A stretch of 64,000 nt of DNA from an uncultured Holophagales bacterium (lineage in GTDB: Bacteria; Acidobacteriota; Thermoanaerobaculia; Multivoradales; UBA5704). Positions 1 through 64,000 of the stretch are shown here, one piece after another. The translations under genes were made by a program, and so were the position numbers. How positions within the stretch are numbered: position 1 is the first letter of the stretch; the number at the start of each line of letters is the position of its first letter. The stretch is from contig CAWJGT010000001.1 of the NCBI GenBank assembly GCA_963842525.1, forward strand, positions 726,215 through 790,214, given 5' to 3'. The notes under the pieces are model-generated. The model was not told the DNA's origin, made no database searches, and saw only the letters and a program-made list of their open reading frames with translations.

Positions 1-3
1 GGG

Positions 4-438
4 ATGATGAACAGAAAATCAGATCGCTTCGAAGGGCCGCAGGAGAAGCAGGGGGGCCGGATGGACCTCGTCCGGCAGGTCCCGTCCTGGCGGGAGATCC
101 GGCATGAGGTACCGAAGTCTGTGATGAGCCCCGACGGCCAGTGGCAGGCGAAGAACGACGACGACGACGTGAGGCTGGAGGACAAGCGCTCCGAACGCAC
201 GGTCGAGCGCCTGGCCCATGACGGCCTGCTCGATGTCTCCTTCAGCCCTGACGGCCGCTGGCTGGTCACCGCCGGAGGCGGAGCCGTCAAGGTGTGGCCG
301 CTCAAGGCAGAGGATCTGATCGCCCAGGCCTGCGAGCGCCTGCCGCAAGACCGCCAGCCCGCGGAATGGCCGGAGGCCGTGCGGTCCCTGATGGCCCCCG
401 GCCCGTGCGAGGCGGCGGCCGGGGCACCACCGGGGTAG
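4..438 (+). CDS. C-terminal fragment of a WD40-repeat protein (5' end lies outside the window)
   Basis: ORF translation ends '...SFSPDGRWLVTAGGGAVKVW...', a WD40 blade-like motif; the ORF is open to the window edge. Confidence 0.4.
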   Translation: MMNRKSDRFEGPQEKQGGRMDLVRQVPSWREIRHEVPKSVMSPDGQWQAKNDDDDVRLEDKRSERTVERLAHDGLLDVSFSPDGRWLVTAGGGAVKVWPLKAEDLIAQACERLPQDRQPAEWPEAVRSLMAPGPCEAAAGAPPG

Positions 439-730
439 GTCCATGAATCTGTCTCCCTGCCTACCAGGGCTTCACCTTCAGCCACGCGACCACGAGGTTG
501 GTGTGCTCGTTGAAATCGTCAATCTCGCGGGCACAACGCGCAACAAAACCACAGTCATGGACTGTGAAAACCAGCGCCCGCAAAAAAGGCTCACGTCCAC
601 GACCACAACCCTTGTGGGAACCACAGCGGCCAGGGCGTCTCCTCCAAGGCCCCCGACACCACGAGGCCACCGCTCGGCACACGCCGACCACCCTGCGGCG
701 CCGGCCGATGGACCTGCGAGGCGCGATGGC

Positions 731-940
731 GGACCTGCAGGTCAAGCCAGTCGACCTGCAGGGTGCGCTGGTGAACCTGCGGGTCAAGCGGGTGAACCTG
801 CAGGGTGCGCGGGTCAACCTGCAGGTCCACCTGGCGAACCTCCAGGTCCACCTCGTCACGCCGCAGGTCCACCGGCAGACGCCGAAGGGCAGGCCCGCTG
901 ACCCGCAGGTCCACCGGCAGACGCCGCAGGGTGGCAGGGG
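731..940. repeat. About 10 tandem copies of a 21-bp unit (aacctgcagggtgcgcgggtc-like); the coding frame is ambiguous
   Basis: Seen directly: gacctgcaggtcaagccagtc / gacctgcagggtgcgctggtg / aacctgcgggtcaagcgggtg / aacctgcagggtgcgcgggtc / aacctgcaggtccacctggcg ... . One frame reads as a heptad 'VNLQGAR VNLQVHL ANLQVHL', another reads 'GEPAGQA GEPAGCA'. Confidence 0.8.
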
Positions 941-956
941 CACGCGAGAGGTCCGG

Positions 957-3900
957 CTAGCCCTGCGGCTCCGGCTCCAGCACCACCTGCACCTGCACGG
1001 TGCCGCCGGGGGTGACGGTGATCGGGGTCTCCTTCGGGGCGAACCCATCCTTCTCGACCTTCAGGAGATAGCTCCCCGCAGCCAGCCGGGGGAATTCGAA
1101 GGCGCCCTGATCGTCCGTCTGGACTCTGGGGCCCGAGAAAAAGATGTCCGGCTCCGGGCCACTCCCGCGCAGCGAGACCAGGGCTTCGGGGACGGGTGAG
1201 CCGGCGGGGGTGAGGACGTGGCCTGCAGCGGAGCCGGTAGAGATCTCGATCGACACCTCCTGATCGGAGGTCAGCTCCAGGGACCGGGCATATCCGGGGC
1301 CGGCGTCGGGCGCGATGAGCAACTGCCAGGCTCCGGGCTGCAGGCCGTCGATCTCGAAGCTCCCGTCGTACCGGGTCGATGCCCGGCGCGTCTCGGAGCC
1401 CTGGCGTTGCGAGGCAACCAGGATGTCGGTTCCCGGCAGAGGCTTTCCGTCCAGAAGAACCTGGCCCGACAACTTGAGGCCGGCCGCGAATTGGAGGTCC
1501 AGCACCACCTCCTCTCCCGCCGGGGCGACCTCGACGGAGCCCTCGGCCTGCCGGTGGGGGTACAGGTACGCGAACACCCGCCAGGTTCCCGGAGCGGCAT
1601 CAGGGATCTGATAGCGGCTCCCCGGGCCGACGGTCCCGAAGAGGCGGCCCCCGGGCGGCCCTTCGAGCATCGCTACGATCTCAGCTCCGGCCAGCTCGTC
1701 CGCGGGCAGTCCCAGGAGGCTCCCCACGATCCGGGCCCCTCGGGCGAGCCTCAGCTCGAGGCCCTCGACGGGCCGGCCAGCAATGTGGACCTCGCGCGGG
1801 TCCAGCGTCCGTGCGAAGCCGGAAGCGCTCCCCTCCAGTTGAAAGATCCCATTGGTAACGGCCGGGAACAGGAAGGTGCCATCCATGCGGGAGCGGGTGG
1901 AAAAGGTCTGGCGCGAGCGGACCGGCCTCAGGAGGAGGGCCACAGCCGGCAGCGGCGTCCCCTGTGCGTCCGTCACCCGGCCGGAGACCTCGACGCCGCT
2001 GTCGAACGCGAAGTCGAGGCGGTTCACGCCCGGCCGGACCTCCGTGGGCCTCTGCAGGAGCTGGTCGTTGCCTTCGACCCTGACCATGACATTGTGCTCC
2101 CCCAGCTCGAGCCCCTCCAGGCGATAGCGCCCCTCGGTGTCCGTCGCGCCGTGGGGCGAGGAGAGCATCCGATCGTCGCGGTCCTCGAGATGGGCGCGGA
2201 CGTCCGCCCCGGCCACAGGCTCTCCGCGGCCATCCACGACGCGGCCTTCGAGGATGGCACCCCTTTCCAGCGTGACCTCGACCGGGGCGGCATCGCCCTG
2301 CTCCGGGAACCGCAGCCCCCGGACCAGCCGCATCCGATAGCCTGGGGCCCTCACGCCGAACGAGACCTCCCCCGCATCACCGGTCAGGACGAACTTCCCC
2401 TCGCCGTCGGTCGTCGTCGGGTGGTAGGACCAGTGGCCGTAGCCCGTCTTCCCGCCGCCGAGGCCCCTCTCGTGCTCGGTGAACGTGATGACCTGCGCTC
2501 CGGCGACCGGCCGCCCTTCGGGGTCCAGCACCCGGCCGGTCAAGCGGCGAAGCGCCAGATCCTGGAGCACGACCTGGACCGGCTCGAGCGTTGGCGCCTC
2601 CAACCCGGGAAGGTTGCTCTCGGCATATCCCTCGCGCGAGACGCTCAAGTGGAACCGCCGTCCCCGCGCCAGACCCGTGAGGCGGAAGCGCCCGTCGGGA
2701 CCCGTGACGACTGTGGCGCCGGTGGAGGGATACGGATCTACCGAAGCGCCCTCGACCGGAGCTCCGCGCGCGTCGATCACCCGTCCTTCGACCTCCACGC
2801 CCTCCTGCAGTGTGACCGTCCCCAGGTCCACCTCGCCCGCCGTCCCCGTGATCTCCACGCCCGGCAGGCGGACCGACACGAGCTTCGGGTGCTCCACCCA
2901 CAGATCGAAGCGTCCCGCAAACAGGTTCTGGAAGCGGAACGCGCCGGCAGCGTCCGAGATGGTCCTGAAGAGCTGCCTCCCAGGGTCGTGCGACCGCCTG
3001 GGATTCTGCTCCCCTCCTTCCGCTGCGCGGCGAAGAGTCAGCCTCGCCCCTGGAATCGCAGCCCCCTGCTCGTCCAGGACCTTCCCGACGGCAGTGCTGC
3101 CCCGGCTCAGGACGATCCGCAGAGGGGGTGTGGCTTGCCCCGGAGACGAAGACCAGGCCGGCAGGAGGGCTTCCGCGAACGCCTCCCGGGTGACCCTGAC
3201 CTCATAAGGCGCCGCGGCAGGGAGGCCGCGGATCTGGAAGCTCCCGTCCGGGTTGCTCCAGACCGCATCCCGGGACGCCAGAAGGCCGCGCTCAGAGCCC
3301 GGCGCTGTGGCCTCGAGCCGGGCGTCACCGACCGGCCGGCCTTCGGAATCCACGACACGCCCGAGGATCGAGCCGGCGGGATCCAGCAGCACGGTGATGT
3401 CCGGAGAGCTCCCTTTCTGCGGCTGCTGAGACGATTGCACATGGGCCGCCGCGACGGCCCGGAAGGAGGCCTGCTGCGAGCCCGGCGCGAGAGGAAGGCG
3501 GAAGCCGCCGTCCGCCCCGGCCCGCACCCAGGTGCGCCTGCCCCAGAGCAGCGCTCCGGGCAGGGGAGCGCGCGTGGCCGCGTCGAGCACCCGCCCTGCA
3601 ACGACGGCCGGGCTGTTGGACAGGGTGACGACCTTCGGCTTCGACCCGTCCTCATCCGGACCGAAGGTCAGCTCCGCCCACTCTCCGGTGGGACCTTCCA
3701 GCATCAGCCCGGCACGTTGCTGTGGGACGAGCAGGCTCAGCCGGCCGGCCGCGCCGGTTGCGGTGATCGGCCGTCGCTGTTGCCAGAGCACGGCGCCGGC
3801 GACCGGTCTGCCGTCCCTGCCGCGAACCTCCACGGTGCGCAGCGGACCGGCGGCGAGGCGGATCGTCTCCTTGCCGCCCACCTGGGCTTCGGCCTCCTGG

Positions 3901-4559
3901 CCGAGGAATGCCGGAGTCAGGGCCGTGAGGTCGATCCGCTCCCCAGCGCGGGCGAACCGTTGCAGGACTTCGGCTGCTTCCTGGCCAAGGAGCGACAGAT
4001 CCAGGGCCGGGAGGTCGATCCGCTCCGCAGCGAGGGTGGACAGGTGCAGCTTTCCCTTCTCTCCGGTGGTCCCGCCACCATCGACGGGCCGCCAGCCGGT
4101 GTTCTCCTCCCGAAAATTGAACCCCTGGGGCCCGCTGGCGGAGAAACGGATTCCCGCGAGTGGCTGCCCTTCGGGTCCCAGGACCGTCACCTCGGTCTCG
4201 ACCGCGGGCTTCAGCCGGGCCGGCGGGAGCTCGGTCTCCTCGACCAGCGGTACCGGGTCCCGCTCGACCGCTACGCAACCCGGGGCCTGGACGCGGATGC
4301 GGAAGAGACCCTCCTCGGGAGCGAAAAGCTCGAAGGAACCGTCGGCCAGAGGCCGGGCCGAAGCGAGCGGCGGCGGCTCGGGGCCGCCCGCGAGGAGACG
4401 GAGCGCGTCGTCGTACCCGACAAACGCAGGGAGCAGGTCGATCCGGGCACCGGCGGGAACCGGCGCGGCGATCCGGCCCGTGACCCGCACCGGCGCCGCC
4501 ACGACCGGGAGCGCAGCGGCGAGGACGCAGGCCAGCGCGAAGGCAAGCTGTCTCTGCAT
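957..4559 (-). CDS. Large secreted CarboxypepD_reg-like (Cna-B/PEGA-type) repeat protein, 1200 aa
   Basis: N-terminal signal peptide 'MQRQLAFALACVLAAALPVVAAP'. Many repeats of 'GRVxDxxGxPVAGAxV'. It is a paralog of 5537..9082 and shares its C-terminus '...VTPGGxVQVQVVLEPEP'. Confidence 0.75.
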   Translation of the reverse strand: MQRQLAFALACVLAAALPVVAAPVRVTGRIAAPVPAGARIDLLPAFVGYDDALRLLAGGPEPPPLASARPLADGSFELFAPEEGLFRIRVQAPGCVAVERDPVPLVEETELPPARLKPAVETEVTVLGPEGQPLAGIRFSASGPQGFNFREENTGWRPVDGGGTTGEKGKLHLSTLAAERIDLPALDLSLLGQEAAEVLQRFARAGERIDLTALTPAFLGQEAEAQVGGKETIRLAAGPLRTVEVRGRDGRPVAGAVLWQQRRPITATGAAGRLSLLVPQQRAGLMLEGPTGEWAELTFGPDEDGSKPKVVTLSNSPAVVAGRVLDAATRAPLPGALLWGRRTWVRAGADGGFRLPLAPGSQQASFRAVAAAHVQSSQQPQKGSSPDITVLLDPAGSILGRVVDSEGRPVGDARLEATAPGSERGLLASRDAVWSNPDGSFQIRGLPAAAPYEVRVTREAFAEALLPAWSSSPGQATPPLRIVLSRGSTAVGKVLDEQGAAIPGARLTLRRAAEGGEQNPRRSHDPGRQLFRTISDAAGAFRFQNLFAGRFDLWVEHPKLVSVRLPGVEITGTAGEVDLGTVTLQEGVEVEGRVIDARGAPVEGASVDPYPSTGATVVTGPDGRFRLTGLARGRRFHLSVSREGYAESNLPGLEAPTLEPVQVVLQDLALRRLTGRVLDPEGRPVAGAQVITFTEHERGLGGGKTGYGHWSYHPTTTDGEGKFVLTGDAGEVSFGVRAPGYRMRLVRGLRFPEQGDAAPVEVTLERGAILEGRVVDGRGEPVAGADVRAHLEDRDDRMLSSPHGATDTEGRYRLEGLELGEHNVMVRVEGNDQLLQRPTEVRPGVNRLDFAFDSGVEVSGRVTDAQGTPLPAVALLLRPVRSRQTFSTRSRMDGTFLFPAVTNGIFQLEGSASGFARTLDPREVHIAGRPVEGLELRLARGARIVGSLLGLPADELAGAEIVAMLEGPPGGRLFGTVGPGSRYQIPDAAPGTWRVFAYLYPHRQAEGSVEVAPAGEEVVLDLQFAAGLKLSGQVLLDGKPLPGTDILVASQRQGSETRRASTRYDGSFEIDGLQPGAWQLLIAPDAGPGYARSLELTSDQEVSIEISTGSAAGHVLTPAGSPVPEALVSLRGSGPEPDIFFSGPRVQTDDQGAFEFPRLAAGSYLLKVEKDGFAPKETPITVTPGGTVQVQVVLEPEPQG

Positions 4560-4579
4560 ACGCCTCCTGATCAGATCCT

Positions 4580-4690
4580 ATCCGAACGGCCCGTGCTCGA
4601 GCACCACTTGAACCTGCGCCGTGCCGCCGGGTGACGGTGAACTTTTCCTGGCGCGACCGGAACCCGGGCCACCACGCCCGGAGCCGGCTG
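4580..4690 (-). pseudogene. 3'-terminal remnant of a third CarboxypepD_reg paralog
   Basis: 'ctcgagcaccacttgaacctgcgccgtgccgccgggtgacggtgaacttttcctggcgcgaccgg' matches the 3' ends at 957-1030 and 5537-5610 (~85 %). It carries a 2-nt deletion relative to 'gccgccgggggtgacggtg' and has no upstream gene body. Confidence 0.6.
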
Positions 4691-4913
4691 CGCCGAATTC
4701 TGAGCCTCCTGCACCGTGGCGCAGACGACCTGCGCCGTGGCGCGGGCTGCCACGCCGAGGTGCAGGCGGACTACGCCGTGGCGCAGATACCCCACAAAAA
4801 CACCAGGAAACTCTACGAATCGGCTGGCTCAGCCCCCGAACCCGTGTAGCTCGAAGACTTTACGGCGCAGAAAGCCCTGAGCTCGCCCGGCTGGCCGCCG
4901 ACCCGGAGCAGCT

Positions 4914-5300
4914 CTATCCGTCCGTTTTCTGGGCCGCCTCCGAGTACATCGCATCCAGCCCCACCCCGGCCAGCTCCAGCGACACCCCACCCGCCGCGGC
5001 AAGCAACAGCTTCAGCGACTCCGGCGACCGCACCAGGCAGAGCGCCACGTGCAGGGCGGGCGGAATGTCGTCGTTGAACAGCTCCAGGTGCGCCACCACC
5101 CCGCCCCAATCGCCCCGGCTTTCGATGCCATAGCCGAGGAGGTCCGGCTCGCTCCGCAGCCGGAACGCCTGATCGCGGCCCGTGGCCGGCAACACCGCCG
5201 CCAGCAGCCGCGCCAGCCACAGGGTCTTGCACACCGCCACCGGCCGGAAGCCCCGAGTATAGCTTTCACCCGGCCGGAACAGCCCGTACCCGTGCTCCAA
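4914..5300 (-). CDS. Hypothetical protein (TTG start); uncertain
   Basis: Protein-like composition ('...GYGIESRGDWGGVVAHLELFNDDIPPALHVAL...'). I recognise no family. Confidence 0.25.
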   Translation of the reverse strand: MEHGYGLFRPGESYTRGFRPVAVCKTLWLARLLAAVLPATGRDQAFRLRSEPDLLGYGIESRGDWGGVVAHLELFNDDIPPALHVALCLVRSPESLKLLLAAAGGVSLELAGVGLDAMYSEAAQKTDG

Positions 5301-5439
5301 ATGCTCTTCGATGTGCCACGGCCCGGCCGCCTCGGCCTCGGCCGCGAACGGCGGCTCGTCCTGCTCGCCAACTCTATCAAGGAAGGATGAAACGCGTTGC
5401 GGGGGGAGGGAACCTCTTTGCTACTATCGGTGTAGCCAC

Positions 5440-5535
5440 GCATGGGCCTCGCACTCCTTGCCAGCGCCCACAAGGGGCGCTTCCCTCCGCCCCCCGGAGG
5501 AGATGTGTGTAAAGGTAGGGGTTGAAACCCCAGGC
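5440..5535. repeat. GC-rich multi-hairpin element (the gcgcccacaaggggcgc hairpin, a gagatgtgtgtaaaggta block, and the ggggttgaaacccc hairpin)
   Basis: The 18-nt block 'gagatgtgtgtaaaggta' and the hairpin 'gcgcccacaaggggcgc' recur in reverse complement at 49575-49631 and 49845-49862. Confidence 0.6.
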
Positions 5536-5536
5536 A

Positions 5537-8500
5537 TCACGGCTCCGGCTCCAGCACCACCTGCACCTGCACCGCGCCGCCGGGGGTGACGGTGAGCTTT
5601 TCCTGGCGCGTTCGGAAGCCATCGGCCCGGATGCTCAGCTCGTAGGTACCCGCGGCCACGCCCGGCATCTCGAAATCGCCCGCATCGCCGGTCCTCGCGG
5701 CGAGCGCCGAGGTCCATGCCGTCTGGTCGTAGACGAGGCCGTGCGCCAGGATCTCCACTCCGGAGACCGGCTCGCCGCTGGCCGCCAGGACCCGTCCGGC
5801 GATCGCACCGGTCGCGATCTCGATGTCGATCTCGCGGTCGGACGTCAGCTCCACCTGCTGGCCGTGTACGATGCCGCGGCCTTCGTGGAGGATCGTCAAC
5901 TGGTAGGTGCCGGGCGCGAGGGCCGGAATGGAGAACGCGCCTTCGTAGCCGGTCCGTGCTTCGCCCCCGAACGGCCCTCTCTGCCCTGGCCCGTAAGCCG
6001 TCAGCTTCGCACCCCGCAGCGGCTCGCCGTCCACCAGCACGCGCCCGCTCAGGGTCACCCCCTTCTCGAAGCTCAGGTCGAGATGGACCTCGCGATCTTC
6101 CGGCTCGATCCGGACCGTCCCGGCGGCCTTCCGGCCGGACGGTGTGGTCGCGGTCACGTTCCAGTCGCCGGGCGTGAGGCCCTCGACGGTGTAGCTCCCA
6201 TCCCAGCTCGCACGGCCCTGACGATCGAAGTCGAAGCGCTTGCTGGTCCCGATCTGCACCTGTGCGAGCTCCTCCGGGTCCAGGCCGGAAATCCGCCCCC
6301 GGAGGGTAGCTTCCGGCTGGCGCTTCAGCCGGACCTCGATCCCGGAGACCGGTGCTCCCGCTACCTGCATCGGGCTCGGATCCGCTTCGGCGAACCCCTG
6401 GCGCCGGACCGTCAGTCTGTAGGTCCCATCCTTGACGTAGGACAGAAGGAACGATCCGTCGGCCGCGGTGGAGGACCCGAAGCCCGAGACGTTGTCATTG
6501 CGCAGGATGACCTCGGCGCCGGAGATGGGATCTCCCGACTCCTCGTCGAGCACCTGGCCGGAGACCTCGACGCCGGCGGCCTTCTCCAGGACGATCTCGA
6601 CCTCGTTGGCCCCGGGCTGGACCGTGACCTTCACCTCGGCCGGCAGGCCGACGGCAGACATGGCGGTGACCGAAAACACTCCCGGCTCGAGGTTCAGAGA
6701 GAATCGTCCATTGCCGTCCGTGAGAGCTCTTTCGCTCTGCCAGGAGGCGCGCCGGGTGGCACCGATCTCCTCCGAGGACCGGACCGGCCGCGCCCAGATG
6801 CTGACCTTCGGCAAGGGCTCACCTGCCGAATCGCGCACGCGGCCGTCCAGCACGGAGCCCCCTTCGAGCGAGATCTCCAGGCCGTCGAGGTCCCGGTTGT
6901 CCGGAACCCGCAGGCCGAACAGGCGCCGATTCTTGTAGCCGCGGGCGGCGACCTCCAGATCGAGGCTCCCGGGCGGCAGGTTCGGGATCCGGAACTCTCC
7001 GTCCGGCCCCGTCCGGCCCCCCTCCCGCGTCGACTGGGAGATGCCGCCTCTGGCCCTGTCGTCCTGGACGAGGAGGACGCTGGCGTCCACGACCGGCTCG
7101 CCGCTCGGGCCGAGCACCCTGCCGGAGGCGCTGCGGGCGGTGGCGAGCTCGATGTCGAGGGGCACCAGGGTCGGGGCCTGCACGCCCATCGCCTCGGCAG
7201 GAGGATGGCCGGGATGCACGATCCGCAGGTCGTAGCGCCTCCCGGGCCGGAGGTCGGCGAGGAGGAAGCGGCCGTCCGCGCCGGTCCGCGCCCGTAACTG
7301 GGGCTCTGGCGGGAGAGGTGGATGCTCCATGCTCATCCTTCCACGGACCGGGAGCGCCGCGATCTCGGCCCCTGCGACCGGTGCTCCCTGGCGGTCCCGC
7401 ACGGTCCCCTCCAGGGCCGCTCCGCGAAGGAGGGTCACGACGCCGAGGTCGGTGGCGGGTGTGCTGGCGATCTCGACGCCGGCACGGCGGAGCGGAGCGA
7501 ACCCCCGGCGCTCCACCTTCAGGTCGTACAGGCCCGGGCTCAGCCGGCGGACCTCGAAGCGGCCGTCTGCACCAGACGAAGCGCGAAATTCCTCCTCGTC
7601 GAACCCCATCGGCCCCGGGACCGCCAGGCTCACCGCGGTGCCTCCCACCGGCTGCCCGGACTCGTCGACCAGCCGGCCGCGCGCCGACCGGCCGGTGTCC
7701 AGGACGATCCGGACCGGAGCCGGCGCACGGCCCGGGGATGCCGTGCGGGCCGTGGCCGAGGCACGGGCAAACCCGTCCGCGGACACGGAGAGCTGGTAGA
7801 TCGCCCGCGGCAGGAGGCCCCGCAGCCGGAAGCGGCCGTCCGGCCTGCTCCAGGCGCGCTCCCCTTCTCTGAAGTACCGGGGGCGGGCGTCCTCCAGGGT
7901 TTCGACGCGGGCCCATGGCACCGGCCTCCCCTGCGCGTCCTCGATGCGGCCCTCGACAGCGGCCTCGAGGCGCAGCGCGACCGCCACCTCGACGCCGCGG
8001 ACCGGCAGGTAGTCCGGGCTCAGGTATCCCGCGGCGAAGACGCCGAGCTGGGGAGAGAGACCCCAGGGCACCGGCAGGCGGAAGCGGCCGGACACATCTG
8101 TCCGGACCGGCGGCGCGCTAAGCCGGGGCTCGCTCCAGACGAGGGCACCGGCCACGGGCCTGCCGGAGCCGGCCTCGGTCACCCGCCCGCGGACGAGCTG
8201 CGGCGGCGCGGTCCACAGCGGCCACGGCCGCCCCGGGACCAGGGCCGGTGGAGGTGCATTCGGGATGCCGGCCCACCGGCCGTCCGGCGTCTCGATCGTC
8301 AGGAGCTGCGCTCCGTGGATCTCTTCGAGGCTCACCTTCAACCGCCCGTCGGGACCGGAGAGGCCGACCGGCTGCGATCCCCGGCGGAGGAGAGCCCGCG
8401 GCACCGGACGGCCCTCGGCGCCCTGGATCTCGACGAGGTAGAGAACGGCGGGTTGTCGGAGCTCCACCGAGGAGCCATCGACCGCTTGCTGCACCAGCCA

Positions 8501-9082
8501 GAAAGCGCCGCCGCTCGCGGCGTACAGGCTCATCGATTCGTCCGGAGACTGCGGCAGAGCGAGCTTCCCGTCCGGCCCGGTCCGGCCCCGTCGCGGGACC
8601 CGCTGCCAGCCGGAAGGGCGTGCGAGGTCCCGCATGTCCGGAAGGGATTCGGCGAGCACGAGCAGATCCGGAAGGGGCCGGCCACGGGGGCCCATCGCCC
8701 GCACCTCCAGGGACGAGGAGGCGGGCTCCAGCTCCACCGGGGACAGCTCCTTGATGCCCCCGACTGCGACCCCGGGCTGCTCGAGCGGCAGATACCCGTC
8801 GGCCCGCACGACCACGCGATAGAGCCCGCTCTCCGGAGCTTCCAGCTCGAACGCACCGTCAAGTCCCGGCCGCGTCGAGGCCAGAGGAGGAAGCTCGGTC
8901 CCTTCGAGCCGCCGCACGGCGTCCGCATAGGTCTCGACCGCCGGGAACAGCTCGGCCCTGGCGCCAGCCGCCTGTGCGGCAGGGCCGAGGATCCGGCCGC
9001 GGATCCGCACCGGCTCGGCCGCCATCGGCGAAGCGAGGGCCAGGATCGAGAGGACGGCGAGAGCGCAGCGTGTGCCCTGCAT
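5537..9082 (-). CDS. Large secreted CarboxypepD_reg-like repeat protein, 1181 aa (paralog of 957..4559)
   Basis: Signal peptide 'MQGTRCALAVLSILALASPMAAEP'. Same repeat architecture, and a conserved C-terminal 'LTVTPGGAVQVQVVLEPEP'. Confidence 0.75.
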   Translation of the reverse strand: MQGTRCALAVLSILALASPMAAEPVRIRGRILGPAAQAAGARAELFPAVETYADAVRRLEGTELPPLASTRPGLDGAFELEAPESGLYRVVVRADGYLPLEQPGVAVGGIKELSPVELEPASSSLEVRAMGPRGRPLPDLLVLAESLPDMRDLARPSGWQRVPRRGRTGPDGKLALPQSPDESMSLYAASGGAFWLVQQAVDGSSVELRQPAVLYLVEIQGAEGRPVPRALLRRGSQPVGLSGPDGRLKVSLEEIHGAQLLTIETPDGRWAGIPNAPPPALVPGRPWPLWTAPPQLVRGRVTEAGSGRPVAGALVWSEPRLSAPPVRTDVSGRFRLPVPWGLSPQLGVFAAGYLSPDYLPVRGVEVAVALRLEAAVEGRIEDAQGRPVPWARVETLEDARPRYFREGERAWSRPDGRFRLRGLLPRAIYQLSVSADGFARASATARTASPGRAPAPVRIVLDTGRSARGRLVDESGQPVGGTAVSLAVPGPMGFDEEEFRASSGADGRFEVRRLSPGLYDLKVERRGFAPLRRAGVEIASTPATDLGVVTLLRGAALEGTVRDRQGAPVAGAEIAALPVRGRMSMEHPPLPPEPQLRARTGADGRFLLADLRPGRRYDLRIVHPGHPPAEAMGVQAPTLVPLDIELATARSASGRVLGPSGEPVVDASVLLVQDDRARGGISQSTREGGRTGPDGEFRIPNLPPGSLDLEVAARGYKNRRLFGLRVPDNRDLDGLEISLEGGSVLDGRVRDSAGEPLPKVSIWARPVRSSEEIGATRRASWQSERALTDGNGRFSLNLEPGVFSVTAMSAVGLPAEVKVTVQPGANEVEIVLEKAAGVEVSGQVLDEESGDPISGAEVILRNDNVSGFGSSTAADGSFLLSYVKDGTYRLTVRRQGFAEADPSPMQVAGAPVSGIEVRLKRQPEATLRGRISGLDPEELAQVQIGTSKRFDFDRQGRASWDGSYTVEGLTPGDWNVTATTPSGRKAAGTVRIEPEDREVHLDLSFEKGVTLSGRVLVDGEPLRGAKLTAYGPGQRGPFGGEARTGYEGAFSIPALAPGTYQLTILHEGRGIVHGQQVELTSDREIDIEIATGAIAGRVLAASGEPVSGVEILAHGLVYDQTAWTSALAARTGDAGDFEMPGVAAGTYELSIRADGFRTRQEKLTVTPGGAVQVQVVLEPEP

Positions 9083-9140
9083 GCTTCGGTCTCCTTCTGG
9101 AATTCTACCCCCGGTGGCCTGTGATAAAACCCTTCCACGT

Positions 9141-10872
9141 CATGAACGCGAAAACCCTTCTCGCCGCTCTGCTCCTGCTCCCCGCCTCTGCCTCCGCCGC
9201 TCCGGCCTGCCAGAGCCTCGCCCCGCACCTGGACGCGGGCGGCAAGGCGGTCCATGTCATCGCCGAATGGACCGGGCCGCTCGGATTCCAGCACTACCGC
9301 AAGACGGTCGCCGGCTCGCTGCGAGAAGCCGGCGCGGCCGACGCTGCAGCAAAAGTCGAGGCGCTGGAGCCGGGCCGGCCCGTGCCGCCGGAGTCGTCGG
9401 ACCTGGCCGCCTGCCTGCTGCGCCACTACACCGTGGCCCGGTACGGCGAGCGGATCGTGGCCGACCTGCGCGACCTGGTGCGCTTCCGCACCTACGCCGA
9501 AGAGGGCCGGGAGAACTGGAACGCCCCCGAATTCCTGCGCCAGCGCGAGTGGCTGGAGCGCCGCGCCCGCGACCTGCGCCTCGCCTTCAAGTCATACGAC
9601 GGACGGGTCGAGGAAGTCACTCTCGCCGGGCCGGCCCCGATCCTCGCCGTGCTCACCCACGGCGACGTGCAGGACGTCGCGAACCAGCACTGGTCCTCGC
9701 CGCCCTGGGAGGCCCACCTGGTCGGCGAAGGAGGGAGCGCGAAGATCGTGGGCCGCGGCACCGAGGACGACAAGGGGCCGATCGCGGCCACCCTCTGGTC
9801 CATGGCGGCCCTGCGCGATACCGGCTGGCCGCTGGCCAGCACCGTCCGCCTGCTGGTGGCCAATGCCGAAGAGTCGAGCTGGGAGGAGATCCCCTACTAC
9901 CTGGAGCGGGCGCCGATGCCGGACATGACGATCGGCGTCGACGCCTCCTACCCGGTGACTCATGCGCAGAAGGGCTACGGCGTCCTGACCTTCCGGGGCC
10001 GGGGGGCCACCCAGGACGAGCCGGCGGACTGGCAGGTGATGCAGATGTCCGGCGGCAGCGGCATGTCGATCATCCCGGAATCGGGCGAGGCCGTGCTCGA
10101 GCCGGTCGCCACCCGGAGCGAACGGAAGGCTGAGCTTCCCGCCGAGCTGCCCCGCCTCGCAGCAGAGTGGTCCGCGGCCCATCCGCCGGCGCGGATCACG
10201 GTGCGCCAGGAAGGGAGCAGCTTCAAGGTGACGGCCGAGGGAAAGGGAGGCCACTCGTCCGAGCCCGCGAGCGGGCACAATGCCCTGGGGGACCTCACGG
10301 CGTTCCTGGCCACCCTCCACCTGAAGATGGACGCCTGGGGTTCTCTCGCGGCCTTTGTGGGGAAATTCGTCGGGACCGAGACGGACGGCCGCTCGCTAGG
10401 CATCGCACACCGCGACGAGGTGATGGGCGACCTCACCTCGAACCTCTCCTTCCTGCGCGAAGACAAGGGCGTTCCCATCGCCGAGGTCAACATCCGGGTG
10501 CCCCGGGGCATTACCAACGCCGCGATCACCAAGCGCATCGCCGAGCTGGCTGCCGGGTTCCGGAACCTGACCGCAGCGGCCGTCGACACCGAATCCGCCC
10601 TCCTCAGCGAGCCGCACCTCGCTCCCACGGACAGCAAGCTCGTCTCGACGCTCCTCGCCGTCTGGCAGGAGGTGACTGGAACGCCCGGCCGCCCCATCGC
10701 CATCGGCGGCGGCACCCAGGCACGGCTGTTCAAGGGGGGCGTCGACTTCGGCCCGGCCAGCTCGATGGAGCACTACCGCGGCCACGGCCCGGACGAGTAC
10801 CTCACCGTCGACGAGCTCCACCGCATCGCGGAGCTCACGGTGACGGCGCTCTGGCGGCTGGGATCCCAATGA
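9141..10872 (+). CDS. Secreted M20-family metallopeptidase (dipeptidase-like)
   Basis: ATG at 9141 followed by signal peptide 'MNAKTLLAALLLLPASASA'. M20 motifs 'LTHGDVQDV', 'GRGTEDDKGPIAA', 'NAEESSWEE'. Confidence 0.7.
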
Positions 10873-10878
10873 AGGAAA

Positions 10879-12543
10879 TCAGTCCTCCACGGTGAATTCG
10901 TAGAAGAGGTCGTTGAAGACCGACCGATCGAGGAACTGATCCCATTTCTCTTTCGACAGCACCTGCGGGCTGGGCTGCGCCACGGCGCGGTCCATGACGA
11001 AGACGCGGCCCTTGGCTTTTTCGAGCAGCGCCTTGTAGATGGCCGGCAGCGGATGGACCCAGGGATCGGGTTTCAACGCCAGCGCCCATTTTTCATTGGC
11101 CGGGATCATGGCCACGAACTGGTCCGCGAGCTCCCCCTGGGCCATCTCCCGCAGCCCGCCCTTGTTCATGGTTGCGTTGTGGCTGCCGTGGTGGCCGACC
11201 TTGTAGAACACCGTGCGGCCCAATAGATCGTTCACCGTCACTTCCTCGCCGCCGGCGAGCCCGTTGGCGGCGGTCCAGCCCTTCTCGGGCCACGAGACCC
11301 AGTTGCCCCGCTGGGCGTCGCCGACGAAAAGCAAAACCTTTTTCGTCCGCGGGAGCTCGATCGCCAGCACGAGGGACGTATTGTTGATGTAGTTGTTCAG
11401 GCGCAGGGCAAACTCCTCGGCGCCGCGCAGCCAATCGGCGTCGATCCTCCGCCAGCCCCGCTCGTCGTCGTCCGGGTACTCCTTGGCAAACCCATAGTAG
11501 GCTTCGAAGAACTCACCGTGCGCGGGGTGCTTCCCCGCGGCGCTCGCCGGGATGCGGTGCCGGGGCTCGAACGGCTGGTAGGCTTCCTGCTCGTCCGAGG
11601 TGCCGGCGGCGCCGGCAACCGCGGCGAGGAAGGACTGCTCCTCGGTTGCCGCGAAGTGGAACTCCTCTTCCCCCCGGGGATCCATGTCCTTCAGCCTGGC
11701 CTCGTTCTGCGGAGGGCCCAGCGCGAAGAAACGGATTCCCGGGACGTTGGGCAAGGTCCGCGGCGCGCTGTGCGGGCTCAAGTATTCCGTGCCTTGCCGC
11801 AGGTCCGCGCGCCGCTTGACGATCTGGATTCCCTCCTTGTTGGTGATCCCCTTGATCTTTCCCGGATCGGTGGCCGCGAGCCCCCGGTCTTCATCGGACA
11901 GCTCGAATTCGAGGAGGGCTTCGAGGGTGCTCCGCACCCGCTCGTCGAACGGGTCGCTGACTCCCTGGAGCCGGTCGGCCGCGGACACCAGACCGAGCAA
12001 GGTGTCTTTATATTTCCTGCGCATTTCGTTGGCGAAATCGTTCTCAGGGTCCTCGGTCCAGGCGAGCCACAGCTTGTCGATGGTCAAATTCTCGAAGACG
12101 GCCCTCTCCGAGCGGAACCCCGAGACGTGGTCCTCGTGCTCGTGGGTAACCGCCACCAGGTTGAGGTGGCCGCCGGTGGTATCCCGGATGTGTTCCGCCA
12201 CGTCCTTGATCGGGCGGACCAGCGTCGATCCCTTCTTCATTCCGCAGTCGATCAGCATATAGAACGGCTTGCCGTCATCCTGCCGGAAAGCGAGCAAAAA
12301 ACAGTCGCCGTGCCCCTGGCGGTACATGCGGACCTTGACTCCGGACCGGGGCGGCTCCATGACGACCGACGAGGCCGGCGGGGCGCCGGACCCCGCCGTC
12401 TCGGCAGGGCTCCGCACAGGGCTGCGCTTCGCGGCCGTCTTCTTCGACTTGGCGGCGCGTTTTGGAACAGTTTTTTTCGGCGCGCGTTTCGCGGCTGCCT
12501 TCTTCGGTGCGGGCTTGGGTTTCGCGGCTGCTTTTTTCGCCAT
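10879..12543 (-). CDS. MBL-fold metallo-hydrolase with an N-terminal lysine/alanine-rich histone-H1-like tail
   Basis: 'MAKKAAAKPKPAPKKAAAKRAPKK...' tail, then 'MLIDCGMKKG...VAVTHEHEDHVSG', which is an HxHxDH metallo-beta-lactamase-fold motif. Confidence 0.65.
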   Translation of the reverse strand: MAKKAAAKPKPAPKKAAAKRAPKKTVPKRAAKSKKTAAKRSPVRSPAETAGSGAPPASSVVMEPPRSGVKVRMYRQGHGDCFLLAFRQDDGKPFYMLIDCGMKKGSTLVRPIKDVAEHIRDTTGGHLNLVAVTHEHEDHVSGFRSERAVFENLTIDKLWLAWTEDPENDFANEMRRKYKDTLLGLVSAADRLQGVSDPFDERVRSTLEALLEFELSDEDRGLAATDPGKIKGITNKEGIQIVKRRADLRQGTEYLSPHSAPRTLPNVPGIRFFALGPPQNEARLKDMDPRGEEEFHFAATEEQSFLAAVAGAAGTSDEQEAYQPFEPRHRIPASAAGKHPAHGEFFEAYYGFAKEYPDDDERGWRRIDADWLRGAEEFALRLNNYINNTSLVLAIELPRTKKVLLFVGDAQRGNWVSWPEKGWTAANGLAGGEEVTVNDLLGRTVFYKVGHHGSHNATMNKGGLREMAQGELADQFVAMIPANEKWALALKPDPWVHPLPAIYKALLEKAKGRVFVMDRAVAQPSPQVLSKEKWDQFLDRSVFNDLFYEFTVED

Positions 12544-12562
12544 GGCGGTCCTCGCAATCAGA

Positions 12563-14539
12563 TCAGAAATCAGGGACTGCTACCGTGCGGCGGTGCACGG
12601 CCGCGAAATGCTCGCCGTCGAGGTCGACGGCCGGGGCGGCGCCGTAGAACGGGTTGTCGATCGCCCCCTCTTCGCCCTGGAGGAACCTGCGGACCCGGTC
12701 CAGCTCCTGGTTGTCGGCCACATCGCCGCGGGTCGAAATGGCGTAGCGGACACATTGCCGGGCCGGGTCGAGGATCAGGGTGCAGCCGCGCCGGAAGCGG
12801 AAATCCGGGGACTCGATCTTCCCATCCCCTTCGTCGACGGCCTTCTGGACCTCGGGGTCGAAGTACCCCCGCCGGCGCTGGCGGACCTCGACCACCAGGT
12901 CGGTGACCAGCGTGTCGCGGAAGCCGCGGCGGCGGGAGACCCGCACGGAATGCACCTCCAGCGAGGGAGTGCGGCCGTCCCGGCCCCGGTAGACCGAACG
13001 CGGTGCGCCGGGGTCCAGGGTCAGCCCGAAGGCAGCCAGTTGGCGCCGCATCGACTCCTGCATCAGCCAGAAGTAAGTGATCTTCGCGTTCTCCTCCATC
13101 GTGTCGAAGACCTTCTTGCGTTCCGTGGTCAGGTCCCAGTCGAGCGTCAGCTTCCCGACCTCCTTCTTGCCGTCCTTGCCGGCGGGCATCTCGATGCCCT
13201 CGAAAAGAGCCTTGGTTGCCGATTGATCGTAGGCGGCTTCACCCGCTCCGTCTTCGTCCAGCAGCGGGAAGCGGAGGTCGCTCTCCGCCATGCTCCGCAC
13301 TCCCTCGGGGTAGATCCCCCACTGCCGGAAGGCCTCGATGAACGCCACCCGCTGATTGTTCTGGTCATGGGGATAGACCTCGGTATCGGCGGTGACCACG
13401 GCCCGCAGGTAGGTGCCGAAATCGACGTCCACCGGCGGGCAATAATCGAGCCCACGAATGCACATGGTCAACACGGCGTCGGCGACCGCCGCAGCCTCCC
13501 GGGCCAGCCGGCGGACGAGATCGGGATGGATCTCCCCCTCGCGCAGGACGCCCGTGCCGTTGGTGGCAATGCGGAGGAGATCGGCGCTGCGCGCCTTGTA
13601 GATGGCCAGGAACGCCGAGAACACGGCGGCCAGCAGGATGCCGCCCCGGTCGTGCGGCAGGTGGGCCTCCTGCAGCCGCGCAGGATCGGGCTTGTGGGCC
13701 TCCCAGACCCCGTCCGCGTTCTTGCTCCCCAGCGCCTCGCGGAGGGCGCCGCGCTTCCCCAGGGCCTGGCCGAACTGCTGCGCCAGCTCGCCGAGCATGC
13801 TCTGCCGCTCCAGGTTGCCGCGGGTCCTGGCGATCTGGTGCGCGAGGATCTCCGGATGCGCAAAACGCTGGAAGATGGCCACGATGTCGGCGAACCCCTC
13901 GTGCAGCGCGTGCACGTCCGGGTTCGTAGCCTCGTTGAAGGAGGGGTGCAGCCCGTCGAGCAGCGCGTGCGTGGTCTCATGCGCCACCACGTCGTAGGAC
14001 AGGCTGGTGAAGACCATGCCGCCCGGCGCCTGCCCCGGTCCCCGGCCGCGGGTGGGAAAATACCCGAACAACAGCGCCTTCTTGCGCGGGCTGTAGTAGG
14101 CGTTGGCCTCCCGCAAAGCGTGCGGATAGATCCGCAGGCGGGGGACGAATTGCTCGCCGGTGACCTGGCCTTCCTTGTTGCGGATCACCCGCTTGGCCCA
14201 CAACGCCACCCGGCCGAGGGCCCGTTCGAAGTGGTCGATGGTGTTCATCGCCACGGCGTACACCATCTGCTGGTGGAACTGCGGCCCCCCTTCGGCCGGC
14301 GAGAGGCCGTCCTGAGCCAGTAGGAAGGGGTGATTCAGATCCACCGGGGCATAGAAGGCATCGCTGGCGGGGTCGAAATCCACCACCTCGATGTAGTCGC
14401 CGACCGGGCCGGGCTTCAGCCCCTCCTCCCAGGCCAGCTCCAGCGTCAGCTCGCTGATCGACAGGGTATCCAACTGCGCGCGGACGCCCGGATCAAAGGC
14501 GAACACCCGCAATCTGCGCTGAGCCGGCTTCTGGTTCAT
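12563..14539 (-). CDS. Thermolysin-like (M4-type gluzincin) zinc metallopeptidase with no obvious signal peptide
   Basis: 'VVAHETTHALLDG' followed about 20 aa later by 'HEGFADIVA' (HExxH...E spacing as in thermolysin). 'NAYYSPRKKALLFGYF' resembles thermolysin 'NAFWNGSQMVYGDG'. It lies 20 nt upstream of the MBL gene on the same strand. Confidence 0.6.
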   Translation of the reverse strand: MNQKPAQRRLRVFAFDPGVRAQLDTLSISELTLELAWEEGLKPGPVGDYIEVVDFDPASDAFYAPVDLNHPFLLAQDGLSPAEGGPQFHQQMVYAVAMNTIDHFERALGRVALWAKRVIRNKEGQVTGEQFVPRLRIYPHALREANAYYSPRKKALLFGYFPTRGRGPGQAPGGMVFTSLSYDVVAHETTHALLDGLHPSFNEATNPDVHALHEGFADIVAIFQRFAHPEILAHQIARTRGNLERQSMLGELAQQFGQALGKRGALREALGSKNADGVWEAHKPDPARLQEAHLPHDRGGILLAAVFSAFLAIYKARSADLLRIATNGTGVLREGEIHPDLVRRLAREAAAVADAVLTMCIRGLDYCPPVDVDFGTYLRAVVTADTEVYPHDQNNQRVAFIEAFRQWGIYPEGVRSMAESDLRFPLLDEDGAGEAAYDQSATKALFEGIEMPAGKDGKKEVGKLTLDWDLTTERKKVFDTMEENAKITYFWLMQESMRRQLAAFGLTLDPGAPRSVYRGRDGRTPSLEVHSVRVSRRRGFRDTLVTDLVVEVRQRRRGYFDPEVQKAVDEGDGKIESPDFRFRRGCTLILDPARQCVRYAISTRGDVADNQELDRVRRFLQGEEGAIDNPFYGAAPAVDLDGEHFAAVHRRTVAVPDF

Positions 14540-14658
14540 CGTCCACCTCCTGCAAAGCTAGGTCTCCCCGATCCTATGGTCTCTGGCGCGTCGCGTCAAA
14601 GCTATAGGGAATGTGCCATGAGCGGACTGCCCTGCGCCGTATTCAAAACCCGCCATGT

Positions 14659-14690
14659 AGGGGCGGGGCTTGTCCCCGCCCGGGAGGGGA
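14659..14690 (-). terminator. GC hairpin (ggggcggggcttgtccccgcccgg) downstream of the OYE gene; weak terminator candidate
   Basis: A 9-10-bp perfect stem. The T-run on the minus strand is displaced by ~13 nt. Confidence 0.3.
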
Positions 14691-14839
14691 TAAACTAGCG
14701 CCTGGGATCTCGCCAGATCACCTGCTCGTCCCGGCGCGACGAAAAGAAGTCCGTACACGTCCCATCTCCGCGACCCGTCACGCCGCCATCCGGGTGGCAC
14801 AACAGGGCCCCTGACTCCTCGTACAGGTCGCTGTAAACG

Positions 14840-17564
<2,725 letters not shown>

Positions 17565-17624
17565 CTGCCTTTCGATGGTCCTTTCGAGACGAGGCGGAGC
17601 TACGCTCAGGATGTCCAGCGGAGA

Positions 17625-18332
17625 TCAGAGGATGGTACCCATCTTGTCCCAGGTCGTCGCATCGTAGCCGAGCACTGGCTGACCACTGGCGGAGACCGTG
17701 CTGAAATCCCAGGCGGCGGTCTTCGAGAACATCAGCTTGGCGATCGCTTTGCTTGCTCCAGACGCGAACTTGCCCTTGTACTCGTTCTCGTAGATGGTCC
17801 CGCGCGGCGCGCGGCCGGAGGCGAGGGTCAAACCGAAGCCGTAGAGATGGTTGATCTCCTGCGCCGTACATGGCACGATCGCATTTTCGAGGATCTCGAC
17901 TCCGTAGGTATCCTTGAGCAACCCTTTGAGGTCGGCGAGAGTCCGGAGGGCATGCCCACCTCCAAGGATCCCCACCACCTCGTCGTCTTCGGAGTCGCTC
18001 TGTCCACCACTCGCCGCCGCCACAGCAGCAGCGGAGCTCACGTGAGCACGTTGGATCGTGCCTCGGAAAACGCCATTCGTCCTCTGTGCGGTTTTCGCCT
18101 GAGCCATCCGCGCCAAGGCGCTTTGCACGTGTGGCGCAACAGGTCGCGCCGCCGCATGCGGAGTCTGGACCAGGTTTGATACCGCTGATGAAGACTGTGT
18201 CGCCGGCAATGACCTCTCCGGCATCTTTGCTTGAGCCATACCCGCGACGGCTGCCTGCACATGCGCAGCCGGAGCACGCGCCGGGACAAGTGGCAGATGC
18301 GACGGCATCGACGGCTTTCCTGGCATGGGCAA
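17625..18332 (-). CDS. Hypothetical protein with an N-terminal Pro/Ala-rich region carrying a repeated 'AAHVQAA(L/V)..MAQAK' motif and an unknown C-terminal domain
   Basis: 'APAAHVQAAVAGMAQAK' and 'PVAPHVQSALARMAQAK' repeats. The motif is shared with the N-terminus of the ART-like protein at 55748..56740. It is co-oriented with the SIR2 gene. Confidence 0.5.
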   Translation of the reverse strand: MPMPGKPSMPSHLPLVPARAPAAHVQAAVAGMAQAKMPERSLPATQSSSAVSNLVQTPHAAARPVAPHVQSALARMAQAKTAQRTNGVFRGTIQRAHVSSAAAVAAASGGQSDSEDDEVVGILGGGHALRTLADLKGLLKDTYGVEILENAIVPCTAQEINHLYGFGLTLASGRAPRGTIYENEYKGKFASGASKAIAKLMFSKTAAWDFSTVSASGQPVLGYDATTWDKMGTIL

Positions 18333-18504
18333 GCCTCCTGGAACCGTGGACGGACTGCGACCCTTCTCAGAGTACTCCTATCCTTCCTGATTAACAATGC
18401 AAGGGGCGAGAGCAGCGAGAGCGGCTGTCGAGGCTGCGGCGAGTCGCCGAAGCGTTGTAAGGTTCCCTGGGACGAGGCACCCCCGAGGGAAAGGGAGCTC
18501 TCTG

Positions 18505-19627
18505 ATGTGGACATCCACCCGGTTCACGGAGCGGTTCGGCCGCCGCTATCCGATCGTGCAGGGGCCGATGGGGGGCGGCGCGTCGACGCCTGAGCTGGTG
18601 GCGGCGGTCTCGGGCGCAGGTGGGCTGGGATCGCTCGGCTGCTATCACCTGGAGCCCGCCGCGATCCTGCGCGCCGCGGCCGACATCCGGCGCCTGACCG
18701 ACGAGCCGTTTGCCCTCAACCTCTGGATCCCCCGCGAGCAGGAGGACGCCGGAAGCCCTACGACCCCTGTAGGGGCAACCCTTGTGGTTGCCCACGGTCC
18801 CGAGGCTGCCCGGGCCCTGACGCGTCTCCAGCCGTACCGGGACGAGCTCGGGCTGCCGCCCTTCACGGAGCCTCCGGCGCCCACCGTCCAGGACTTCGAG
18901 CTGCAGTTCGAACGCCGTGCTCGAAGCCCGGCCCGCTGCCTTCAGCTTCATCTTCGGTTTGCTGCCCGCGCCGATGGTGGCGGCGGCGCACCGGCGGGGG
19001 ATCGAGCTGATCGGCACTGCGACGACAGTCGACGAGGCCGAGGCCCTGGAGGCGAGCGGCGTCGACCTCGTGTGCGCCTCCGGGTTCGAGGCCGGGGGGC
19101 ACCGCGGCAGCTTCCTCCGTCCCGCGGAGCAGTCGCTCACCGGCACGCTGTCGCTCGTCCCCCAGGTCGTGAGCGCCGTGCGGGTTCCGGTGCTGGCCGC
19201 GGGCGGCATCGCCGACGGCCGCGGCGTTGCGGCGGCTCTGGTGCTCGGCGCCGAGGCGGCGCAGATCGGCACGGCCTTCCTGATGTGCCGGGAGTCCGGA
19301 GCGAGCGACCTCCATCGTGCTGCCCTCGCGGACCACGCTCGCGCGCGGCGCACCACCCTCTCCCGGGCCTACACCGGCCGGCTCGCGCGGATGCTCGCCA
19401 ACCGCTTCACGGACGAGATGGCTCAGCCCCCCACCGAGATCCTCCCCTGGCCGCACCAGAACGAGCTCACCCGGGAAGCTCGCCTTGCAGCGGCCCGCGA
19501 CGGCCGCGAGGACCTTCTGCCGTTTTACGGCGGCCAGTCGGCATCCCTGGCTTCCCCCGGTTCTGCCGCCGACCTCGTGGCAACCCTGGCCGCGGAGACC
19601 CGCGAAGCTTTCGAGCGGTCCGCGTAA
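18505..19627 (+). CDS. Nitronate monooxygenase (NMO / 2-nitropropane dioxygenase family); apparent frameshift near 18905-18915
   Basis: RBS aagggag, then 'MWTSTRFTERFGRRYPIVQGPMGGGASTPELVAAVSGAGGLGSLG'. The C-terminal part continues in another frame: 'LEARPAAFSFIFGLLP...DLVCASGFEAGGHRGSF...VPVLAAGGIADGRG'. Confidence 0.7.
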
Positions 19628-19639
19628 GGGGGCAGCCCC

Positions 19640-20150
19640 GAGCACTTCGCGCCGAACGTCGCAAACGGAGCTTCCTTTGCGACGAGTCAGCCATTCAGCA
19701 GCGCACCCAATCCATGTCTCGGCGCAAAGAAGCGATTCAGTGCGACGCGATAGAGATTCAGCGGTGCAAAGATCGATCTCGCGTCGCACTGGATCGATCC
19801 TTTGCGCCTCGATAAGCCTTCCTCGATTCCTGGATGGGTTTTGCGCCACGACGAAGCGCTACGCCGTCGCACGTAGACCTGCGACGGCGCAATAGAGTCG
19901 CACATCGGCGCAAAATAGACTCTCATCGCCTCGCTGTGCGCCAACAGAGCGACGACGAAGGCTTTGTCGTCGCAAATTATCGATAGAGAGTCGCAAAGGA
20001 TAGATTCGCGGCGCACTCTAGTCATCCAACGGCGCACTGAACGCTTCTTTGCGCCGGGCAAACGGATACTGCGTGACCCGCTGCCGTTGTCTGCGAGGCC
20101 CCGCCGGGCCTTTGCGCCAGCGGGTGTACAATGGAGCCTCGATCTGGAGC
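19640..20150. repeat. Intergenic array of short palindromes built on TGCGAC/GTCGCA and GGCGCAA/TTGCGCC cores
   Basis: For example, gtgcgacgcga...N28...tcgcgtcgcac, and cgccgtcgca-cgtagacc-tgcgacggcg. There are more than 15 occurrences of these cores within ~500 bp. Confidence 0.6.
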
Positions 20151-20157
20151 CCGCACC

Positions 20158-20553
20158 ATGAACCGTTTCCTTCGCCCGTTGCCCGCCCTTCTTGCCATCC
20201 TATGGCTCGCCGCCACCGCGCTATCCGCGCAGGAGACCGGCGACCGCGCCGGCGAGGCACCCTCGCGCCGTCACCATCGGTACCCACGGCCTCGTCGAAC
20301 GCGGCCAGGGGCCTCGAGGCCAGGGGCGGTGGCGAGGGTTCCCGATCAGCGTCAGCCTGCGCGACGCGCCGCTGCCGGAAGTCCTCCGCGCGTTCGCCCA
20401 AATCGCCGGCTTCAACCTGGTCCTCGACCCCAGGATCCCCCAGGGGACCGTGACGGTCGAGCTCAAAGACGTGCCCTGGGACCAGGCGCTGCACGTGATC
20501 CTCAAGACCCACGGCCTCGCAGCCGAGGTCGCGGCCGGTTGTGGTTGATCGCC
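20158..20553 (+). pseudogene. Small secretin-N/STN-like domain protein (signal peptide plus a PilQ-N0-like domain), broken by at least 2 frameshifts
   Basis: 'MNRFLRPLPALLAILWLAATALSAQE' in one frame. The domain 'ISVSLRDAPLPEVLRAFAQIAGFNLVLDPRIPQGTVTVELKDVPWDQALHVILKTHGLAAEV' is in another frame, with a third shift at the end. Confidence 0.5.
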
Positions 20554-20944
20554 CTTTAAAACGCCCTCACGGGCCTCTTCGGGAGTGGAGGAACGGTGCT
20601 GGGCAGCCTTGGATGAAGGGGTCCGGACGAGCGCACGGTCGACGGACGCCTCTCGACCGGGATCGTCAGGCCCGCCCTGACCTGAAGCTCTCCAAGGCGG
20701 GCGGAAAGGCTGCGGGGAGCGCTCTTCCGCCGATGGAGCGACCTGCGCTTGCTGGAACGGAGGAGAGGTCGGAGCAGCCAGTCCGGAAGCTCTGGGAGGT
20801 GCGCAGCCACGGCTGGATTCTCGCACACTGGGTTGGCGAAGTCTCCCGCAAAGATCTCAGCATCCAGGCACGATCCGCAGGAATCCCCGACGCTCAGCTC
20901 CTGATCCCTGCGGACGGGGAGGCTTTGGAACTCGTCCTCAGATC

Positions 20945-20980
20945 TTGACGCTAGTGCCCAGCAGACGCTAGTATTTTGGC
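20945..20980 (+). promoter_or_regulatory. Sigma70-like promoter candidate for the TIR operon (TTGACG-N18-TAGTAT) in a locally AT-richer stretch
   Basis: 'ttgacgctagtgcccagcagacgctagtatttt' lies ~50 nt upstream of the ATG at 21028. Confidence 0.3.
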
Positions 20981-21027
20981 ATACTCACTGCAGCACAGCT
21001 ACTCTTGGATGCCGAGGACCCGAAAGA

Positions 21028-22296
21028 ATGCCTTACGAATTTTTCTTCAGCTATACGCGGGCCAATAATGACGATTATCTCCGGAAATTCTTTGCCGAGC
21101 TGAACGACGCGGTCCGCCGCAAGGCCGGTTATCCCCAGGGGACCCTGACGGGCTTTTTCGACCAGAAGCGCCTCGAAGCGGGCACGGAATGGAACCAAGC
21201 CCTGGTCACCGCGCTCCAGGAAAGCGCGACCCTGGTCTGCGTCTACTCTCCCGCCTACTTCAAGAGCGAGTTTTGCGGACGGGAGTGGGGGGTTTTCGAG
21301 GAGCGCTGGCGGCTTCATGGGGCGCTTCGGCAGGCAGCAGATCCCGCAACCTCGGAGTGGCCCTCCGTTATCAAGCCTGTCCTCTGGATCCCGCTCCAGG
21401 AAGATCTCCCGGCCGGCGTTGGCAGCAAGCAGTTGGCTGGCGGCAACCCGCAGGGGGCGTTGAGCACGGTGGGTCTACTCAACATGCGGATGAGATATTC
21501 GAAGTACAGGATCGGTTATTTGGACTTCATCGACAAACTTGCGGATGAGATCCTGAAGGCCCGCGGTATTTATAAAGGCAAGCTGCCACGGGTGACTCCC
21601 GAGCCTGACTTCCGGACTTTCCAGAGCGCCTTTCACGCACCGCCGGCTCCTGGACAGGCTGCGGCTCCGAAGCCACAGGACCGTGGTCCCAATGGCGTCC
21701 AGTTCGTCTTCGTCGCCGGGAAACCTGACGAGTTGCGGGGGACCCGCAGCGTCGACAGCTACGAGCAGAAAGGGGGCAGGGATTGGAAACCCTATTACCC
21801 TCAAAAGCTCAGGCCTATCGGAGCCCTCGCTCAAGGCGTCGCCGCGAGCGAGGACCTCGACTTCTTCAGCGAGGAATTGCCCTTTAGCGCACAATTGCCC
21901 CAGGACGTGCGCAACGCCGAGAATCAGGCGAACATCGTGGTTTTAGTCGTCGACGGATGGACCGCTACATTGCCTTCCTACGATCAGATCCTCGAGCAGT
22001 TCGACAAGGAGGGCTACTTCAACTGCAGCGTCCTGGTCCCTTGGAACGACGCCGATGCCGAGACCGCCCAGCAGCGTGCCGCGCTCGAAGCCCAGGTCCG
22101 CAGCGTCTTCCGCCGGCACTCGAGACATCCGCTCTATTTCCGGGACGCCATCACATCGGAAGAAGATCTGAGGGAGCAGCTCCGTGACGTACTGATCCGC
22201 CTCAAGGCAGAGGTTTTCAACCAGGCCCCAGTGAGTCGGCCGGTGCCGAACGGCGGAGTCAAGCCCGTCGTCTCGGGTCCTGGAGGTGACCGGTGA
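21028..22296 (+). CDS. TIR-domain protein (N-terminal TIR, ~280-aa unknown C-terminal region)
   Basis: 'MPYEFFFSYTRANNDDYLRKFF...' (FxSY box) and 'SPAYFKSEFCGREW' (SxxYxxSxxCxxEW, with a candidate catalytic Glu). GC is visibly lower than in flanking genes. Its stop overlaps the start of the next gene (gtGA). Confidence 0.75.
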   Translation: MPYEFFFSYTRANNDDYLRKFFAELNDAVRRKAGYPQGTLTGFFDQKRLEAGTEWNQALVTALQESATLVCVYSPAYFKSEFCGREWGVFEERWRLHGALRQAADPATSEWPSVIKPVLWIPLQEDLPAGVGSKQLAGGNPQGALSTVGLLNMRMRYSKYRIGYLDFIDKLADEILKARGIYKGKLPRVTPEPDFRTFQSAFHAPPAPGQAAAPKPQDRGPNGVQFVFVAGKPDELRGTRSVDSYEQKGGRDWKPYYPQKLRPIGALAQGVAASEDLDFFSEELPFSAQLPQDVRNAENQANIVVLVVDGWTATLPSYDQILEQFDKEGYFNCSVLVPWNDADAETAQQRAALEAQVRSVFRRHSRHPLYFRDAITSEEDLREQLRDVLIRLKAEVFNQAPVSRPVPNGGVKPVVSGPGGDR

Positions 22297-25200
22297 GCAG
22301 CCGTCCTCCCGGCACGATCATCACTTTCTATTCCTACAAGGGCGGTACAGGCCGTTCCATGGCGCTCGCAAACATCGCCTGGATCCTGGCGTCCAGCCAC
22401 AAACGTGTACTGGTGGTGGACTGGGATCTCGAGGCTCCGGGCCTGCACCGCTATTTCCGTCCCTTCCTGCTCGACAAGCAGCTGAGCTCCTCCGCGGGGG
22501 TGATCGACTTCGTGATCGATTATGCGACCGAAGCGATCAAACCTGTCACAGAGGGAGAGCCGTTGCCCGACAACTGGTACATCGAGCAGGCCGACATCCT
22601 TCGTTATGCCATTACGCTCGACTGGGAGTTCCCATCGGGCGGCGTCCTCGACCTCATCCCAGCGGGCAGGCAGGGCCCGAGCTATGCCGCGCGTGTAAAC
22701 TCGTTCAACTGGCAGAACTTCTACGAGCGCTTGGGCGGCGGCCGGGTCCTGGATGCAGCCAGAGACCATATGCGGGCGGAGTACGACTACATTCTCATCG
22801 ACAGCCGGACGGGCGTCAGCGACACCTCCGGCATCTGCACCGTGCAAATGCCAGACGCTCTGGCGGTCTGCTTTACCTTCAACAATCAGAGCATCGAGGG
22901 AGCCGCCGCGGTGGCGCGCTCCGCTCATGAGCAGCAGGCCAAGCGCAGTGATCGCGCCTTCAGGGTCTTCCCCATTCCCATGCGGGTCGATGCGTCCGAA
23001 GTGGACAAGCTGAATACCCGGCGGCGCTACGCCTGGTGGATGTTCGACTCCCTGCTGAGCCACATCCCGAGTGCCGACCGCAGGCTCTATTGGGGCGAGG
23101 TCGAAGTGCCCTACATCCCGGTCTTCGCCTACGAGGAGATCCTCGCCTCCTTCCGCGAAGAGCCGAGCGATCCGAAGACCGCTCTCTCTGCCATGCTGCG
23201 GACCACCCGCCACCTGACCGGCGTCGGTGGCGAATACTCTTTTTCCATCTCACCCGAACAGCGGCAGGAGATCCTGGCGGAGTTCGCCAGCACTCCCGGG
23301 GAATTCGCGCTGGACAGCGCTCCTGTGATTCCAAAGGAGACGGCTGCCGAAGAGCAGACGCGGGTGGCCGAAGGCGCCTTTGCGTCTTTCTCTCCGCAGG
23401 AGCAGGCCGATCTCCGGCACCTCCTGACCCGTCTGGTGCGGATCGCCGGCGGGCCGGACGAGGCGGAGGGAGCTCACGGGCGGCTGCGAGTGAGAGTCCA
23501 GGATCTGGGTCCGGCAGCCCTCCCCCTCATTGACAGGCTCACAGCGCTGAGGCTCCTCACGGTACAAATGGAGGCCGGAACGAAGAGTGTGGAGCTCGCC
23601 GATGACGGACTCGCGCAGAGCTGGCCTCGCCTGCGCGACTGGATCGCGGGGGACCTCGAATTCCTTCTCTGGCGCCAGAGGCTGCGGGACCGTTGCCGGG
23701 ATTGGGAGAAGACCGATCACAGCAGCGACCTGCTGCTGCAAGGGTTGCCGTTGAGGGCAGCGCAGCGCTGGCTGCTGGAACGGGGAGCCGATCTCAACGA
23801 GGTGGAGACTGCCTTCATCCAGCAGTCTGCCGCGCTGGAATCCCGCTCGCAGTACTCATTTTCCGCCCGAGGCTTGCGAGCCTTCATCATCCGGCCGTTC
23901 GGCATCAAGCAGGAGATCGATTTCGACCGTGTGGAGAAGGAGCTGATCGATCCGGCTCTCAGCCAGCTCAATGTCGGGGGCCGGACAACGGTCGATATCC
24001 TGCGGGCAGGCAACATCCGGCTCGACATGTTCCAGCGGCTTCTCGCCGCCGATCTGGTCGTCGCGGATGTCTCGATCCATAACGCAAATGTCTTTTATGA
24101 GTTGGGCATCCGCCATGCCCTGCGGGATAAACGGACCTTCCTGCTGCGCTGCGAAGGCGATCAATATCCTTTCGATCTGCAGACCGATCGTTATTTTGTC
24201 TACCGGAAGGACAATCCAGCGGCCAGCCTGAGCCTGCTGACGACGGCTCTCGCGCGTACGATCACCTCCGAGGACATCGACAGTCCCGTCTTCCGGTCGC
24301 TCCCCGGCTTGAGGCAGCAGGACGGCTCGAGCCTCCTGGCGATCCCGCAGGATTTCATCGATGCCATCGAGCAGGCTGCGGCCACGCGCCAGCGTGGCGA
24401 CCTCGAGCTGCTTTCCGCGGAGATCCGGGACCTGGAATGGGCGCGCGGAGGACTGCGGATCATCGGCCGCAAGCAGTTTGATATCAAAGCCTATTCTGGA
24501 GCGCGGAGCACCTGGGAGGCAATCCGGAAGCTCGACCCGGATGACTTGGAGGCGAATACGCTGCTGGGAACCATTTACCAGCGCCTGGGAGAGCCCGTGA
24601 ACTCCGACCAAGCGATCCAGCGTGTCCTGCGCCACGATGAAGCAGCGGGAGACCAACGGGCCGAGGCTCTTGCCCTTCTCGCCCGTAATGCCAAGACCCG
24701 CTGGAGGGAGGAGTGGCACAGGCTCCCCTCCGAGCGCTTGCGTGAGGAGGCCTTGCGCTCCCCGTTCCTTGAGGAGTCTGCTCTCGCGTATATGCGAGCT
24801 TTCGAAGAATCCTTCAATCACTTCTACCCGGGCCTGAACGCGCTGGCAATGCTTACGGTTCAAATGGAGCTGGCGAGCGCTTTGCCGGAGATCTGGTTCG
24901 AGCGCTTCGATCAAGAAGAGGATGCCCGGAGGGAGATCGAAAGGAGAAACGAGCAGATCCGCAAGATCGCCTCTGCCGTGGAGCTGTCTCTGGCGGCAGC
25001 CAAGTCGCGCCTTGAGCGCCGGCAGGAAAGCGACATTTGGGTGGAGATCAGCGAGGCCGACTTTATCTGCCTGACCTCGAACCGACCGCGACGGGTCGCC
25101 GATGCCTATCGCAAGGCTCTGGCGAGCGTCCCGGATTTTGCCATCGATGCGATCAACGGCCAGCTCAGGATGTACCAACTGCTTGGAGTCCTGAGCGCCA

Positions 25201-25880
25201 ACGTCGAGGCTGCTCTTTCCATACCCACCTTTACCAGGCTCGGGCCAGAGACGCCGCAACCCGCCGGAGAACGGCCGCGCGCCCTTCTTTTCACCGGCCA
25301 TAGGATCGACGCCCCCGGCCGCGAGGAGCCGCGCTTCCCACCCGACAAGGAAAGTGTCGCCCGGGAACAGATCCAAAGCGCGGTGGCCGCCGAGATGGCG
25401 CGGCCGGGAGGCGTAGCCTATGGAATCGCGGGCGGGGCGAGCGGCGGCGACATCCTCTTCCACGAGGTCTGCGCCGACCTGGGAATGTCTACCCGTCTCT
25501 ACCTCGCACTGCCGAAAGGCGACTATATCGTCGAGTCGGTTCAGTCGGCCGGGCCTGAGTGGGTCGAACGCTTCAACCAGCTCTACCAGAAACATCCGGA
25601 GGTGCGCGTGCTCTCCCCCTCTTCGGACCTCCCGCGGTGGCTCAGCGAGAGACCCGGCCAATATTCAATCTGGCAACGTAACAACCTGTGGATGCTCTAC
25701 AACGCGCTCGCGGAGGACAACAAAGACCTGACCTTGATCGCCCTCTGGGATGGTAAGGAGGGCGACGGGCCCGGCGGCACGGGAGACCTCGTCACCAAGG
25801 TCAAGGAACGCGGCGCCAAAGTGATCCACCTGAACACCGAGGCGATTTTCGTCACCTACTCAACGGAGCCCGCATCATGA
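22293..25880 (+). CDS. 1195-aa multidomain protein: ParA/MinD-like P-loop ATPase, helical linker, TIR-like/deoxyribosyltransferase-like Rossmannoid domain, TPR-like helices, and a C-terminal SLOG/LOG-like domain
   Basis: Walker A '[18 protein letters not shown]', '[13 protein letters not shown]', Walker B '[14 protein letters not shown]'. Middle domain 'AFIIRPFG...[28 protein letters not shown]'. C-terminus '[16 protein letters not shown]' and '[16 protein letters not shown]', which resembles the LOG motif PGGxGTxxE. Confidence 0.7.
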
Positions 25881-26017
25881 GCCGTTTCCTTCGCCCGTTG
25901 CCCGCGGTCGAGCTCAAGAACGTGCCCTGGGACCAGGCTCTGCACGTGATCCTCAAAACCCACGGCCTCGCAGCCGAGGTCGACGGCCGGTTGTGGCTGA
26001 TCGCGCCGCCCCGCTAA
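25877..26017 (+). CDS. 46-aa chimeric mini-ORF: an in-frame, internally deleted (91-codon) copy of the secretin-N gene at 20158
   Basis: '[46 protein letters not shown]'. Positions 25865-25905 match 20146-20186, and 25906-26003 match 20455-20553. Confidence 0.45.
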   Translation: MSRFLRPLPAVELKNVPWDQALHVILKTHGLAAEVDGRLWLIAPPR

Positions 26018-26037
26018 GGGCCTGTCCCACGAGCGCC

Positions 26038-26364
26038 ATGGATCACCCCGCCGCTTTCCGCCCCGAGGACCACGCCGTCTACGGCTCCGGCAAGATGGGC
26101 AAGGCCACGCTCTTCCAGTCCGACCGGCTCCTGGTGGGCCTGAACGCCTTCGAGCCGGGCCAGGAGCACCGCCTGCACGGCCACGCCGGCATGGACAAGG
26201 TCTACCATGTCCTCGCCGGCCGCGGCGTCTTCCTGCTCGAGGGGCGCGAGGAGCCCATGGCGGCGGGCACCATGCTCATCGCTCCCGAAGGGGTCCTCCA
26301 CGGCATCCGCAACACCGGCGACGAGCGCCTGCTGGTCCTCGCCATCCTGGCGCCCTCGCCTTGA
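26038..26364 (+). CDS. Cupin-domain protein
   Basis: 'GQEHRLHGHAGMDKVYHVLAGRGVFLLEGRE...IAPEGVLHGIRNTG', a cupin two-motif pattern. Confidence 0.6.
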   Translation: MDHPAAFRPEDHAVYGSGKMGKATLFQSDRLLVGLNAFEPGQEHRLHGHAGMDKVYHVLAGRGVFLLEGREEPMAAGTMLIAPEGVLHGIRNTGDERLLVLAILAPSP

Positions 26365-26412
26365 GGGCGGCGCTCCGCAGTTTCCCCCATTTCGCCGCGC
26401 CAGGGCCGTCTA

Positions 26413-28266
26413 TCAGCCCTGGTCCAGGTGTCCCGTGGCCGAGTCGCCCATTTCGACCCGCCCGTCGGGAAAGTACTCCCGCCAGCGGCGGGTCACGGTG
26501 GCCGCGGTCTCCTCGTCGGCGAAGAGCTCCTTGGGGAACCACGGCTTCATCCGGGCGTCGAGGAGGATAGGTGCCTTGTAGGAAAGGTGATGGCGGACCA
26601 CCGTGGTGCCCGCGGCATGGAGGTCCGCCGCGGGCTCGAAGCGGGTGAAGGTGGCCCAGAGGAAATTGATCGGGCTCGCGGCGGCGCGGCGCGGCTCGTC
26701 GGTCAGCACCAGGAGCGGCCAGCCGGCAAAAGCAGGATGACCGGCGAAGCGCGCCGCGGCCCCGGGGTCCTCCGCATACGAGGGTCCTCCCAGGATCAGG
26801 CAGCCCGGGCAGAAGACCCGCACGTCGGTTACACCCTGGGGGACCTCGGCGGCCGTGAATTCGCGCGGCAGCTCCCGCACCGGATCGCCGAGGCCGAGCC
26901 AGACCCCCTTCGAGCCCTGATTGACCGCCGGGCCTGTGTAATCGAGCGTATCCATCGAGAGGTTCGAGAGCACATAGAGGTCCGTCTCAGGGTGGGTGCG
27001 CTCCAGGATGTGCTGGAGCGTGCGCGGAAAATCCTTCAAATCGACAGGCCGATCGGTCACCAGGAGGAACTTGGTCAGCGAGAGCTGCCCTTCGCCGAGG
27101 ATGCGGAAGGCGCTCGCCATGGCCTCCCGCCCATAGCGCTGCTTGACGACCGCCGCGGCCAATGAGTGATAGCCGGTCTCGCCGTAGGACCACAGCGACT
27201 CGACCGCCGGCATGACCAGGGGGAAGAGCGGCGACAGCAGCTCCTGGAGCAAATCGCCGATAAAAAAATCCTCCTGCCGCGGCTTGCCCACCACGGTCGC
27301 CGGATAGATCGCGTCCTTGCGCCGGGCCATCCGCCGCACGTGGAAGACCGGATAATCGTGCTGGAGCGAGTAGTAGCCATAGTGATCGCCGAACGGGCCT
27401 TCCGGCCGCCGCTCGCGCGGAGGGACCTCGCCGATCAGCGCGAATTCGGCCGAGGCGACCAGCGGGTGCGGCCCGGGGCCGGGCGCCACGAGCCGCAGCC
27501 GCTCGCCGGCGATCAGCGAGGCGAGCATCAGCTCGGGGACGTTCTCCGGGAGCGGCGCGACCGCGGCCAGGATCAGGGCCGGCGGGCCGCCGAGGAACAC
27601 GGTCGCCGGCAGGCTCTGCCCCCGCGACTCGGCCACGGCATAGTGGAAGCCGCCGCCCTTGCCGATCTGCCAGTGCATGCCGGTCGTCCGCGGGCCGTGG
27701 ACGTGGAGGCGGTACATCCCCAAGTTGTGCCGCTTGGCGTCCGGCCGGCTGTCCGGGTGCTCGGTGTAGACGAGAGGCAGGGTGACGAACGGGCCGCCGT
27801 CCTCCGGCCAGGTGGTGAGGACCGGCAGGCGATCGAGCCGGACGTCATCTGTCACGACCTCGGCGACCGGCCCGGAGCGCATCCTCCTGGAGCCGATCCG
27901 CAGGGCCTCCCGTCCGATGTCGCGCGCGCCCCAGAGCTTGCCGGGCGTCGGCGGCAGCAGCGTCTCGGCGAGATGGACCAGCCGCCGGATCAGGCGCAGC
28001 GGCCGGGTGCCGAACGCCAGCTCGGCCCGCCGCGCCGTGCCGAAGAGGTTGGTCGCCAGCGGAAAGTCGGACCCACGGACGTTGGTGAACAGCAGCGCCG
28101 GCCCGCCCGCCGCGATCACCCGGCGATGGATCTCCGACGCTTCGAGCCGTGCATCCACCGGCGCCTCGACCACGGCGAGGTCGCCGTCCCGGCGGAGCTG
28201 GTCGAGGAAGGCACGGAGGTCGGGGAACGTCGGCTCGCTCACGGCGGTGAGTGTATCCGACCTCAC
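26413..28266 (-). CDS. UbiD-family decarboxylase
   Basis: 617 aa with a UbiD-like layout: 'PALLFTNVRGSDFPLATNLFG', 'WQIGKGGGFHYAV', 'GPFGDHYGYY'. Confidence 0.7.
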   Translation of the reverse strand: MRSDTLTAVSEPTFPDLRAFLDQLRRDGDLAVVEAPVDARLEASEIHRRVIAAGGPALLFTNVRGSDFPLATNLFGTARRAELAFGTRPLRLIRRLVHLAETLLPPTPGKLWGARDIGREALRIGSRRMRSGPVAEVVTDDVRLDRLPVLTTWPEDGGPFVTLPLVYTEHPDSRPDAKRHNLGMYRLHVHGPRTTGMHWQIGKGGGFHYAVAESRGQSLPATVFLGGPPALILAAVAPLPENVPELMLASLIAGERLRLVAPGPGPHPLVASAEFALIGEVPPRERRPEGPFGDHYGYYSLQHDYPVFHVRRMARRKDAIYPATVVGKPRQEDFFIGDLLQELLSPLFPLVMPAVESLWSYGETGYHSLAAAVVKQRYGREAMASAFRILGEGQLSLTKFLLVTDRPVDLKDFPRTLQHILERTHPETDLYVLSNLSMDTLDYTGPAVNQGSKGVWLGLGDPVRELPREFTAAEVPQGVTDVRVFCPGCLILGGPSYAEDPGAAARFAGHPAFAGWPLLVLTDEPRRAAASPINFLWATFTRFEPAADLHAAGTTVVRHHLSYKAPILLDARMKPWFPKELFADEETAATVTRRWREYFPDGRVEMGDSATGHLDQG

Positions 28267-28546
28267 CCCCTGTCCCCATGCGCTTTAACTTACCCCCGGG
28301 ACGTGCCAGATCGCCCAAGGTTCACACCCGGGGCTACCCAGTTCCGCCCTCCGGGCTCTCGAATCCTGGGCACTTCGACCAACATTCTTGCGAGCCCGGA
28401 GGGCGCCATTCGGTAGCCCAGGGTGTGAACCCTGGGCGGGAGCTTCGATCGTCATCCGCACCATACGAGCCTCCTTGACCATTTCCACCTTACCACGGAG
28501 GGATGAGGCTGTATCCTTGTGCGGCCCTGAGCAAGGAGCCCGATCC

Positions 28547-31039
28547 ATGGCCGAAGCCCTGCCCGCCCCGATCCATGAGCCTGCCGAAGCTCCCGAGCCG
28601 CGCCGTCCCTGGCGCGCCCTCCGGCGGGCCGGCCTGGCCATCCTCCTCCTGCTCGGCATCCTGACGATCGCCCTGGCGGCCGGCACCCTGTGGGTCCGTT
28701 CCAGAGTGGAGGCCAGCCTCCCCCAGCTCGACGGCGAGCGGGCGATCCCCGGCCTGGCGGGGCCGGTGACCATCGACCGGGACGCCCTCGGCGTGCCCAC
28801 GATCCGGGCTGCAAACCGGCAGGATACCGCGCGGGCCCTGGGCTTTCTTCATGGCCAGGAGCGCTTCTTCCAGATGGACCTCCTGCGCCGACAGGCTGCC
28901 GGCGAGCTCGCCGAGCTGTTCGGCCCCGCGGTCGTGGACAACGACCGGCTCAACCGCGTCCACCGGTTTCGCGCGGTGGCCCGCCGGACCATTGCCGGCT
29001 CCACAGCCGCGGAGCGGGCCCTCATCCAGGCCTATGCCGATGGGGTCAACGCCGGCCTCGCAGCCCTGGGAGAAAAACCTTTCGAATACCTCGCAACGCG
29101 CACCGAGCCGGCGCCCTGGAAGCCCGAGGACACGATCCTCGCCTCGTTCGCCATGTTCATCGAGCTGCACGACGAGGACGGCAGCCGCGAATCGGACCTC
29201 GGTCTGATGAAGGACCTGCTGCCCGCACCACTGTTCCAATTCCTTGCCCCGATCGGAACGGAATGGGATGCGCCGCTCGTCGGCCAGCCGTTCGCCACGC
29301 CGCCGATCCCCGGCGCTGAAATCTTCAACCTGCGGGGCCATCCGTCGCATCTGCCGAAGGCGGCGGCGCTCGATCCGGTCGCCCCCGCTCACCCCGGGTT
29401 GACACCCGGGCGGGCCCTCGGCAGCAACAACTGGGCAGTCGCCGGCGCGCACACGGCCGACGGCCGCGCCCTGGTCGCCAACGACATGCACCTCGGCATC
29501 GCGGTGCCCAACACCTGGTACCGGGCCTCCCTCGTCCTGCCGGACGGCGCCGGCGGCACAACCCGCATCACCGGCGTGACCCTCCCCGGCACACCCGTGG
29601 TCGCGGTGGGAAGCAACGGCCACGTCGCCTGGGGATTCACCAACAGCTACGGCGACTGGACCGACCTCGTCGTCCTGGAGGTCAATCCCGGGAACTCCGA
29701 GGTCTACCGCACGCCGCAGGGACCACGTCGTTTCGAACGCGCGGTCGAGCACATCCGCGTCAAGGGCGGACCGGACGAGACGCTCGAGGTCCGCGAAACG
29801 ATCTGGGGACCGGTGATCGACAAGGACCATCGCGGCCGGCCGCGCGCTTTCGCCTGGACCGCCCACCGTGCCGAGGCGGTCAACCTCGGCCTCCTGGGCC
29901 TGGAAACAGCCCGCACGGTCGACGAGGCCCTGGCGGTCGCCCACCGCACCGGCATCCCGCCGCAGAACTTCGTGGTGGCCGACGCGACAGGACGGATTGC
30001 CTGGACGATCATCGGCAGGATGCCGCGCCGCATCGGTTTCGACGGCCGGACGCCAATGTCCTGGGCCGACGGCGCGCGCCGCTGGGACGGCTGGCTCGCG
30101 CCGGACGAGGTCCCGCAAATCGTCGATCCGCCCGCCGGCCGGATCTGGACCGCCAATGCCCGTGTGGTCGACGGCGCCATGCTGGAGAAGCTGGGCGACG
30201 GCGGCTATGACCTGGGCGCGCGGGCACGACAGATCCGCGACGACCTGTTCGCCGTCGAAAAGGCCACGCCGCGGGACCTGCTCGCCATCCAGCTCGACGA
30301 TCGCGCCCTGCTTCTGGAGCGCTGGCGGACGCTCCTGCTGGACACCGTGACCGCGCGATCCGTGGCCTCGCTCCCCGCGCGCGGCGAGCTGCGGCAGGTC
30401 GTCGAAGAGAGCTGGACCGGCCACGCCTCGACCGGCTCGGCGGGATACCGGATCGTCCGGACCTTCCGGTACCTCGTGGCGGAACGCGCTTTCGACCCGC
30501 TCATCGCCCCCTGCATGACCGCGGACGACCGGTTCGACGGCCTGTCACGCCAATTCGAAGGGCCGCTCTGGAAGCTGGCCACCGAGCGTCCCACCTGGCT
30601 GCTCGACCCACGATACGGGAGCTGGAACGACCTCCTGCTGGAAGCGGCCGATGCGACGGTGGCCGACTTCGCCGGTCAGGAGGGGACCCTGGCCGACCGG
30701 ACCTGGGGAGAGCGCAACACCACCCGCATCCGGCACCCGCTCTCCCGCGCCGTCCCCTTCCTCGGCCGCTGGCTCGACGTGCCGCCGCGTCCGCTCCCCG
30801 GCGACGAGGACATGCCGCGCGTCCAGAGCCGCGCCATGGGCGCCAGCGAGCGCCTCGTGGTCTCCCCCGGCCAGGAGGACAAGGGCTTCTTCCACATGCC
30901 GGTCGGCCAGAGCGGCCATCCGCTCTCCCCCCACTACCAGGCCGGCAACAAGGCCTGGGAAGAAGGCCGGCCGACTCCCTTCCTGCCCGGGAAGACCGAG
31001 CACACCCTGCGGCTGGTGCCCATATCGGGCCGGTCCTGA
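28547..31039 (+). CDS. Penicillin-acylase-family Ntn-hydrolase (possibly an acyl-homoserine-lactone acylase)
   Basis: N-terminal TM/signal 'AGLAILLLLGILTIALAAG'. Nucleophile motif 'GSNNWAV'. Confidence 0.75.
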   Translation: MAEALPAPIHEPAEAPEPRRPWRALRRAGLAILLLLGILTIALAAGTLWVRSRVEASLPQLDGERAIPGLAGPVTIDRDALGVPTIRAANRQDTARALGFLHGQERFFQMDLLRRQAAGELAELFGPAVVDNDRLNRVHRFRAVARRTIAGSTAAERALIQAYADGVNAGLAALGEKPFEYLATRTEPAPWKPEDTILASFAMFIELHDEDGSRESDLGLMKDLLPAPLFQFLAPIGTEWDAPLVGQPFATPPIPGAEIFNLRGHPSHLPKAAALDPVAPAHPGLTPGRALGSNNWAVAGAHTADGRALVANDMHLGIAVPNTWYRASLVLPDGAGGTTRITGVTLPGTPVVAVGSNGHVAWGFTNSYGDWTDLVVLEVNPGNSEVYRTPQGPRRFERAVEHIRVKGGPDETLEVRETIWGPVIDKDHRGRPRAFAWTAHRAEAVNLGLLGLETARTVDEALAVAHRTGIPPQNFVVADATGRIAWTIIGRMPRRIGFDGRTPMSWADGARRWDGWLAPDEVPQIVDPPAGRIWTANARVVDGAMLEKLGDGGYDLGARARQIRDDLFAVEKATPRDLLAIQLDDRALLLERWRTLLLDTVTARSVASLPARGELRQVVEESWTGHASTGSAGYRIVRTFRYLVAERAFDPLIAPCMTADDRFDGLSRQFEGPLWKLATERPTWLLDPRYGSWNDLLLEAADATVADFAGQEGTLADRTWGERNTTRIRHPLSRAVPFLGRWLDVPPRPLPGDEDMPRVQSRAMGASERLVVSPGQEDKGFFHMPVGQSGHPLSPHYQAGNKAWEEGRPTPFLPGKTEHTLRLVPISGRS

Positions 31040-31047
31040 AAAGACCC

Positions 31048-32403
31048 GTGTCAGGCTCCTCCGATCAGCACCCCGCGGTTCGCAACGAGCAGGTGCTCGC
31101 GCGCCAGCTCTCGGCGGCCCAGCAGACGGCGATGGCGCTCGGCGGCGCGATCGGGACGGGCCTGTTTCTCGCCAGCGGCTTGTCGGTCAACGTGGCCGGA
31201 CCGGCCGTCATCCTGTCCTATGTGATCGTGGCCGGCATCTCGCTGCTCCTCGGACGCGCGCTGACCGAGATGGCAGTGGCCCATCCAACGGCGGGCGCCT
31301 TCGGCGTCTACGCCGGGATGTACATCTCGCCCTTCGCCGGCTACGCGGTGCGCTCGAGCTATTGGCTGATGGAGGTGATCGCGACCGGCGCGCAGTTGGT
31401 CGCCGCATCGATCTACATGAGCTACTGGTTTCCGGGGGCGCCCGGGGCCGTCTGGGTGCTCGCGTTCTCCGTTGTGCTCATGTACGTCAACTCGCGCGCG
31501 GTCGGCCGCTTGGGCACGATCGAGTCCTGGCTCGTCCTGATCAAAGTCGTCGCGGTGGCGCTGTTTGTCGGCCTCGCCGTGCTGATCGTGCTCGGCCTGA
31601 CCGGCAAGCCCGCGATCGGCCTCAGGAACCTCACCGGACAGGGCGGCTTCCTGCCCTTCGGCCTCCAAGGGGTCTGGCTCGGCTGCTGTTTCGTCATCTA
31701 CTCGTTCATCGGCGTCGAGATCGTCGGCGTCACCTCGGGCGAAGCGACCGACCCGGCCCGCACGATTCCAGCAGCCATGCGCCGCATGGTCCTCGGCCTG
31801 TCGGCGATCTACATCGTGACCATCGCGCTGCTGGTCGCCCTGACACCGTGGAACCGGCTAGGCATCGGCGAAAGCCCCTTCGTGAGCGTTCTGACGGAGA
31901 TCGGCATTCCCGGCGCCGCGGGTCTGATGAACTTTGTCGTGCTGAGCGCCGCGCTCTCGAGCGCGAACGCGAACCTCTACCTGATCACACGGGCACTGTT
32001 CTCGCTGGCGCGCGCCGGCTTCGTCTCCCCGGCGCTCGGCGCCGTGACCGGGCATGGCGCACCGGTCAACGCCTTGCTCGTGTCGGGCATCGGCCTTGGA
32101 GGGGCCGTGCTGGTTCGCGCGCTCTGGCCCGACTCGGCATACGTGTGGTTTTTCGGCGTCGCCCTCTTTGGCGCGCTGTTCGTCTGGCTGATGATCTTCG
32201 TGACGCACATCGCCTATCGCGCGTCCGCCGCCGGAGGCAAGACGGCTCCGCTGGGCTCCTACGCGGGAGCCGCCCTGATCGCCGCGATTCTGGCGTCCAC
32301 CTGGTGGGTCCCCGGCCTGCGGTCCACCCTGGTTGCCGGCGGCCCGTGGCTCCTGCTGTTGGCGATCGGCTATCGGTTGTCGGCCGCGCGGCGCGGCCCG
32401 TGA
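31048..32403 (+). CDS. APC-family amino-acid permease
   Basis: 12 hydrophobic segments, and 'AMALGGAIGTGLFLASG' near the N-terminus. Confidence 0.7.
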   Translation: MSGSSDQHPAVRNEQVLARQLSAAQQTAMALGGAIGTGLFLASGLSVNVAGPAVILSYVIVAGISLLLGRALTEMAVAHPTAGAFGVYAGMYISPFAGYAVRSSYWLMEVIATGAQLVAASIYMSYWFPGAPGAVWVLAFSVVLMYVNSRAVGRLGTIESWLVLIKVVAVALFVGLAVLIVLGLTGKPAIGLRNLTGQGGFLPFGLQGVWLGCCFVIYSFIGVEIVGVTSGEATDPARTIPAAMRRMVLGLSAIYIVTIALLVALTPWNRLGIGESPFVSVLTEIGIPGAAGLMNFVVLSAALSSANANLYLITRALFSLARAGFVSPALGAVTGHGAPVNALLVSGIGLGGAVLVRALWPDSAYVWFFGVALFGALFVWLMIFVTHIAYRASAAGGKTAPLGSYAGAALIAAILASTWWVPGLRSTLVAGGPWLLLLAIGYRLSAARRGP

Positions 32404-32475
32404 GGCAGCGATAACCGGCTGGCCGGCGGACTCGGGATCGATCCTGAGCCGCCGGCCGAAGGGTCAGCCGCGCGC

Positions 32476-35451
32476 CTAGCGCACACCGGCCAGAGAAGCT
32501 TTCCAAGCGCTCAGTGCATCAACGTCCTCAGGCAGCGGAGCGTCCAGGAATTCGAAGTGGCGGCCGTCGAGGAACGAGGCATAGAGCATCCGCGGGTCGA
32601 GGCGGCCCGATTCGTCGCGCAGGTTCGAGCGGTTGCGCAGGACGGTGATCCGCGGCGGGAACAACTCCGTTGCGGCCAGGTCGGGGATGCCTTCGCCGGT
32701 GAAGTCCGCCGCGACGAGCCCTCGGGGGCCGGCTCCGAGCGCGGCGGTGGCGTCGCGGGTGAGCCCTCCGTTGCCGTCGTTGCGGTAGATCTCGACCCGG
32801 TAGGGGGCATTCGAGTTGGTGACGGCCAGGTCGAGGTCCCGGTCGCCATCGAGATCAGCCAGGGCCAGATCGGCGGGGAAGTTCCCGGCCTGCAAGACCC
32901 GCGGGCTGCCGAGCTGCCCCAGTCCATTGTTGAGGACGACTGCGATCGAGTCTCCGTTGCCGCTGCTGACGATCACGTCGGGCGCTCCGTTGCGGTCCAG
33001 GTCGCCGACGGCAAGGGAGGTCAGGATCTGTCCGCCCAGGCCCGCCGGGACCGTGATGGCTGGAAGGAAGCCCAGGCCGTTGCCGCGCAGCACCGAAATG
33101 TTGCTGGACAGGGCATTCGCGACCACGAGGTCCGGCTTGCCGTCCAGGTTCACGTCGGCGATTGCGACATCGATCGGGTTTGAGCCGGCGGTATGCGCCC
33201 TTATGCTGAAGCCTCCTCTGCCGTTGTTGCTCAGGACGGCGACATTGTTCGAACGGTGGGTTGAGGTTGGCCGCCGCCAGATCGATATCGCCGTCGCCGT
33301 CGAGATCGCCGGCGGCGAGGGCCACCGGACCGCCCAGGCCGGTGAGATGGCTGGCGGCGACATCGAAGGCTCCCGTGCCGCGGTTGCGCAGGATCGCCAC
33401 GGAACCGCTGGTGCTCCGGCAGACGGCCAGATCGACGTCGCCGTCGCCGTCGAAATCCCCGGCCGCCAGGCACGCGGGCCGGCCCGTTACGCCGGGACCG
33501 GAGCCCTGTGGAAAGACGCCGTCACCGCGATTGGTGAAGATCCGCACCGAGTCGGAATTGTTCAAGGCCGCGGCCAGGTCGACGTCGCCGTCGCCGTCGA
33601 AATCGGCTGCCTCCAGGGCGACCGGCGGGCTGCCGGTCAGCACGGTTGCCGGGGACAGGTCCAGGGTGACCGGGCCGCCGGTCAAGGGATCGTCGGCGGC
33701 GACGCTGAACAGCAGCGCAAGCCCCTCGCGGCCGGCCTTCGGGTCCGGCAGGCGGACGAATTCGAAGGCATCCACGTCCGTACCGGGCTGCAGGCCGAGA
33801 TGTGCCGCCGGCTCGATGAGCTTCTGCAGGCCGCCCTGGGGAGGCGAGAGGTAGATGGCGCCCGGGTCGAGCCGCTGTCCCGTCGCCGGCTCGCGGAAGG
33901 CCGCCTCGTGATCCGCTGAGAAATACCAATGGTTGCAGGTCCCTGTAGCAGGCAGCACGTCCAGGGAGTCGGCATCGTCATCGCGGCTTTCACCGCTGTC
34001 CGGGTTGGGCCCCAGGCTCACGTGCAGCCCCGCTTCGTCGGTCACCGGATAGATCAGGTACAGCGGCGCCGGCGTGAACGACCCCAGGTTGAGGCCGACG
34101 ACCTCGTCGTCGCCGGGGCTCGTCCCGAAGCGTGTGCCGAGCAGGGGGGACAGGCCGGAAGCCGGCACGCTGCCCGGCGGGCCGGCGTAGTGCCCGGCGG
34201 GATCGTCGTCGAACGAGACCAGCAGGAAATTGGGCCGATGGAGGCATGGAACCCCGCTGGCCGGGAGCGAAGGCAGGCCCGGGCCGAAAGTGCCGGGCTG
34301 GAGCGGCACGCCGAGGTTGTCGTGGCCGTCGAGGTCGAAGAACGCAGGGGTCACGGCATCGCCTTGCCCGCGGCCGACCGGCGCCGCCGAGAGTTTCCGG
34401 TGCCATCGGGAGCCCGCGGAGAGGGATCCACACCGAAAGCCCGTTGGTCATCCTTGATCCCATCGGCGCCGCCGAACGGCAGGGGCGGCCCGATCCACCG
34501 GTAGACGTCGCCCGGATCAAAGCGCTCGTTGCCGTTGCGGGCCGGATCGCTGATCTCGGAGTCCGAGCCGGTATCGAGCGAGAATTCCAGGAAGCCATCG
34601 GTCAGAGCCCCGACAGGGAAGGGATCCGGAAGCGCCTCCACCCTGAAGCGGATCCGGCCGCTGAAGCCGGCAGACGAGTGATCCTGGTTTTTACAACCCG
34701 GGCAGCGGTAGTCATAGCCCGGGGAATCGATCGTCGCGCCGGCCTCGGAGCCGACATCGAGGGTGATCACGTCGATCCCGGCGCGGACCACCACCAGGCC
34801 GATCTGGTTGACGAGGCGGTTCCAGCCGCTCAGGCCCGGCGGGTCGGCGATCTCGAATCGGCCCGTGAGCTTCTCGGCCCCGTTGATGGAGAGCCGGCTC
34901 TTCCGGGCCAGTACAGGGTCCTCGAGGACGTCCTCGTGCTCCGTGGAAGCTCCGGCAAACTGTTCCCAGAAGTAGAAGACGCGCACCCTTGTACCTCGTG
35001 GTACGCCTCCGACCAGCAACCTCAAGCGGGAGCTCAGATTCGAGTAGGCTGCCGTTTCTTTAAAGCCTGCCTCATCGTCACAGAATGTGCTCGCCTGATT
35101 CTCCCAGTCGATTTGCACCTGCCGGGTATTGACGCCATCGACGAACATGGCGCCGTTGAAGCTCCCCGAGCAGAATGCCGGAGGCAAGCCCGCGCGGTTC
35201 CGTCTCTCATGGAGCGCTCCGGCGGCGCAGGTCGCGGCCAGGTCCCTGCCGTATAACGCGGCGAGGAAAGGACTGAAGGCCAACGACCTGCACGTCTCTT
35301 CGACGGGGCCTCCGCCCGGGGTGTTCGCCCATGCTTCCGCCTCGGCATCATAAGTGAGGCTCGAGCCCACGACTACCAGCACCTGAGCCTCGAGGGCCGG
35401 CGCGGCGGCGAGCGCACATAAAACTGCGAGGGTCGGCAGTGCTTTTTGCAT
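32476..35451 (-). pseudogene. Secreted FG-GAP/VCBS-repeat protein (~990 aa) interrupted by two frameshifts (~33240 and ~34370)
   Basis: Signal peptide 'MQKALPTLAVLCALAAAPALEAQ'. Repeated 'DFDGDGDVDLAV', 'DLDGDRDLDLAVTN', 'VLRNRG'. Three consecutive ORF frames join into one protein. Confidence 0.6.
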
Positions 35452-35954
35452 GAATCCCTCCCCAATGCACCTTTTTTTATAAAGGTATGCGCCGGAGAGG
35501 GGTTGTTTCTGCGCCCTCCGCGGCTGTTTCAACACAGTTGCGACTTAGGTTTCGGACTGGCACGGCTTCGACTGGGCGAGCGCGCGACCATCAGCTTCCC
35601 CCTTCCCTGTTTTGCGGATCGCTTACCTAGGAGTGAAGAAACTGAGGAAAACATTTCGCAGAAGCGGCCCCGGGGGCCGCGAGCATCTCCGTGATCTGCA
35701 ACTCAGCTCACGTCAGACCTCCCTTCATGCCGCACTGTCAGCCACTTCGTCAGGGTTGGGGCGGGCTCGCTCCGGGGGCCACCCCGAGCTTGTTGGATGT
35801 CGTCAGCCCAGACTGCGCTAGAGAGCGGCCACCACGACCGGCTGGCCCCACTCCGGCGTTTGCGACACTTTCAGGTGCAGCACGAGCCGCGAGGCGGGCA
35901 GCCCGCCGCGAGTAGCTCGCGCTGTGCCGCCGGTCCGGATTAGTAGTGGTAGCG

Positions 35955-36175
35955 GAGCTGAGCAAGGAGAACGGAGTCGTCTTGGATTTTGTAGACAATC
36001 CTATGCATCGTCGTTGATGCGGCGCGACCAGTAGCCCTGAAAGGCGTGCTTCAGAGGCTCTGGCTTTCCAATACCGCTGAACGGGTCGCGCTGGATCTCG
36101 CGAATGAGGTGATTGATCCTGGCAACCAACCTGCGGTCGGTCTCCTGCCAGCGCGTTCAGTCTGTCAAGGAGTGT
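35955..36175 (-). pseudogene. yoeB: 5'-truncated yoeB toxin remnant (duplicate of 37745..37999)
   Basis: ~270 bp at 35905-36175 are ~90 % identical to 37700-37970. No start codon is present; it would encode '...[45 protein letters not shown]...'. Confidence 0.65.
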
Positions 36176-36280
36176 GGGCGTCTCATCCTATGCGGGAGAG
36201 GAGGGGGACGCGGGCGGAGCGATCGAGGGCATGCTATTCTGTCTTACCGAAGGCTTACGCCGGAAGGAGCGGAGTCAACC

Positions 36281-36568
36281 ATGAGCGAAGGAGAGGGCAG
36301 ACAGTTCTCGGATCGGACGTATTCGGTCCGGCTCTCGACCAAGGGCAAGCTCGTGGTTCCCAAAGAGGTCCGGCTGCGCCACGGGTGGAGCGAGGGGGTC
36401 GAGCTCGTCCTGGAAGATGAAGGGGATAGGGTCTTGGTGCGTTCGGCCCGGCGGCTTCCAGAGACCACCCTGGAAGACCTCGTCGGTTGCGCTGGCTATC
36501 GAGGGCCCGCAAAGACCCTGGAGGAGATGGAGGCCGCGATCGCACGGGGAGCCCGGGAACGCCGGTGA
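36281..36568 (+). CDS. AbrB/MazE/VapB-type antitoxin
   Basis: 'RTYSVRLSTKGKLVVPKEVRLRHGWSEGVELVLEDEGDRVLV', a looped-hinge-helix pattern. Confidence 0.6.
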   Translation: MSEGEGRQFSDRTYSVRLSTKGKLVVPKEVRLRHGWSEGVELVLEDEGDRVLVRSARRLPETTLEDLVGCAGYRGPAKTLEEMEAAIARGARERR

Positions 36569-36885
36569 TCGCGCTCGACGCCAACAACCTGGTCCGGGTG
36601 TTCACGGCGGATGATCCGGATCAGCTCGCCGTCGCGCTGGAGACGATGAGAACCCAAAACCTCTGGGTCTGCAAGACCGTTCTCCTCGAGACCGAGTGGG
36701 TCCTCCGCTACAGTTATGAGCGGCGGGAGAAGTGCCGGGAGAAGTGCCAGCCGAACATCCAGGGCTCTCCAGTGTCGCAATTCGGCGCTGGGCTCGGCAA
36801 CATCACTCCAGATCCTGATACCGTGCATCCGGCAGGCGGACGTGCCCCGCTCTGTCAATCGACGGTGGCGAACCCCTGGGCTTGA
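36565..36885 (+). pseudogene. PIN-domain (VapC-like) toxin, apparently disrupted after ~55 residues
   Basis: GTG start overlapping the antitoxin stop. 'VIALDANNLVRVFTADDPDQLAVALETMRTQNLWVCKTVLLETEWVLRYSY', then Gly/Pro-rich sequence that does not look PIN-like. Confidence 0.45.
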
Positions 36886-37268
36886 AGAAAGGCTTCGAGG
36901 GCGGCGACGAAGCGCTCTGCGGAGGCCACCGCCCGCTCCGCATCCTCGGCGCTGATGGCCGGGAAGATCGAATAGTCGCCGTTCTCCCGCTCATCTTTGA
37001 GCTCACGGAGGATCGACGCCAGCTCTTCGGGAAGCCGCCCGGTTTTGACGAACCTGAGGCCGAAGAGGCTCTTGAGCCCTTCGTGGCTGCGCGGCTCGTC
37101 ACCTTCGACGAGAAGCACTGCTTCGGCAGCATGGAAGACGGCGTAGTACGCGGGCGAGACAGCATCGGCCGGATATCCTGCGGCGAGCACATGCTTCGCT
37201 ACTGCCAGCTTGTCCCGCGCCCTGGCGAAGGCTGCCTTTAGGCGCTCTGCGATCTCGTCGGTGGCCAT
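36855..37268 (-). CDS. HEPN-domain protein (partner of the nucleotidyltransferase upstream)
   Basis: 'PAYYAVFHAAEAVLLVEGDEPRSHEGLKSLFGLRFVKTG'. Confidence 0.55.
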   Translation of the reverse strand: MATDEIAERLKAAFARARDKLAVAKHVLAAGYPADAVSPAYYAVFHAAEAVLLVEGDEPRSHEGLKSLFGLRFVKTGRLPEELASILRELKDERENGDYSIFPAISAEDAERAVASAERFVAALEAFLQAQGFATVD

Positions 37269-37590
37269 AGCACCCTCTCGTCGCGCACGTAGTTGCGCCA
37301 GAACGGCAGGGAGGATCGCCGGAGCCGCTCGAAACGCTCCCGATCCACGATCTTTGTCGAAAGGTCGACGTTGTGTTCGAGCTCGAGCGTGGTCGCCAGC
37401 CGATGGATCGCGTCTCGCGCCTCACCCGAGGCGCTGCGCAGCACCACCATGAGGTCGTAGTCCGATCGCCAGCGCGCCTCGCCGCGGGCCCGGCTCCCGA
37501 AAAGCGCCACCTGCACGGGCTCGTCCCCAGCCGCTCAGCCAGCGCCTCGGCGAGCTCACGGGCAACATCGAAGGCTATCGCAGTACGCAT
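37238..37590 (-). pseudogene. Minimal nucleotidyltransferase (MNT) antitoxin with a 1-nt frameshift near 37520
   Basis: 'MRTAIAFDVARELAEALAERLG' in one frame, then 'DEPVQVALFGSRARGEARWRSDYDLMVVL' in the next. Confidence 0.5.
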
Positions 37591-37744
37591 CACGGGCACT
37601 AGTCTACCGGACCCCCCAGAGGTGTGCCAACCGTTCCCCAGCCGGCGCCCTTCTTGCCGGACAAGACCGAGCACACCTACGGCTGGTGCCGGGGCCGGGA
37701 TGAGCTTGCTTCGCCGACGGCTCGCGCTGTGCCACCGGTCCGGA

Positions 37745-37999
37745 TTAGTAGTGATAACGGAGTTGAGCAATGAGAACTGCGTCGTCTTGGATTTTGTAGA
37801 CAATCCTGTGCTCGTCGTTGATGCGGCGCGACCAGTAGCCCTGAAAGGCGTGTTTCAGAGGCTCTGGCTTTCCGATACCGCTGAACGGGTCGCGCTGGAT
37901 CTCTCGAATGAGATGATTGATTCTGGCAACCAACCTGCGGTCGGTCTCCTGCCAATACAAGTAGTCCTCCCAAGCCCGCTCCGAGAAAATGAGCTTCAC
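37745..37999 (-). CDS. yoeB: YoeB/Txe-family toxin
   Basis: '[84 protein letters not shown]'. Confidence 0.85.
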
Positions 38000-38247
38000 T
38001 CGGCGAGGTCTCGTTCGGTGCCGCCACCACGTTCAAGCTCGGCGATCGCTTCAATCAAACGCCTTGCGTTCTTCGGGCTGCGCAGGAGATAAGCGGTCTC
38101 TTCGAGAGACTTGTAATCCTCAAGCGAGAGCATCACCACAGAGTTTTCGCCACTCCGCGTGATGATGACAGGTTCATGACTCTCGCAAACATGGTCCATG
38201 GTTTTCGCCAACTCGGCACGGGCTTTGGTGTAAGAGATCGAGTCCAT
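37996..38247 (-). CDS. yefM: YefM/Phd-family antitoxin
   Basis: '[64 protein letters not shown]'. It overlaps yoeB by 4 nt. Confidence 0.85.
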
Positions 38248-38354
38248 TGTGAGCTCCTCAAGCGTACAGGAAACTGTACAGGGGCGCGCTCAGCGTGTCA
38301 AGAAGCAGCGGCGGCGGCTTGGCTAGTTGCTGCTCGCTACTGGATAATAGAGGG

Positions 38355-38789
38355 ATGGGCAGGTCTCACCAAGCGGTTCTTGACACCCTCCGGGGGCAGC
38401 TTGAGCAGCGGCCGGAGATTCTCGAGGCCTACTGCTTCGGCTCGACGGCGCGGGGCGAGGCGGCGGCTCATAGCGATCTCGACATCGCCGTCTACGTCGA
38501 CCAAGCGCGCCTGCCGCCGGCTCCTTTCGGGTATGCCGCCGAGCTCATGGCCGGCTTGATGGCGGGGCTTGGCCTCGATGAAGCCGATGTCGTCGTCCTC
38601 AACGACGCTCCACCGTTGCTCTATCATCGGGTGCTGCGCGACGGCGAGCGGCTGCTGAGCCGCGATCTCGCCGCGACCACGACGCGCGAGGGTCGCGCCC
38701 TCTCGCGCTATTGCGATTACCTGCCGCAGCTACGCAAAATCGACCGTGAGCTTGCAAGGCGCCTGGCCGACGGCAGCTTCGGACGATGA
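38355..38789 (+). CDS. Nucleotidyltransferase (MntA-like antitoxin)
   Basis: 'AYCFGSTARGEAAAHSDLDIAVYV' (GS...DxD motif). Confidence 0.65.
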   Translation: MGRSHQAVLDTLRGQLEQRPEILEAYCFGSTARGEAAAHSDLDIAVYVDQARLPPAPFGYAAELMAGLMAGLGLDEADVVVLNDAPPLLYHRVLRDGERLLSRDLAATTTREGRALSRYCDYLPQLRKIDRELARRLADGSFGR

Positions 38790-39213
38790 CTCCCGGACGG
38801 CTCGATGCGGCTATCGTCCGGCGCCATCTGTTGGCGCTCGACGAAGCACTGCAGGTTCTCCGCAGCCACCAAGGGCGCAGTGTGGACGATTTGGTCTCCG
38901 ATCCGGAGGAGCGCTGGATTGTGGAGCGGGGGCTCCAGATTTCGCCCAGAATGCCCTTGACGTGGCGACCCACATCGCGGCCAGCACCGGCCGCGACGTT
39001 CCGGACTACGCCACCGCTATCGATCGCCTTGCCGAGATGGGTGTCCTGCCGCGCGAATTCGCCACCCGCTTTCGCGGTGTCGCGGGCTTCCGCAACGTCG
39101 TCGTTCATGGTTACCTGGATATCGACGTCGCCCTTCTGCACCGCCTGCTCAACGACCATCTCGAGGACTTCACGACGTTTGCGCGGCAAGTCGGATCGTA
39201 TCTCACCCCATGA
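38786..39213 (+). pseudogene. HepT-like HEPN toxin (DUF86) with a 1-nt frameshift near 38940
   Basis: 'MTPGRLDAAIVRRHLLALDEALQVL...ERGLQI' in one frame. 'FAQNALDVATHIAA...RFRGVAGFRNVVVHGYLDID' (Rx4HxY motif) in the next. Confidence 0.6.
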
Positions 39214-40598
39214 ACCCGAGATCCGGCGATCGCAAACCGCCCGAGGTTGGGCAGCACGAGCGGCAGGTCGCTGTCCGCCACCCCGAACCAGCGGGCGAGG
39301 GTCGCCGAGTACTCGTCCACCGAGGTCGTCGGGATCCAGCGCCCTTCGCCGGCGTCGTTCGGCCCGTTGATGGCAAGGGTGGGGATCTGGCCGTAGAAAC
39401 GGCCGCCGCGCACCGCTCCGCCGAGCACGAAGTGGTGGCTTCCCCAGCCGTGATCGGAGCCGTTGCCATTCGAAATGTATGTACGCCCGAAATCTGATGC
39501 GGTGAAGGCGGTCACCGAGTCGGCGATGCCCAGCTCGGTCATTGCGGCGTCGAAGGCGGTGAGGGCGCCGTCGAGCTCGACGAGCAGGTCGGCGTGCGCG
39601 CCGTCGAGCGCGGTCGCCCCTACCTGGCCGCCGTGCGTGTCGTAGCCCTGGGCGGCGCAGAAGAAGATCTGTCGGCGCAGCCCCAACGACTCGCGCACCG
39701 AGACGAGTTGGGCGATCATCCGGAGCTGCAGCCCGAGGTCGGTCTGCGGGAACTGGGTGGTGAACGGCGGCGCCCCGGCCAGCGCGCCGGAGAGCAGCTC
39801 CTGGTTGTCGAGCGCACGCTGGAAGATGCCGCTGTAGCCGCGCTCGAAAAGGTTTCCATAGCTGTGCCCGAGCAGGCCGCGGACGGCGTTGGAGGAAGCG
39901 TCGGCGCCCTGGTCGGCGGGGACGTAGGAGCTCAGGCCCACCGGCCCCTCCGGCGACACCTGGTACTGGGTCACGGTGTTGCCCACCTGGAAGGTGTTGG
40001 TGCCCGCCACCGAGATCGACATCGAGACGCGCGCGTTCTCGTTGAGCGCGTGCAGCAGGTCCGCGGCGCGCCCGCCCCAGCCGGTGCGCGACGGCTGGTC
40101 AGGCAGCGAGGTCTGCCAGTGCACGGTCTGGTCGCTGTGCGAGAAGAGCTGCGGCGGCACCGCCGCGCTGCGGCTCAGGAACTCCTCGCGGGTGAGCGGC
40201 GCCACCAGCGGCCCGACGTTGGCGACCAGCGCGGCCTTCCCTTGATTGAACAGGCCCCGCACTCCGGTGAGGCTCGGGTGGAAGCCCCACTCGCGCGCAT
40301 CGCCGGGCGGGGTCGCAAGCGGCGTGAGCGGCAGCAGCGCGCTCTGCGGCAGCGCCAGGGCGGCGCGCGCCGCAGCGTACTGCGCATAGTCGGAGGCAAG
40401 CGTCGGAACCAGGACGTTGTTGCCGTCGTTGCCGCCGTAGAGGAAGACGCAGACGAGGGTCTTGGAGTCGACGAGCGGCGCCGCGGCGGCGATGCGCCGC
40501 AGATCGAAAAGGGTGTTGGCCGCAGCGGTCATCCCCACCGCGGCACAGGCGGACTGGCGCAGGAACTGGCGGCGCGTCAAGCGGCGGTTCTCGGTCAT
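39111..40598 (-). CDS. DUF1501-family protein (Tat signal); a possible 3'-terminal frameshift
   Basis: 'MTENRRLTRRQFLRQSACAAVGM' twin-arginine motif. '...VLPNLGRFA'. An alternative frame gives the canonical ending '...PDLGFMG*'. Confidence 0.65.
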   Translation of the reverse strand: MTENRRLTRRQFLRQSACAAVGMTAAANTLFDLRRIAAAAPLVDSKTLVCVFLYGGNDGNNVLVPTLASDYAQYAAARAALALPQSALLPLTPLATPPGDAREWGFHPSLTGVRGLFNQGKAALVANVGPLVAPLTREEFLSRSAAVPPQLFSHSDQTVHWQTSLPDQPSRTGWGGRAADLLHALNENARVSMSISVAGTNTFQVGNTVTQYQVSPEGPVGLSSYVPADQGADASSNAVRGLLGHSYGNLFERGYSGIFQRALDNQELLSGALAGAPPFTTQFPQTDLGLQLRMIAQLVSVRESLGLRRQIFFCAAQGYDTHGGQVGATALDGAHADLLVELDGALTAFDAAMTELGIADSVTAFTASDFGRTYISNGNGSDHGWGSHHFVLGGAVRGGRFYGQIPTLAINGPNDAGEGRWIPTTSVDEYSATLARWFGVADSDLPLVLPNLGRFAIAGSRVHGVRYDPTCRANVVKSSRWSLSRRCRRATSISR

Positions 40599-40608
40599 CT
40601 TCCACCTC

Positions 40609-42955
40609 CTATTTCTGCACCACGGACTCGGGAGCCAGGCTCGCAAGCCACAAGAGGGTGAGCACGCGTTGATCGGACTGGCGCGGGAAATCGGCGTCGG
40701 CCAGGGCGCCGCGCAGGATGCCGCGCGTCGCGTCGGACATCGAGCCGGCGAAGAGCAGCAGGTCGATGCGGTCGAGCAGGGCCTCGTCGGTCGGCGCCCG
40801 CGGCGGCAGGAACGGCAACAGATCGACGGTGAAAGGTCCGTTCCGCCCTGCCGCGCCGAGCACCGCGAGTTGGAAGTTGGCGGCGCCGACGATCGTCGTC
40901 TCGGTCGTGATCTGGAATTCCGGAGAGACCAGCCCGGCCTGCGCGATCTCCCCCGGCAGCGCGAAGCTGGGCTCGAAGAAGTTGAACACCGTCGGCGCGC
41001 GCAGCGGAACCTGTCCCAGGCCGAGGCCCTGCCGGTCGAAGCGCCACCGTCCGTTGCGCGGCTCGGCGTCGAGGATACGCAGCAGCCCGACGAGCCGCAC
41101 GACAGGCTCGCGCAGGTGCCCCTCGTCCGGCCGCGCCGCGACCACCGCCGCCCGCGCCTCGTAGTCGAGCAGGATGGCGCGCAGGACCGCCTGGAGGTCG
41201 CCCCGTTCTCCGGCCCCGTTGTCGGCGAACGCCTGCCCGCAGCGGTAGACGTATGCCGGGCTGGGATTGCTGGTCACCAGCCGCTGGATCAGGAAGCGGC
41301 AGAAGAAGGGCCCGACGTTGTCGTGGTTGACGATGACGTCGAGCGCCTGCTCGAGGTCCGCCCGCGCGCTCTGCCCCGCCGGCAGGACGGCGCCGTCGAG
41401 CAGCCGCTTCTCGTCGGTGGCGTGATACACCGCCCAGGATTCCATCGGGATTCGATAATTACGCTGCGGACGGAAGAAGCGCTGCGGCTGGCGCTGGTCC
41501 TGGCCGCCGAACGTCCAGCCGGTGAAGGCGCGGGCGAAGGCCTCCACCACGTCCTGGTCGTAGGTCGGGATCGGCTGGTTGTCGGCATCCAGGTGCAGCG
41601 TGCCGTCGGGGTGGAGCTCGTAAAGGCCGATCGAGAAGAGCTGCAGGATCTCGCGAGCATAGTTCTCGTTGGGGTTGCGCCCGAGCTCGGGGAGCGTCTT
41701 GCTGCTTCCCGCCATGTCGAGGTAGACCCCCATCGTGGGGCTGAGCGTCGCCGCCTCGAGCAGCTCGCGGAAGCTGCCGAACGCGTGCCCCGCCAGCAGG
41801 TCGAGATACCCCGCCAGGCCGTCCGGACCGTTGCGCACGTCGGCGTCCTGGTCGGAGACGACGAACAGCTCGGAAAGCGCGAAGGCGACGCGCTGGCGGA
41901 GCTGGTCAGGCCCCTGGACGGCCTGGCTGTAGAAAGACTCCCGCACCAGCCCGGGCGTGGGCTCCTCGCGCTGCGCCGCCAGGAGGTCGTAGGCCGCGAG
42001 GTGGGAGGCCGCGGGCAGCGCGAGCTGCTCGTCGAGCCAGCGGTTGAAACCTTTCTGTTGCAGGGCCTCGACCTCGCCGGGCCGCGGCCCGTAGGTTGCC
42101 TGAAGGAGGAAGCGGGCCGCGTCCTCCTGGCTGGGAAGCCCCCCTGGGAGCGCCGGCGGCGGAGGCGGTGGCGTGAAGGTCTGGCTGCCGTTCGACTGGC
42201 GGAAAAACCCCTTGATCTCACCCGCCGGATAGGCTCCGGTATGGAGGTTGAGGTAGCACTCGCCGCCCCGCAGCGCGGCGAGGATCTCCGCCGTGTCGAA
42301 GGTGCCGGCCGACTGGATGCGCCAGACCCGCGATCCGTCGGCCTGCGGCGGCGTCGTGTCGATGTCGAAGAGGATCGTCCCGTCGGAGGCGTGGATGTGC
42401 TGGCTGGTGATCGGGCCGGTAAGAGCTGGAGAAAGAGAAACGCAGCACCGCGGCCTTCTGGTCCTTCGTCAGGGTCAGGGTCGAGGAGCCGGAGCCTCCG
42501 CTCGACGCGCCGCTCTGCGGAGTGAGCGTGGCGAGGAAGAGCGTGCCCCCGGTCTCGGAAGGCGGAGGCGGCGGCGCGCTGAGCTTGTAGACCCCCCTCG
42601 TGATGCCGCTCGTCTTGAGGCCTTTTTTATAGGAAATCGCCTTGAGCGTCGTCTTGGCGGTGAGCTGGACCGGGCCCGTGTAGACCGGGCTCGTCTTGCG
42701 CGACGGGTTGGAGCCGTCGGTCGTGTAGTAGATCTTGGCGCCGGCCGTGGCCGTGGTGATCGTGACCGCGAGCGGCGCCGTGTACGTCCCCGCCTTGGGA
42801 GAGAAGACCGGCGCCGCGGCCGTCCCCTGGGCCGCAGCGGCCACGAGGTCCGGGGGGCCATGGTGAGGGTGGGCGTCCTGCGCCAGCACCGGCATCGCCA
42901 ACCAGAGTAGACCCGCTCCTATCGCCCCGATTGCCAGCATCGCGCCGTTTCGCAT
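40609..42955 (-). CDS. Secreted fusion protein: chitobiase/Hex-C-like domain, CHRD domain and DUF1800 (partner of DUF1501); one frameshift near 42415
   Basis: Signal peptide 'MRNGAMLAIGAIGAGLLWLAMPVLAQ'. 'PVFSPKAGTYTAPLAVTITTATAGAKIYYTTDGSNPS'. CHRD 'HIHASDGTILFDID...CYLNLHTGAYPAGEIKGFF'. DUF1800 region 'DAARFLLQATYGPRPGEVEAL...'. Confidence 0.6.
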
Positions 42956-43239
42956 GGTGCGCCTCCGATCTCGCTGCACCGATCCGGGTGCCCGCTGGCC
43001 GGTGAAACCACTGAAGCGGCGGTTTCCTGCGGCCAGGGCTCTCGGATCACTGCCGAGCGTTTGGTGATCCCGCTCTGCGCGCACAGCAACCGCGATGCCA
43101 GGTGCGAAAGCCGACGGTAAGAGGCGGAAAACAAAGGGCTTGCCGGTGACCCTACGGACGCAAGCCGACTCATCTTCGACGTTTTCGTCGAGGAGCGGCG
43201 ACGAGACTGTCGAAAAGAGCGAGTCGTCGGCGCCGCCGG

Positions 43240-43302
43240 GCCCTCACCTCCCCGGCCCTCCTCTCCCAGCCTCACACCCGCCCTTCCGGGAGAGGAGGGA
43301 GA
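43240..43302. repeat. Left arm of a 65-bp near-perfect inverted repeat that brackets the DUF559 gene
   Basis: 'ccctcacctccccggccctcctctcccagcctcacacccgcccttccgggagaggagggag' is the reverse complement of 43691-43758, with 1-2 mismatches. Confidence 0.85.
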
Positions 43303-43310
43303 TCGGATCA

Positions 43311-43673
43311 TCAAGGGTTGCGTTGTTCGAGTCGTTGATGGATTTTTTCGAGAACGGAGTCGAGGTTTTCCAGGACCTCTTCATTCGTGAAGCGTAGGAC
43401 CTTGTAGCCCAGGGCGACCAGATTGACGTCCCGGTTCTCGTCGTGGATCTTCTGCCGACGGTCCTCATGTATCCCACCGTCGAGCTCCAGCACGAGCATC
43501 CGATCGTGGCAAAAGAAGTCCGCAATATATTGTCCGATCGGCACTTGACGGCGGAATTTCAGGCCGAGGAACTGCCGATCGCGCAGCTTCTCCCAGAGCA
43601 CTTCTTCGGCCAACGTGGATGCCCGGCGAAGACGCTTGGCGCGGACGAGGGCTCCGGGACCCGAAACAGGCAT
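43311..43673 (-). CDS. DUF559 (Vsr-like endonuclease fold) protein
   Basis: 'MPVSGPGALVRAKRLRRASTLAEEVLWEKLRDRQFLGLKFRRQVPIGQYIADFFCHDRMLVLELDGGIHED'. Confidence 0.75.
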   Translation of the reverse strand: MPVSGPGALVRAKRLRRASTLAEEVLWEKLRDRQFLGLKFRRQVPIGQYIADFFCHDRMLVLELDGGIHEDRRQKIHDENRDVNLVALGYKVLRFTNEEVLENLDSVLEKIHQRLEQRNP

Positions 43674-43690
43674 GACGGGATCATAGAACT

Positions 43691-43758
43691 TCTCCCTCCT
43701 CTCCCGGAAGGGTGGGTGTGAGGCTGGGAGAGGAGGGCCGGGGAGGTGAGGGCCCGGA
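43691..43758. repeat. Right arm of the 65-bp inverted repeat, 17 nt upstream of the DUF559 start
   Basis: 'ttctccctcctctcccggaagggtgggtgtgaggctgggagaggagggccggggaggtgagggcccgg'. Confidence 0.85.
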
Positions 43759-43872
43759 CGGCGCCGCCGACGCTTCAAGTACCACCGAGTGACATGGAGA
43801 CGAGGTGGCGCGGCGTGATCTTCGCGGCCGAGGGCATTCCTCCATGTATGATACGCAGGTGCAAGGGATTCT

Positions 43873-44973
43873 ATGCTGTCCAACATGAACACCAGCCACC
43901 GCGCGGCACTCGCCGCGATGCTCGCGGCCAGCCTTTTAGCGTTTGGCTGTGCAGGCCGCCGGGCACCCGCTACACCGGCCGAGCCACCCCCGGAGGCGCC
44001 GGCGAGCGCGCCGGAGGCCGAGCGTCCGGCGGGCACCGGGGAAGCGCCGCGGCCGGGGCTGCGCGACCTCTGCCGTCAGGGGCCTGACGAAACCGAGATC
44101 CTCGACGAGACGCGCCAGACCCTCGAGGAGACCTTCTGCAGCGCCACCCTCTGGCTCGACGGCCTTCTCGGCGGTGAGGCTGATGTCGAGAACGCACGCG
44201 CGGTGTCGGGCCGGGTCGATCTGTCGACGCTCTACACGGAGTTCGACGGGTTCACCCTCAAGGAGCGCCTGCGCCTCAGGTACGACCTGCCCAACCTCGA
44301 GCGGCGGCTCAACGTCTTCGTCGGCCGCGATGAGCGCGACGAGTTCGTCGAGGACCGGCGCGAGGGGTTCGCCGTCCGTTCCTCGGTCTTCGGCCTGGAG
44401 GACGAAGAGGAGTGGCTCGCCGGCCTCGGCTATTCGCCACCGGGCCGCTGGAACAGCAAGATCGACTTCCGCGTCGGCGGCAAGTTGAAGAGCGCCCCCG
44501 AAGTCTTCGCCCAGAGCCGCTACCGGCGCAACATCTTTGCCGGCGACCGCAACGTCTGGCGCTTTCGGGAGACGGTCTTCTGGGAGAACCGCGAAGGTTT
44601 CGGATCGACCACCAGCCTCGATTTCGACCACGTCCTGCGTCGCGACCTCCTCTTTCGCTGGGGCAACATCGGCACCTTCTCGGAGTCGACCGACGGGATA
44701 GCCTGGCGCTCGGCGGCCCTCGCCTACCACAACATCCGCCGTTCCCGGGCCGTGGCCGGGGAGCTCTTCCTGCGCGGTGCCACCCAGGCCGAGGTCAAGC
44801 TCAACGAGTACGGCACCCGCGCCATCTACCGCCAGCCGGTGGGAAAACCCTTCCTGTTCGGCGAGCTGGTCGTCGGCTACACCTGGCCCCGCGAGGAGCG
44901 CGATCAGCCACGCGAAGGCTCGGCGATGATCGGCTTCGGGCTGGAGCTCCTGTTCGGGCGTGAGCCTTACTGA
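43873..44973 (+). CDS. Hypothetical lipoprotein
   Basis: Signal peptide plus lipobox 'LLAFGCAG'. No recognisable domain. Confidence 0.5.
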   Translation: MLSNMNTSHRAALAAMLAASLLAFGCAGRRAPATPAEPPPEAPASAPEAERPAGTGEAPRPGLRDLCRQGPDETEILDETRQTLEETFCSATLWLDGLLGGEADVENARAVSGRVDLSTLYTEFDGFTLKERLRLRYDLPNLERRLNVFVGRDERDEFVEDRREGFAVRSSVFGLEDEEEWLAGLGYSPPGRWNSKIDFRVGGKLKSAPEVFAQSRYRRNIFAGDRNVWRFRETVFWENREGFGSTTSLDFDHVLRRDLLFRWGNIGTFSESTDGIAWRSAALAYHNIRRSRAVAGELFLRGATQAEVKLNEYGTRAIYRQPVGKPFLFGELVVGYTWPREERDQPREGSAMIGFGLELLFGREPY

Positions 44974-45010
44974 GCCTGTCCCCAAAGAAGCAGCGGTGGT
45001 CGCGGATGGA

Positions 45011-45449
45011 TTATGACGGATAGCTTTTCTGCCGCCGTCTTCGTGATTTCTCCATGGTGCCGCACGTCTCCATCTGGCACCAACGGCGAAGGCCGTTCCG
45101 GCTGCGATCGATGTACATCCAGCCACAATCGGGCGCGGCGCAGACCCGAATCCGCCGCGCCTCGTCAGACGTCAGCAGAGCGGACGCGGGCCACACGATC
45201 GGCCAGAGGATCGAAACCAGGCGCTCTTCCCTGCCATGCCAGGCCCACTCCGCCACCTTCAAGCGAGCGCTCCGCCCCTGGCGCACCGGCAATCCGCAGC
45301 CACGGCAGCGTGTCGGTGAGGATTTCGTTGAAATCGTCCCAGGAAGAGCCCGGCCGCTCACCGGCGGCGATGGACCCGTAGAGGCGCTGGAGCACGATGG
45401 GAGGAAGACTCATGATCGTACGCACCTGGCGGGGAGCGAACAAAAGCGG
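45011..45449 (-). pseudogene. ABATE-domain/CGNR zinc-finger protein, frameshifted
   Basis: C-terminus 'RVCAAPDCGWMYIDRSRNGLRRWCQMETCGTMEKSRR' (CGNR). The N-terminal ABATE-like part 'MSLPPIVLQRLYGSIAAGERP...' is in another frame. Confidence 0.55.
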
Positions 45450-45733
45450 AAGACGCGGACGCGTACCTGCAATACCTTCATACAAGCGGCTTCACCCAGT
45501 ATCGCGCCACACCGGGAAACCTCGGCGTGCTCGGACTGCGGCGCATCAGCGAGGGGCGGGCGGAATTCCTCCTGCTGACCTTCTGGGAGTCGGAAGAAGC
45601 GATCCGCCGCTTCGCGGGAGACGACATGGGCCGCGCCGTGTTCTATCCCCAGGATGATCGATTCCTCATCGACAAGGACGAGCACGTCAGCCACTTCGAC
45701 GTGGTCTTTCAGGAGGGATGGGAGCAGTCGTGA
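45412..45733 (+). pseudogene. Antibiotic-biosynthesis-monooxygenase (ABM)-like small protein, frameshifted near 45445
   Basis: 'MIVRTWRGA' + 'TKAEDADAYLQYLHTSGFTQYRATPGNLGVLGLRRISEGRAEFLLLTFWESEEAIRRFAGDD...' are split across two frames. Confidence 0.5.
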
Positions 45734-46674
45734 CGACCTCGGCGGACGCCGTGGGTGATCGCAGCAGTGTCCCACGGGCCAAGCTGATAGCGGCGTTCGC
45801 CGCGATCTATCTGTTTTGGGGCGGGACGTTTCTCGCGATTCGCTATGCCGTGGCCGACGTGCCGCCGCTGCTCACGATTGCGATCCGTTGCGCCGGCGGC
45901 GCGCTGCTCCTCTATGCCTGGCTTGCCATACGCGGCCAGCTCGAACGGACGACGGCGGCGCAGTGGCGGGTCGCGGGCATGGCAGGCGCGCTGCTGTTCC
46001 TCGGTTGCCATGCGGTGCTCGCCTGGGCCGAACAGCGGGTGTCTTCCGGTCACGCGGCGCTCTTGATGACCTCGATCGCGCTCTGGCTGGTGCTCCTGGA
46101 CGCCTTGGTCGAGCGCCGCCCTCCCCCGGCGCGGGTCCTCGCGGGGTTCACCCTCGGAGTCCTGGGGATCGCCGTGCTGACGAGCCCCGGCGGCGGGTGG
46201 TCGGGATCGCTGTTCGACCGCGTGGCACTGGTCGTGAGCGACCTCTTCTGGGCCGCGGGCTCGCTCGTGGCGCGGCCTTCTCGGAATTCGCGGCAGGGCA
46301 CCCGGCCCGTCTCCGTCGTGCAGTTGACGGCCATACAACTCGCCGCCGGCGCCGCCGTTGTGCTCCTCGCGAGCGCCGTCTCGGGCGAGCTCTCCGGCTG
46401 GACGCCGGCACAGGTGACGCCGCGGGCCGCGGCGGCGCTCGGTTTTCTGATCGTCTGCGGCACCGCGCTCGGCTTCGCCGCGTACACCTGGCTGCTCACG
46501 GTCACGACGGCGGCTGCCGTTGGCACCTACGCCTTCGTGAATCCCCTGATCGCGCTCGGCCTGGCGTGGGCCGTGGGAGACGAGGAGCCGAGCGGCCGTG
46601 CGCTCGTCGCGGCCGTGCTCGTGATCAGCGCCGTAGTATTGACTCGAGACCCATCCAAAGGAGCAAAAACGTGA
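45718..46674 (+). CDS. EamA/DMT-family transporter
   Basis: Ten hydrophobic segments. 'LIAAFAAIYLFWGGTFLAIRYAV'. Confidence 0.65.
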   Translation: MGAVVTTSADAVGDRSSVPRAKLIAAFAAIYLFWGGTFLAIRYAVADVPPLLTIAIRCAGGALLLYAWLAIRGQLERTTAAQWRVAGMAGALLFLGCHAVLAWAEQRVSSGHAALLMTSIALWLVLLDALVERRPPPARVLAGFTLGVLGIAVLTSPGGGWSGSLFDRVALVVSDLFWAAGSLVARPSRNSRQGTRPVSVVQLTAIQLAAGAAVVLLASAVSGELSGWTPAQVTPRAAAALGFLIVCGTALGFAAYTWLLTVTTAAAVGTYAFVNPLIALGLAWAVGDEEPSGRALVAAVLVISAVVLTRDPSKGAKT

Positions 46675-46680
46675 CCGCGA

Positions 46681-48053
46681 CCGTCCCTGACGATCTTGAT
46701 GCTTTTTTCGATGCGAACGCGGCACGCCTGCGCGCCGAGCTTCTCGATTTCCTGCGGATTCCGAGCGTGAGCGCCCGGGCCGAGCACCGTCCCGATGTGG
46801 AACGCGCGGCGGAATGGCTCGCCGGCTCGCTCCGCGCGGCAGGGCTGGCGGCGGAGATCTACCCCACCGCCGGTCATCCGATCGTTCTCGGCGAATGGCG
46901 ACGGGCTCCAGCCGGCGCCCCGACGGTGCTGATCTATGGCCATTACGACGTGCAACCAGCCGAGCCGCTCGAGCTCTGGGACTCGCCGCCGTTCGAACCC
47001 GCCCTGCGGGACGGGCGCATCTACGCCCGCGGCGCAACGGACGACAAGGGGCAGCTCTTCCTCCAGGTCAAGGCCCTGGAAGCGCACCTCGCGACGCGCG
47101 GCGAGCTGCCGGTCAACGTGGTGCTCGTCGCGGAGGGGGAGGAGGAGATTGGTAGCGTACACCTCAGACCGTTCCTGGAGCGCCATGCGGACCGGCTGCG
47201 CACGGACGCAGTCGTGATCTCCGACTCCGCAATGTTCGCGCCCGGTCTACCGGCCATCCTGTCCTCGCTGCGCGGCATGGCCTATTTCCAGATCGACGTG
47301 CATGGACCGGCCGGCGACCTGCACTCCGGGAGCTATGGCGGCGCGGTCGTGAACCCCGCGACGGCGCTCGCGCGCATCCTGGCCACCCTGCACGACGCCG
47401 ATGGACATGTCGCCATCCCCGGCTTCTACGACCAGGTGCGCGAGTGGCCGGCGGAGCTCCGCGAGCAGATGGCGGGCCTGCCGTTCGATGACCAGCAGTT
47501 TCGGGAGGAGGCCGGGGTGACCCACCTCGGTGGAGAGGCCGGCTACACGACCCTCGAGCGGCTGTGGACGCGGCCCACGTGCGAGGTCCATGGGCTCCTG
47601 AGCGGATACACGGGCGAGGGGGCGAAGACCGTGCTCCCCGCGTCCGCGATGGCGAAAGTGAGCTGCCGCCTCGTTTCCGATCAGGATCCCGCCGAGATCG
47701 ACCGCCTTTTCCGCGCTCATGTGGAGCGGGTCGCGCCGGCGGGCGTCCGCGTGGAGGTGCAGTACTTCGTTGGGGGTCCCGCCTGGCGCGCAAACCTGGA
47801 AGGCCGGCTCTTCGAGGCCGCGGGCCGGGCCCTCGTGGCAACGTTCGGTCGGGAGCCCGTGATCGTCGGCGATGGAGGCTCGATCCCCGTGGTCAACGAT
47901 TTCGAACGCATTTTCGAAGCGCCGGTGCTCCTCCTGGGTTTCGGTCTGCCAGGCGAGAACGCGCACGCCCCGAACGAGTGGCTCAGCGTGGACAACTTCG
48001 AGCGCGGCCTGCGAACAGTGGCGGTCCTGTGGGAGGAGCTTGGCAGGGGCTGA
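46681..48053 (+). CDS. M20-family dipeptidase
   Basis: RBS aaaggag, then a GTG start. 'IYGHYDVQPAEP', 'GATDDKGQ', 'VAEGEEEIGS'. Confidence 0.7.
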
Positions 48054-48189
48054 TCAGCACAAGCTTGGCGCACAGCCATCTCGAGGAAAAACCGGGGTGG
48101 AAGAACGCCTCCAGGATCGGCCGCTGCCTCCCAGGTCGATCCCGAGGATTGCTTCGTCAGCCACGGCGATCATCGTATCCTGCGAGGCC

Positions 48190-49239
48190 ATGAGCCTCGA
48201 ATCCGAAATCTTCGAGCAACCCGCCGTCCTCGAACGCCTCCTCCGCACGCAGGCGGAGCCGGTGCGCGACATGGCTCGCACCATCCGTAGCCGGGGCGTC
48301 CACTGGGTGCTGATCGCCGCCCGCGGCAGCTCCGACAACGCGGCCCTCTATGCCAAATACCTGTGGGGCTCGCGCAATGGGCTCCCGGTCGCCCTGGCCG
48401 CCCCCTCGCTGTTCACCCTCTACCGCACGCCGCCGCAGCTCCAGGGAGCGCTGGTGGTCGGGATCTCGCAGTCGGGCCAATCCCCGGACATCGTCAGCGT
48501 CCTGGCCGAAGGGCGCCGCCAGGGGGTTCCGACCCTGGCGATCACCAACGATCCGTCCTCGCCCCTGGCCAAGGAAGCGGACATGGTCCTCGACGCCAGC
48601 TCAGGCCCCGAGCAAGCGATCGCCGCCACCAAGACCTACACCACCCAACTCCTTTCCATCGCTCTCCTGTCCGTGGCCCTAACCGGAGAAAAACGCGGCG
48701 AGGAAAGCCACACCGAGGCCATCGAGCGAGTGCCGGAGCTGGTCCAGCAGGCGTTGGCACTCGACAGCTTCATCGAGCAGGCAACGCAACAATATCGCCA
48801 CATGACGCAGTGCGTAGTCCTCGGCCGCGGCTTCAACTATGCGACGGCCTCCGAGTGGTCGCTGAAGCTCAAAGAGCTCGCCGCCGTCTTCGCCGAGCCC
48901 TACTCCTCCGCCGACCTGCAACATGGTCCGGTGGCCCTCATCACCGAGGGCTTTCCCGTCCTCGCCGTCGCGCCAGGCGGTGCGGTGTTCGAGAACCTCC
49001 TGGCGCTGCTCGCGTCCCTGGTCGAAGAACGCGGCGCCGAGCTGATCGCCATCTCCGACCAGGACAAGGCGCTGGCCCTCGCGCGCACCCCGCTACGCCT
49101 GCCCGCCGATCTACCCGAATGGCTCAGCCCTGTGGTGAGCATCGTCCCCGCCCAACTCTTCTGCTACCACCTCACCCGCGCCATGGGCCGGGATCCGGAG
49201 GCGCCGCGGGGTTTGAGCAAGGTGACGCGGACGTGGTGA
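48190..49239 (+). CDS. SIS-domain protein (sugar-phosphate isomerase/aminotransferase-like)
   Basis: 'WVLIAARGSSDNAALYAKYL', 'VGISQSGQSPDIV', a second SIS 'CVVLGRGFNYATASEWSLKLKE'. Confidence 0.65.
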   Translation: MSLESEIFEQPAVLERLLRTQAEPVRDMARTIRSRGVHWVLIAARGSSDNAALYAKYLWGSRNGLPVALAAPSLFTLYRTPPQLQGALVVGISQSGQSPDIVSVLAEGRRQGVPTLAITNDPSSPLAKEADMVLDASSGPEQAIAATKTYTTQLLSIALLSVALTGEKRGEESHTEAIERVPELVQQALALDSFIEQATQQYRHMTQCVVLGRGFNYATASEWSLKLKELAAVFAEPYSSADLQHGPVALITEGFPVLAVAPGGAVFENLLALLASLVEERGAELIAISDQDKALALARTPLRLPADLPEWLSPVVSIVPAQLFCYHLTRAMGRDPEAPRGLSKVTRTW

Positions 49240-49269
49240 GTGGGCGCGGTGGCTTACCCGGCGGCACCA

Positions 49270-49368
49270 TGACGACGCACAAGTTCCCATTTGCTGAGGT
49301 CGGGCACGCCTTTCACATGATGGAGACCAAAGAAGACAACATCATCAAGCCGCTGATCACCTATTGAG
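49270..49368 (+). pseudogene. 32-codon C-terminal remnant of a zinc-dependent (MDR) alcohol/threonine dehydrogenase
   Basis: 'THKFPFAEVGHAFHMMETKEDNIIKPLITY*' matches MDR C-termini ('thrfpLee...af.lm'). There is no upstream gene body; the low-GC islet begins immediately downstream. Confidence 0.5.
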
Positions 49369-49439
49369 TCGACGGAGCTCGGCTTCGGCGTCGTCCGGGC
49401 GCCGCGGACCGTGGACGATAACCTGGTCTTAAAGGGTGT

Positions 49440-49880
49440 TTGGAAATCGAGCCCCGCAGGGGCGGACGGAATTAGCCCGGTACGTCAGTGCCGGGTTGGG
49501 AGGCACAAATCCACCATCCAGCCCCGGTAGGGGCGGCAGGAAATCCGGTGGGTTGAAATGCGTTCGGTTCCCGGGATTGAAATCCATACCTTTACACACA
49601 TCTCAAAGCGCCCCTTGTGGGCGCGGGCGCGTAGACCCGGGTTTCAACCCGGGGTCGCGGAGGCCCGGCCCGTTTCGAGCCCCTTTCAGGGGCGTCGGCG
49701 AGGATGGCGCACAGGCCCGCCGTCCTCGGGCACCGCACACCGACGGCATTGCGCTTCCGTCTGCGCCATCGCCCCTGAAAGGGGCGCAGGGAGGATTGGT
49801 GGATCTCGCACCCCGGGTTGAAACCCGGGGCTATGTGCCAGCGCCCACAAGGGGCGCTTCCCCCACCCTCCCGGACAGGA
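49440..49880. repeat. Composite GC-rich multi-hairpin element with UUCG/GNRA-type tetraloops, arranged as a ~95-bp imperfect inverted repeat around a ~65-bp core
   Basis: Left arm 49607-49697: gcgcccc-ttgtg-ggcgc; gacccggg-tttcaa-cccggg; gcccct-ttc-aggggc. It is mirrored at 49764-49862 as cgcccct-gaa-aggggcg; ccccggg-ttgaaa-cccgggg; gcgccc-acaa-ggggcgc. Confidence 0.75.
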
Positions 49881-50212
49881 TATGTATAACGGTGTTCTCG
49901 TGTGACTGAAATGCCAAGCGCGCGTAGGGTCAGATGCGCTCTGCTCGACCTCCTTCGCTCGTCGAGCATGCCGTAGTTGCGGCTTTCCGCGGCACAGGGC
50001 CGACCAGAATGCTTCTCCAAATGCCTCGGCGGTCTTGACGCAGGTTACGAAGAGGTGTAGGGTGCGCTAAGTCGAAGAGGATAAGCATCTTGCATGCTCG
50101 ACAATCTGGGACCGGCCGTAGACTCAACCCGCAGGTGGTGTCGTATACGCCTGTGGGCGGGGTGCCGGCGAATATGTGAGGCAGAGGTTAGACGCAAAAG
50201 AAGCATGCTCGT

Positions 50213-50881
50213 ATGAAACAGACAATCGACAGTCGCTTTGCTGACCTAGTGGATCAAGGCCATCGCCTCTTAAGCGAGCTTCCTCTTGACAATAATAACC
50301 TCGGATATTGGGTGCTCAGGGAGTCTATCCCCAAATACCAGGCATGGATAGCCTCGACTGTTAACCTGCTAAGCAACATCGCGCTACCAGCAAGTTACTA
50401 TGTCGAGGAAAGCAGACGATTGGTTTCCGACAAGGACTTGGCGAGGGGAATACCGACGCACGTAGTGCAGAAGCTTTGCGCTCTCCTTGTATCTGCCTAC
50501 GAAGAATGGAATGCGGGGCTCCTTAAGAGAATTGAGTATGTGCTGATCGCGGCAACATTTGACGACTTCCTCGAACACGCTGCCCCTTATCATAAAGGAA
50601 ATAAAAAAACAGAGGCCGCCGTTCTGGCGAGCGCTGTGCTTGAAGATACCATAAAGAAGATCGCCGAAAAGCAAGGCATAGAAACGAGTGGCAAGAGCTT
50701 GGAGCAACTAGTGGATGCCCTCGTTAGCGCCTCGGTGTTTTCCTTAGTTCAAGGCAAGAGGGTAAAGGTCTATTCCGGAGTACGTAATCACGCGCTTCAC
50801 GCTGAATGGGACCGTTTTGAAATCAGAGACGTCGGAGAGTTGATCAAGGGCACACGGACCCTTATCGAGGATTTTGTTTGA
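50213..50881 (+). CDS. HEPN-type (Rx4H) Abi-like hypothetical protein in a low-GC islet
   Basis: ~48 % GC by eye. C-terminal 'VRNHALHAEWDRFE' fits the HEPN R-x4-H motif. No signal peptide. Confidence 0.5.
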   Translation: MKQTIDSRFADLVDQGHRLLSELPLDNNNLGYWVLRESIPKYQAWIASTVNLLSNIALPASYYVEESRRLVSDKDLARGIPTHVVQKLCALLVSAYEEWNAGLLKRIEYVLIAATFDDFLEHAAPYHKGNKKTEAAVLASAVLEDTIKKIAEKQGIETSGKSLEQLVDALVSASVFSLVQGKRVKVYSGVRNHALHAEWDRFEIRDVGELIKGTRTLIEDFV

Positions 50882-50983
50882 TAGAAGCTGCGCATCGAAC
50901 CCGCGCTTGCACCGGTCAGACGGCCATCGCCGCCTTCCGGTGAAGCGACTAGCGCACGCTGGTCGGCTTGATATCACGAAGGA

Positions 50984-51220
50984 ATGCCAAGCTTCACACA
51001 CCTGCAGGGCCAATATCTCGCTTTCATCGACGCGTACACGAAAGTGAGCGGTCGTCCACCGGCGGAGGCTGACTTCCTGCGCTACTTCAAAGTCTCGCCG
51101 CCCTCGGTCCACCAGATGATCCTTACGCTTGATCGCCTCGGACTCATTACACGTTTGCCGGGCCAAGCGCGATCCATTCGTCTGAATCTTCCGTCCAACG
51201 AGATTCCGCGTCTCGAGTAG
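50984..51220 (+). CDS. Small winged-helix-like protein (possible regulator or iteron-binding protein)
   Basis: 'SPPSVHQMILTLDRLGLITRLPGQARSIRL' resembles a winged-HTH. Low GC. Confidence 0.4.
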   Translation: MPSFTHLQGQYLAFIDAYTKVSGRPPAEADFLRYFKVSPPSVHQMILTLDRLGLITRLPGQARSIRLNLPSNEIPRLE

Positions 51221-51221
51221 G

Positions 51222-51460
51222 AGTGCAAGCCCAAAGGGCGTGGCGAAGGTGCCCCGAAGGGGCTCTGGCGTAAAGCCTGGCGCTTCAGCGCCAGGTTGGC
51301 GTTCCCCAAACTCTCCGGAGCCCCGAAGGGGCGCAGGCATTGCGTCAAATTTGCCGTCGCCCCTTCGGGGCTTGGAGGCGTGGAGGACCCTGACCTGGCG
51401 CTGAAGCGCCAGGCTTTATGCCTGCGCCCCTTCGGGGCTCCTCGTCGCCGTCGTCGTTGG
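51222..51460. repeat. Nested inverted repeats of small hairpins (gccccGAAggggc / gccccTTCGgggc; cctggcgcTTCAgcgccagg)
   Basis: Left arm 51240-51300 mirrors right arm 51385-51445. An inner inverted repeat lies at 51322-51372. Confidence 0.7.
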
Positions 51461-51520
51461 GCGCGTATTTATGGGATGGAGGATATCGGTTGGGGATACT
51501 GCCATCTGCTCCAGATGAGC

Positions 51521-51850
51521 TACGACGCCCAGCGTAAGCTTATCCAAGCCAGATAAGCTTACACTGGCTCAGATAAGGGTATCCGCGCCAGATAGTGTTA
51601 TCTGCGCCAGATAAGCCCACGCTGGCCTGGATAAGCTTATCTGCGCCGGATAAGCTTATCCACGCTGGATAACGTTATCTACGGCAGATAGTGTTATCTG
51701 GGGCAGATAAGCTTATCTGCGCTGGATAAGCTTACACTGGCGTGGATACCGTTATCCGCGCTGGATAGTGTTATCTGCGGCAGATACGCTTATCCGTCTT
51801 GGATACGCTTATCTGCGCCGGATACGCTTACACTGAGCTGGATAACGTTC
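51521..51850. repeat. 17 direct tandem copies of a ~20-bp palindromic unit (consensus cyGGATAAGCTTATCYGCG) that contains DnaA-box-like 9-mers (TTATCCACG, TTATCTGCG, TTATCCGCG)
   Basis: Units read off directly: gataagcttacactggctca / gataagggtatccgcgcca / gatagtgttatctgcgcca / ... / gataacgttctctacgtca. No spacers separate them. Confidence 0.85.
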
Positions 51851-51902
51851 TCTACGTCAGATCATTTAAACAGCGGTGGATGTCTGTGGAGAAGGGCGCG
51901 GA

Positions 51903-51928
51903 ACAAGGGGGAGCGTGGCGGGCACGCT
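51903..51928 (-). terminator. 10-bp GC hairpin (ggggagcgtg-gcgg-gcacgctcccc) just downstream of the minus-strand gene ending at 51946; no clear U-tract
   Basis: Perfect stem seen in the sequence. Confidence 0.3.
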
Positions 51929-51945
51929 CCCCGGAGGAGTGACAC

Positions 51946-52318
51946 TTACTGCGGATCGATCGCGAGGACCGCGGGAGTGGCGGGGTCGGGCGGCGTCTTG
52001 GCCTTGCGGCCGCGGAACGGCTGGAGGTGGAATTCCGCGAGCTTCTCCGACCGCAGGCCGTAGTGCTGCTGGAGGATCTTGCCTGCCGCGGTCGCCAGCC
52101 TTTCGCCTTCGGTGAGCAGCGTACGGATGCGCTTGCTCGCCTCCTGCTTGCTGGCGACGAGGGCGGCGTGCTCCCGCACGACTCCTTGCGCTTCGGCCAG
52201 GATCGCCTCGATCCGGACGCGAAGGCCTTCCAGGTGGGTGAGCTCGGCAGCGTTGGCGAGCAGCGCGGCGATGAATCGCGCCAGTGCGCCCAGCTTCCCT
52301 GCATAGGTACGTTCAGAC
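51946..52318 (-). CDS. Hypothetical coiled-coil protein
   Basis: 'MSERTYAGKLGALARFIAALLANAAELTHLEGLRVRIEAILAEAQ...'. No family recognised. Confidence 0.4.
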
Positions 52319-52691
52319 ATTTTGCTTCTCCTTTTTGAGCCCGAGGGGGCTCGAACACCCGGCGCCGGAAGCGGCGCCTGATGTGTGCATAGAGTCCACG
52401 ACTTTCCCGGCGGTGTCAAGAGCCTCGTTGACTTTCCCGGTCGACTGTGCGAGCCTCCTGCATATTGAAGGACGCGCGATGATGCCGATCGACCGAGCAG
52501 GACGATCGGGAACGCAAGGCTCTTTGACAATAGAGAAGGACGGCGGCCCCCGGGTCCAAGGGCGCCGCCGTCCGCCCGGACGGGTCCGCTGTGTTCCGGC
52601 GGACCCGGTCCCTGTTTCTCCGGCACCTACCCCTTGCAAGACTATGGGAAGGTGCGGTAACGTCTTCGCAGGCGAAAGAGGAGAGCCTGCG

Positions 52692-53036
52692 ATGGGACGT
52701 GAATCTGGAGATCTTCTGCAGGGGACGCTGGGTCTGTTGATCCTCAAGGCGCTGGCCGGCGAGGAGCGGCACGGCTACGGCATTGCGCGCTGGATCGAGG
52801 AGGTGACCGGCGGAGTGCTGCAGGTCGAGGAAGGGTCGCTCTACCCCGCGCTACGGCGGCTGGAGGACCGCGGCTTCGTCGAGTCGCGATGGGGGCTTTC
52901 GGAGAACAACCGCCGCGCCCGCTTCTATGCGGTCTCGCGCGCCGGCCGGCAGCACCTGCACGCCGACGCCTCCACGTGGATGCGCTTCGCCCGCGCCGTC
53001 ATGGGCGCGCTCGAGGCCGAGCCGTCGGTCGTCTGA
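52692..53036 (+). CDS. PadR-family transcriptional regulator
   Basis: 'LQGTLGLLILKALAGEERHGYGIARWIEEVTGGVLQVEEGSLYPALRRLEDRGFV'. Confidence 0.85.
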   Translation: MGRESGDLLQGTLGLLILKALAGEERHGYGIARWIEEVTGGVLQVEEGSLYPALRRLEDRGFVESRWGLSENNRRARFYAVSRAGRQHLHADASTWMRFARAVMGALEAEPSVV

Positions 53037-53046
53037 GGGCCCGGCC

Positions 53047-61733: not shown

Positions 61734-63897
61734 TTGCTCAAGGGCAATCCTTTTTTCCTGGCGCTCGGTGCCGCAATCCTGATCTTCGGGGGGTGCTCCC
61801 GCGGGGACGGAGGAGCTGCGCCAAGCCCGAATCTGCTGCTCGTGACCCTCGACACGGTGCGAGCCGACCGAATCGGCTCTTATGGCTACAGGGCAGCCGA
61901 AACGCCCTGGCTCGACCGCCTGGCGGGCGACGGGGTGCGCTTCGCGCAGGCCTCGGCGCCGGTGCCTCTCACCCTCCCATCGCACGCCAGCATGCTCTCC
62001 GGCCTTCTGCCGCCTCATCACGGCCTGCGCAACAACGGCGTCGGCACCTTCCCCGAGGGGCCGTCCACCCTGGCCACGCTGCTCGCGGCGGAGGGCTACC
62101 GCACCGGCGCCTTCGTCGGCTCCTTCGTGCTCGACCGCCGGTTCGGCCTGGGGCGCGGGTTCGAGGTCTACGATGACGAGATCGAGAGGGATCCGGTCGC
62201 CGGCACGACCCTCGAAGCCGAACGGCCGGGCCGGGAGGTGGTCGACCGCGCCCTCGCCTGGCTCGCCTCTGCCAGGACCGATGACTCCCGTCCCTTCTTC
62301 CTCTGGGTCCACCTGTACGACGCCCATGCCCCCTACACGCCGCCGTCGCCGCACCGCGAGCGCCATGCCGGGCGTCCCTATGATGGCGAGATCGCCGCGG
62401 TCGACGAGCAGGTCGGCCGCCTGCTGGCGGCGCTCGAGCAGCGCGGCCTGGCCGGGCAGACCGTGGTGGCGGTGTCCGGCGACCACGGCGAGGGGCTGGG
62501 CGACCACGGGGAGCTTACCCATGGGCTGCTGCTCTACGAGCCCACCCTGCGCGTGCCGCTCCTCGTGCGCGCGCCGGACGTGAAGCCGGGCCGGGTCGTG
62601 CGCACTCCCGTCAGCCTCGCCGACCTGGCCCCGACCCTGGCCGGTCTGCTCGGCAAGGGCCTGCCGGCGCCTCCGGTGGGAACGCTCGACGGCCGCGACC
62701 TCTCGGCCCCGTTGCGGCAGGGCGAGGAGCCGCCGCCGGCTGACATCTACGCCGAGACCCAGTACCCGGCGATCTTCGGCTGGAGCCCTCTTGCCGCTCT
62801 GCGGCGCCGCGATCTCAAGTACATCTCCGCCCCGCAGCCGGAGCTCTACGACCTGGCCCGCGACCCGGGCGAGGCAGCCGACCTGGCGCGACAGAGGGAG
62901 GAAGGCCAGCTACGCGGCTTTGCCGGCCGCCTGGCCGAGATCGAGGCCGGCGCCGTCGAGGCCCCGCGCGGCGGCGTCGATGCGGAGACGCGCGCCCGGC
63001 TGGCGAGCCTCGGCTATGCTGCCGGAGGGACCGCGCCGCCGCGCCGCCGCACCGGCGACCCCGGAGCTGCCGACCCCAAGCGCATGGCGCCCCTCTTCGC
63101 GCGGTACGAGCGGGCGCACGCCCAGCTCCGCAGCGGCCGGGCGGAGAGCGCCCTGGCCGAGCTCGAGGCCCTGGTCGCCGCCGACCCGGGCAACCCGGTC
63201 TTCCGTGGCGAGCTGCGCCCGGGCCTGGCGCGAACGGGGGGAGGTGGAGAAGGCCGTGCCGCTCCACCGGCAGGCCGCGGCGGACGCCCCCGACGACCCC
63301 GAGGCCTGGTACAACCTGGCGTCGACCCTCCAGGAGGCGGGGCGTACGGCCGAGGCCCGGGAGGCGATCCAGCGGGCCCTGCGGCTCGATCCGGCGCGGC
63401 CCGAGGCGCACAACACCCTGGGCGTCCTCCTGCTCGCCGAGGACCGGCCGGAGGCGGCGCGCCAGGAGCTCGAGCTCGCCGCCGCGCTCGATCCGCGCAA
63501 CGCCACGGCGCTCAACAACCTCGGCAACGTCCTGCGCGGCCTGGGCCGGGCCGCGGAGGCCGAGCGCGCCTACCAGCAGGCGATCGCCGTCGCGCCCCGC
63601 TACGCCGAGCCGCTCAACGGCCTCGGCACCCTGGAGGTGGAGCGGGATCGGCCGGCTCAAGCACTTTCCTATTTTGACCGGGCTCTCCGTCTGGCGCCGC
63701 GCTACCACGAGGTCCGCCTGAACCGTGGCATTGCGCACGAGGTCGCCGGAGAGCCGGACGCGGCGGCGGCGGCGTACCGCGATTTCCTGGCCGCCACCGA
63801 GGGCGACCGCCAGTTCGCCGAGCAGCGCCGGACCGCCCGGATGCTGCTCGCAAGGATCGAAGACAAGAGAACGACCACCACTCAAGAGAGGAGGTGA
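61734..63897 (+). CDS. Lipoprotein sulfatase (alkaline-phosphatase superfamily) fused to C-terminal TPR repeats; one frameshift near 63230
   Basis: TTG start, lipobox 'LIFGGCS'. 'LLLVTLDTVRADRIGSYGY', 'HASMLSGL', 'GDHGEGLGDHGE'. Then TPR 'AWYNLASTLQEAGRTAEA...'. Confidence 0.65.
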
Positions 63898-64000
63898 TTC
63901 AGGCCCAGGACCCGCTCCCCTCACTCCCGTACTCCGATATCCCGAGCATTTTTCGATTCCATACGTCCGATTCCATACGGTGTACAGAGGACTCCAAAGG

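Follow-up and report, generated by a model that had tools for sequence, protein, structure and literature searches.

A 5.3-kb immune-type gene pair in the 64-kb stretch of Thermoanaerobaculia (Acidobacteriota) DNA analysed here (the window) is bracketed by one full copy (U) and one gutted copy (D) of the same small STN-domain gene. On balance we think it probable that this locus is the scar of a gene acquisition by homology-anchored recombination, in which a foreign STN allele and its cassette displaced the resident copy, which then decayed. The diverged copies bracket foreign DNA, one of the junctions is free of homology, and the called ORFs of the 64 kb include no recombinase.

Table 1. Positions of the features of the locus within the window
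Feature	Position	Strand	Remarks
TACAAT box in promoter motif gTACAATgg, 5′ of U	20127-20132	+	motif conserved in relatives
U, STN gene	20146-20559	+	RBS GGAG 20146, ATG 20158, stop TAA 20557-20559
Repeat A in U (RBS, start codon, first 9 codons)	20146-20186	+	39/41 identical to 25865-25905 (BLAST within window, E 2e-13)
Repeat C in U (last ~33 codons of STN domain)	20454-20552	+	94/100 identical to 25905-26004, one gap (BLAST, E 6e-39)
Non-coding cassette leader	20553-21027	+	starts at end of U/D homology
TIR-domain protein gene, 422 aa	21028-22296	+	Pfam TIR_2 E 5.5e-10
1195-aa gene	22293-25880	+	ParA/MinD-like P-loop, nSTAND1, internal TIR-like region, TPR-S (Pfam); unassigned C-terminal domain
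D, remnant STN gene	25861-26017	+	truncated leader (caac), RBS 25865, ATG 25877, stop 26015-26017
Cupin gene, right-hand neighbour	26038-26364	+	Pfam Cupin_2

Two diverged copies of an STN gene

U and D share two repeats, A and C (Table 1), and a search for further copies of either across the whole 64 kb returned none. D retains no more of the STN protein than residues 1-9 and those from 101 onwards. The sequence absent from it corresponds to 20187-20454, or 268 nt of U as assembled, and relative to an intact gene the deletion is 267 nt or 89 codons, in frame, with its A|C junction at 25905/25906. The remaining open reading frame (25877-26017) has 46 in-frame codons, and its product ends in LWLIAPPR. 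The two copies are separated by 5,312 nt (20553-25864), a stretch made up of a promoter-like leader, the TIR gene and the ParA/nSTAND1/TIR/TPR-S gene. An earlier sequence-only reading had recognised two direct copies of a small secretin-N-like gene around the cassette, matching repeats, and an overlap of D with the stop of the big gene; all of this is borne out, the copies being STN genes around a TIR/STAND cassette, the repeats aligning as tabulated, and the ATG of D sharing ATGA with the TGA of the 1195-aa gene. That reading was also right that the deletion is in frame, but its size (91 codons, 273 nt) and the distance between the copies (~5.7 kb) were both too large.

U belongs to a conserved family of ~134-aa proteins from Thermoanaerobaculia that carry a signal peptide, an STN/N0 domain and a conserved C-terminus (ELKDVPWDxAL...AEVDGRLW). 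Its translation matches the Pfam STN (E 5.5e-9) and GspD N0 (E 8.6e-6) models and is 83-84% identical to the ~134-aa homologues, and it has all of the family features once two indels are set aside. These indels, placed against six relatives, are an inserted G at 20256/7 and an A absent at 20531/2. L178, an independent short-read contig (Logan, ERR11593888), does have this A and is otherwise identical to the window across 2,531 nt, so the frameshift at 20531/2 is either a strain variant or an error of the assembly. The window has four frameshift sites, three of them no more than 7 nt away from a TCGA motif, and this proximity points to motif-linked long-read errors. The earlier claim that U carries frameshifts thus describes the window sequence correctly, but one of the two is absent from L178, and at least half of the claim comes down to an assembly artefact. 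Because of that absence U is probably intact, and is probably a functional gene rather than a pseudogene. More generally, a gene in this assembly that looks like a pseudogene may owe this to sequencing errors.

The copies differ at seven positions and by one indel, a divergence of ~5%, and with the missing A of U restored their longest identical run is 39 nt. Four of the six coding differences are synonymous, an excess that involves only 6 substitutions (P about 0.05), and several of the variant states are common to different relatives. This synonymous bias, together with the sharing of variants with different relatives, suggests that U and D are alleles that diverged as working genes. The two copies also differ at both of their ends. 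The gTACAATgg motif upstream of U recurs 5′ of the STN gene in five relatives (L002, L084, L169, L172 and L174) and is absent 5′ of D, which has no promoter and in which STN-like sequence begins only at about -16. At the other end, D terminates in IAPPR, as do the homologues P0001 and P0047, and matches L169 to 26011, past the end of U/D homology at 26004; by these comparisons D keeps the ancestral long 3′ end. U ends in IAL and resembles the short IAP allele of L002; the shortness may also reflect an insertion junction instead of an allele. D is therefore an internal-deletion derivative of the STN gene, as had been proposed, but not a recent duplicate of U, from which it is ~5% diverged and differs in its 3′ end.

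A foreign and independently mobile cassette

The TIR gene and the 1195-aa gene form a putative conflict system, for which both the domains and the conserved pairing were confirmed. In PADLOC the 1195-aa gene gives partial matches only, to a TIR effector model at residues 559-638 and to PDC-M28B at its N-terminus. The gene is essentially complete; its full-length homologues have 1176-1223 aa, and a comparison of C-termini indicates that its last 5 codons and stop are read from the STN leader and RBS of D. The cassette is independently mobile, and the same two-gene unit occurs at two other loci (L167 and L168) in unrelated contexts that have no STN gene. The L167 cassette is the closest, at 76% nucleotide identity over 21023-25838, and its leader is not homologous to the leader here. 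Neither the 470-nt leader nor the intergenic region upstream of it all has similarity to any locus compared, and the sole long ORF in the leader has no Pfam match. A promoter scan placed a sigma-70-like site (TTGACG-18-TAGTAT) at 20945-20974, 5′ of the TIR gene, in agreement with the earlier suggestion that the inter-copy DNA opens with a promoter-like stretch.

The cassette is compositionally foreign. Its lower GC content had been noticed by eye and holds in the GC and tetranucleotide profiles: GC is 62.6% between the copies versus 70-73% in neighbouring genes, GC3 is 0.74-0.78 in the cassette versus 0.86-0.91 in the neighbours, and the tetranucleotide distance of the inter-copy DNA from the window mean (0.241) is second only to that of 47501-52500 (0.243). 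A second low-GC island at 15.9-18.4 kb has no flanking direct repeats. A weak match to an STN fragment (15674-15775) falls within a gene for an OYE-type oxidoreductase on the opposite strand and is a chance match.

Among the relatives, L001 and L172 are syntenic at about 90% nucleotide identity, yet the cargo directly 3′ of the STN stop differs between them (3.8 versus 4.2 kb), which marks the STN flank as a turnover hotspot. To the right of D, homology to relatives starts 10 nt past its stop and covers 26028-26364 only; the cupin homologues at 95% amino acid identity lie in another context, between genes for an M19 peptidase and a membrane protein. Gene order shared between the relatives examined and the window is limited to single genes, namely STN with a permease and UbiD with a penicillin amidase. 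A metagenome scan for UbiD gave 80 loci at 72-86% identity, several of which keep the penicillin amidase-UbiD synteny and none of which has cupin, STN or NMO nearby. Neither an empty site nor a donor arrangement was found among these 80 UbiD loci and 6 STN, 3 cupin and 2 cassette contexts, in which synteny is too limited to decide. A profile scan of genome contigs with the STN alignment gave, among the matches listed, only distant secretin N0 domains (at most 55% identity), and exact look-ups of the STN ORF and big gene of the window returned no record.

Competing histories of the locus

Hypothetically, acquisition began when a segment from a related strain arrived carrying its own STN allele (U, with its promoter and short 3′ end) followed by the TIR and ParA/nSTAND1/TPR-S genes. 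One end would have been anchored by homology within the STN gene or upstream of it, and the other would have been closed by an illegitimate join between the big gene's end and position -16/-17 in the leader of the resident gene. This could have happened through homology-facilitated illegitimate recombination (HFIR) of a linear fragment, or through single-crossover (Campbell-type) integration of a circularised one. The resident copy would thereby have been shifted downstream and lost its promoter, and a later, microhomology-poor deletion of 267 nt, in frame by chance, would have left the 46-codon D while U stayed the working gene. We treat the position of the leader junction next to the RBS and the in-frame deletion as chance outcomes tolerated by selection. 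Direction and order are only inferred, since the comparisons yielded neither an empty site nor a donor STN-cassette arrangement in a close relative. The earlier suggestion that the repeats mark the arrival route of the cassette remains plausible. The repeats could also support excision by homologous recombination, as was proposed, their longest identical run being 39 nt; recombination between them (41 nt and 99 nt) would remove the cassette and leave a restored full-length gene beside the cupin gene.

An unlikely alternative is that the STN gene was duplicated in tandem in situ, that the copies diverged for a long time, and that the cassette was inserted between them before the second copy decayed. 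Such a history would explain why there are two direct copies, both in one orientation, and no other duplicated sequence, and the STN flank is a cargo hotspot in relatives. However, the 3′ ends of the copies differ and only one has a promoter, the STN gene is single-copy in all six distinct relative contexts examined, and the mostly synonymous divergence and shared variants fit allelic histories better, as gene conversion would homogenise linked paralogues.

We give still less credence to an integrase-driven island at the 3′ end of the STN gene, with repeat C as attL/attR and a mini-copy of the target carried on the island. As in attL/attR islands, the cargo is lower in GC and lies at the 3′ end of its target, here a protein-coding gene; this end is part of the direct repeats, and the target gene is left open, U retaining a stop one codon past the junction. 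Yet no integrase, transposase or reverse transcriptase turned up when every called ORF of the 64 kb was searched with Pfam, and neither a tyrosine or serine recombinase nor an excisionase is present in the island or the window. The repeats are 94-95% identical rather than exact, with no recognisable short identical core, an att site does not account for the RBS and first 9 codons in the downstream repeat, and the L167 and L168 cassettes have no STN fragments at their ends. A transposon or insertion sequence is rejected for lack of a transposase and of terminal inverted repeats at the cassette ends (20553/25864), and a diversity-generating retroelement (DGR) for lack of a reverse transcriptase in the window and because the mismatches (A/G, G/A, G/T, G/A, T/C) are not adenine-specific. 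As to an integron cassette, the window has no IntI-like ORF, and Rfam on 19500-26200 gave only noise. A classical self-mobile island, with an integrase, an att-type core or terminal inverted repeats, is not supported.

The structure comes from one assembly, and L178 spans only the junction between the 3′ end of U and the cassette, not D. We nevertheless consider it very unlikely that the locus is a two-strain chimera or mis-join in a metagenome-derived long contig. The assembly does contain indel errors, of which L178 exposes one and TCGA proximity concerns three of four, and the source proteins occur in one 808,628-nt contig only. Against this, an internal deletion of 267 nt and a leader join are atypical of consensus errors, L178 reproduces the junction between U and the cassette exactly, and it breaks within the 39-nt run shared by U and D, as expected if the reads hold both copies. 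Least credible of all is that D functions as a small gene whose translation is coupled to that of the big defence gene, for example as an STN-derived regulator or decoy: it has an intact frame, an RBS and an ATGA start-stop overlap, and its retained part still matches the STN model (E 3e-7), but the signal-peptide core and first half of the domain are missing, its product of 46 aa is a singleton in a set of 15 billion proteins, no mini-protein of the A-C type occurs among 131 matches in 1.8 billion representatives, and the cassette homologues L167 and L168 have no D-like gene. We likewise reject D as a conserved mini-protein on account of its singleton status and the missing A-C counterparts.

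Relation to known systems and meaning

Insertion at a conserved anchor that displaces a resident gene or its 3′ part has been described for T6SS effector-immunity arrays and Rhs orphans, and HFIR has been proposed to create such displacement arrays, with their orphan immunity genes and orphaned 3′ parts, in V. cholerae T6SS and in Rhs/CDI systems (PMC5361080). The present locus is similar in that a conserved anchor would have come in with non-homologous cargo, a truncated and still homologous resident copy would have been shifted downstream, and no recombinase gene is involved. It is different in that a small secreted STN-domain gene takes the place of a toxin gene as anchor and a TIR/STAND conflict-system pair forms the cargo, a single displacement is seen, the remnant has an internal deletion instead of a 5′ truncation, and here we infer the mechanism. 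It also resembles Campbell-type integration, in which an insert lies between two direct, hybrid copies of a homologous gene and can be reversed by their recombination. However, a simple event of that kind gives two full-length copies. D lacks a promoter and 89 internal codons, so the Campbell route would call, at the least, for a further deletion and for an illegitimate join on circularisation.

Defence-island hotspots in enterobacteria, Pseudomonas and Vibrio are bounded by conserved core genes, and the bounding gene is normally unduplicated. Similarly, the STN gene edges a region that varies among close relatives, as between L001 and L172, and that is rich in toxin-antitoxin and immune-type genes; unlike in those hotspots, a second, gutted copy of the gene here records the event.

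A more far-reaching and rather improbable idea is that the STN gene is a portable landing pad in Thermoanaerobaculia, where immune cargo travels linked to an STN allele that supplies the homology and displaces the resident one. If so, the STN flank would be dedicated to the exchange of defence genes without a recombinase, and remnants such as D would form the fossil record of this exchange. The locus is best read as an ordinary recombination scar that reveals neither a new mechanism nor a new kind of mobile element. Read as such, it would be a base-resolved footprint of an immune gene pair entering an uncultured acidobacterial genome without an integrase or transposase, and a useful example of homology-anchored acquisition at a variable hotspot.

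The repeat pair and the remnant copy

The sequence-only reading held that the defence genes lie between two direct copies of a small STN gene, and the placement is borne out. BLAST within the window aligns repeat A (RBS, start and first nine codons) at 39 of 41 positions (E = 2e-13) and repeat C (the 3' part of the gene) at 94 of 100 with one gap (E = 6e-39), matches far above chance, and finds no third copy of either repeat elsewhere in the 64 kb. Pfam finds STN (E 5.5e-9) and the GspD N0 domain in the upstream copy, U. The reading frame of the downstream copy, D, encodes a 46-aa product and starts at an ATG that shares bases with the stop codon (TGA) of the 1195-aa gene. The internal deletion claimed in D is real, but its size is not 273 nt (91 codons): the absent 268 nt of present U DNA correspond to 267 nt (89 codons) of the intact gene.

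U and D differ at seven positions and one indel, four of the six coding differences are synonymous, and several variant states are common to different relatives. In-situ duplication is a rival explanation; small as these numbers are, they fit a pair of alleles that diverged while still functional better than a recent in-place copy. D retains the family's long end IAPPR*, like homologues P0001 and P0047, and matches the relative locus L169 up to 26011, 7 bases past the end of U/D homology. U ends IAL*, resembling the short IAP* end of L002, although this end could be an insertion junction instead of an allele.

The promoter motif gTACAATgg precedes U and also the STN gene in L002, L084, L169, L172 and L174. 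No TACAAT-type box stands ahead of D, where STN-like sequence reaches upstream no further than about -16 (caacGGAGCCC, as in L001) and is preceded by the last coding bases of the large gene. An unlikely rival explanation is that D, with its open frame, is a functional mini-gene; among 15 billion proteins its product stands as a singleton, and HMMER, run in full over 1.8 billion representatives, returned no other protein with the N-terminal nine residues fused to the C-terminal part.

Coordinates of features (window positions unless a relative locus is named)
Feature	Location	Remarks
U	20146-20559	full-length STN gene
TACAAT of U promoter	20127-20132	
Repeat A	20146-20186; 25865-25905	in U; in D
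Repeat C	20454-20552; 25905-26004	in U; in D
Segment absent from D	20187-20454	
DNA between copies	20553-25864	5,312 nt
Left 470 nt of cassette		non-coding, unique
Promoter-like site	20945-20974	within left 470 nt
TIR_2 protein gene	21028-22296	
Large gene	22293-25880	ParA/MinD-type P-loop, nSTAND1, internal TIR-like region, TPR-S, C-terminal 235 aa
D	25877-26017	remnant ORF
Array-like NMO-STN spacer	19640-20070	
Tandem arrays	704-930; 51535-51830; L084 9546-9833; L001 13501-13958; L172 15595-15830; L174 8241-8567; L089 20621-21168	
Metallo-beta-lactamase-fold gene pair	10879-14539	minus strand
Second low-GC island	15912-18332	GC 0.60
Toxin-antitoxin-type cluster	36855-38789	

The cassette and its junctions

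The DNA between the copies had been described as lower in GC and as beginning with a promoter-like stretch, and both descriptions hold. Its GC is 0.626 against 0.70-0.73 for the NMO, cupin, UbiD and penicillin amidase genes, GC3 of the TIR and large genes is 0.74-0.78 against 0.86-0.91 in neighbours, and among 5-kb windows 20001-25000 ranks second in tetranucleotide distance (0.241), after 47501-52500 (0.243); a promoter-like site lies in the non-coding left part. In the large protein, a TIR-like region (residues 559-638) was found by a PADLOC effector model and missed by Pfam, and the conserved C-terminal ~235 aa (residues 960-1195) have no Pfam match. Judged by these domains, "defence cassette" is a reasonable label for a predicted function.

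The TIR and large genes recur as a unit in L167 (76% nucleotide identity over 21023-25838) and L168, in other contexts and without STN fragments. Homologues of the large protein end 1-12 residues from a conserved "...LF", the window protein runs on as VTYSTEPAS*, and D's leader and RBS encode the TEPAS* part, with the stop codon supplied by D; the right junction therefore falls at the extreme 3' end of the large gene. Integrase-mediated integration is an unlikely rival explanation. None of the called ORFs in the window codes for an integrase, a transposase, a reverse transcriptase or an IntI-like protein, no inverted repeats were found at the cassette ends and no RNA family match in 19500-26200, and the U/D mismatches are not adenine-specific. 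The cassette locus is not a self-mobile element.

The second low-GC island of the window has genes for a 550-aa SIR2_2 protein, which gives weak PADLOC matches of the ThsA/LmuA type, and for a 235-aa protein without family; no direct repeats were found flanking the island. Elsewhere a 658-aa protein without family is paired with a 554-aa protein of metallo-beta-lactamase fold, whose N-terminus is rich in lysine and alanine and which has PADLOC matches to LmuA and Avs1a-type nucleases; the pair may be another conflict system. The toxin-antitoxin-type cluster holds a HEPN/nucleotidyltransferase pair, YoeB/Phd-YefM and a further Pol-beta-type nucleotidyltransferase.

Frameshifts in the assembly

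U had also been said to carry frameshifts. Both are present in the assembly, as an extra G at 20256/7 and a missing A of GTCGAC at 20531/2, and as the two cancel, a wrong-frame ORF stays open. The independent short-read contig L178 (Logan, ERR11593888; window 20516-23045) is identical over 2,531 nt except in having that A. The trait is largely an artefact. Two further window genes are frameshifted, NMO near 18.9 kb (~18912) and FG-GAP near 33.26 kb (~33255), and three of the four sites lie at most 7 nt from TCGA, against only 15% of the window. This looks like motif-linked long-read error and suggests that basecalling goes wrong systematically where a TCGA motif is methylated; the apparent pseudogenes NMO and FG-GAP may be artefacts too. 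We therefore regard U as probably intact; of its two indels, L178 covers the one at 20531/2. An assembly artefact is an unlikely explanation of the repeats themselves: L178 confirms the junction of U's 3' end with the cassette and breaks within a 39-nt run common to U and D, as expected with both copies in the reads.

A mosaic locus and its proposed origin

A search of 5.8 billion proteins returned 243 STN homologues, the best 77-86% identical and nearly all 130-138 aa; those with a source name are labelled Thermoanaerobaculia, and in alignment A1 they have a signal peptide and a glycine-rich linker in common, and their C-terminal half is strongly conserved. The gene is single-copy in all six distinct neighbourhoods fetched from relatives, beside toxin-antitoxin pairs, a TIR-NB-ARC-TPR gene and many small genes without known identity. 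The syntenic loci L001 and L172 (~90% identical) carry wholly different cargo from 5 nt past the STN stop (3.8 vs 4.2 kb) and different toxin-antitoxin modules upstream; in at least one lineage, therefore, the STN flank is a turnover hotspot.

Between NMO and the STN promoter lies a 518-nt spacer that contains 19 copies of [G/T]CGCA[A/C] (1.45 expected) with 21-nt periodicity, and looks like a decayed tandem array of ~20 units. Clear 19-21-nt arrays with other unit sequences occur in relatives' intergenic DNA, including one immediately ahead of the STN gene in L084-86 and another (20 nt x 22.6) within the variable cargo of L001; their two-helical-turn spacing suggests putative protein-binding arrays.

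No empty site was found among the UbiD, cupin and STN relatives searched. Among UbiD relatives (80 loci at 72-86% identity) the pairing of penicillin amidase with UbiD is retained, with no cupin, STN or NMO nearby, and cupin relatives (95% aa) have the order M19 peptidase, cupin, membrane protein, with DNA homology to the window only at 26028-26364. In L169-171 an amino-acid permease, 93% identical in DNA to window 31061-32403, directly follows the STN gene with an ATGA overlap (L169 4262-4280), whereas the window has between them the cassette, D and a 5-kb cupin-UbiD-amidase block of host-like GC (26012-31060), from which the permease has gained a new GTG start. This block marks a second rearrangement at that 3' end of the STN gene, and the locus is a mosaic in which gene-sized blocks meet at tight junctions.

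The simplest account, which we propose, takes three events: a homologous exchange, an illegitimate join and, later, a deletion. The incoming segment, derived from a related strain and comprising that strain's STN allele with promoter and then the TIR/STAND pair, would have anchored via homology within the STN gene or upstream of it, and its far end would have joined the resident gene's leader at -16/-17; the resident copy, displaced and deprived of its promoter, would later have lost 267 nt. A circularised fragment integrated by single crossover would give the same outcome. The proposed origin follows the same logic as a model that has been published for T6SS effector-immunity arrays and Rhs orphans (PMC5361080).

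Reading the repeats as an insertion footprint was reasonable and the feature is real, a scar of an ordinary kind though unusual in shape. Recombination of the remaining repeats could delete the cassette, in which case a full-length gene would be rebuilt beside the cupin gene.

Follow-up and report, generated by a model that had tools for sequence, protein, structure and literature searches.

The gene pair and its flanking repeats

The window (the entire stretch of 64,000 nucleotides analyzed) is part of an acidobacterial genome carrying a two-gene cassette, in which a TIR enzyme gene (gene 1) is followed by the gene for a giant fusion protein (gene 2). The features of the locus are as follows:

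20146-20552, + strand: left copy of a duplicated small signal-peptide/STN-domain gene, frameshifted (STN Pfam E 5.5e-9), bearing the left repeats 20146-20186 and 20454-20552
20945-20974, + strand: weakly supported match to a sigma-70-like promoter, 54 nt before gene 1
21028-22296, + strand: gene 1, FxsC-type TIR protein (ORF, 422 aa, ATG start)
21040-21561, + strand: TIR domain of gene 1, aa 5-178
21697-22230, + strand: FxsC C-terminal domain of gene 1, aa 224-401
22293-25880, + strand: gene 2, five-part fusion protein (ORF, 1195 aa, GTG start)
22314-22922, + strand: KGGVGR-variant ParA/MinD-like ATPase of gene 2, aa 8-210
23361-23726, + strand: helical/winged-helix region of gene 2, aa 357-478
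23868-24392, + strand: ThsI/BcTprN-like N-glycosidase-type (TIR/DRHyd-class) domain of gene 2, aa 526-700
24492-25082, + strand: TPR-S (tetratricopeptide repeats-sensor) region of gene 2, aa 734-~930
25275-25856, + strand: YpsA-like SLOG domain of gene 2, aa ~995-1188
25865-26004, + strand: right direct repeat, a ~95% copy of the small signal-peptide/STN gene with an internal deletion

The two coupled ORFs and the motifs quoted in the original prediction were all found as claimed. The TGA of gene 1 is overlapped by the GTG of gene 2 (GTGA), so that the genes are translationally coupled, and this GTG is preceded by a GGAGG at a distance of 8 nt. Because gene 2 is nearly invariant from G7 onward in an alignment of 21 homologues, the GTG at 22293 is the sole start that keeps its conserved N terminus. 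Homologues of each ORF at 50 to 80% identity indicate that both are real genes. Promoter matches numbered 2 against 0.9 expected, and the match upstream of gene 1 is therefore not above chance.

The lower GC content and flanking direct repeats that had been put forward as signs of horizontal acquisition were borne out: the GC fraction is 0.60 to 0.65 over 21 to 26 kb and 0.67 to 0.72 in the flanks, and direct repeats of ~95% identity lie on both sides of the gene pair. The right repeat (25865-26004) joins copies, ~95% identical, of 20146-20186 and 20454-20552, and it supplies the stop codon of gene 2 together with its last five codons. These repeats are a decayed duplication of the small signal-peptide/STN-domain gene. 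At the nucleotide level, L082, the most closely related locus, is homologous over 21023-25838 only, i.e., just the two genes. The low GC content, the flanking repeats, and the differing chromosomal contexts of relatives together indicate that the cassette is mobile.

Domain composition of the two proteins

Gene 1 had been identified as a TIR gene, which proved correct (TIR_2, PF13676; E 5.5e-10 in the Pfam profile search), but its two-domain FxsC type had been overlooked, as had the pairing of this type with KGGVGR ATPases that NCBIfam models already catalogue. The FxsC_Cterm profile scores 93.4 bits (cut-off, 55) and the FxsC_Nterm profile 106.7 bits, which is under its cut-off of 130; many of the 77 homologues are labeled "FxsC-like." Residues F6, W55, C83, E86, and R93 of the TIR domain are invariant in 57 homologues, including the Glu at the catalytic position (candidate Glu86, in C83-G-R-E86-W), and we predict the FxsC-type TIR protein of gene 1 to be catalytically competent. 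Its C-terminal part is a five-stranded flavodoxin-like alpha/beta domain that presumably serves as a docking domain for the ATPase partner. When the gene 1 TIR family profile was compared with 10 sampled ThsB TIRs, it matched only those with 4TM-SLOG candidate effector partners, and sequence comparison places the gene 1 TIR outside the type VII/VIII ThsB clade.

Gene 2 has ~24 full-length homologues (34 to 76% identity), whose named hosts are all Acidobacteriota. Its N-terminal region is a ParA/MinD-type ATPase with an unusual Walker A motif, as proposed: the "KGGVGR-motif variant" model NF047398 scores 148.5 bits (cut-off, 90), and in alignments with ParA/MinD PDB chains KGGvGKt is matched by KGGtGRs. 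The invariant residues are K16, G17, G18, G20, R21, D43-W-D45, and D170 (Walker B). Where a P-loop normally has Lys, gene 2 has R21, a change that may leave the ATPase inactive; MinD/ParA-like domains of FxSxx-type systems have been predicted to be inactive (Kaur et al. 2020, PMC7159879). PADLOC, suggested as a check of the pair, recognizes no system here and reports only a candidate match (PDC-M28B; E 3e-25) on the ATPase. The predicted STAND-like linker is matched by nSTAND1 (PF20703; E 6e-18) at profile positions 262-378 of 379; this match is confined to the C-terminal third of the profile, and the STAND P-loop core is absent from gene 2.

The next region had been described as a Rossmannoid domain, reminiscent of DNPH1 and TIR-like folds, with a conserved Glu, and profile matches and conservation place it in the TIR/DRHyd class. 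It is matched by the PADLOC CBASS "Effector TIR" profile at ~1e-6 and weakly by DNPH1/Rcl, whose alignments place the Glu of YELG in register, and D592, N597, N599, Y602, E603, G605, R607, and H608 are invariant. Residues 530-856 align with ThsI-type plasmid proteins annotated as "TRAFs-binding domain" (pairwise E 4e-24 to 1.5e-28; 26 to 29% identity), with which they share the motif ADLVxADxS..NxN..YELGIRHA. One such plasmid protein adjoins a TIR 75.6% identical to the ThsB of a verified type VIII Thoeris system, and it is this adjacency (76% in round terms) that leads us to regard aa ~530-856 as ThsI-like. The invariant N-x-N-x-x-x-E603 motif has the same spacing as N80-P-N82...E86 of BcTpr, in which the N82A and E86A mutations abolished production of a cADPR isomer (Liu et al. 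2023 preprint, 10.1101/2023.05.26.542521).

The ThsI-type alignment runs contiguously into the repeat region. Tetratricopeptide repeats had been noted there, and generic TPR matches were obtained in the PDB profile search, but the region had not been recognized as TPR-S (PF20308; E 4.7e-13; 50 bits; cut-off, 27.6). The C-terminal domain has the SLOG fold, as originally assigned, with the YpsA-like motifs TGH1003xID1006xPxR1010xxPR1014FP, GGASGGD1053, WQR1129xN, and GDGPGGT1163.

Relatives and known systems

The gene pair is co-conserved: an FxsC-type TIR gene lies directly upstream of a KGGVGR ATPase gene in L001, L002, L008, L020, L036, L072, L079, L080, and L082-L086, the pairing is present in all informative loci, and 14 further putative same-contig pairs tie the two homologue lists. 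In most FxsC-ATPase pairs, WD40 or TPR repeats are present but a nucleotide-sensor domain is not. The KGGVGR ATPase is fused to TPR-S and patatin in L020 and to SLATT_1 in L036. In L008 and L020, a ThsI-like/SLOG protein is encoded by a gene of its own downstream of the ATPase gene, and in L084 a MAP3K_TRAF_bd/TPR-S gene takes this place. In L086, the order is SLATT, TIR, and a protein with KGGVGR, NB-ARC, and TPR-S matches that matches gene 2 over 54% of its length, an arrangement that parallels ThsH+ThsI operons (Yirmiya et al. 2025 preprint, 10.64898/2025.12.03.692087). The ThsI-like/TPR-S/SLOG module is mostly found as a stand-alone protein beside a CapV-like patatin (patatin E down to 1e-45); these pairs have no TIR gene, and the module can therefore work without ThsB. 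Sampled neighbors of homologous cassettes gave no defense-island signal. Judged from sequence, two conserved associations, i.e., the FxsC-type TIR/KGGVGR ATPase pair and the ThsI-like/TPR-S/SLOG module, are merged in the cassette.

"Core Tpr" assemblies that include YpsA-SLOG and patatin were reportedly described by Burroughs and Aravind in 2020. They are reported to share with the cassette a glycosidase/TIR-like domain, TPR-S, and YpsA-SLOG, and the stand-alone homologues noted above pair with patatin; the cassette module, in contrast, has no patatin partner, is fused to an ATPase, and is coupled to an FxsC-type TIR.

In type VIII Thoeris (10.64898/2025.12.03.692087) and BcTir/BcTpr (10.1101/2023.05.26.542521), as in the cassette, a TIR gene adjoins a gene for an N-glycosidase-type domain plus the TPR-S of Aravind, with the same N-x-N-x-x-x-E catalytic-motif spacing. 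In contrast to these systems, the ThsI-like unit of the cassette is embedded in a 1195-aa protein, preceded at the N terminus by a KGGVGR ATPase and STAND-type helical module and followed at the C terminus by a YpsA-like SLOG; the TIR is a 422-aa two-domain FxsC-type protein of another clade, and the host phylum is Acidobacteriota. The presumed signal sensor of those relatives is the TPR, not SLOG. Type I Thoeris (ThsB plus the SIR2-SLOG protein ThsA) likewise combines a TIR protein with a SLOG-fold effector, and a logic of NAD+-derived signaling is likely common to both. FxsC/KGGVGR-ATPase pairs (NF040588, TIGR04276, and NF047398) share the order of a two-domain TIR followed by a protein headed by a KGGxGR ATPase, whereas the C-terminal half of gene 2 is ThsI-like/TPR-S/SLOG rather than WD40, TPR, or NB-ARC-TPR alone. 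Unlike FxSxx-COOH-type systems (PMC7159879), the cassette has no adjoining FxsA peptide, radical-SAM/SPASM, or metallopeptidase genes. STAND/NLR-type TIR immune proteins (Avs/AVAST-TIR and nSTAND1) resemble the cassette in combining an NTPase, a helical/winged-helix region, a C-terminal sensor region, and a TIR effector, but the cassette has a ParA/MinD-type (SIMIBI) ATPase in place of the STAND P-loop core and encodes its TIR separately.

Proposed function

The reading we favor, at a probability of roughly 0.55, is a horizontally acquired Thoeris-like anti-phage system built on NAD+-derived signaling, in which gene 2 would be a composite regulator/effector. It draws on what the domains were identified as, on the conservation of catalytic-type residues, on the ThsI-type homology, on the strict FxsC-ATPase pairing, on the insertion footprint, and on the recurrence of TPR-S, patatin, and SLATT modules fused or adjacent to the KGGVGR ATPase. 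Docking by the FxsC C-terminal domain would bring the TIR to the part of gene 2 formed by the KGGVGR ParA-like ATPase and the STAND-type helical module, a part that may act as a nucleotide-dependent dimerization or threshold switch replacing a STAND NTPase core. Upon infection, the gene 1 TIR would cleave NAD+ to yield a cyclic-ADPR-type signal, as its invariant Glu and the ThsB precedents suggest. This signal would be bound by the TPR-S and/or the YpsA-like SLOG (cf. type VIII Thoeris, BcTpr, and ThsA) and would activate the ThsI-like N-glycosidase domain (E603), whose depletion of NAD+ or another nucleotide would arrest the infected cell. Type VIII Thoeris consists of ThsB and ThsI (a CMP hydrolase with TPR) and defends against phages via canonical cADPR (Yirmiya et al. 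2025 preprint, 10.64898/2025.12.03.692087); the preprints disagree on the glycosidase-like domain, which is a signal maker in one (10.1101/2023.05.26.542521) and a signal-activated effector in the other (10.64898/2025.12.03.692087). This disagreement weighs against the favored reading, as do the absence of a PADLOC system match, the missing defense-island signal near homologous cassettes, the position of the gene 1 TIR outside the type VII/VIII ThsB clade, the sensor-free layout of most FxsC-ATPase pairs, the stand-alone module-patatin pairs that lack a TIR gene, and the Lys-to-Arg change in the P-loop.

A possible though doubtful alternative is an NLR-like sensor that dispenses with a second messenger: the ATPase, the STAND-type helical module, and the C-terminal region would sense a phage protein or metabolite directly, and oligomerization would switch on both TIR-class domains, that of gene 1 (in trans) and the glycosidase-like one within gene 2, simply as NAD+-depleting effectors, with SLOG and TPR-S as autoinhibitory or metabolite-sensing parts. 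The cassette would then resemble TIR-containing Avs/STAND proteins or SARM1. FxsC-type TIRs are mostly partnered by ATPase-WD40 or ATPase-TPR proteins, an NLR-like layout lacking a nucleotide-sensor domain, and for this wider family direct sensing, with a TIR as the effector, is a better fit than signaling. The gene 2 linker is also the C-terminal part of a STAND NTPase, STAND cores can be displaced by other NTPases (Kaur et al. 2021), and BcTpr depletes NAD+, with cADPR-isomer binding lifting autoinhibition in a SARM1-like manner (10.1101/2023.05.26.542521). However, SLATT, patatin, TPR-S, and SLOG, with which this ATPase occurs in fusions or as a neighbor, are hallmarks of nucleotide-signal systems; a diffusible cADPR signal drives the ThsI relatives (10.64898/2025.12.03.692087), and the TIRs nearest that of gene 1 are partnered by candidate effectors that contain SLOG.

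A physiological role outside immunity is unlikely; in it, the cassette would serve regulation or development as an NAD/nucleotide-sensing module, for example as kin of the actinobacterial FxSxx-COOH peptide system or of YpsA-type cell-division control. FxsC was defined within a peptide-modification neighborhood, Bacillus YpsA influences cell division and oxidative stress, and the sampled neighborhoods lack a defense-island signal; against this, no peptide, radical-SAM/SPASM, or metallopeptidase genes immediately flank the cassette, which is a low-GC insertion with contexts that differ among relatives, has homology to an effector type verified in anti-phage defense, and belongs to a wider family associated with CapV-like patatin and SLATT effectors. 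We consider it very improbable that the insertion junction, by rewriting the 3' end of gene 2, left a nonfunctional, decaying remnant. The repeat-derived end of gene 2 and the damage to both STN copies fit such decay, but both genes are full length without internal stops, all family-invariant columns are intact, the SLOG core stops short of the repeat junction, and over 2.5 kb the sequence agrees at 99.96% identity with an independent contig derived from reads.

The Thoeris-like reading with a non-SIR2 effector was broadly right in the original prediction, which missed the ThsI/BcTpr-type glycosidase and TPR-S module of type VIII Thoeris. Its statement that such a pair had not been described was too strong, because the core had been predicted in 2020 and relatives have been experimentally verified: core Tpr with TIR, YpsA-SLOG, and patatin goes back to a computational report of that year, as far as it is summarized in 10.1101/2023.05.26.542521. 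In the parts of the literature covered, the sole element that appears undescribed is the fusion of the ATPase to ThsI-like/TPR-S/SLOG with an FxsC-type TIR partner. Each part of the cassette is already known from anti-phage immunity in bacteria, and what appears new is how they are combined.

Gene layout and genomic surroundings

The cassette comprises two genes flanked by copies of a small gene, as follows.

21028-22296: gene 1, encoding an FxsC-type TIR protein of 422 aa (open reading frame [ORF] read from the window)
22293-25880: gene 2, encoding a five-part fusion protein of 1195 aa, with a GTG start inside the overlap with the gene 1 TGA
20131-20552: left copy of a signal-peptide/STN gene, frameshifted
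25877-26017: right copy of the same gene, without the middle ~270 nt, reading [46 protein letters not shown]

The gene 1 stop and the gene 2 start overlap by 4 nt, and the two overlapping ORFs, together with every motif quoted in the original prediction, are present exactly as described. Both have homologues on other contigs, with identities of up to 74-80%, and are therefore real genes. The low GC content and flanking direct repeats that had been taken as signs of horizontal acquisition were also recovered: the GC content of the cassette is 0.60-0.65 versus 0.67-0.72 on either side, and the right repeat (25865-26004) joins ~95% copies of 20146-20186 and 20454-20552 into one composite. The repeats are copies of one small gene whose product has a signal peptide and an STN domain (a sequence reading, with a Pfam match for STN), and the stop codon and last five codons of gene 2 fall within the right repeat. 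This duplication around the cassette resembles the trace of an insertion that was of the Campbell type or otherwise recombinational. In the closest relative locus (L082), nucleotide homology to the window spans only 21023-25838, which indicates that the conserved unit consists of the two genes alone. In L082 and a second relative locus, L085, the two genes sit in different chromosomal contexts. The neighbors of the cassette in the window are the STN-domain remnant and genes for nitronate monooxygenase (NMO), cupin, UbiD, and penicillin amidase; a search of the window for a patatin gene found none.

Several additional features were observed in the window. The NMO gene (18397-19815) appears to be split over two reading frames, the N-terminal part being read in the 18397 frame and the final 220 residues in the 18917-19627 frame, reflecting either a frameshift/pseudogene or an assembly error. 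Inverted repeats are densely clustered at 19676-20056, in the interval that separates the NMO gene from the duplicated STN gene (e.g., 37-nt arms at 19721-19757 and 19772-19808, 84% complementary). Three Acido-Lenti-1 RNA motifs exceed the Rfam gathering score (28393-28436, minus strand; 49450-49495, minus strand; 51394-51439, plus strand), and two of them lie on either side of a further low-GC patch at ~50-52 kb (GC 0.52-0.59), possibly a second inserted island. Together with the taxonomy of the closest relatives, the three motifs suggest an acidobacterial host.

On the minus strand, the low-GC patch at 15912-18332 (0.59-0.60) contains a gene for a 550-aa protein with a pair of SIR2_2 domains (E 3.4e-32); upstream of it, in the same orientation, is a 235-aa ORF without a family match. 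This region, which shows weak PADLOC matches to the SIR2 part of ThsA1, LmuA, and PDC-S65, may be a separate defense gene pair. The double-SIR2 gene (15912-17564) was considered as a missing effector of the cassette and rejected, as it lies on the other strand, beyond the housekeeping NMO gene, and 0 of 80 related loci contain a homologue of it.

Domain composition of the two proteins

Gene 1 matches Pfam TIR_2 (E 5.5e-10) and the NCBIfam model of the FxsC C-terminal domain (93.4 bits; cutoff, 55); the FxsC N-terminal model scores 106.7 bits, below its cutoff of 130. Glu86, in C83-G-R-E86-W, is invariant among 57 gene 1 homologues. Its placement in an S-x-[WF]-C-x-x-E motif was read from the sequence, and the position is that of the catalytic Glu of the S-x-W-C-x-x-E motif in TIR NADases. 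The FxsC C-terminal domain family includes 911 cluster representatives (E<=1e-3; clusters at 50% identity), nearly all of which are ~410-440 aa long with the domain at the C terminus; its fold is assignable only as "flavodoxin-like."

Gene 2 encodes the following regions.

aa 8-210: KGGVGR-variant ParA/MinD-like ATPase (NCBIfam "KGGVGR-motif variant AAA ATPase," NF047398; 148.5 bits; cutoff, 90)
aa 357-478: helical region, its match limited to the final third of nSTAND1 (positions 262-378 of the 379 in the profile)
aa 526-700: glycosidase-like domain (a consistent match, ~1e-6, to a CBASS "Effector TIR" profile; weak DNPH1/Rcl matches)
aa 734-854: TPR-S (PF20308; 50 bits; cutoff, 27.6)
aa ~995-1188: C-terminal SLOG-fold domain (structure model; pLDDT 90.3)

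The ATPase aligns with ParA/MinD structures (KGGtGRs versus KGGvGKt), with a conserved Walker B and invariant K16, G17, G18, G20, R21, D43, D45, and D170. The signature Lys of the deviant Walker A motif (KGG) and the Walker A'/B aspartates are present; the canonical P-loop Lys (GK[ST]) is absent, the invariant R21 (KGGTGRS) standing in its place, and this Arg-for-Lys substitution is the defining feature of the NF047398 variant. As the nSTAND1 match is restricted to the end of the profile, the P-loop NTPase core of STAND proteins is absent from gene 2. The glycosidase-like domain has no Pfam match in gene 2, and a Pfam search of 29 such domains returned nothing significant. Its invariant residues are D592, N597, N599, Y602, E603, G605, R607, and H608, and the weak DNPH1/Rcl matches from the PDB profile search align the Glu of its YELG motif. 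For TPR-S, the same type of search yielded generic TPR matches and no ASK1 match.

The C-terminal domain is firmly assigned, from the predicted structure, to the SLOG fold and a YpsA-like clade; the modeled Rossmannoid fold has Gly-rich loops after strands 2 and 4. No SLOG, LOG, or YpsA sequence profile matched it (Pfam, none at E<=1; PDB profile search, nothing), and no precomputed Pfam match covers this domain among the 120 homologues listed. The domain calls of the original prediction were largely right (the TIR, the ATPase, the STAND-like linker, the TIR/DRHyd-class domain, and the SLOG fold); of the profile relationships it proposed, that to TIR was recovered, and that to SLOG/LOG was not, the fold coming from the model.

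Conserved pairings and relation to Thoeris

An FxsC-type TIR gene lies directly upstream of a gene beginning with the KGGVGR ATPase in 13 of the numbered loci of relatives (L001, L002, L008, L020, L036, L072, L079, L080, and L082-L086), that is, in every locus with a detected ATPase whose 5' flank lies on the contig. The co-conservation anticipated for the pair therefore holds, and the FxsC and ATPase homologue lists are further linked by 14 contigs of matching size. The rest of the ATPase protein varies: some homologues carry WD40 or TPR repeats, in L008 a sequence reading shows a hydrophobic tail at the C terminus, L036 encodes an ATPase-SLATT_1 fusion (11764-13914, minus strand), and L020 encodes an ATPase-nSTAND1-TPR-S-patatin protein with a hydrophobic C-terminal tail (1951-6303, plus strand). 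In L086 (4933-11401), a SLATT gene is followed by a TIR gene and a KGGVGR/NB-ARC protein with TPR-S, which matches gene 2 over 54% of its length. The ATPase joined to a module of the type found in the window occurs in about 24 full-length relatives.

A second association involves this module, i.e., gene 2 residues ~526-1195, which normally occurs by itself as a 660-700-aa protein; its hosts include Acidobacteriota, Nitrospirales, Bradyrhizobium, Variovorax, and Methylobacterium. A gene for a ~400-aa patatin adjoins it, in the same orientation, in 39 of 71 loci (upstream in 34, downstream in 5; median gap, 51 nt), and these patatins match CBASS phospholipase effector profiles at E values of 1e-40 to 1e-45. 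The CapV-like patatin and the stand-alone module form a widespread pair without a TIR gene (loci L003-L078; e.g., L003:6779-9965 and L004:6826-10013), the hosts of which also include Pseudomonadota beyond Bradyrhizobium; PADLOC does not recognize this pair as a system.

Unfused arrangements link the two associations. L008 carries an FxsC gene, an ATPase gene, and a separate module gene ~1.6 kb downstream on the same strand; the order is FxsC, ATPase-TPR-S-patatin, patatin, module in L020 and FxsC, ATPase-TPR, separate TPR-S gene in L084. The cassette in the window merges both associations. A further combination of the ParA-like ATPase with other effectors occurs in L058 (6929-13019), with the order TIR, ParA-like ATPase, TIR, patatin, module.

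Type VIII Thoeris consists of ThsB and ThsI ("CMP hydrolase and TPR") and responds to canonical cADPR, presumably sensed by the TPR; some of its operons also include the SLATT effector ThsH (10.64898/2025.12.03.692087). In Bacillus cereus, BcTir/BcTpr confers phage protection; BcTpr combines a MilB-like N-glycosidase domain at its N terminus with a TPR, and N82 and E86 of the former are needed for synthesis of a cADPR isomer (10.1101/2023.05.26.542521). A tblastn search of plasmids with gene 2 aa 526-930 recovered ~410-aa "TRAFs-binding domain" proteins beside small TIR genes, and one such TIR, from Pseudomonas plasmid pA7J1, shares 75.6% identity with a verified type VIII ThsB (Table S1 of 10.64898/2025.12.03.692087). 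Because aa 530-856 align to these ThsI-type proteins (26-29% identity; pairwise E 4e-24 to 1.5e-28), one of which lies beside a type VIII-like TIR, the middle of gene 2 is a ThsI-like unit; both share the motif ADLVxADxS..N(P/A)N..YELGIRHA. A ThsI-type TPR protein was also observed with three different flanking TIR-domain genes on a 9.9-kb Acinetobacter johnsonii plasmid (L088; NZ_CP140719.1, 1938-4782); one of these TIRs shares 44% identity with a type VII ThsB, and a RelE/HigA toxin-antitoxin pair adjoins the cluster.

As in Thoeris generally, the TIR gene adjoins an effector-type gene in one operon and retains Glu at the catalytic position. Unlike type I Thoeris, gene 2 lacks the SIR2 NADase of ThsA fused to a STALD-type SLOG. 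It resembles type VIII in having a CMP-hydrolase/MilB-like N-glycosidase-type domain followed by a TPR-S scaffold, and it differs in that ThsI is a stand-alone protein of ~410 aa, whereas the unit in the window is embedded at aa ~526-930 of 1195. The partner TIR differs as well: with the profile of the gene 1 family, the two type VIII TIRs score -2.5 and -2.6 bits versus 27.7 and 22.1 bits for TIRs associated with 4TM-SLOG, and of ten labeled ThsB TIRs this profile matches only partners of "4TM SLOG" candidate effectors. These scores place the gene 1 TIR outside the type VII/VIII ThsB clade. The proposal of a Thoeris-like system with a non-SIR2 effector is supported, and the cassette can be described more precisely as type VIII-like.

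Inactive MinD/ParA-like domains attached to AP-ATPases are mentioned for FxSxx-type peptide systems by Kaur et al. (2020, PMC7159879). Unlike an FxSxx-COOH system, the cassette has no FxsA precursor peptide, radical-SAM/SPASM FxsB, or metallopeptidase within about 8 kb. The novelty claimed for the pair survives in part. Its parts and several of the pairings have been described or cataloged; as cited in the 2023 preprint (10.1101/2023.05.26.542521), core-Tpr assemblies with TIR, YpsA, and patatin were listed by Burroughs & Aravind (2020). Literature searches on KGGVGR, FxsC, and TPR-S/nSTAND1 yielded nothing relevant. A KGGVGR ParA-like ATPase that is fused to a ThsI-like/TPR-S/YpsA-SLOG unit and paired with an FxsC-type TIR appears undescribed in the literature examined.

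Proposed mechanism and implications

We favor, with a probability of roughly 0.55, a reading in which the cassette combines a TIR-made NAD+-derived signal, sensing by TPR-S/SLOG, a ThsI-like effector, and an ATPase switch. The FxsC C-terminal domain would dock the TIR onto the ATPase/helical module, which would act as a nucleotide-dependent switch standing in for the STAND core. Upon infection, the gene 1 TIR would make an NAD+-derived cyclic signal to be bound by the TPR-S and/or SLOG of gene 2, and the ThsI-like domain would then deplete NAD+ or another nucleotide. What the analysis itself shows is which domains the proteins contain, that catalytic-type residues are conserved, how the genes are paired and fused, and the footprint of an insertion.

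The main rival is an NLR-like system with direct sensing, the two TIR-class domains serving simply as NADase effectors. It fits the many WD40 and TPR variants of the ATPase protein, as well as a stand-alone module that works with patatin without any TIR gene, and we nevertheless judge it unlikely. Two results count against a defense role as such: PADLOC does not recognize the gene 1-gene 2 pair as a system, and no defense-island signal was found around homologous cassettes in the sampled neighborhoods.

Returning to signal-dependent activation, we offer a broader model tentatively, with more doubt than belief. The FxsC-type TIR and the KGGVGR ATPase may form a distinct, widespread immune switch, in which a dimerizing SIMIBI ATPase took the place of an NLR-like receptor's STAND core and the TIR is recruited in trans via the FxsC C-terminal domain. 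Fusion with the ThsI-like/TPR-S/SLOG unit in the window might then allow one polypeptide pair to make an NAD+-derived signal, sense it, and carry out the response with ATP-dependent gating; such a mechanism is not described for any Thoeris type.

The fused and unfused series (the window, L008, L020, L036, L084, and L086) represents a natural set for asking which domain senses the TIR product, a question that also bears on type VIII Thoeris, where the TPR is only the presumed sensor. These loci could also reveal the contribution of a ParA-like ATPase whose P-loop Lys is replaced by Arg. Were the cassette functional, it would represent an additional, ATPase-gated system of the Thoeris type in the Acidobacteriota, which defense-system screens have sampled poorly, and would tie together three separate sets of predictions, i.e., FxsC/KGGVGR pairs, TPR-S/ThsI effectors, and YpsA-like SLOG sensors.

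Follow-up and report, generated by a model that had tools for sequence, protein, structure and literature searches.

Genes encoding DUF559 proteins are recurrently and specifically embedded in intrastrand triplex motif (TM) repeats across many phyla, and the TMs far outnumber the genes. The repeat family itself is already known, but its link to DUF559 appears to be new. In the window, by which we mean the whole 64-kb stretch of DNA analyzed here, the source genome carries one DUF559 cassette and one gene-less TM doublet (Table 1).

The cassette is made up of two inverted arms, found by a repeat search of the window, that are 67 nt long, 388 nt apart and complementary at 66 of 67 positions (99%), and the sole ORF between them is DUF559. 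The stop codon is separated from one arm by 8 nt and the ATG from the other by 17 nt, and upstream of the ATG the DUF559 frame remains open across the arm, giving an ORF of 241 aa (43311..44036). The earlier note had described a near-perfect inverted repeat around the gene, with the same two gaps and a frame open through the upstream arm, and was accurate on all of these points. Read on the minus strand, the downstream arm consists of CCCTCCTCTCCC, a 20-nt loop, GGGAGAGGAGGG, CCG and GGGAGGTGAGGG, with the third block pointing outward, and the upstream arm differs from it by a single mismatch in the loop. Each arm provides 12 of 12 purine-motif triads with a 3-nt CCG linker, and contains a perfect 12-bp stem (CCCTCCTCTCCC/GGGAGAGGAGGG) with a hairpin energy of approximately -17 to -19 kcal/mol (z -2.2 to -2.9). 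The arm linkers contain sites of a methylation type (CCGG or CCWGG). The GC content of the DUF559 gene is 0.55-0.60, compared with ~0.70 in the flanks.

Table 1. Coordinates, strands and composition of the repeat elements and the DUF559 gene in the window
Feature	Coordinates	Strand	Description
Isolated 19-nt fragment	28259..28277	+	GACCTCACCCCCTGTCCCC; 18/19 identity to outer block of 61.5-kb element, E = 0.003
Weak outward extension of inverted repeat	43228..43235	.	CGGCGCCG, palindromic in its own right
Downstream arm of DUF559 gene	43236..43302	-	TM, G-rich strand is window minus
DUF559 gene	43311..43673	-	ATG 43673, stop 43311-43313; 363 nt / 120 aa
Upstream arm of DUF559 gene	43691..43757	+	Same TM, G-rich strand is window plus
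Left half of cargo-less TM doublet	61501..61562	-	CCCCCTCTCCC, 21-nt loop, GGGAGAGGGGG, CCA, GGGGGTGAGGT (minus strand)
Doublet spacer, 43 nt	61563..61605	.	Place taken by the gene in filled elements
Right half of cargo-less TM doublet	61606..61668	+	More degenerate, 9-10/11 triads

Inspection of the sequence at the cassette ends revealed no target-site duplication, and no transposase, recombinase, invertase or methyltransferase was found among the genes within ~5 kb. Allowing one indel, the inverted repeat extends ~8-13 nt further out as CGGCGCCG(T)CCGGGC, the right-hand partner of this extension occupying 43758-43770 with a 1-nt indel, and outer GC-rich extensions of a similar kind are seen at locus L001. 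The 11-nt sequence CGGCGCCGCCG, present on both sides, was considered as a possible target-site duplication and rejected, because it is the palindromic outward part of the inverted repeat and not a direct repeat. An integron cassette (attC) was also ruled out, given that the arms are inverted around one ORF and that there is neither a GTTRRRY core nor an integrase. The arms gave no match in Rfam, and structured RNA is not supported; no promoter or terminator consensus was detected at the cassette.

The second element lies at 61.5 kb between the divergent genes 60916-61455(-) and 61734-63677(+, sulfatase). Its relationship to the cassette, also proposed by the earlier note, is borne out by alignment of the arms, in which 47 of 58 aligned positions match and the order of blocks is identical; the alignment score of 23 compares with -3.8 +/- 4.7 for shuffled sequence and was reached in 0 of 1000 shuffles. 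The left half carries 10 of 11 triads, the stem is 11 bp, and as single-stranded DNA the element folds into one long hairpin (-67 kcal/mol, z = -9.9). Scanning the 64-kb window with a sequence-agnostic TM detector returned exactly four matches, which are the two cassette arms and the two halves of this doublet. The short fragment at 28 kb, which matches the outer block of this element, is possibly a relic, and its membership of the family is uncertain.

Judged on their sequence, the cassette arms and the 61.5-kb repeat belong to the TM family, also called BoxC or PIT, and are not private transposon ends. The proposal of a new cassette with hairpin ends of its own was therefore not upheld, as each arm is a three-block triplex motif of a cross-phylum family. 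Repeats of this type reportedly go back to the work of Hoyne & Maher (2000/2002). The family and its consensus were described by Holder et al. 2015 (PMC4666352), and BoxC, PIT element and TMECO are other names for it. Like these TMs, the window arms are composed of a C-block, a loop, a complementary G-block, a 3-nt linker and a mirror-image G-block, the last of which accounts for the G*G-C, A*A-T and T*A-T triads of the family. Both are intergenic, occur as singlets and inverted doublets, and are spread over phyla, and the family core is nearly identical to the window repeat (GGGAGAGGG ... GGGTGAGGG). The blocks in the window are 11-12 nt and the first loop 20-22 nt, versus 9 nt and 3-6 nt in the TMECO consensus; the window TMs do not satisfy that strict consensus and are a long-loop variant, and many of the loci in our scans have short loops. 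Across loci, 123 TM instances show 34 different combinations of first and second G-block, and the second mirrors the first every time, whereas a control block taken from the opposite side of the hairpin gives a mirror match in 0% of the instances.

In E. coli, BoxC/PIT/TM elements were already known in the 1990s, and across bacteria they number in the thousands, with no function, origin or partner protein assigned. In E. coli, PIT elements tested negative for promoter and terminator activity, and TM loci are rearrangement hot spots. Holder et al. (PMC4666352) never found a mobility function near TMs, and that published work describes no associated gene and no role, whereas here the repeats enclose a nuclease gene.

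The 120-aa product of this gene matches the Pfam family DUF559 (PF04480) with E = 6e-38 and 129 bits, against a gathering cut-off of 20.6, and matches PDB 3HRL with E = 2e-20. All of the family-invariant residues (D52, E63, D65, H69, D78 and R81) are present. Neighbors of the fold are 3HRL, Vsr and I-Bth0305I (3R3P, the catalytic domain of a homing endonuclease; Foldseek E = 2e-3, target TM-score 0.73), and 3R3P and Vsr are the nearest characterized structures. From profile, residues and fold, the window gene is predicted to encode a Vsr-fold PD-(D/E)XK nuclease. To our knowledge, DUF559 is a very common nuclease domain for which there is almost no experimental characterization. The one DUF559 protein with genetics is Caulobacter VsrA (PMC12907096), which behaves like a repair-type nuclease linked to methylation and is functionally tied to a cytosine methyltransferase. 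Between the window and L001 the gene shows 71% nucleotide identity (dN 0.21, dS 1.29, dN/dS about 0.16), a pattern indicating that it is kept functional by purifying selection, and the arms are better conserved than the gene at 95-98% identity. In annotated DUF559 proteins the reading frame does extend into the arms, in keeping with the suggestion that the arms explain their odd N-terminal extensions, but C-terminal extensions are the more common: these occur in 42 of 120 homologs, 16 with repeat-derived peptides, compared with 14 of 120 for N-terminal extensions, 4 with such peptides.

We examined 64 DUF559 loci, all from relatives 41-68% identical to the window protein; a first, more diverse protein alignment was dropped for the locus search because it was too divergent. 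A significant flanking inverted repeat is present at 39 of these loci. The strict arm motif occurs at 1.67/kb within 300 nt of the DUF559 gene versus 0.03/kb farther away, and the sequence-agnostic detector gives 3.11/kb within 300 nt versus 0.076/kb elsewhere in the same loci, a 41-fold enrichment. By this detector at least one TM accompanies the gene at 49 of 64 loci and TMs lie on both sides at 33, the orientation seen in the window being the most frequent, and no TM is found within 300 nt at 15 of 64. Among the arm-pattern matches from both scans and the window, every TM pair longer than 260 nt enclosed DUF559 (512, 565 and 719 nt), and the remaining pairs, mostly 96-240 nt, held no gene. 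Gene-less doublets in this clade usually combine two different TM subtypes, whereas the cassette arms are of one subtype and near-identical, including their loops. The DUF559 gene is usually present in one copy per record. The earlier note had also suggested looking for wider copies of the repeat and for what lies between the arms: among 119 pattern-matched genome loci one carries DUF559 and most are cargo-less. Rather than being restricted to the window locus, the pairing of gene and repeat recurs in other genomes and in varied contexts.

Cultured isolates show the same pairing, including Deinococcus, N. gonorrhoeae, the cyanobacteria PCC 7002 and Synechocystis, and E. coli, where the gene is ycjD, and TM variants of quite different sequence accompany DUF559 in distant phyla. 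In Deinococcus, the gene lies between paaD and paaZ, inside the paa operon, within a 56-nt, 98% inverted repeat of TMs, and this sharply bounded cassette has no target-site duplication. The TMs on either side of the gene in Neisseria and PCC 7002 are direct rather than inverted. At E. coli ycjD, a degenerate TM spans the stop codon and is followed by a duplicated piece of the ycjD 3' end and then by TMECO #9, 167 nt away; Holder 2015 (PMC4666352) mentions ycjD solely in a supplementary table, among the genes that flank TMs. Strain K-12 of E. coli carries 23 TMs and a single DUF559-only gene, ycjD, and the species overall has ~20-30 TMs per ycjD. In an evenly spaced sample out of 5,426 complete E. 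coli genomes, those with ycjD have 17-33 TM places (median 22, n=37) and those lacking it have 2-20 (median ~8.5, n=22), a comparison that is confounded by phylogeny. This correlation fits the per-strain counts of Holder (PMC4666352) and, in Pugh 2026, the way ycjD is distributed over phylogroups. Even where the gene is missing, TMs remain, at ~14 places in O157:H7 and at 2-5 in the lowest-count genomes that lack it. An E. coli match, H38, considered as a ycjD-deleted fabI locus, was rejected, being an unrelated TM doublet between gudD and barA.

The earlier note had interpreted the cassette as mobile and proposed a comparison of orthologous loci. Differences in presence at shared sites were indeed found, but neither a target-site duplication nor a nearby transposase or recombinase was seen. 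A full cassette in L132 corresponds to neither TM nor gene between the same flanks in L094, where the flanks are 73-82% identical. In front of a gene common to three other loci, the doublet is empty in L055 and filled in L165, again with flanks 73-82% identical, and in L141 DUF559 lies at this place beside an intact doublet, in the orientation opposite to that in L165. Because the compared genomes have diverged, insertion is not distinguishable from deletion. Both orientations are seen only between diverged genomes, with no dedicated recombinase within ~5 kb. A window locus at ~26.4 kb that matches the left flank of L141 has no TM and no DUF559, and synteny there is broken. No orthologous empty site was found for the window cassette: L126 and L128, which carry orthologs of its right neighbor, have other upstream genes, the near-identical Logan contig L125 stops inside an arm, and exact-protein look-ups with the window DUF559 protein and its left neighbor gave no match. 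No relatives were found in viral contigs, and relatives occur in 38 of 72,556 plasmid records, mostly chromids or mislabeled chromosomes; on these two grounds a phage or plasmid vehicle was rejected.

We favor, at about even confidence, a partnership between nuclease and repeat, similar to REPIN-RAYT systems or to homing endonucleases, in which DUF559 would be the cognate nuclease of the TM through a mechanism that we infer as follows. DUF559 would recognize the TM, either as a sequence or as a non-B structure permitted by the mirror-repeat design, and would nick or cut at it, and recombinational repair from another TM-flanked copy would then copy the gene into or beside TM doublets. The same repair would keep both arms of one cassette nearly identical and propagate or homogenize the gene-less TMs. 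Such a partnership would be selfish or semi-domesticated, combining the layout of REPIN-RAYT with the break-and-repair chemistry of homing endonucleases. More tentatively, and with some doubt on our part, DUF559 may be a structure-guided nuclease with the flanking triplex motifs, which are mirror repeats and G-quadruplex-prone, as its substrate, the two forming a self-propagating pair in at least 10 bacterial phyla and a second counterpart of REPIN-RAYT, different in mechanism and based on non-B DNA. Counting against a partnership are the DUF559 loci that lack a TM, the single gene-bearing locus among the pattern-matched TMs, the direct TMs of Neisseria and PCC 7002, the persistence of TMs in E. 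coli without ycjD, and the repair-type behavior of Caulobacter VsrA. So does the report of Holder et al. (PMC4666352) that the triplex was seen in isolated single strands only, and neither in duplex DNA nor by in vivo footprinting.

Homing alone is a competing explanation that we consider unlikely: a free-standing DUF559 would cut pre-existing empty TM doublets, repair would fill the spacer, and the TMs would spread by an unrelated mechanism. The site that is empty in L055 and filled in L165 fits this reading, as do the position of the gene in the doublet spacer, the kinship of the fold to the I-Bth0305I catalytic domain, the lack of target-site duplications and the plentiful TMs in genomes without the gene. 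However, it does not readily accommodate cassette arms that share one near-identical subtype when gene-less doublets mix subtypes, the joint coming and going of arms and gene between L132 and L094, the L141 gene that adjoins a doublet instead of lying within it, or the usual single gene copy per record with many sites unfilled. Quite unlikely, in our view, is that DUF559 is a Vsr-like host repair or defense nuclease, for example in T:G mismatch repair linked to cytosine methylation, and that TMs are incidental, either as marks of unstable, recombination-prone intergenic DNA or as regulators or insulators of the gene. Within the loci examined, the 41-fold enrichment applies to DUF559 specifically, TM pairs enclosed no other gene, the pairing repeats in distant phyla with quite different TM sequences, and the gene resembles a mobile one in its low GC content and in the variety of places where it has inserted, the paa operon among them. 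Although Caulobacter VsrA is functionally tied to a cytosine methyltransferase and the arm linkers hold methylation-type sites, there is no methyltransferase within ~5 kb of the cassette, although a functional link over a longer distance, as for VsrA, is possible; and a regulatory role is at odds with the inactivity of PIT elements as promoters or terminators and with the lack of any such consensus here. The fixed locus of ycjD and the rearrangement hot spots at TM loci in E. coli would suit this reading.

An invertible segment, in which recombination between the arms would flip the gene as a form of phase variation, seems very improbable. Milman 2023 found DUF559 annotations 14-fold enriched among predicted programmed-inversion targets, but any gene whose ORF runs into an inverted repeat beside it should give such a signal. 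Long, nearly perfect arms would fit this reading, as would the opposite orientations that the gene has in L141 and L165 with respect to their shared flanks, yet these two loci differ also in the position of the gene relative to the repeats. Moreover, no invertase or recombinase is found nearby, an inversion would connect the gene to no fixed promoter outside it and to no partner coding sequence, the layout is symmetric so that a flip alters little, and the flanking TMs in Neisseria are direct. Chance or an assembly artefact can practically be dismissed. Assemblers do break at the repeat, as contig L125 illustrates by ending in an arm, but the same architecture is present in independent assemblies, complete isolate genomes and the 5,426 E. 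coli genomes, and the observed alignment score of the arms is unmatched by any shuffle.

DUF559 is the first candidate partner protein for the TM/BoxC/PIT family, and a specific link would give both sides testable hypotheses in the model organism E. coli. A real link would also account for the flagging of DUF559 genes as inversion targets, for the odd proline/glycine-rich ends of annotated DUF559 proteins, and for the breaks in assemblies at these loci. If the nuclease is structure-guided, the origin, conservation and instability of BoxC/PIT/TM elements would be explained, including in E. coli through ycjD, and an enzyme recognizing a non-B DNA structure would be a rare case in nature that might serve as a tool.

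Among known systems, Vsr and VsrA (PMC12907096) share with the window protein their superfamily, fold and the aligned catalytic positions D52, E63-x-D65 and H69. They differ in that here no cytosine methyltransferase is linked within ~5 kb and the protein is the minimal domain only, and a repeat context, present here, is undescribed for either. Transposons with terminal inverted repeats and MITEs likewise carry terminal inverted repeats on either side of a gene and have short derivatives without it; in contrast, the cassette has no target-site duplication or transposase family, and its ends are a pan-bacterial repeat. Free-standing homing endonuclease genes are similar in being small nuclease genes without a transposase, in differing in presence at shared sites, which here was seen between genomes with flanks 73-82% identical, in inserting between genes or inside operons, and in a fold close to that of I-Bth0305I, but here there is no intron or intein context, none was found in viral contigs, and the putative target is a dispersed repeat instead of a unique gene. 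REPIN-RAYT systems combine REP sequences with REP-associated tyrosine transposases, as reportedly set out by Nunvar in 2010 and by Bertels & Rainey in 2011. As in those systems, one low-copy gene is flanked by inverted hairpin repeats, the repeat is far more common as gene-less singlets or doublets, and target-site duplications are absent. Their chemistry cannot be shared, because RAYT is an HUH/Y1 transposase of the IS200/IS605 type, whereas DUF559 is a Vsr-fold PD-(D/E)XK nuclease by prediction. Furthermore, whereas REPs are species-specific, the repeat that encloses DUF559 is a triplex-type mirror repeat with a core conserved across phyla.

The DUF559 gene at 43 kb of the window lies between two nearly perfect inverted arms, as the earlier note had described, with gaps of 8 nt between stop codon and arm and 17 nt between arm and ATG. 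The product matches Pfam DUF559 (E = 6e-38) and the structural-genomics protein 3HRL (E = 2e-20), and the gene has a GC content of 0.55-0.60 versus about 0.70 in its surroundings. There is no stop codon in the DUF559 frame within the upstream arm, giving the read-through frame anticipated by that note, an ORF of 241 aa. No direct repeats abut the cassette ends in the window, and no transposase, recombinase or methyltransferase is found within about 5 kb. The cargo-less inverted repeat at 61.5 kb is placed between divergently transcribed genes that are unrelated to each other, and its suspected kinship to the cassette was borne out: 47 of 58 arm positions align, and the alignment score was reached by 0 of 1000 shuffles. 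A single strand of this repeat is predicted to fold into a hairpin of -67 kcal/mol (z = -9.9).

Features of the window and of the comparison loci
Feature	Position	Strand	Size or identity	Description
Cassette arm	window 43236-43302		67 nt	66/67 complementary to other arm
DUF559 ORF	window, stop 43311-43313, ATG 43673	minus	363 nt, 120 aa	between the arms
Cassette arm	window 43691-43757		67 nt	66/67 complementary to other arm
Second inverted repeat	window 61501-61562 / 61606-61668		43-nt spacer	cargo-less
Acido-Lenti-1 RNA	window 28393-28436	minus		Rfam match
Acido-Lenti-1 RNA	window 49450-49495	minus		Rfam match
Acido-Lenti-1 RNA	window 51394-51439	plus		Rfam match
L001			71% aa identity, 89-nt arms	between LpxC-fusion gene and PPDK
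L004/L005			61% aa identity, 71-nt arms	
L126	3222-3897			upstream of ortholog of window gene 43873-44973
L128	3522-3904			upstream of ortholog of window gene 43873-44973
L132			two 141-nt arms	full cassette
L094			flanking genes 73-82% identical to those of L132	143-nt intergenic region without TM or gene
L055				empty doublet upstream of gene common to L055/L165/L141
L165				TM-DUF559-TM upstream of same gene
L141				DUF559 beside intact doublet upstream of same gene, gene orientation opposite relative to common flanks
L189	2712-2752 / 3510-3550			AT-richer inverted repeat around DUF559 relative
L214 Deinococcus psychrotolerans	NZ_CP034185.1, 298410-298763		56-nt, 98% inverted repeat of TMs	DUF559 between paaD and paaZ
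L212 Synechocystis sp. B12 plasmid	CP101712.1, 35379-35846			DUF559 ORF with TM upstream
Picosynechococcus PCC 7002 plasmid pAQ6				C5-loop-G5-NNN-G5 motif arrays on both sides of DUF559
Neisseria gonorrhoeae			direct repeats of about 100 nt	DUF559 between repeats, each with CTCTCTCCC-TGT-GGGAGAGAG-CTA-GAGAGAGGG
E. coli K-12 ycjD	1351407-1351760	minus		only DUF559-only gene

All three Acido-Lenti-1 matches exceed the gathering score (41-49 bits), which fits an Acidobacteriota (Thermoanaerobaculia) origin of the window. In the relatives L126 and L128, small genes other than those of the window stand upstream of this ortholog, among them a UPF0150/HicB-like ORF, and the intergenic site appears to be one where small selfish genes accumulate. 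A Logan contig from another run (ERR11593888_1153344, L125), 99.9% identical, stops inside the right arm (positions 1-44), indicating that short-read assemblies break at the cassette inverted repeat; metagenome assemblies probably truncate such cassettes or contain too few of them.

On the G-rich strand, each arm consists of CCCTCCTCTCCC, a 20-nt loop, GGGAGAGGAGGG, CCG and GGGAGGTGAGGG. The last block mirrors the middle block by purine-motif triplex rules (G*G-C, A*A-T, T*A-T), with 12 of 12 triads fitting and a linker of 3 nt, so that the arm, judged from its sequence, is more than a hairpin. A full-text literature search with core words of the arm led to this same three-block design, the intrastrand triplex motif (TM) of Holder et al. 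2015 (PMC4666352), formerly called BoxC or the PIT element, for which the E. coli consensus (TMECO) is CCCTCNCCC N3-6 GGGNGAGGG N3 GGGNGAGGG. That study reports 3610 copies across 262 proteobacterial genomes, very high numbers in cyanobacteria, 23 copies with five inverted pairs in MG1655, and unusually variable TM loci among strains; a stable triplex formed in vitro from the isolated TM strand, but neither duplex DNA nor in vivo work revealed one. Among 123 instances in our collected loci there are 34 distinct pairs of first and second G-blocks, and the second tracks the first in all 34 (for example, GGGAGAAGAGGG with GGGTGATGAGGG, and GGGAGAGGAGGG with GGGAGGTGAGGG), versus 0% of cases for a control block on the opposite side of the hairpin. 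Given the triad fit, the published design and the co-varying blocks, the window arms belong to the TM family, as a long-loop variant with 12-nt blocks, and the 61.5-kb element is an ordinary inverted TM doublet. The earlier proposal of a hairpin-ended mobile cassette and its MITE form was partly right, without recognizing the ends as a known pan-bacterial repeat. Over the whole 64 kb of the window, a sequence-agnostic TM detector registers four TMs and no more, namely the two cassette arms and the two doublet halves.

With at least six runs of three or more G, the G-rich strand of each cassette arm is also a canonical G-quadruplex motif, and its C-rich counterpart is a candidate i-motif; non-B forms other than the triplex may be available to these arms. 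A 19-nt fragment at window 28259-28277 matches the outer block of the 61.5-kb TM and may be a TM relic; it lies about 115 nt from one Acido-Lenti-1 match and adjoins window 26656-28211, a region orthologous to the left flank of DUF559 locus L141. Many TMs (for example in L011, L013, L038, L101 and L116) directly follow GTAGGC or the stop codon of the upstream gene. Classical REP sequences likewise have GTAG as their conserved 5' tetranucleotide; this likeness may be coincidence or simply reflect position right after gene ends.

When the outer 22-26 nt of the arm were scanned against one genome per species, at least 119 loci matched, and the matches listed carry labels from Thermoanaerobaculia, other Acidobacteriota, Chloroflexota, Cyanobacteria, Armatimonadota, Gemmatimonadota, Planctomycetota, Bacteroidota, Myxococcota, SAR324 and Gammaproteobacteria. 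A DUF559 gene is present at 1 of 119 of these listed loci. The earlier note had suggested tabulating what lies between such arms, and we sought an inverted partner within 3 kb of every arm-pattern match, including previously fetched loci and the window. Among the matches listed, the fetched loci and the window, most detectable pairs span 96-240 nt and enclose no gene; the pairs longer than that, of 512, 565 and 719 nt, each contain DUF559.

Seen from the gene, the association is specific and widespread. Close homologs on long contigs (L001, L004/L005) keep the cassette architecture in unrelated genomic contexts. We collected 80 metagenomic loci encoding relatives 41-68% identical, 64 of them with at least 200 nt on each side, and 39 of the 64 have a significant flanking inverted repeat, nearly all of the TM family. 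Within 300 nt of the DUF559 gene the strict arm motif has a density of 1.67/kb, versus 0.03/kb elsewhere in the same loci, and the sequence-agnostic detector gives 3.11/kb versus 0.076/kb, a 41-fold difference. At least one TM is near the gene in 49/64 loci, TMs are on both sides in 33/64, and the commonest arrangement is that of the window, with third blocks outward. Across TMs of cultured isolates the three-block design is constant while sequences differ. Plasmid-borne relatives are few, and none were found in viral contigs.

The Deinococcus cassette is a clean insertion between co-oriented genes of the phenylacetate operon, and no direct repeats abut its sharp ends. In Synechocystis sp. B12, DUF559 and its TM have a short 'DUF1156' ORF on one side and a 'hypothetical' ORF on the other. 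A single DUF1156 gene may have been split into these two, and the case would then be a possible insertion into coding sequence; DUF1156 likewise adjoins the DUF559 gene on pAQ6. DUF559 relatives in L189, L178 and L202 lie within inverted repeats of different, AT-richer sequence (examples are GAATAGACAGGATTAACAGGATT... and GCCCCCATCCCCTGAAGGG), and inverted-repeat bracketing may extend beyond the G/C-rich TM family.

Many annotated homologs read into the repeat, yielding peptides such as SPLSRRAGGEAGREGSGE and PLTPALSPRE. Repeat read-through had been offered as the source of odd N-terminal extensions; these occur in 14 of 120 homologs, 4 being repeat-derived, but C-terminal extensions are commoner (42 of 120, 16 clearly repeat-derived). 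In the predicted programmed-inversion targets of Milman et al. 2023, "DUF559 domain-containing protein" is enriched 14-fold, an entry on which they do not comment; ORFs overlapping a flanking inverted repeat would yield such a signal.

The window and L001 genes share 71% nt identity, with dN 0.21 and dS 1.29, indicating purifying selection. Their non-coding arms, 20-nt loops included, are 95-98% identical, exceeding a neighboring orthologous gene of the same two genomes (83.5%). The two arms of one cassette are likewise 95-98% identical, and arms of more distant cassettes 80-89%. A comparison of orthologous loci, also suggested in the earlier note, revealed differing content at common sites in diverged genomes, both between L132 and L094 and among L055, L165 and L141.

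In E. coli K-12, ycjD is followed on its 3' side by a degenerate TM overlapping the stop codon (CACCCTCTCCCTGAAAGAGCGAGGGGG), a duplicated piece of its own 3' end and, 167 nt from the gene, TMECO #9. In the MG1655 sequence (NC_000913.3, about 1351240-1351410) this piece is a partial second copy of the last ~50 nt of ycjD, and a GAAAGGGTTAGGGG remnant comes between it and TMECO #9; the arrangement resembles a scar left by a former DUF559-TM unit or by gene conversion. The segment containing ycjD and TMECO #9 was searched against all 5,426 complete E. coli genomes, of which 3,377 have ycjD. In an evenly spaced genome sample, TM places number 17-33 with ycjD (median 22, n = 37) versus 2-20 without it (median about 8.5, n = 22), and TMs clearly persist without the gene. 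These counts agree with those of Holder et al. (PMC4666352), namely 19-30 in K-12, B, 55989, IAI1 and W, 6-15 in 042, UMN026, IAI39, SMS-3-5 and an O157:H7 strain, and 1-2 in CFT073, UTI89, IHE3034 and S88, and with Pugh et al. 2026, who find ycjD at the fabI-sapF locus of phylogroups A, B1 and C, precisely where eefRABCD is missing. Phylogeny confounds the correlation between ycjD and TM number, which is consistent with a DUF559-TM relationship rather than proof of it. Holder et al. never mention an endonuclease, and their Table S2 enters ycjD as a TM flank without remark. In literature mentioning either, we found nothing tying DUF559 or ycjD to TM repeats, and the partnership appears to be undescribed in the searchable literature.

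The AlphaFold model of the window protein (mean pLDDT 80) has as structural neighbors, in order, 3HRL (DUF559), the catalytic domain of the homing endonuclease I-Bth0305I (E = 2e-3, target TM-score 0.73) and Vsr, and the invariant acidic and histidine residues of DUF559 are all present. A link between YcjD and Vsr had been drawn earlier from profile comparison (Kosinski et al. 2005). Caulobacter VsrA is the sole DUF559 protein with genetics, and it triggers an SOS response once a solitary cytosine methyltransferase is deleted.

From these data we infer that DUF559 may act on TMs, and that break repair, not transposition, would move the gene and homogenize the arms. Real weight should also be given to homing of DUF559 into pre-existing doublets only, to a Vsr-like host enzyme for which the repeats are incidental, and to an inversion switch; TMs outlive the gene, and the comparisons span diverged genomes. 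With the DUF559-TM partnership, a question about BoxC/PIT elements dating from the 1990s can be put to a direct test in E. coli. The layout of the DUF559-TM system is like that of REPIN-RAYT, and its plausible chemistry would be like that of a homing endonuclease.

What the first reader, a model, noticed from the sequence alone, without database searches (positions are those of the whole stretch)
49270..51945. A ~2.6-kb low-GC islet that truncated an alcohol-dehydrogenase gene and carries a HEPN Abi-like gene plus origin-like repeats
A 32-codon MDR dehydrogenase C-terminus (…KFPFAEVGHAFHMMETKEDNIIKPLITY*) has no gene body upstream. Immediately downstream, GC drops to roughly 50 %. The region contains a HEPN-motif (RNHALH) Abi-like ORF, a small winged-helix ORF, two blocks of structured palindromes and a 17-unit iteron/DnaA-box array. 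No integrase or transposase is visible, so this may be a decayed integrative or plasmid-derived element that delivered an abortive-infection-type gene.
Basis: partly seen in the sequence, partly recalled or inferred. Interest (0 to 1): 0.6.

Follow-up and report, generated by a model that had tools for sequence, protein, structure and literature searches.

The report
Fossil integron cassettes beside host repeat array
The low-GC patch is a frozen remnant of integron gene cassettes, one of which encodes an intact HEPN RNase-type protein, while the "origin-like" repeat array next to it belongs to a conserved host gene of unknown function that carries a similar array, with a different repeat sequence, in three related genomes.

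Summary
The interpretation needs three corrections.

1. The 32-codon ADH tail is itself low-GC (49.5% against 67.6%). It is imported debris, not a truncated host gene.

2. The HEPN gene and the small winged-helix gene are integron gene cassettes.
- Relatives of both sit in canonical attC-flanked arrays.
- The window keeps the GTTAGAC core 26 nt upstream of the HEPN start codon.
- It also keeps a vestigial attC, homologous to canonical ones, whose GTT has mutated to GCT.
- There is no intact attC in the islet and no integrase in 64 kb, so the cassettes are frozen.

3. The 17-unit array is neither an iteron nor a DnaA-box array, and it is not part of the islet.
- It follows the terminator of the adjacent 125-aa host gene.
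- In all four independent Thermoanaerobaculia loci examined, that gene is followed by a 17–26-unit array with a 19–21-bp period.
- The unit sequence is unrelated from genome to genome.
- This gene–array module appears undescribed, and its function is unknown.

The palindrome blocks are REP-like inverted pairs that match Rfam Acido-Lenti-1.

The parts
49269..49367 (+). Remnant of the last 32 codons plus the stop of a zinc-type NAD(P)-dependent alcohol dehydrogenase. It is low-GC (49.5%) and has no gene body upstream.
   Evidence: tblastn E 3e-8 to the C-termini of annotated ADH genes; GC; NCBIfam PRK10083 positions 307-337 of 339, E 0.068
49436..49870 (.). Palindrome block 1, with host-like GC (66%). 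It holds one Acido-Lenti-1 unit (49450-49495, minus strand) and a 254-nt hairpin (49606-49859) built from inverted pairs of small GC hairpins.
   Evidence: Rfam RF01687 46.4 bits; inverted repeat I2, 92% complementary; fold z -8
50187..50193 (+). GTTAGAC, an integron attC R' core site (GTTRRRY) that marks the 5' boundary of the HEPN cassette, 26 nt before the ATG.
   Evidence: Only 18 GTTRRRY sites on this strand in 64 kb. In homologues the motif lies in the 30 nt before the ATG in 16 of 63 loci, against 0-3 in most other 30-nt bins (one outlier of 7); the relaxed motif gives 27 of 63
50213..50881 (+). Intact 222-aa protein: an N-terminal helical domain plus a C-terminal HEPN domain carrying R191-N-H-A-L-H196.
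50894..50964 (+). Vestigial attC of the HEPN cassette: R'' ATCGAAC, an L''/L' stem kept by compensatory changes, and R' GCTGGTC in which GTT has mutated to GCT.
   Evidence: 79% identical to the attC plus leader in front of the wHTH gene in L169; alignment with canonical attC sites; hairpin z -3; fails the strict attC test
50984..51220 (+). 78-aa winged-helix protein equal to a LexA N-terminal DNA-binding domain without the hinge or peptidase domain. It is a very common cassette gene.
   Evidence: Pfam PF01726 E 9.4e-6; TIGR00498 lexA E 4.8e-7; T. maritima LexA 3k2z E 2e-5; more than 7700 homologues; attC-flanked copies in L086, L087 and L169
51229..51463 (.). Palindrome block 2: a divergent inverted pair of Acido-Lenti-1 units folding into one 235-nt hairpin. 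It is host-type and REPIN-like.
   Evidence: RF01687 49.2 and 33.2 bits; fold -107.9 kcal/mol, z -15; the same pair follows the array in L172
51495..51860 (.). Array of 17-18 units with a 19-bp period and core (C/T)(A/G)GATA-N4-TATC(C/T)(G/A). It lies 3' of the host gene at 51946-52323.
   Evidence: Analogous arrays lie after the orthologues in L075, L172 and L176
51897..51923 (-). GC-rich hairpin (GGGGAGCGTG...CACGCTCCCC) between the 125-aa gene and the array. Its sequence is conserved in the other three loci, where a T-run follows.
   Evidence: Read directly
51946..52323 (-). 125-aa host protein ('hyp125'): a three-helix bundle followed by a conserved QPFRGRK motif and a Pro-rich tail. It is the gene to which the array belongs.
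   Evidence: 529 homologues, named Thermoanaerobaculia where a source names them; 963 cluster representatives; AF2 pLDDT 82; alignments

Best explanation
The foreign DNA consists of 49269-49367 and roughly 49871-51220. It is a fossil of integron gene cassettes lodged in a repeat-rich intergenic region, between a SIS-domain gene and a host gene that carries its own downstream repeat array.

Two cassettes are recognisable.
- A HEPN cassette begins at the GTTAGAC core (50187) and ends in a mutated attC (50894-50964).
- A cassette encoding a LexA-N-terminal-domain-only winged-helix protein follows, and is cut off right after its stop codon.
- The ADH tail is debris from another imported gene.

With the attC core mutated (GTT to GCT), no second intact attC and no integron integrase in 64 kb, the cassettes can no longer move. 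This last step is an inference.

The HEPN protein is intact and keeps every invariant residue of its family. It most likely acts as a stand-alone RNase of the toxin or abortive-infection type, with the N-terminal helical domain acting as sensor or auto-inhibitor. The fold and motif are shown; the activity and role are inferred.

The wHTH gene is an independent cassette, not a partner of the HEPN gene.

The 19-bp array, its terminator hairpin and palindrome block 2 are host features of the 125-aa gene module.
For: Family level:
- GTTRRRY lies in the 30 nt before the ATG in 16 of 63 HEPN-homologue loci, against 0-3 in most other 30-nt bins (one outlier of 7).
- RYYYAAC lies within 30 nt after the stop in 8 of 63 loci.
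- The relaxed core motif is found in 27 of 63 loci.
- Complete attC | HEPN | attC units occur in L160, with one-sided attC sites in L093, L122, L155, L158, L162, L164 and L166. L112 is a multi-cassette array.
- In Paenibacillus L005 the homologue sits among 11 attC-like repeats.

wHTH:
- Canonical 58-106-nt attC sites with an extrahelical base lie in L087 (six sites, two of them directly before wHTH copies); read by eye, attC sites also lie before the wHTH gene in L169 and after it in L086 and L169.
- L087 holds three copies within 7 kb.
- Group II introns lie next door in L086, L168 and L169, and also in the HEPN locus L160.

Window:
- GTTAGAC lies at -26 from the HEPN start.
- The HEPN-wHTH spacer is 79% identical to the attC plus leader of L169. 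It aligns box by box with canonical attC sites, with a compensated stem and GTT mutated to GCT.
- tblastn with IntI1 finds nothing better than E 0.09.

HEPN identity.
Against: - No site in the islet passes the same strict attC test that finds 20 sites in related loci, so the cassette reading rests on homology and on one core site.
- The stretch upstream of GTTAGAC (50122-50193) has an exact RYYYAAC and an exact GTTRRRY, but poor R-box pairing and asymmetric spacing.
- About half of the HEPN homologues are not in recognisable cassettes. L001 is a lone insertion between housekeeping genes. L100 lies beside a phage-type integrase, an excisionase-like gene and an XRE-type regulator. A non-integron vehicle therefore cannot be excluded.
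- The 820 bp between the ADH tail and the HEPN cassette is unexplained and contains host-type repeats.
- No empty site in a close relative could be retrieved.
- PADLOC has no match for the HEPN protein, so a defence role is purely inferred.
Confidence: 0.65

Rival explanations
1. One reading: a decayed plasmid- or phage-derived integrative element. Its replication origin would be the iteron/DnaA-box array, its DNA-binding protein the wHTH, and its cargo the HEPN gene.
For: Low GC and no integrase. The 19-bp period is typical of iterons. One unit reads TTATCCACG, and 10 sites within two mismatches of a DnaA box lie in the array.
Against: - Arrays in the same position follow orthologues of the neighbouring host gene in L075, L172 and L176, with unrelated units (TTCAAGGNCTTGAA, CAGCTTCTCCAG, CTCCAAACTTTACG). 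None resembles a DnaA box, and those loci have no HEPN or wHTH gene.
- wHTH homologues elsewhere carry no such array.
- The array has no match in 72,556 plasmids, 50,697 phages or the viral contigs.
- No rep, par or dnaA gene is adjacent.
Confidence: 0.04
2. The HEPN and wHTH genes form one functional two-gene module, with the toxin or effector controlled by a repressor or antitoxin, delivered together by an unknown non-integron vehicle.
For: The two genes are adjacent and co-oriented, 102 bp apart and both low in GC. HEPN toxins usually have partners such as MNT antitoxins. Some homologues ride integrase islands.
Against: - None of the 63 other HEPN-homologue loci contains a wHTH homologue.
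- None of the wHTH loci contains a HEPN homologue.
- HEPN homologues occur as single-ORF cassettes between two attC sites (L160).
- The spacer between the two genes is itself an attC homologue.
Confidence: 0.1
3. Palindrome block 2 (51229-51463), closed by GCCCAA/TTGGGC and ending in GTTGGGC, is an unusually long attC of the wHTH cassette. In that case the array would be an ORF-less cassette.
For: An exact GTTRRRY lies at 51456 and the near-complementary GCCCAAA at 51229. The whole 235 nt folds as one hairpin.
Against: - The same divergent pair of Acido-Lenti-1 units follows the array in L172, where there is no cassette. A convergent pair lies at 28314-28436 between host genes.
- The GC is host-like.
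- wHTH cassettes elsewhere end in attC sites read at about 60 nt, of a different sequence.
- The array belongs to the host gene in 4 of 4 loci.
Confidence: 0.1

Closest known systems
Integron gene cassettes outside a complete integron (CALIN / single attC lacking an integrase, as defined for IntegronFinder; described in bioRxiv 10.1101/2024.07.02.601686)
   Same: Promoterless single-ORF units that begin just after a GTTRRRY core and end in a structured attC. Cargo of unknown, toxin or defence type. No integrase nearby. Group II introns and many small unknown genes occur in the related arrays.
   Different: Here the attC sites are decayed (GTT mutated to GCT). None passes a strict structural test, and only two cassettes plus debris remain. 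The remnant is embedded among host REP-like repeats in an Acidobacteriota chromosome.
HEPN-domain toxins and abortive-infection proteins: DUF4145-like and HepT families, the 'integron cassette HEPN' family (PDB 3jrt) of Anantharaman et al. 2013 (PMC3710099), and the Esos and Taranis cassettes of Vibrio integrons (bioRxiv 10.1101/2024.07.02.601686)
   Same: A four-helix HEPN fold with R-x4-H near the C-terminus and a conserved acidic pair (E144, D145). A single-gene unit carried as an integron cassette.
   Different: The window protein does not reach any Pfam, NCBIfam or PADLOC model by itself. It has its own ~105-residue N-terminal helical domain and no MNT partner. Its relation to 3jrt or Esos was not tested, and no function has been shown.
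LexA repressor, N-terminal DNA-binding domain (PF01726; PDB 3k2z, 1lea)
   Same: Residues 2-73 of the 78-aa protein align with residues 2-74 of the 203-position NCBIfam lexA model TIGR00498.
   Different: It lacks the cleavable hinge and the S24 peptidase/dimerisation domain. It is a stand-alone 78-aa cassette product with more than 7700 relatives. Its target DNA is unknown.
Protein-plus-tandem-site loci: plasmid iterons with Rep, and parC with ParR
   Same: 17-26 tandem units of about 20 bp next to a small gene. The unit sequence differs between replicons.
   Different: The locus is chromosomal and lies 3' of the gene, after its terminator. No Rep, ParM or ParA gene is nearby. The protein is a three-helix bundle, not a ribbon-helix-helix or winged-helix fold, and binding was not tested.
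REP/REPIN-type intergenic palindromes; Rfam RF01687 Acido-Lenti-1 (Weinberg et al. 2010, PMC2864571)
   Same: The two-hairpin 46-nt unit matches the Rfam model above the gathering score.
   Different: Four of the five units found in the window (three above the gathering score, two below) occur as inverted pairs forming hairpins of about 120-235 nt. That looks like a DNA repeat rather than an sRNA gene. No RAYT-type transposase was looked for.

Membership tests
Integron gene cassette | The 5' boundary falls at the G|TTRRRY core of the preceding attC, a short distance upstream of the ORF | tested here: met
   GTTAGAC at 50187-50193, 26 nt before the ATG. The same position is enriched in homologues: 16 of 63 loci against 0-3 in most other bins.
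Integron gene cassette | The 3' end carries an attC: R'' RYYYAAC, L'' and L' with an extrahelical base, and R' GTTRRRY, folding as a hairpin | tested here: inconclusive
   50894-50964 is homologous to canonical attC sites, with a compensated L stem. However, R'' is ATCGAAC and R' is GCTGGTC (GTT lost). It fails my strict structural scan. The IntegronFinder covariance model is not available here.
Integron gene cassette | Other members of the gene family are found between attC sites in cassette arrays | tested here: met
   20 canonical attC sites in the fetched HEPN/wHTH loci, many of them flanking those homologues; arrays in L112, L005 and L087.
Complete integron | An integron integrase (intI) with attI upstream of the cassettes | tested here: not met
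CALIN (two or more attC sites without an integrase) | At least two attC sites detectable by the attC model | tested here: not met
   No attC passes the heuristic scan anywhere in the window, and no candidate lies in the islet. Only one vestigial attC was found, by homology.
HEPN superfamily | A four-helix up-and-down HEPN fold | tested here: met
HEPN superfamily | An R-x4-6-H motif at the end of helix 3, plus a conserved acidic residue in helix 2 | tested here: met
   R191, N192, H196, E144 and D145 are invariant in 37 sequences.
DUF4145 (PF13643) | A match to the Pfam model at the gathering threshold | tested here: not met
   The window protein has no Pfam hit at E<=1. 20 of 37 relatives give weak hits, the best at E 3.1e-5. 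It is therefore related within the clan, but membership is not established.
Known anti-phage defence or Abi systems | A match to a curated defence-system model, or a demonstrated phage-resistance phenotype | tested here: not met
   No PADLOC hit at E<=1. A phenotype cannot be tested with these tools.
Plasmid iteron origin or DnaA-box cluster | Repeats adjacent to a rep or dnaA gene, with units matching TTATCCACA, conserved as such in relatives | tested here: not met
   Only one site within one mismatch lies in the array. There is no rep or dnaA neighbour. Orthologous arrays in L075, L172 and L176 have unrelated units.
LexA | An N-terminal wHTH domain plus a cleavable hinge and an S24 peptidase domain | tested here: not met
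   Only the N-terminal domain is present, in a 78-aa protein. TIGR00498 scores 29.6 bits against a cutoff of 110.95.
H-NS/Lsr2-type xenogeneic silencer (for the 125-aa gene) | An oligomerisation domain plus a structured DNA-binding domain with a Q/RGR AT-hook-like loop | tested here: inconclusive
   11 of 27 members weakly hit PF22470, the H-NS N-terminal domain (best E 4e-4). The FRGR motif lies in a disordered tail. The glycine varies (G/S/R) in distant members. There is no structural or sequence match in the PDB.

The most novel reading that the evidence does not exclude
The 125-aa gene and its downstream array form an undescribed, conserved protein-plus-repeat-array module. A small three-helix-bundle protein with a basic QPFRGRK tail is always followed, after a conserved terminator hairpin, by 17-26 tandem units of about 20 bp (roughly two helical turns). 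Their AT-richer cores have an unrelated sequence in each of the four genomes. The most interesting reading is that the array is a double-stranded-DNA platform on which the protein, or a partner, assembles. Possible roles are a nucleoid-protein loading or titration site, or a chromosomal centromere-like or anchoring site. The rapidly changing unit sequence would then imply shape or periodicity read-out, or fast co-evolution.
Probability: 0.3. Interest if true: 0.8.

Novelty: new member of a known kind. Interest (0 to 1): 0.58.

Why it matters
The islet

It shows how integron cassettes can end up fixed in a chromosome that has no integron. This happens in a phylum (Acidobacteriota) whose mobile gene pool is poorly known. 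Two points follow.
- The HEPN protein belongs to a widespread family (442 clusters at 90% identity found, 50-59% identity across relatives that sources name as KSB1, Paenibacillus and other bacteria) and is often carried as a cassette. That makes it a good candidate for a compact single-gene toxin or defence system.
- The LexA-domain-only cassette family is very large (more than 7700 relatives). Integron integrases are commonly LexA-regulated, so this family deserves a look.

The array

This is the more surprising result. A repeat array that looks like a replication origin turns out to be a constant companion of a small conserved host gene, with a different repeat sequence in each genome. If it is functional, it is a new kind of protein/DNA-repeat locus. 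It would be directly testable by ChIP or DAP-seq and by deletion of the array.

The Rfam entry

Rfam Acido-Lenti-1 may be a REP-like DNA repeat rather than an sRNA gene.

Tried and rejected
- Synteny and empty site. The closest SIS-gene relatives in GTDB are only 69% identical and share no neighbours. The 88% and 84% orthologues of the 125-aa gene (P0242, P0243) and the window's own proteins are not retrievable. The insertion junctions therefore could not be defined by comparison.
- Array elsewhere. No match in plasmids or phages by blastn. Two pattern scans of viral contigs found nothing, and neither did a scan of the 169 loci held at that time.
- Array as partner of the wHTH gene. Rejected, because wHTH loci have no arrays.
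- Arrays found by TRF in other HEPN loci (L112, L132, L169). They lie inside repeat-protein ORFs and are irrelevant.
- L100 as a complete integron. Rejected, because its recombinase is a phage-type integrase with an excisionase-like gene and an XRE-type regulator.
- Acido-Lenti-1 hairpins as attC sites. Rejected: they have no AAC/GTT boxes, they occur between host genes, and they follow the array in L172.
- Array as a structured RNA. Fold z-scores are -12, -9, +0.8 and -4 across the four loci, so structure is not conserved.
- AT-hook reading of the FRGR motif. Weakened, because the glycine is not conserved in distant members.
- Foldseek and PDB profile searches for the 125-aa protein. Uninformative.
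- The 125-aa gene in viral contigs. None found.
- Consensus scans. No promoter-like site; three terminator-like sites, no more than in shuffled sequence and none in the features discussed.
Full report
**1. Observation**

The window has 67.6% GC. Its proteins are most similar to those of Acidobacteriota (Thermoanaerobaculia) MAGs: the best relatives of the SIS-domain gene are 69% identical.

- ADH tail. 49269-49367 encodes MTTHKFPFAEVGHAFHMMETKEDNIIKPLITY*.
  - By tblastn it matches the C-terminal ~32 residues of annotated NAD(P)-dependent alcohol dehydrogenases (E 3e-8, 69% identity). The match ends one codon before the stop of 350-aa genes.
  - Upstream homology stops at about 49265. The SIS gene ends at 49239.
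- GC by segment:
  - ADH tail 49.5%
  - 49871-50212 57.9%
  - HEPN ORF 49.6%
  - wHTH ORF 57.4%
  - array 50.3%
  - the two palindrome blocks 66-68%, which is host-like

The 'islet' is therefore a mosaic rather than one uniform low-GC block.

**2. The HEPN gene**

- The 222-aa product of 50213-50881 has 442 relatives in the large protein collection. Most are 50-59% identical, and the few that a source names are assigned to candidate division KSB1, Paenibacillus and 'Candidatus Wujingus'.
- R191, N192, H196 (R-N-x3-H), E144 and D145 are invariant in 37 sequences.
- The window protein matches no Pfam, NCBIfam or PADLOC model. However, 20 of 37 relatives weakly hit DUF4145 and 10 of 37 hit HepT-like.
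- An AlphaFold model (pLDDT 88) has a C-terminal domain whose best matches are all HEPN proteins:
  - Foldseek agrees.
- The motif is therefore real. The N-terminal ~105 residues form a separate helical domain.

**3. Both genes are integron cassettes**

Flanks of 63 HEPN homologues:
- The attC core GTTRRRY lies in the 30 nt before the ATG in 16 loci. Most other 30-nt bins hold 0-3, with one outlier of 7.
- A relaxed core is found in 27 of 63 loci.
- The inverse core RYYYAAC lies within 30 nt after the stop in 8 of 63 loci.
- GTTRRRY recurs 60-180 nt after the stop.

A strict structural scan required the R boxes, R-box complementarity, enforced AAC/GTT pairing and a folding-energy threshold.
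- It finds 20 canonical attC sites in these loci.
- They include a complete attC | HEPN | attC unit in L160.
- L112 is a multi-cassette array.
- In Paenibacillus montaniterrae the homologue sits among 11 attC-like repeats.

The 78-aa wHTH protein:
- It is a LexA N-terminal domain without the hinge or peptidase domain (PF01726 E 9.4e-6; TIGR00498 E 4.8e-7; 3k2z E 2e-5).
- It has more than 7700 relatives.
- Copies in L087 are preceded, and copies in L086 and L169 followed, by attC sites of canonical layout; L169 also has one upstream. L087 holds three copies in 7 kb. Group II introns lie nearby.

In the window:
- GTTAGAC lies 26 nt before the HEPN ATG. Only 18 such heptamers occur on this strand in 64 kb.
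- The 102-bp HEPN-wHTH spacer is 79% identical to the attC plus leader that precedes the wHTH gene in L169.
- It aligns box by box with canonical attC sites. The L''/L' stem is kept by compensatory changes, but the R' triplet GTT is mutated to GCT.
- The strict scan finds no intact attC in the islet.
- tblastn with IntI1 finds no tyrosine recombinase in 64 kb.
- HEPN and wHTH homologues never co-occur in the other loci, so they are independent cassettes.

My reading is a frozen cassette remnant. How it reached this site is inference. Possible routes are IntI-mediated insertion at a secondary site, or a rearranged and eroded array.

Caveats:
- About half of the HEPN homologues are not in recognisable cassettes. 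L001 is a lone insertion between housekeeping genes. L100 lies next to a phage-type integrase.
- The 820 bp between the ADH tail and GTTAGAC is unexplained.

**4. The palindromes**

- Rfam places Acido-Lenti-1 (RF01687) at 51394-51439 (+), 49450-49495 (-) and 28393-28436 (-), all above the gathering score. Sub-threshold partners lie at 51250-51295 (-) and 28314-28357 (+).
- The units form inverted pairs. 51229-51463 folds into a single 235-nt hairpin (-107.9 kcal/mol, z -15), and 49606-49859 folds likewise.
- The same divergent pair follows the array in L172.
- Weinberg et al. recorded only that the motif occurs in Acidobacteria and Lentisphaerae, sometimes near group II introns.
- I read these as host REP/REPIN-like repeats, not as origin structures and not as attC sites.

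**5. The array**

- It has 17 units at a 19-bp spacing, with core GATA-N4-TATC. That core occurs 11 times in the array and nowhere else in the window.
- It lies between convergent genes. It sits directly after the hairpin that follows the 125-aa gene at 51946-52323 (minus strand).
- That gene has 529 relatives, named Thermoanaerobaculia where a source names them, and 963 cluster representatives, the 150 listed being short proteins (76-201 aa) matched in one stretch.
- In every locus I could read, the orthologue is followed by a sequence-conserved GC hairpin and then, from +77 to +106 after the stop, by an array:

| Locus | Units | Period | Core |
|---|---|---|---|
| L075 | ~22 read by eye (12 by motif scan) | ~21 bp | TTCAAGGNCTTGAA |
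| L172-175 | at least 18 | ~20 bp | CAGCTTCTCCAG |
| L176 | 26 | 20 bp | CTCCAAACTTTACG |

- Lag-match fractions of 0.44-0.73 at 19-21 bp exceed every shuffle, whose maximum was 0.35.
- The units are unrelated between genomes, so they are not DnaA boxes. Only one site within one mismatch of TTATCCACA lies in the window's array.
- The array is not part of the foreign DNA.
- Single-strand structure is not conserved (z -12, -9, +0.8 and -4). This favours a role as double-stranded DNA.
- The protein is a three-helix bundle (pLDDT 82) with a near-invariant EKLxEFGxQPFRGRK motif and a Pro-rich tail.
  - Eleven of 27 members weakly hit the H-NS N-terminal domain.
  - Against this, the glycine varies in distant members, and no PDB relative was found.
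- Function is unknown. My working guess is that the protein or a partner assembles on phased, AT-richer patches spaced two helical turns apart. I give that low confidence.

**6. Verdict**

- The islet is an ordinary though instructive case: a decayed integron cassette remnant that carries an intact, uncharacterised HEPN cassette gene.
- The truncated-host-ADH reading and the origin reading are not supported.
- The unexpected result is the conserved gene-plus-array module next door. It rests on four independent loci and deserves a systematic survey.

Noticed in passing
window 28314-28436, 49450-49495, 51250-51439; L172 7014-7226: Rfam Acido-Lenti-1 (RF01687), filed as an sRNA gene, occurs here mostly as inverted pairs that form long hairpins in intergenic DNA. 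The loop and linker patterns are shared between genomes. This looks like a REP/REPIN-type DNA repeat rather than a trans-acting RNA. Three of the four significant hits in the window lie inside the 2.7-kb finding.
   Followed up: partly
window 50984-51220; L087 140-376, 5001-5237, 6567-6803; L086 151-387; L168 1883-2119; L169 8001-8237: The 78-aa cassette protein is a LexA DNA-binding domain without the cleavable or dimerisation part. The family has more than 7700 relatives, with up to three copies in 7 kb of one cassette array. Integron integrases are often under LexA control, so an uncleavable mini-LexA spread by cassettes could interfere with SOS or integrase regulation. This was not tested.
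   Followed up: partly
L005 (Paenibacillus montaniterrae BOSE01000006.1) 1-12657: A run of co-oriented small genes (APH, NUDIX, acetyltransferases, DinB, HAD, the HEPN homologue) is separated by 11 copies of a ~170-bp repeat. The repeat has attC-like R''/L''/L'/R' boxes (TATAAC...GCATTAACG...CGTTAATGC...GTTAT). This is an integron-like cassette array in a Firmicute.
   Followed up: partly
L086 1769-3944; L160 1532-1607; L168 53-121; L169 10027-11689: Group II introns (Rfam domain hits, plus RT/maturase ORFs in L086 and L169) sit inside or beside the cassette arrays that carry the HEPN or wHTH homologues.
   Followed up: no
L100 52-1607 and 2346-3032: One HEPN homologue lies 1.3 kb from a phage-type tyrosine integrase, with an excisionase-like gene and an XRE-type gene between them. 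The same gene family therefore also travels on integrase islands. L001-L004 show it as a lone insertion next to a 66-aa CinA fragment.
   Followed up: partly
outside the window (same 808,628-bp contig): P0248, a 132-aa paralogue (76% identical) of the 125-aa array-associated gene, is recorded on the same source contig as P0241, the window's own copy. The gene, and possibly the array, is therefore multi-copy in this genome.
   Followed up: no
window 51897-51923; L075 ~16076-16100; L172 ~6419-6445; L176 ~6445-6473: The hairpin between the 125-aa gene and its array is conserved in sequence (GGGGAGCG[C/T]G ... C[A/G]CGCTCCCC) across loci whose arrays are unrelated. It is followed by a T-run in three of the four. 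In L172 and L176 the gene is divergent from an ArgR gene; in the window it is divergent from a PadR gene.
   Followed up: partly
window 15000-18000, 20000-25000, 43000-43800, 55600-56400, 58400-58800: Further dips in GC (0.56-0.63 against about 0.69) that may mark other imported segments. They were not examined.
   Followed up: no
window 52692-55696: A PadR-family regulator (Pfam E 4e-20) is followed by a long ORF (listed at 935 aa, 52889-55696) that looks like an FtsX/MacB-type duplicated permease. I recall this pairing as typical of Acidobacteria. The permease was not checked against any library.
   Followed up: no

Follow-up and report, generated by a model that had tools for sequence, protein, structure and literature searches.

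Acido-Lenti-1 hairpins as probable REP-type partners of an IS200-clade Y1 transposase

Positions 49.4 to 52.3 kb of the window (the entire 64-kb stretch of DNA analysed here) form a gene-poor mosaic, a setting in which extragenic repeats can accumulate. Within it, a low-GC, two-gene segment at 49.9 to 51.2 kb is bracketed by two mirror-image groups of hairpins, doublets A and B. The ORF at 50213-50881 matched nothing in Pfam, NCBIfam or PADLOC, the ORF at 50984-51220 carries only a LexA-type winged-helix DNA-binding domain, and the ORF at 51946-52320 (minus strand) had no match in domain searches. Between doublet B and this last ORF lies an array (51533-51860) whose roughly 17 units repeat every 19 bp, with a GATAnnnnTATC palindrome in every one. 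A sequence-only reading of the window had called this a DnaA-box array and had found the clustering of hairpins around it notable. We reject the DnaA-box and origin interpretation, as the array units are GATAnnnnTATC palindromes and only a single near-DnaA box (TTATCCACG) is present. Further copies of the hairpins lie at 28.3 and 59.8 kb, far from any such array. The link between the elements and the supposed DnaA boxes therefore looks incidental, and their position beside this GATA-palindrome array has no demonstrated meaning.

The hairpins belong to a repeat unit of about 60 nt, which consists of a first hairpin (H1), a CT(A) tag, a linker of about 10 nt and a second hairpin of 5 bp (H2). 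H1 has a stem of 8 to 9 bp that begins with CC and is capped by a tetraloop with T as its first letter. The invariant CT(A)N tag follows it; on the opposite strand this tag reads NTAG and lies at the 5' foot. H2 starts 8 to 12 nt past the tag in most copies from cross-phylum blocks. As a rule, no U-tract follows H2. To locate units, we used a covariance model (R1) built solely from gene-flanking units of other organisms, without the window copies, which it nevertheless recovers with E values down to 1.7e-11. The window contains at least seven full units: a solo unit (49441-49500) and the doublets at 49600-49865 (A), 51241-51448 (B) and 28309-28441 (D) (Table 1). The H1 pattern matches the window five times, against 0.00 expected, and the right unit of doublet A and the left unit of doublet D are exact matches to it. 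The tags of the window copies are TTAG, GTAG(A), ATAG, AAAG and GTAG. All units and fragments are intergenic, the one exception being an H1-only match at 29393 whose significance is doubtful.

Table 1. Repeat units, their parts and related fragments in the 64-kb window (R1, covariance model of the unit; Rfam, model RF01687)
Feature	Position	Strand	Sequence or parts	Match or relation
Solo full unit	49441..49500	-		R1 50.5 bits, E 1.7e-11
Solo unit, H1	49476-49495	-	CCCGGTAC/GTGCCGGG, one G·T pair	
Solo unit, tag	49472-49475		TTAG on + strand	
Solo unit, H2	~49452-49466	-		
Solo unit, Rfam RF01687 match	49450-49495			46.4 bits, above gathering score of 37
Extra linker and H2-type fragment	49522..49544	-	agccccggtaggggc	Direct-repeat family D2; weak match to R1 positions 28-50, 10.3 bits, E 0.34
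Lineage-specific left-arm extension	49572..49605	-	Short hairpin GGGATTGAAATCC and block TACCTTTACACACATCTC	Alignment with 5455-5540
Doublet A, left unit	49600..49659	-	H2 49608-49624; tag GTAGA; H1 49636-49653	R1 21.7 bits, E 4e-4; inverted repeat
Doublet A, interior	49679..49785		H2-type hairpins gccccTTTCAggggc (49679-49693) and gccccTGAAAggggc (49771-49785), ~77-nt spacer between	Inverted repeat
Doublet A, right unit	49806..49865	+	H1 49811-49830 CCCCGGGTtgaaACCCGGGG; tag CTAT; H2 49841-49857	R1 36.2 bits, E 8e-8; Rfam 24.3 bits, below gathering score
Extension 3' of doublet A right H2	49858..49892	+	TTCCCCCACCCTCCCGGACAGGATATGTATAACGG	Homologous to 5481-5516
Doublet B, left unit	51241..51300	-	H2 ~51250-51263; H1 51276-51295 CCTGGCGCttcaGCGCCAGG	R1 42.3 bits, E 2e-9; Rfam 33.2 bits
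Doublet B, inner H2-type hairpins	51317..51372		gccccGAAggggc, gccccTTCGgggc	Inverted repeat; R1 linker and H2 matches only, 51320-51333 (-) and 51349-51371 (+)
Doublet B, right unit	51389..51448	+	H1 51394-51413; tag CTTT; H2 ~51426-51439	R1 48.2 bits, E 7e-11
Doublet B right unit, Rfam RF01687 match	51394-51439			49.2 bits, above gathering score
Doublet D, left unit	28309..28366	+	H1 with mismatches	R1 15.1 bits, E 0.019; Rfam 21.4 bits
Doublet D, right unit	28384..28441	-		R1 36.3 bits
Doublet D right unit, Rfam RF01687 match	28393-28436			41.0 bits, above gathering score
H1-only copy	59833..59868	+	CCCAGGGTtcacACCCTGGG, H1 59841-59860	R1 19.4 bits, model positions 6-25
Degenerate relative, not a full unit	5464..5531	+	H2 5464-5480; extension block 5481-5516; H1-like hairpin GGGGTTGAAACCCC 5518-5531	R1 pieces only, 6.6 and 4.9 bits

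The sequence-only reading had placed a family of mirror-image, multi-hairpin elements at three or more loci, three of them listed, and its description stands up in outline. Hairpins and inverted arms lie where it put them: the arms of doublet A (49606-49655 and 49810-49859) are 92% complementary over 50 nt and those of doublet B (51247-51308 and 51381-51442) 85% complementary over 62 nt, with inner arms at 49679-49707 and 49757-49785 and at 51317-51340 and 51418-51441. Each arm does hold three hairpins: one H2, one H1 and an additional hairpin of the H2 type. Two of the three loci (49440-49880 and 51222-51460) are genuine family members, while the third (5440-5535) is only a degenerate relative, and the list missed both doublet D and the H1-only copy at 59841-59860, which is embedded in a hairpin with a 16-bp stem and, by hairpin scan, has neither tag nor H2. 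An 18-nt block (GAGATGTGTGTAAAGGTA) and a hairpin (GCGCCCACAAGGGGCGC) said to be shared in opposite orientation are indeed common to 5455-5540 (plus strand) and 49565-49632 (minus strand), with a diverged version 3' of 49857; the block in the extension at 49572-49605 is the reverse complement of that 18-nt block, and a similar extension follows H2 at a Holophagales locus.

Doublets A, B and D fit the layout of REPINs, two inverted units separated by a short spacer, and the tags of doublet D point inward (H1-CTAC-H2 ... H2'-GTAG-H1'). Folding was computed for A and B. As single-stranded DNA, 49600-49865 forms one long hairpin of -111.8 kcal/mol (z = -12.6), as does 51241-51448 at -98.2 kcal/mol (z = -13.3), and none of 200 shuffles of either doublet folded as well. 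Across genomes, adjacent units form 28 inverted pairs and 5 direct pairs.

Three window copies exceed the gathering score (37 bits) of the Rfam family RF01687, Acido-Lenti-1, and further copies fall below it, which answers the Rfam check that the sequence-only reading had proposed. The seed sequences of this family come from Acidobacteria (Koribacter) and Lentisphaera (PMC2864571). Rfam types it as "Gene; sRNA", and its function has been unknown since 2010. A near-identical 22-mer H1 pattern occurs in at least 119 genome blocks from at least 10 phyla, with hosts that include Acidobacteriota, Planctomycetota, Verrucomicrobiota, Bacteroidota, Chloroflexota, Gemmatimonadota and Lentisphaeria. Other assignments were considered and rejected. 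ARAGORN found no tRNA, and the remaining Rfam matches in the region lie far under their thresholds, as chance miRNA-like matches to the long hairpins. Identity with GTAG REPs already described in Verrucomicrobia and Planctomycetes was also set aside: the peptide footprints given for Opitutus terrae (e.g., VGPALAAG) fit another hairpin class, like the window hairpin GTAGGGGCGGGGCTTGTCCCCGCCC at 14657, and not this unit (PMC3733652). The palindromes on either side of a foreign-looking cassette also raised the idea of integron attC sites, which was set aside as the units occur in both orientations and flank a Y1 gene elsewhere, with no integrase among the neighbors examined.

A candidate enzyme emerged from blind all-versus-all clustering of the ORFs in H1-bearing blocks, which returned a family of about 150 amino acids at 10 loci. 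The family matches Pfam Y1_Tnp (E 1e-20 to 1e-24) and carries the signature DHVH / WQ / YIxNQxxHH, with no variation in the HUH, the Q..HH motif or the catalytic Y. This signature corresponds to TnpAY1 subclass 1.2. The nearest solved structures are the TnpA proteins of ISDra2 and IS608, and E. coli TnpA-REP was not among the PDB matches. Scores against the NCBIfam model REP_Tyr_transpos (NF047646) were 23 and 19 bits, below its cut-off of 80, and the IS200/IS605 model (NF033573) gave 67 bits, above its cut-off of 55. Judged by these profiles, the Y1 enzyme is not a canonical RAYT (class 2 TnpAY1). Subclass-1.2 proteins comprise thousands of clusters, annotated inconsistently as "IS200/IS605 transposase" or "RayT."

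We evaluated the association in reverse, starting from 80 metagenomic loci chosen by protein alone, these being the closest relatives of the proteins that had themselves been found beside the motif. A strict search for the hairpin and CTA was positive in 66 of 152 flanks, compared with 4 of 1,394 control windows. R1, which was partly trained on the Y1 loci it scored here, placed a unit within 200 nt upstream of 71 of 76 genes (62 on the minus strand) and downstream of 69 of 76 (65 on the plus strand), with inverted units on both sides of the gene in 62 of 72 loci. Unit density reaches 4.15 per kb within 300 nt of the Y1 gene and drops to 0.05 per kb past 600 nt. The Rfam model, which dates from 2010, independently detects these flanking units in 15 of 20 loci outside the R1 training set. 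In Thermoanaerobaculia, the class that the acidobacterial window itself resembles, contigs of metagenome-assembled genomes carry a Y1 gene flanked by units (L208 and L209) together with dispersed doublets; L208 holds 10 units in 20 kb, and in the assembly SMAG_U5742 the Y1 gene lies on L209 and the units on another contig, L006.

That the units bracket a Y1 gene in relatives indicates that they are most likely non-autonomous mobile DNA of the REP/REPIN type and not sRNA genes. We therefore propose, with a probability of about 0.78, that the window elements are REP-type repeats, mostly in REPIN-like doublets, and the non-autonomous partners of an IS200-clade Y1/HUH transposase (TnpAY1 subclass 1.2) predicted to be encoded elsewhere in the genome. 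The REP/MITE-like part of the earlier interpretation holds, the elements being repeated, intergenic, mostly in inverted doublets and, in related organisms, set on both sides of a Y1 gene. Neither tblastn nor a profile HMM run against six-frame ORFs detected a Y1 gene in the 64-kb window, so mobilization in trans by such an enzyme in this organism would follow by analogy with its relatives. A bolder extension of the same idea is that the segment at 49.9 to 51.2 kb was captured or moved by the REP/Y1 system.

The Y1 gene and its two flanking units could instead constitute a multicopy insertion sequence of the IS200/IS605 type that moves by peel-and-paste, with the doublets as MITE-like derivatives formed by internal deletion. 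The passing NCBIfam score and the best structural matches, IS608 and ISDra2 TnpA, agree with this idea, and doublets A and B are laid out like a gene-flanking pair minus the gene. However, such an element is expected to carry its end hairpins on the same strand, whereas the nearest units are inverted (62 of 71 upstream units on the minus strand and 65 of 69 downstream units on the plus strand), which is the geometry of a REPtron. Y1 genes also often sit within clusters of several alternating units and not between two defined ends, and subclass 1.2 is reported to be low-copy, with 1.7 genes per genome and only 36% identity between copies in the same genome (PMC6006769). We consider a conventional insertion sequence unlikely on these grounds.

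It is very unlikely, in our estimation, that the units are genes for small structured RNAs, with two hairpins acting in a transcript and a Y1 link that is regulatory or coincidental. The matches above the RF01687 gathering score speak for an RNA, as does the verdict of the original authors, who rated Acido-Lenti-1 as probably RNA because of its covariation (PMC2864571 supplement). Covariation is indeed strong in both helices. The H2 helix, which played no part in choosing the units, is 89.5% paired with two-sided changes at all five of its pairs. Over 150 units, 97% of cells form pairs and double changes number 397, compared with 80 in shuffles. A DNA hairpin explains this covariation equally well, and G·U or U·G pairs occupy only 8 of 1,937 cells, against 56 other mismatches, which is not above expectation among mismatches in an R1-fitted alignment that leans towards Watson-Crick pairs. 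Plentiful compensatory changes with G·U nearly absent favor a hairpin at the DNA level. Furthermore, no single strand is consistently the "gene," because the mirror doublets place units in both orientations. The many copies per locus, their roughly 80-fold clustering at the gene for a single-strand-DNA transposase and the fixed inverted geometry also count against RNA genes, and promoter or terminator features are not evident, so the structured-RNA half of the earlier interpretation is the less supported one. Chance can be set aside as well: the motif is neither confined to the window nor a product of GC-rich chance palindromes, because copies span many phyla and both helices covary strongly.

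Only one filled-versus-empty site was found. Doublet D sits between the divergent genes for UbiD (26413-28242, minus strand) and a penicillin amidase (start 28548, plus strand), and this UbiD-upstream site is unoccupied in a relative (L204) with 96% identity in UbiD; three other relatives (L205 to L207) also have no unit. A 7-nt direct repeat, TGTATCC, borders the polymorphic segment (28252-28509, 251 nt), which contains doublet D. One terminus of the segment (GACCTCACCCCCTGTCCCC) recurs in a palindromic element of a different repeat family at 61501-61668. Locus D alone has the direct repeat and the GACCTCAC... terminus; reading of the sequence around doublets A and B revealed no comparable termini or repeats. 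The termini of another repeat family and the direct repeat indicate mobility of a larger composite element and not of a bare doublet. That the doublets are passengers or parts of miniature elements with terminal inverted repeats and target site duplications moved by a DDE transposase, as this direct repeat and shared terminus might suggest, or are GC-rich terminator or stabilizer palindromes without a dedicated enzyme, is highly improbable, since the flanks of the segment are unique and only its REP units recur, doublets A and B have no such termini, H2 is without a U-tract as a rule, and neither idea explains why H1 and the tag are conserved across phyla or why inverted units sit so tightly around Y1 genes.

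If E. coli TnpA-REP and IS608 TnpA are taken as guides, the REP/Y1 partnership might operate as follows. The H1 hairpin would extrude where DNA is single-stranded, as in the lagging-strand template, and a Y1 dimer would bind it and read the NTAG/CT tag as a guide or cleavage site. The enzyme would then cut and rejoin single strands, through which units and doublets may spread, be deleted or be rearranged. Secondary effects on read-through transcripts, such as stabilization or termination, are possible.

Considered alone, the window offers a modest result, as its elements are ordinary members of a repeat family. Beyond it, we think it probable, with less assurance than for the window, that Acido-Lenti-1 is the cognate REP of TnpAY1 subclass 1.2, a partnership outside the classical RAYT clade that would extend over at least 10 phyla with an almost invariant hairpin, CCCNGGGTTGAAACCCNGGG-CTA. 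If true, an "sRNA" entry in Rfam becomes a DNA repeat, with consequences for annotation in Acidobacteriota, Planctomycetota, Verrucomicrobiota, Bacteroidota and other phyla, and a widespread Y1/HUH subclass gains a concrete candidate DNA substrate. REP-type domestication would then also have occurred in the IS200 clade, which bears on the origin of REPs and REPINs from insertion sequences. A short, nearly invariant hairpin with its tag also suits biochemistry on how HUH enzymes recognize hairpins and guides.

The closest known systems are the REP, BIME and REPIN repeats with their RAYTs in E. coli, Pseudomonas and Stenotrophomonas (PMC3116915, PMC8266576, PMC3733652). Shared with them are a short extragenic hairpin, inverted doublets folding into long hairpins, a low-copy Y1 gene with inverted copies at its flanks, and an invariant CT by the hairpin (found beside it in 140 of 150 units), the dinucleotide at which E. 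coli TnpA-REP cleaves. In contrast to the GTAG foot of those systems, the tag here is NTAG (126 of 150 units: 53 GTAG, 35 ATAG and 34 TTAG), so its first base is free to be G, A or T, and the canonical GT[AG]G form (GTAG or GTGG) accounts for 57 of 150 units, or about 38%. The unit here is also bipartite with an obligatory H2, its H1 is almost identical across phyla where classical REPs are lineage specific, and the predicted enzyme falls in subclass 1.2 of class 1, within the IS200 clade and outside the RAYT clade. IS200/IS605 elements such as IS608 and ISDra2 share with the system a homologous fold with HUH and Y, subterminal GC-rich hairpins and probably single-strand-DNA chemistry. In the system described here, by contrast, the flanking units are inverted where theirs share a strand, the gene has a reported low copy number, and hundreds of units appear to lack a gene.

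Acido-Lenti-1 itself (Weinberg et al. 2010, PMC2864571) consists of two hairpins, an 8-bp H1 with loop CUGACG and a 5-bp H2, joined by a GGCUA tag and a linker, an architecture that our unit shares. It stands in Rfam as an sRNA gene from two phyla, whereas here it appears as a DNA repeat from at least 10, arranged in inverted doublets and bracketing a Y1 gene. TnpAY1 subclass 1.2 matches our enzyme family in its signature (DH[IV]H / WQ / Y---Q--HH), its length of about 148 amino acids and its low copy number (PMC6006769), and many of the subclass-1.2 relatives come from Acidobacteriota, Planctomycetota and Verrucomicrobiota. The only published survey reported no REPs or terminal hairpins around the gene in this subclass (Quentin et al. 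2018, PMC6006769); however, 62 of 72 relatives here have inverted units on both sides. The system would be a REP-enzyme pairing in a subclass previously thought to have no repeats.

The hairpin elements of the window belong to the known Acido-Lenti-1 family (Rfam RF01687), with three matches above the gathering score (see table). Each unit comprises about 60 nt: a hairpin with an 8-bp stem (H1), a CT(A) tag, a linker of about 10 nt and a 5-bp hairpin (H2). Inverted pairs of units form doublets A (49600-49865), B (51241-51448) and D (28309-28441), each completed by a sub-threshold RF01687 partner on the other strand. Its 2010 description treats the family as probably an RNA, with unknown function, that is found in Acidobacteria and Lentisphaerae and at times near group II introns (PMC2864571). 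Read on its reverse strand, Acido-Lenti-1 is a tetranucleotide ending in TAG with a hairpin immediately after. A TAG-ending tetranucleotide directly before a hairpin is a hallmark of REP elements, and because of this resemblance we examined a REP/transposase hypothesis.

In the window, a degenerate 22-mer covering H1 and the start of the tag (CCCVRGGTTSAMACCCBGGGCT) matches 5 times versus 0 expected; it occurs in at least 119 blocks of one-genome-per-species contigs. Hosts among the matches listed are Acidobacteriota (notably Thermoanaerobaculia), Planctomycetota, Verrucomicrobiota, Bacteroidota, Chloroflexota, Gemmatimonadota, Lentisphaeria, Zixibacteria, Omnitrophota, and others. The layout recurs: H2 starts 8 to 12 nt past the tag in most copies, and an extra small hairpin often lies 18 to 30 nt upstream. 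Exact 22-mer matches also occur in four IMG/VR contigs classed as viral (L001-L004), two of which hold two copies each with a typical H2 after each; these copies are either prophage-borne or bacterial DNA mis-binned as viral.

Clustering all ORFs of 123 blocks without prior assumptions recovered one family of about 150 amino acids that neighbors the motif at 10 loci. Its Pfam match is Y1_Tnp (E values of 1e-20 to 1e-24); it passes the NCBIfam IS200/IS605 model but not the NCBIfam REP-associated tyrosine transposase model, and its best structural matches are the TnpA proteins of ISDra2 and IS608. Its invariant residues (DHVH, W, SVS, Y...Q..HH) match the signature published for TnpAY1 subclass 1.2, which was reported as low-copy and without REPs or terminal hairpins (PMC6006769). 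In Dyadobacter sp. MSC1_007 (L083, 4989-5208), three tandem, directly oriented H1 copies spaced 99 nt apart immediately adjoin a subclass 1.2 gene (5393-5857, minus strand), unlike the inverted doublets of other loci.

The association also holds in reverse. In 80 metagenomic loci picked solely by protein similarity, a stringent search, requiring a perfect stem of 7 bp or more, a 4- to 5-nt loop and a CTA tag, was positive in 66/152 Y1 flanks versus 4/1394 control windows. These loci read NTAG-hairpin upstream and hairpin-CTAN downstream, and their stems vary in sequence from locus to locus, always with compensation. R1, a covariance model trained on 58 Y1-flanking units, places a unit within 200 nt upstream of 71/76 Y1 genes (62 on the minus strand), downstream of 69/76 (65 on the plus strand) and on both sides of 62/72; unit density is 4.15/kb near the gene versus 0.05/kb beyond 600 nt. 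Because the R1 training set includes part of the loci scored, we ran the independent Rfam model on 20 loci outside it, and 15 carry Acido-Lenti-1 beside the Y1 gene in the same geometry.

R1 was built without any sequence of the window, where it matches seven units as well as H1-only or H2-only fragments. The sequence-only reading had placed mirror-image hairpin arms at 49440-49880 and 51222-51460; inspection confirmed the hairpins, and a repeat finder upheld the arms at 49606-49655/49810-49859 (50 nt, 92% complementary) and 51247-51308/51381-51442 (62 nt, 85%), plus nested inner arms. The G+C content of the window is about 68%. As single-stranded DNA, doublets A and B each fold into one long hairpin, far stabler than every shuffle (z = -12.6 and -13.3, respectively). 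An 18-nt block and GCGCCCACAAGGGGCGC hairpin are indeed common to 5455-5540 and 49565-49632, but the supposed copy at 5440-5535 is only a degenerate relative. Beyond the loci first listed are 28309-28441 and a fragment at 59841-59860. Doublets A and B are laid out like the pair flanking a Y1 gene, a minus-strand unit then a plus-strand unit, with 98 to 146 nt between H1s where flanking pairs hold a gene; doublet D has its tags pointing inward. Adjacent pairs across genomes are inverted in 28 cases and direct in 5. A perfect extended -10 element on the minus strand (TGTATAAT, 59779-59800) precedes the ATG of ORF 59221-59778 by about 16 nt and sits between that start and an H1-containing long hairpin (59833-59868). 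REP hairpins of classical appearance, each having a GTAG foot and CTTGT loop and distinct in class from the Acido-Lenti-1 unit, occur at 14657-14681 (GTAGGGGCGGGGCTTGTCCCCGCCC) and 18769-18793 (GTAGGGGCAACCCTTGTGGTTGCCC); their stems are mutually compensating, and the latter may lie inside a coding region.

Features of the window
Feature	Position	Strand	Score (bits)	Remark
RF01687 match	51394-51439	+	49.2	above gathering score
RF01687 match	49450-49495	-	46.4	above gathering score
RF01687 match	28393-28436	-	41.0	above gathering score
Unit	49441-49500		50.5	R1
Unit	51389-51448		48.2	R1
Unit	51241-51300		42.3	R1
Unit	28384-28441		36.3	R1
Unit	49806-49865		36.2	R1
Unit	49600-49659		21.7	R1
Unit	28309-28366		15.1	R1
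Zinc-type alcohol dehydrogenase C-terminal remnant (...KPLITY*)	49200-49367			after SIS-domain gene; sequence inspection
Low-GC segment	49900-51240			52% GC, two ORFs
LexA-type winged-helix ORF	50984-51220
Acidobacteria-type PadR gene and MacB/FtsX permease	in 49.4-52.3 kb mosaic
Palindrome array	51533-51860			~17 units, 19-bp period, 12-bp palindrome GATAnnnnTATC in each

Structured-RNA genes, the other option of the sequence-only reading and the type under which Rfam files the family, are a less likely identity for the units. Both helices covary; H2, never a selection criterion, has 89.5% pairing and compensatory changes in each of its five pairs, and pairing holds in 97% of cells (150 units). 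G·U pairs occupy 8/1937 cells, no commoner than other mismatches, in an alignment fitted to a Watson-Crick-rich model. Together, G·U scarcity, the two-strand mirror-image organization and the link to a single-stranded DNA enzyme favor a DNA hairpin. The tag reads NTAG in 84% of units, and CT adjoins H1 in 93%. TnpA-REP of E. coli requires GTAG and cleaves at CT beside the REP (PMC8266576); by analogy, the tag would likely be a guide or cleavage site for the Y1 enzyme.

The supposed DnaA-box array around which the elements were said to cluster (51533-51860) is no DnaA-box cluster; it consists of GATAnnnnTATC palindromes (for example GATAAGCTTATC, with 10 matches versus 0.5 expected) and contains only one near-DnaA box (TTATCCACG, ~51656). 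The array adjoins the LexA-type ORF and is closer in appearance to an operator, iteron or centromere-type array than to an origin. A minimum of the cumulative GC skew (-0.98) falls at about 31000-32000, with a rise beyond it, a weak signal that could mark a replication-related strand switch. The 49.4-52.3 kb region is a mosaic, in which the dehydrogenase remnant and low-GC segment look horizontally acquired, with doublets A and B bracketing; ORF 50213-50881 matches no family of Pfam, NCBIfam or PADLOC. The simplest explanation for the clustering of units in this region is its abundance of noncoding DNA.

In relative L204 (UbiD 96% identical), the UbiD-amidase intergenic region is 47 nt and the site is empty; the window carries 258 extra nt there (28252-28509), enclosing doublet D and with a 7-nt direct repeat, TGTATCC, at the borders. 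In three other relatives, no unit lies near UbiD. Because one terminus (GACCTCACCCCCTGTCCCC) is that of a different palindromic family, also at 61501-61668, and the REP units are the only part of the segment repeated elsewhere, the comparison shows that the composite segment carrying doublet D was recently gained or lost and does not imply transposition of the doublet itself. Termini of the second family read GACCTCACCCCCTG(T/G)CCCC.

No Y1 gene was found within the window. Its proteins place the host in Thermoanaerobaculia, whose MAGs encode the Y1 protein with units flanking the gene and dispersed doublets besides; comparison locus L208 holds ten units in 20 kb, and in MAG SMAG_U5742 the gene and units are on separate contigs. 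In the one literature collection covered, no paper ties REP-type repeats to Acido-Lenti-1 or to subclass 1.2, which is absence of evidence only. With inverted units bracketing Y1 genes in relatives and doublets folding as long hairpins, the REP-like reading is supported, and the elements behave like REP/REPIN elements. They depart from classical REPtrons in one criterion of membership: there the enzyme is of the RAYT clade, whereas here it is of the IS200 clade.
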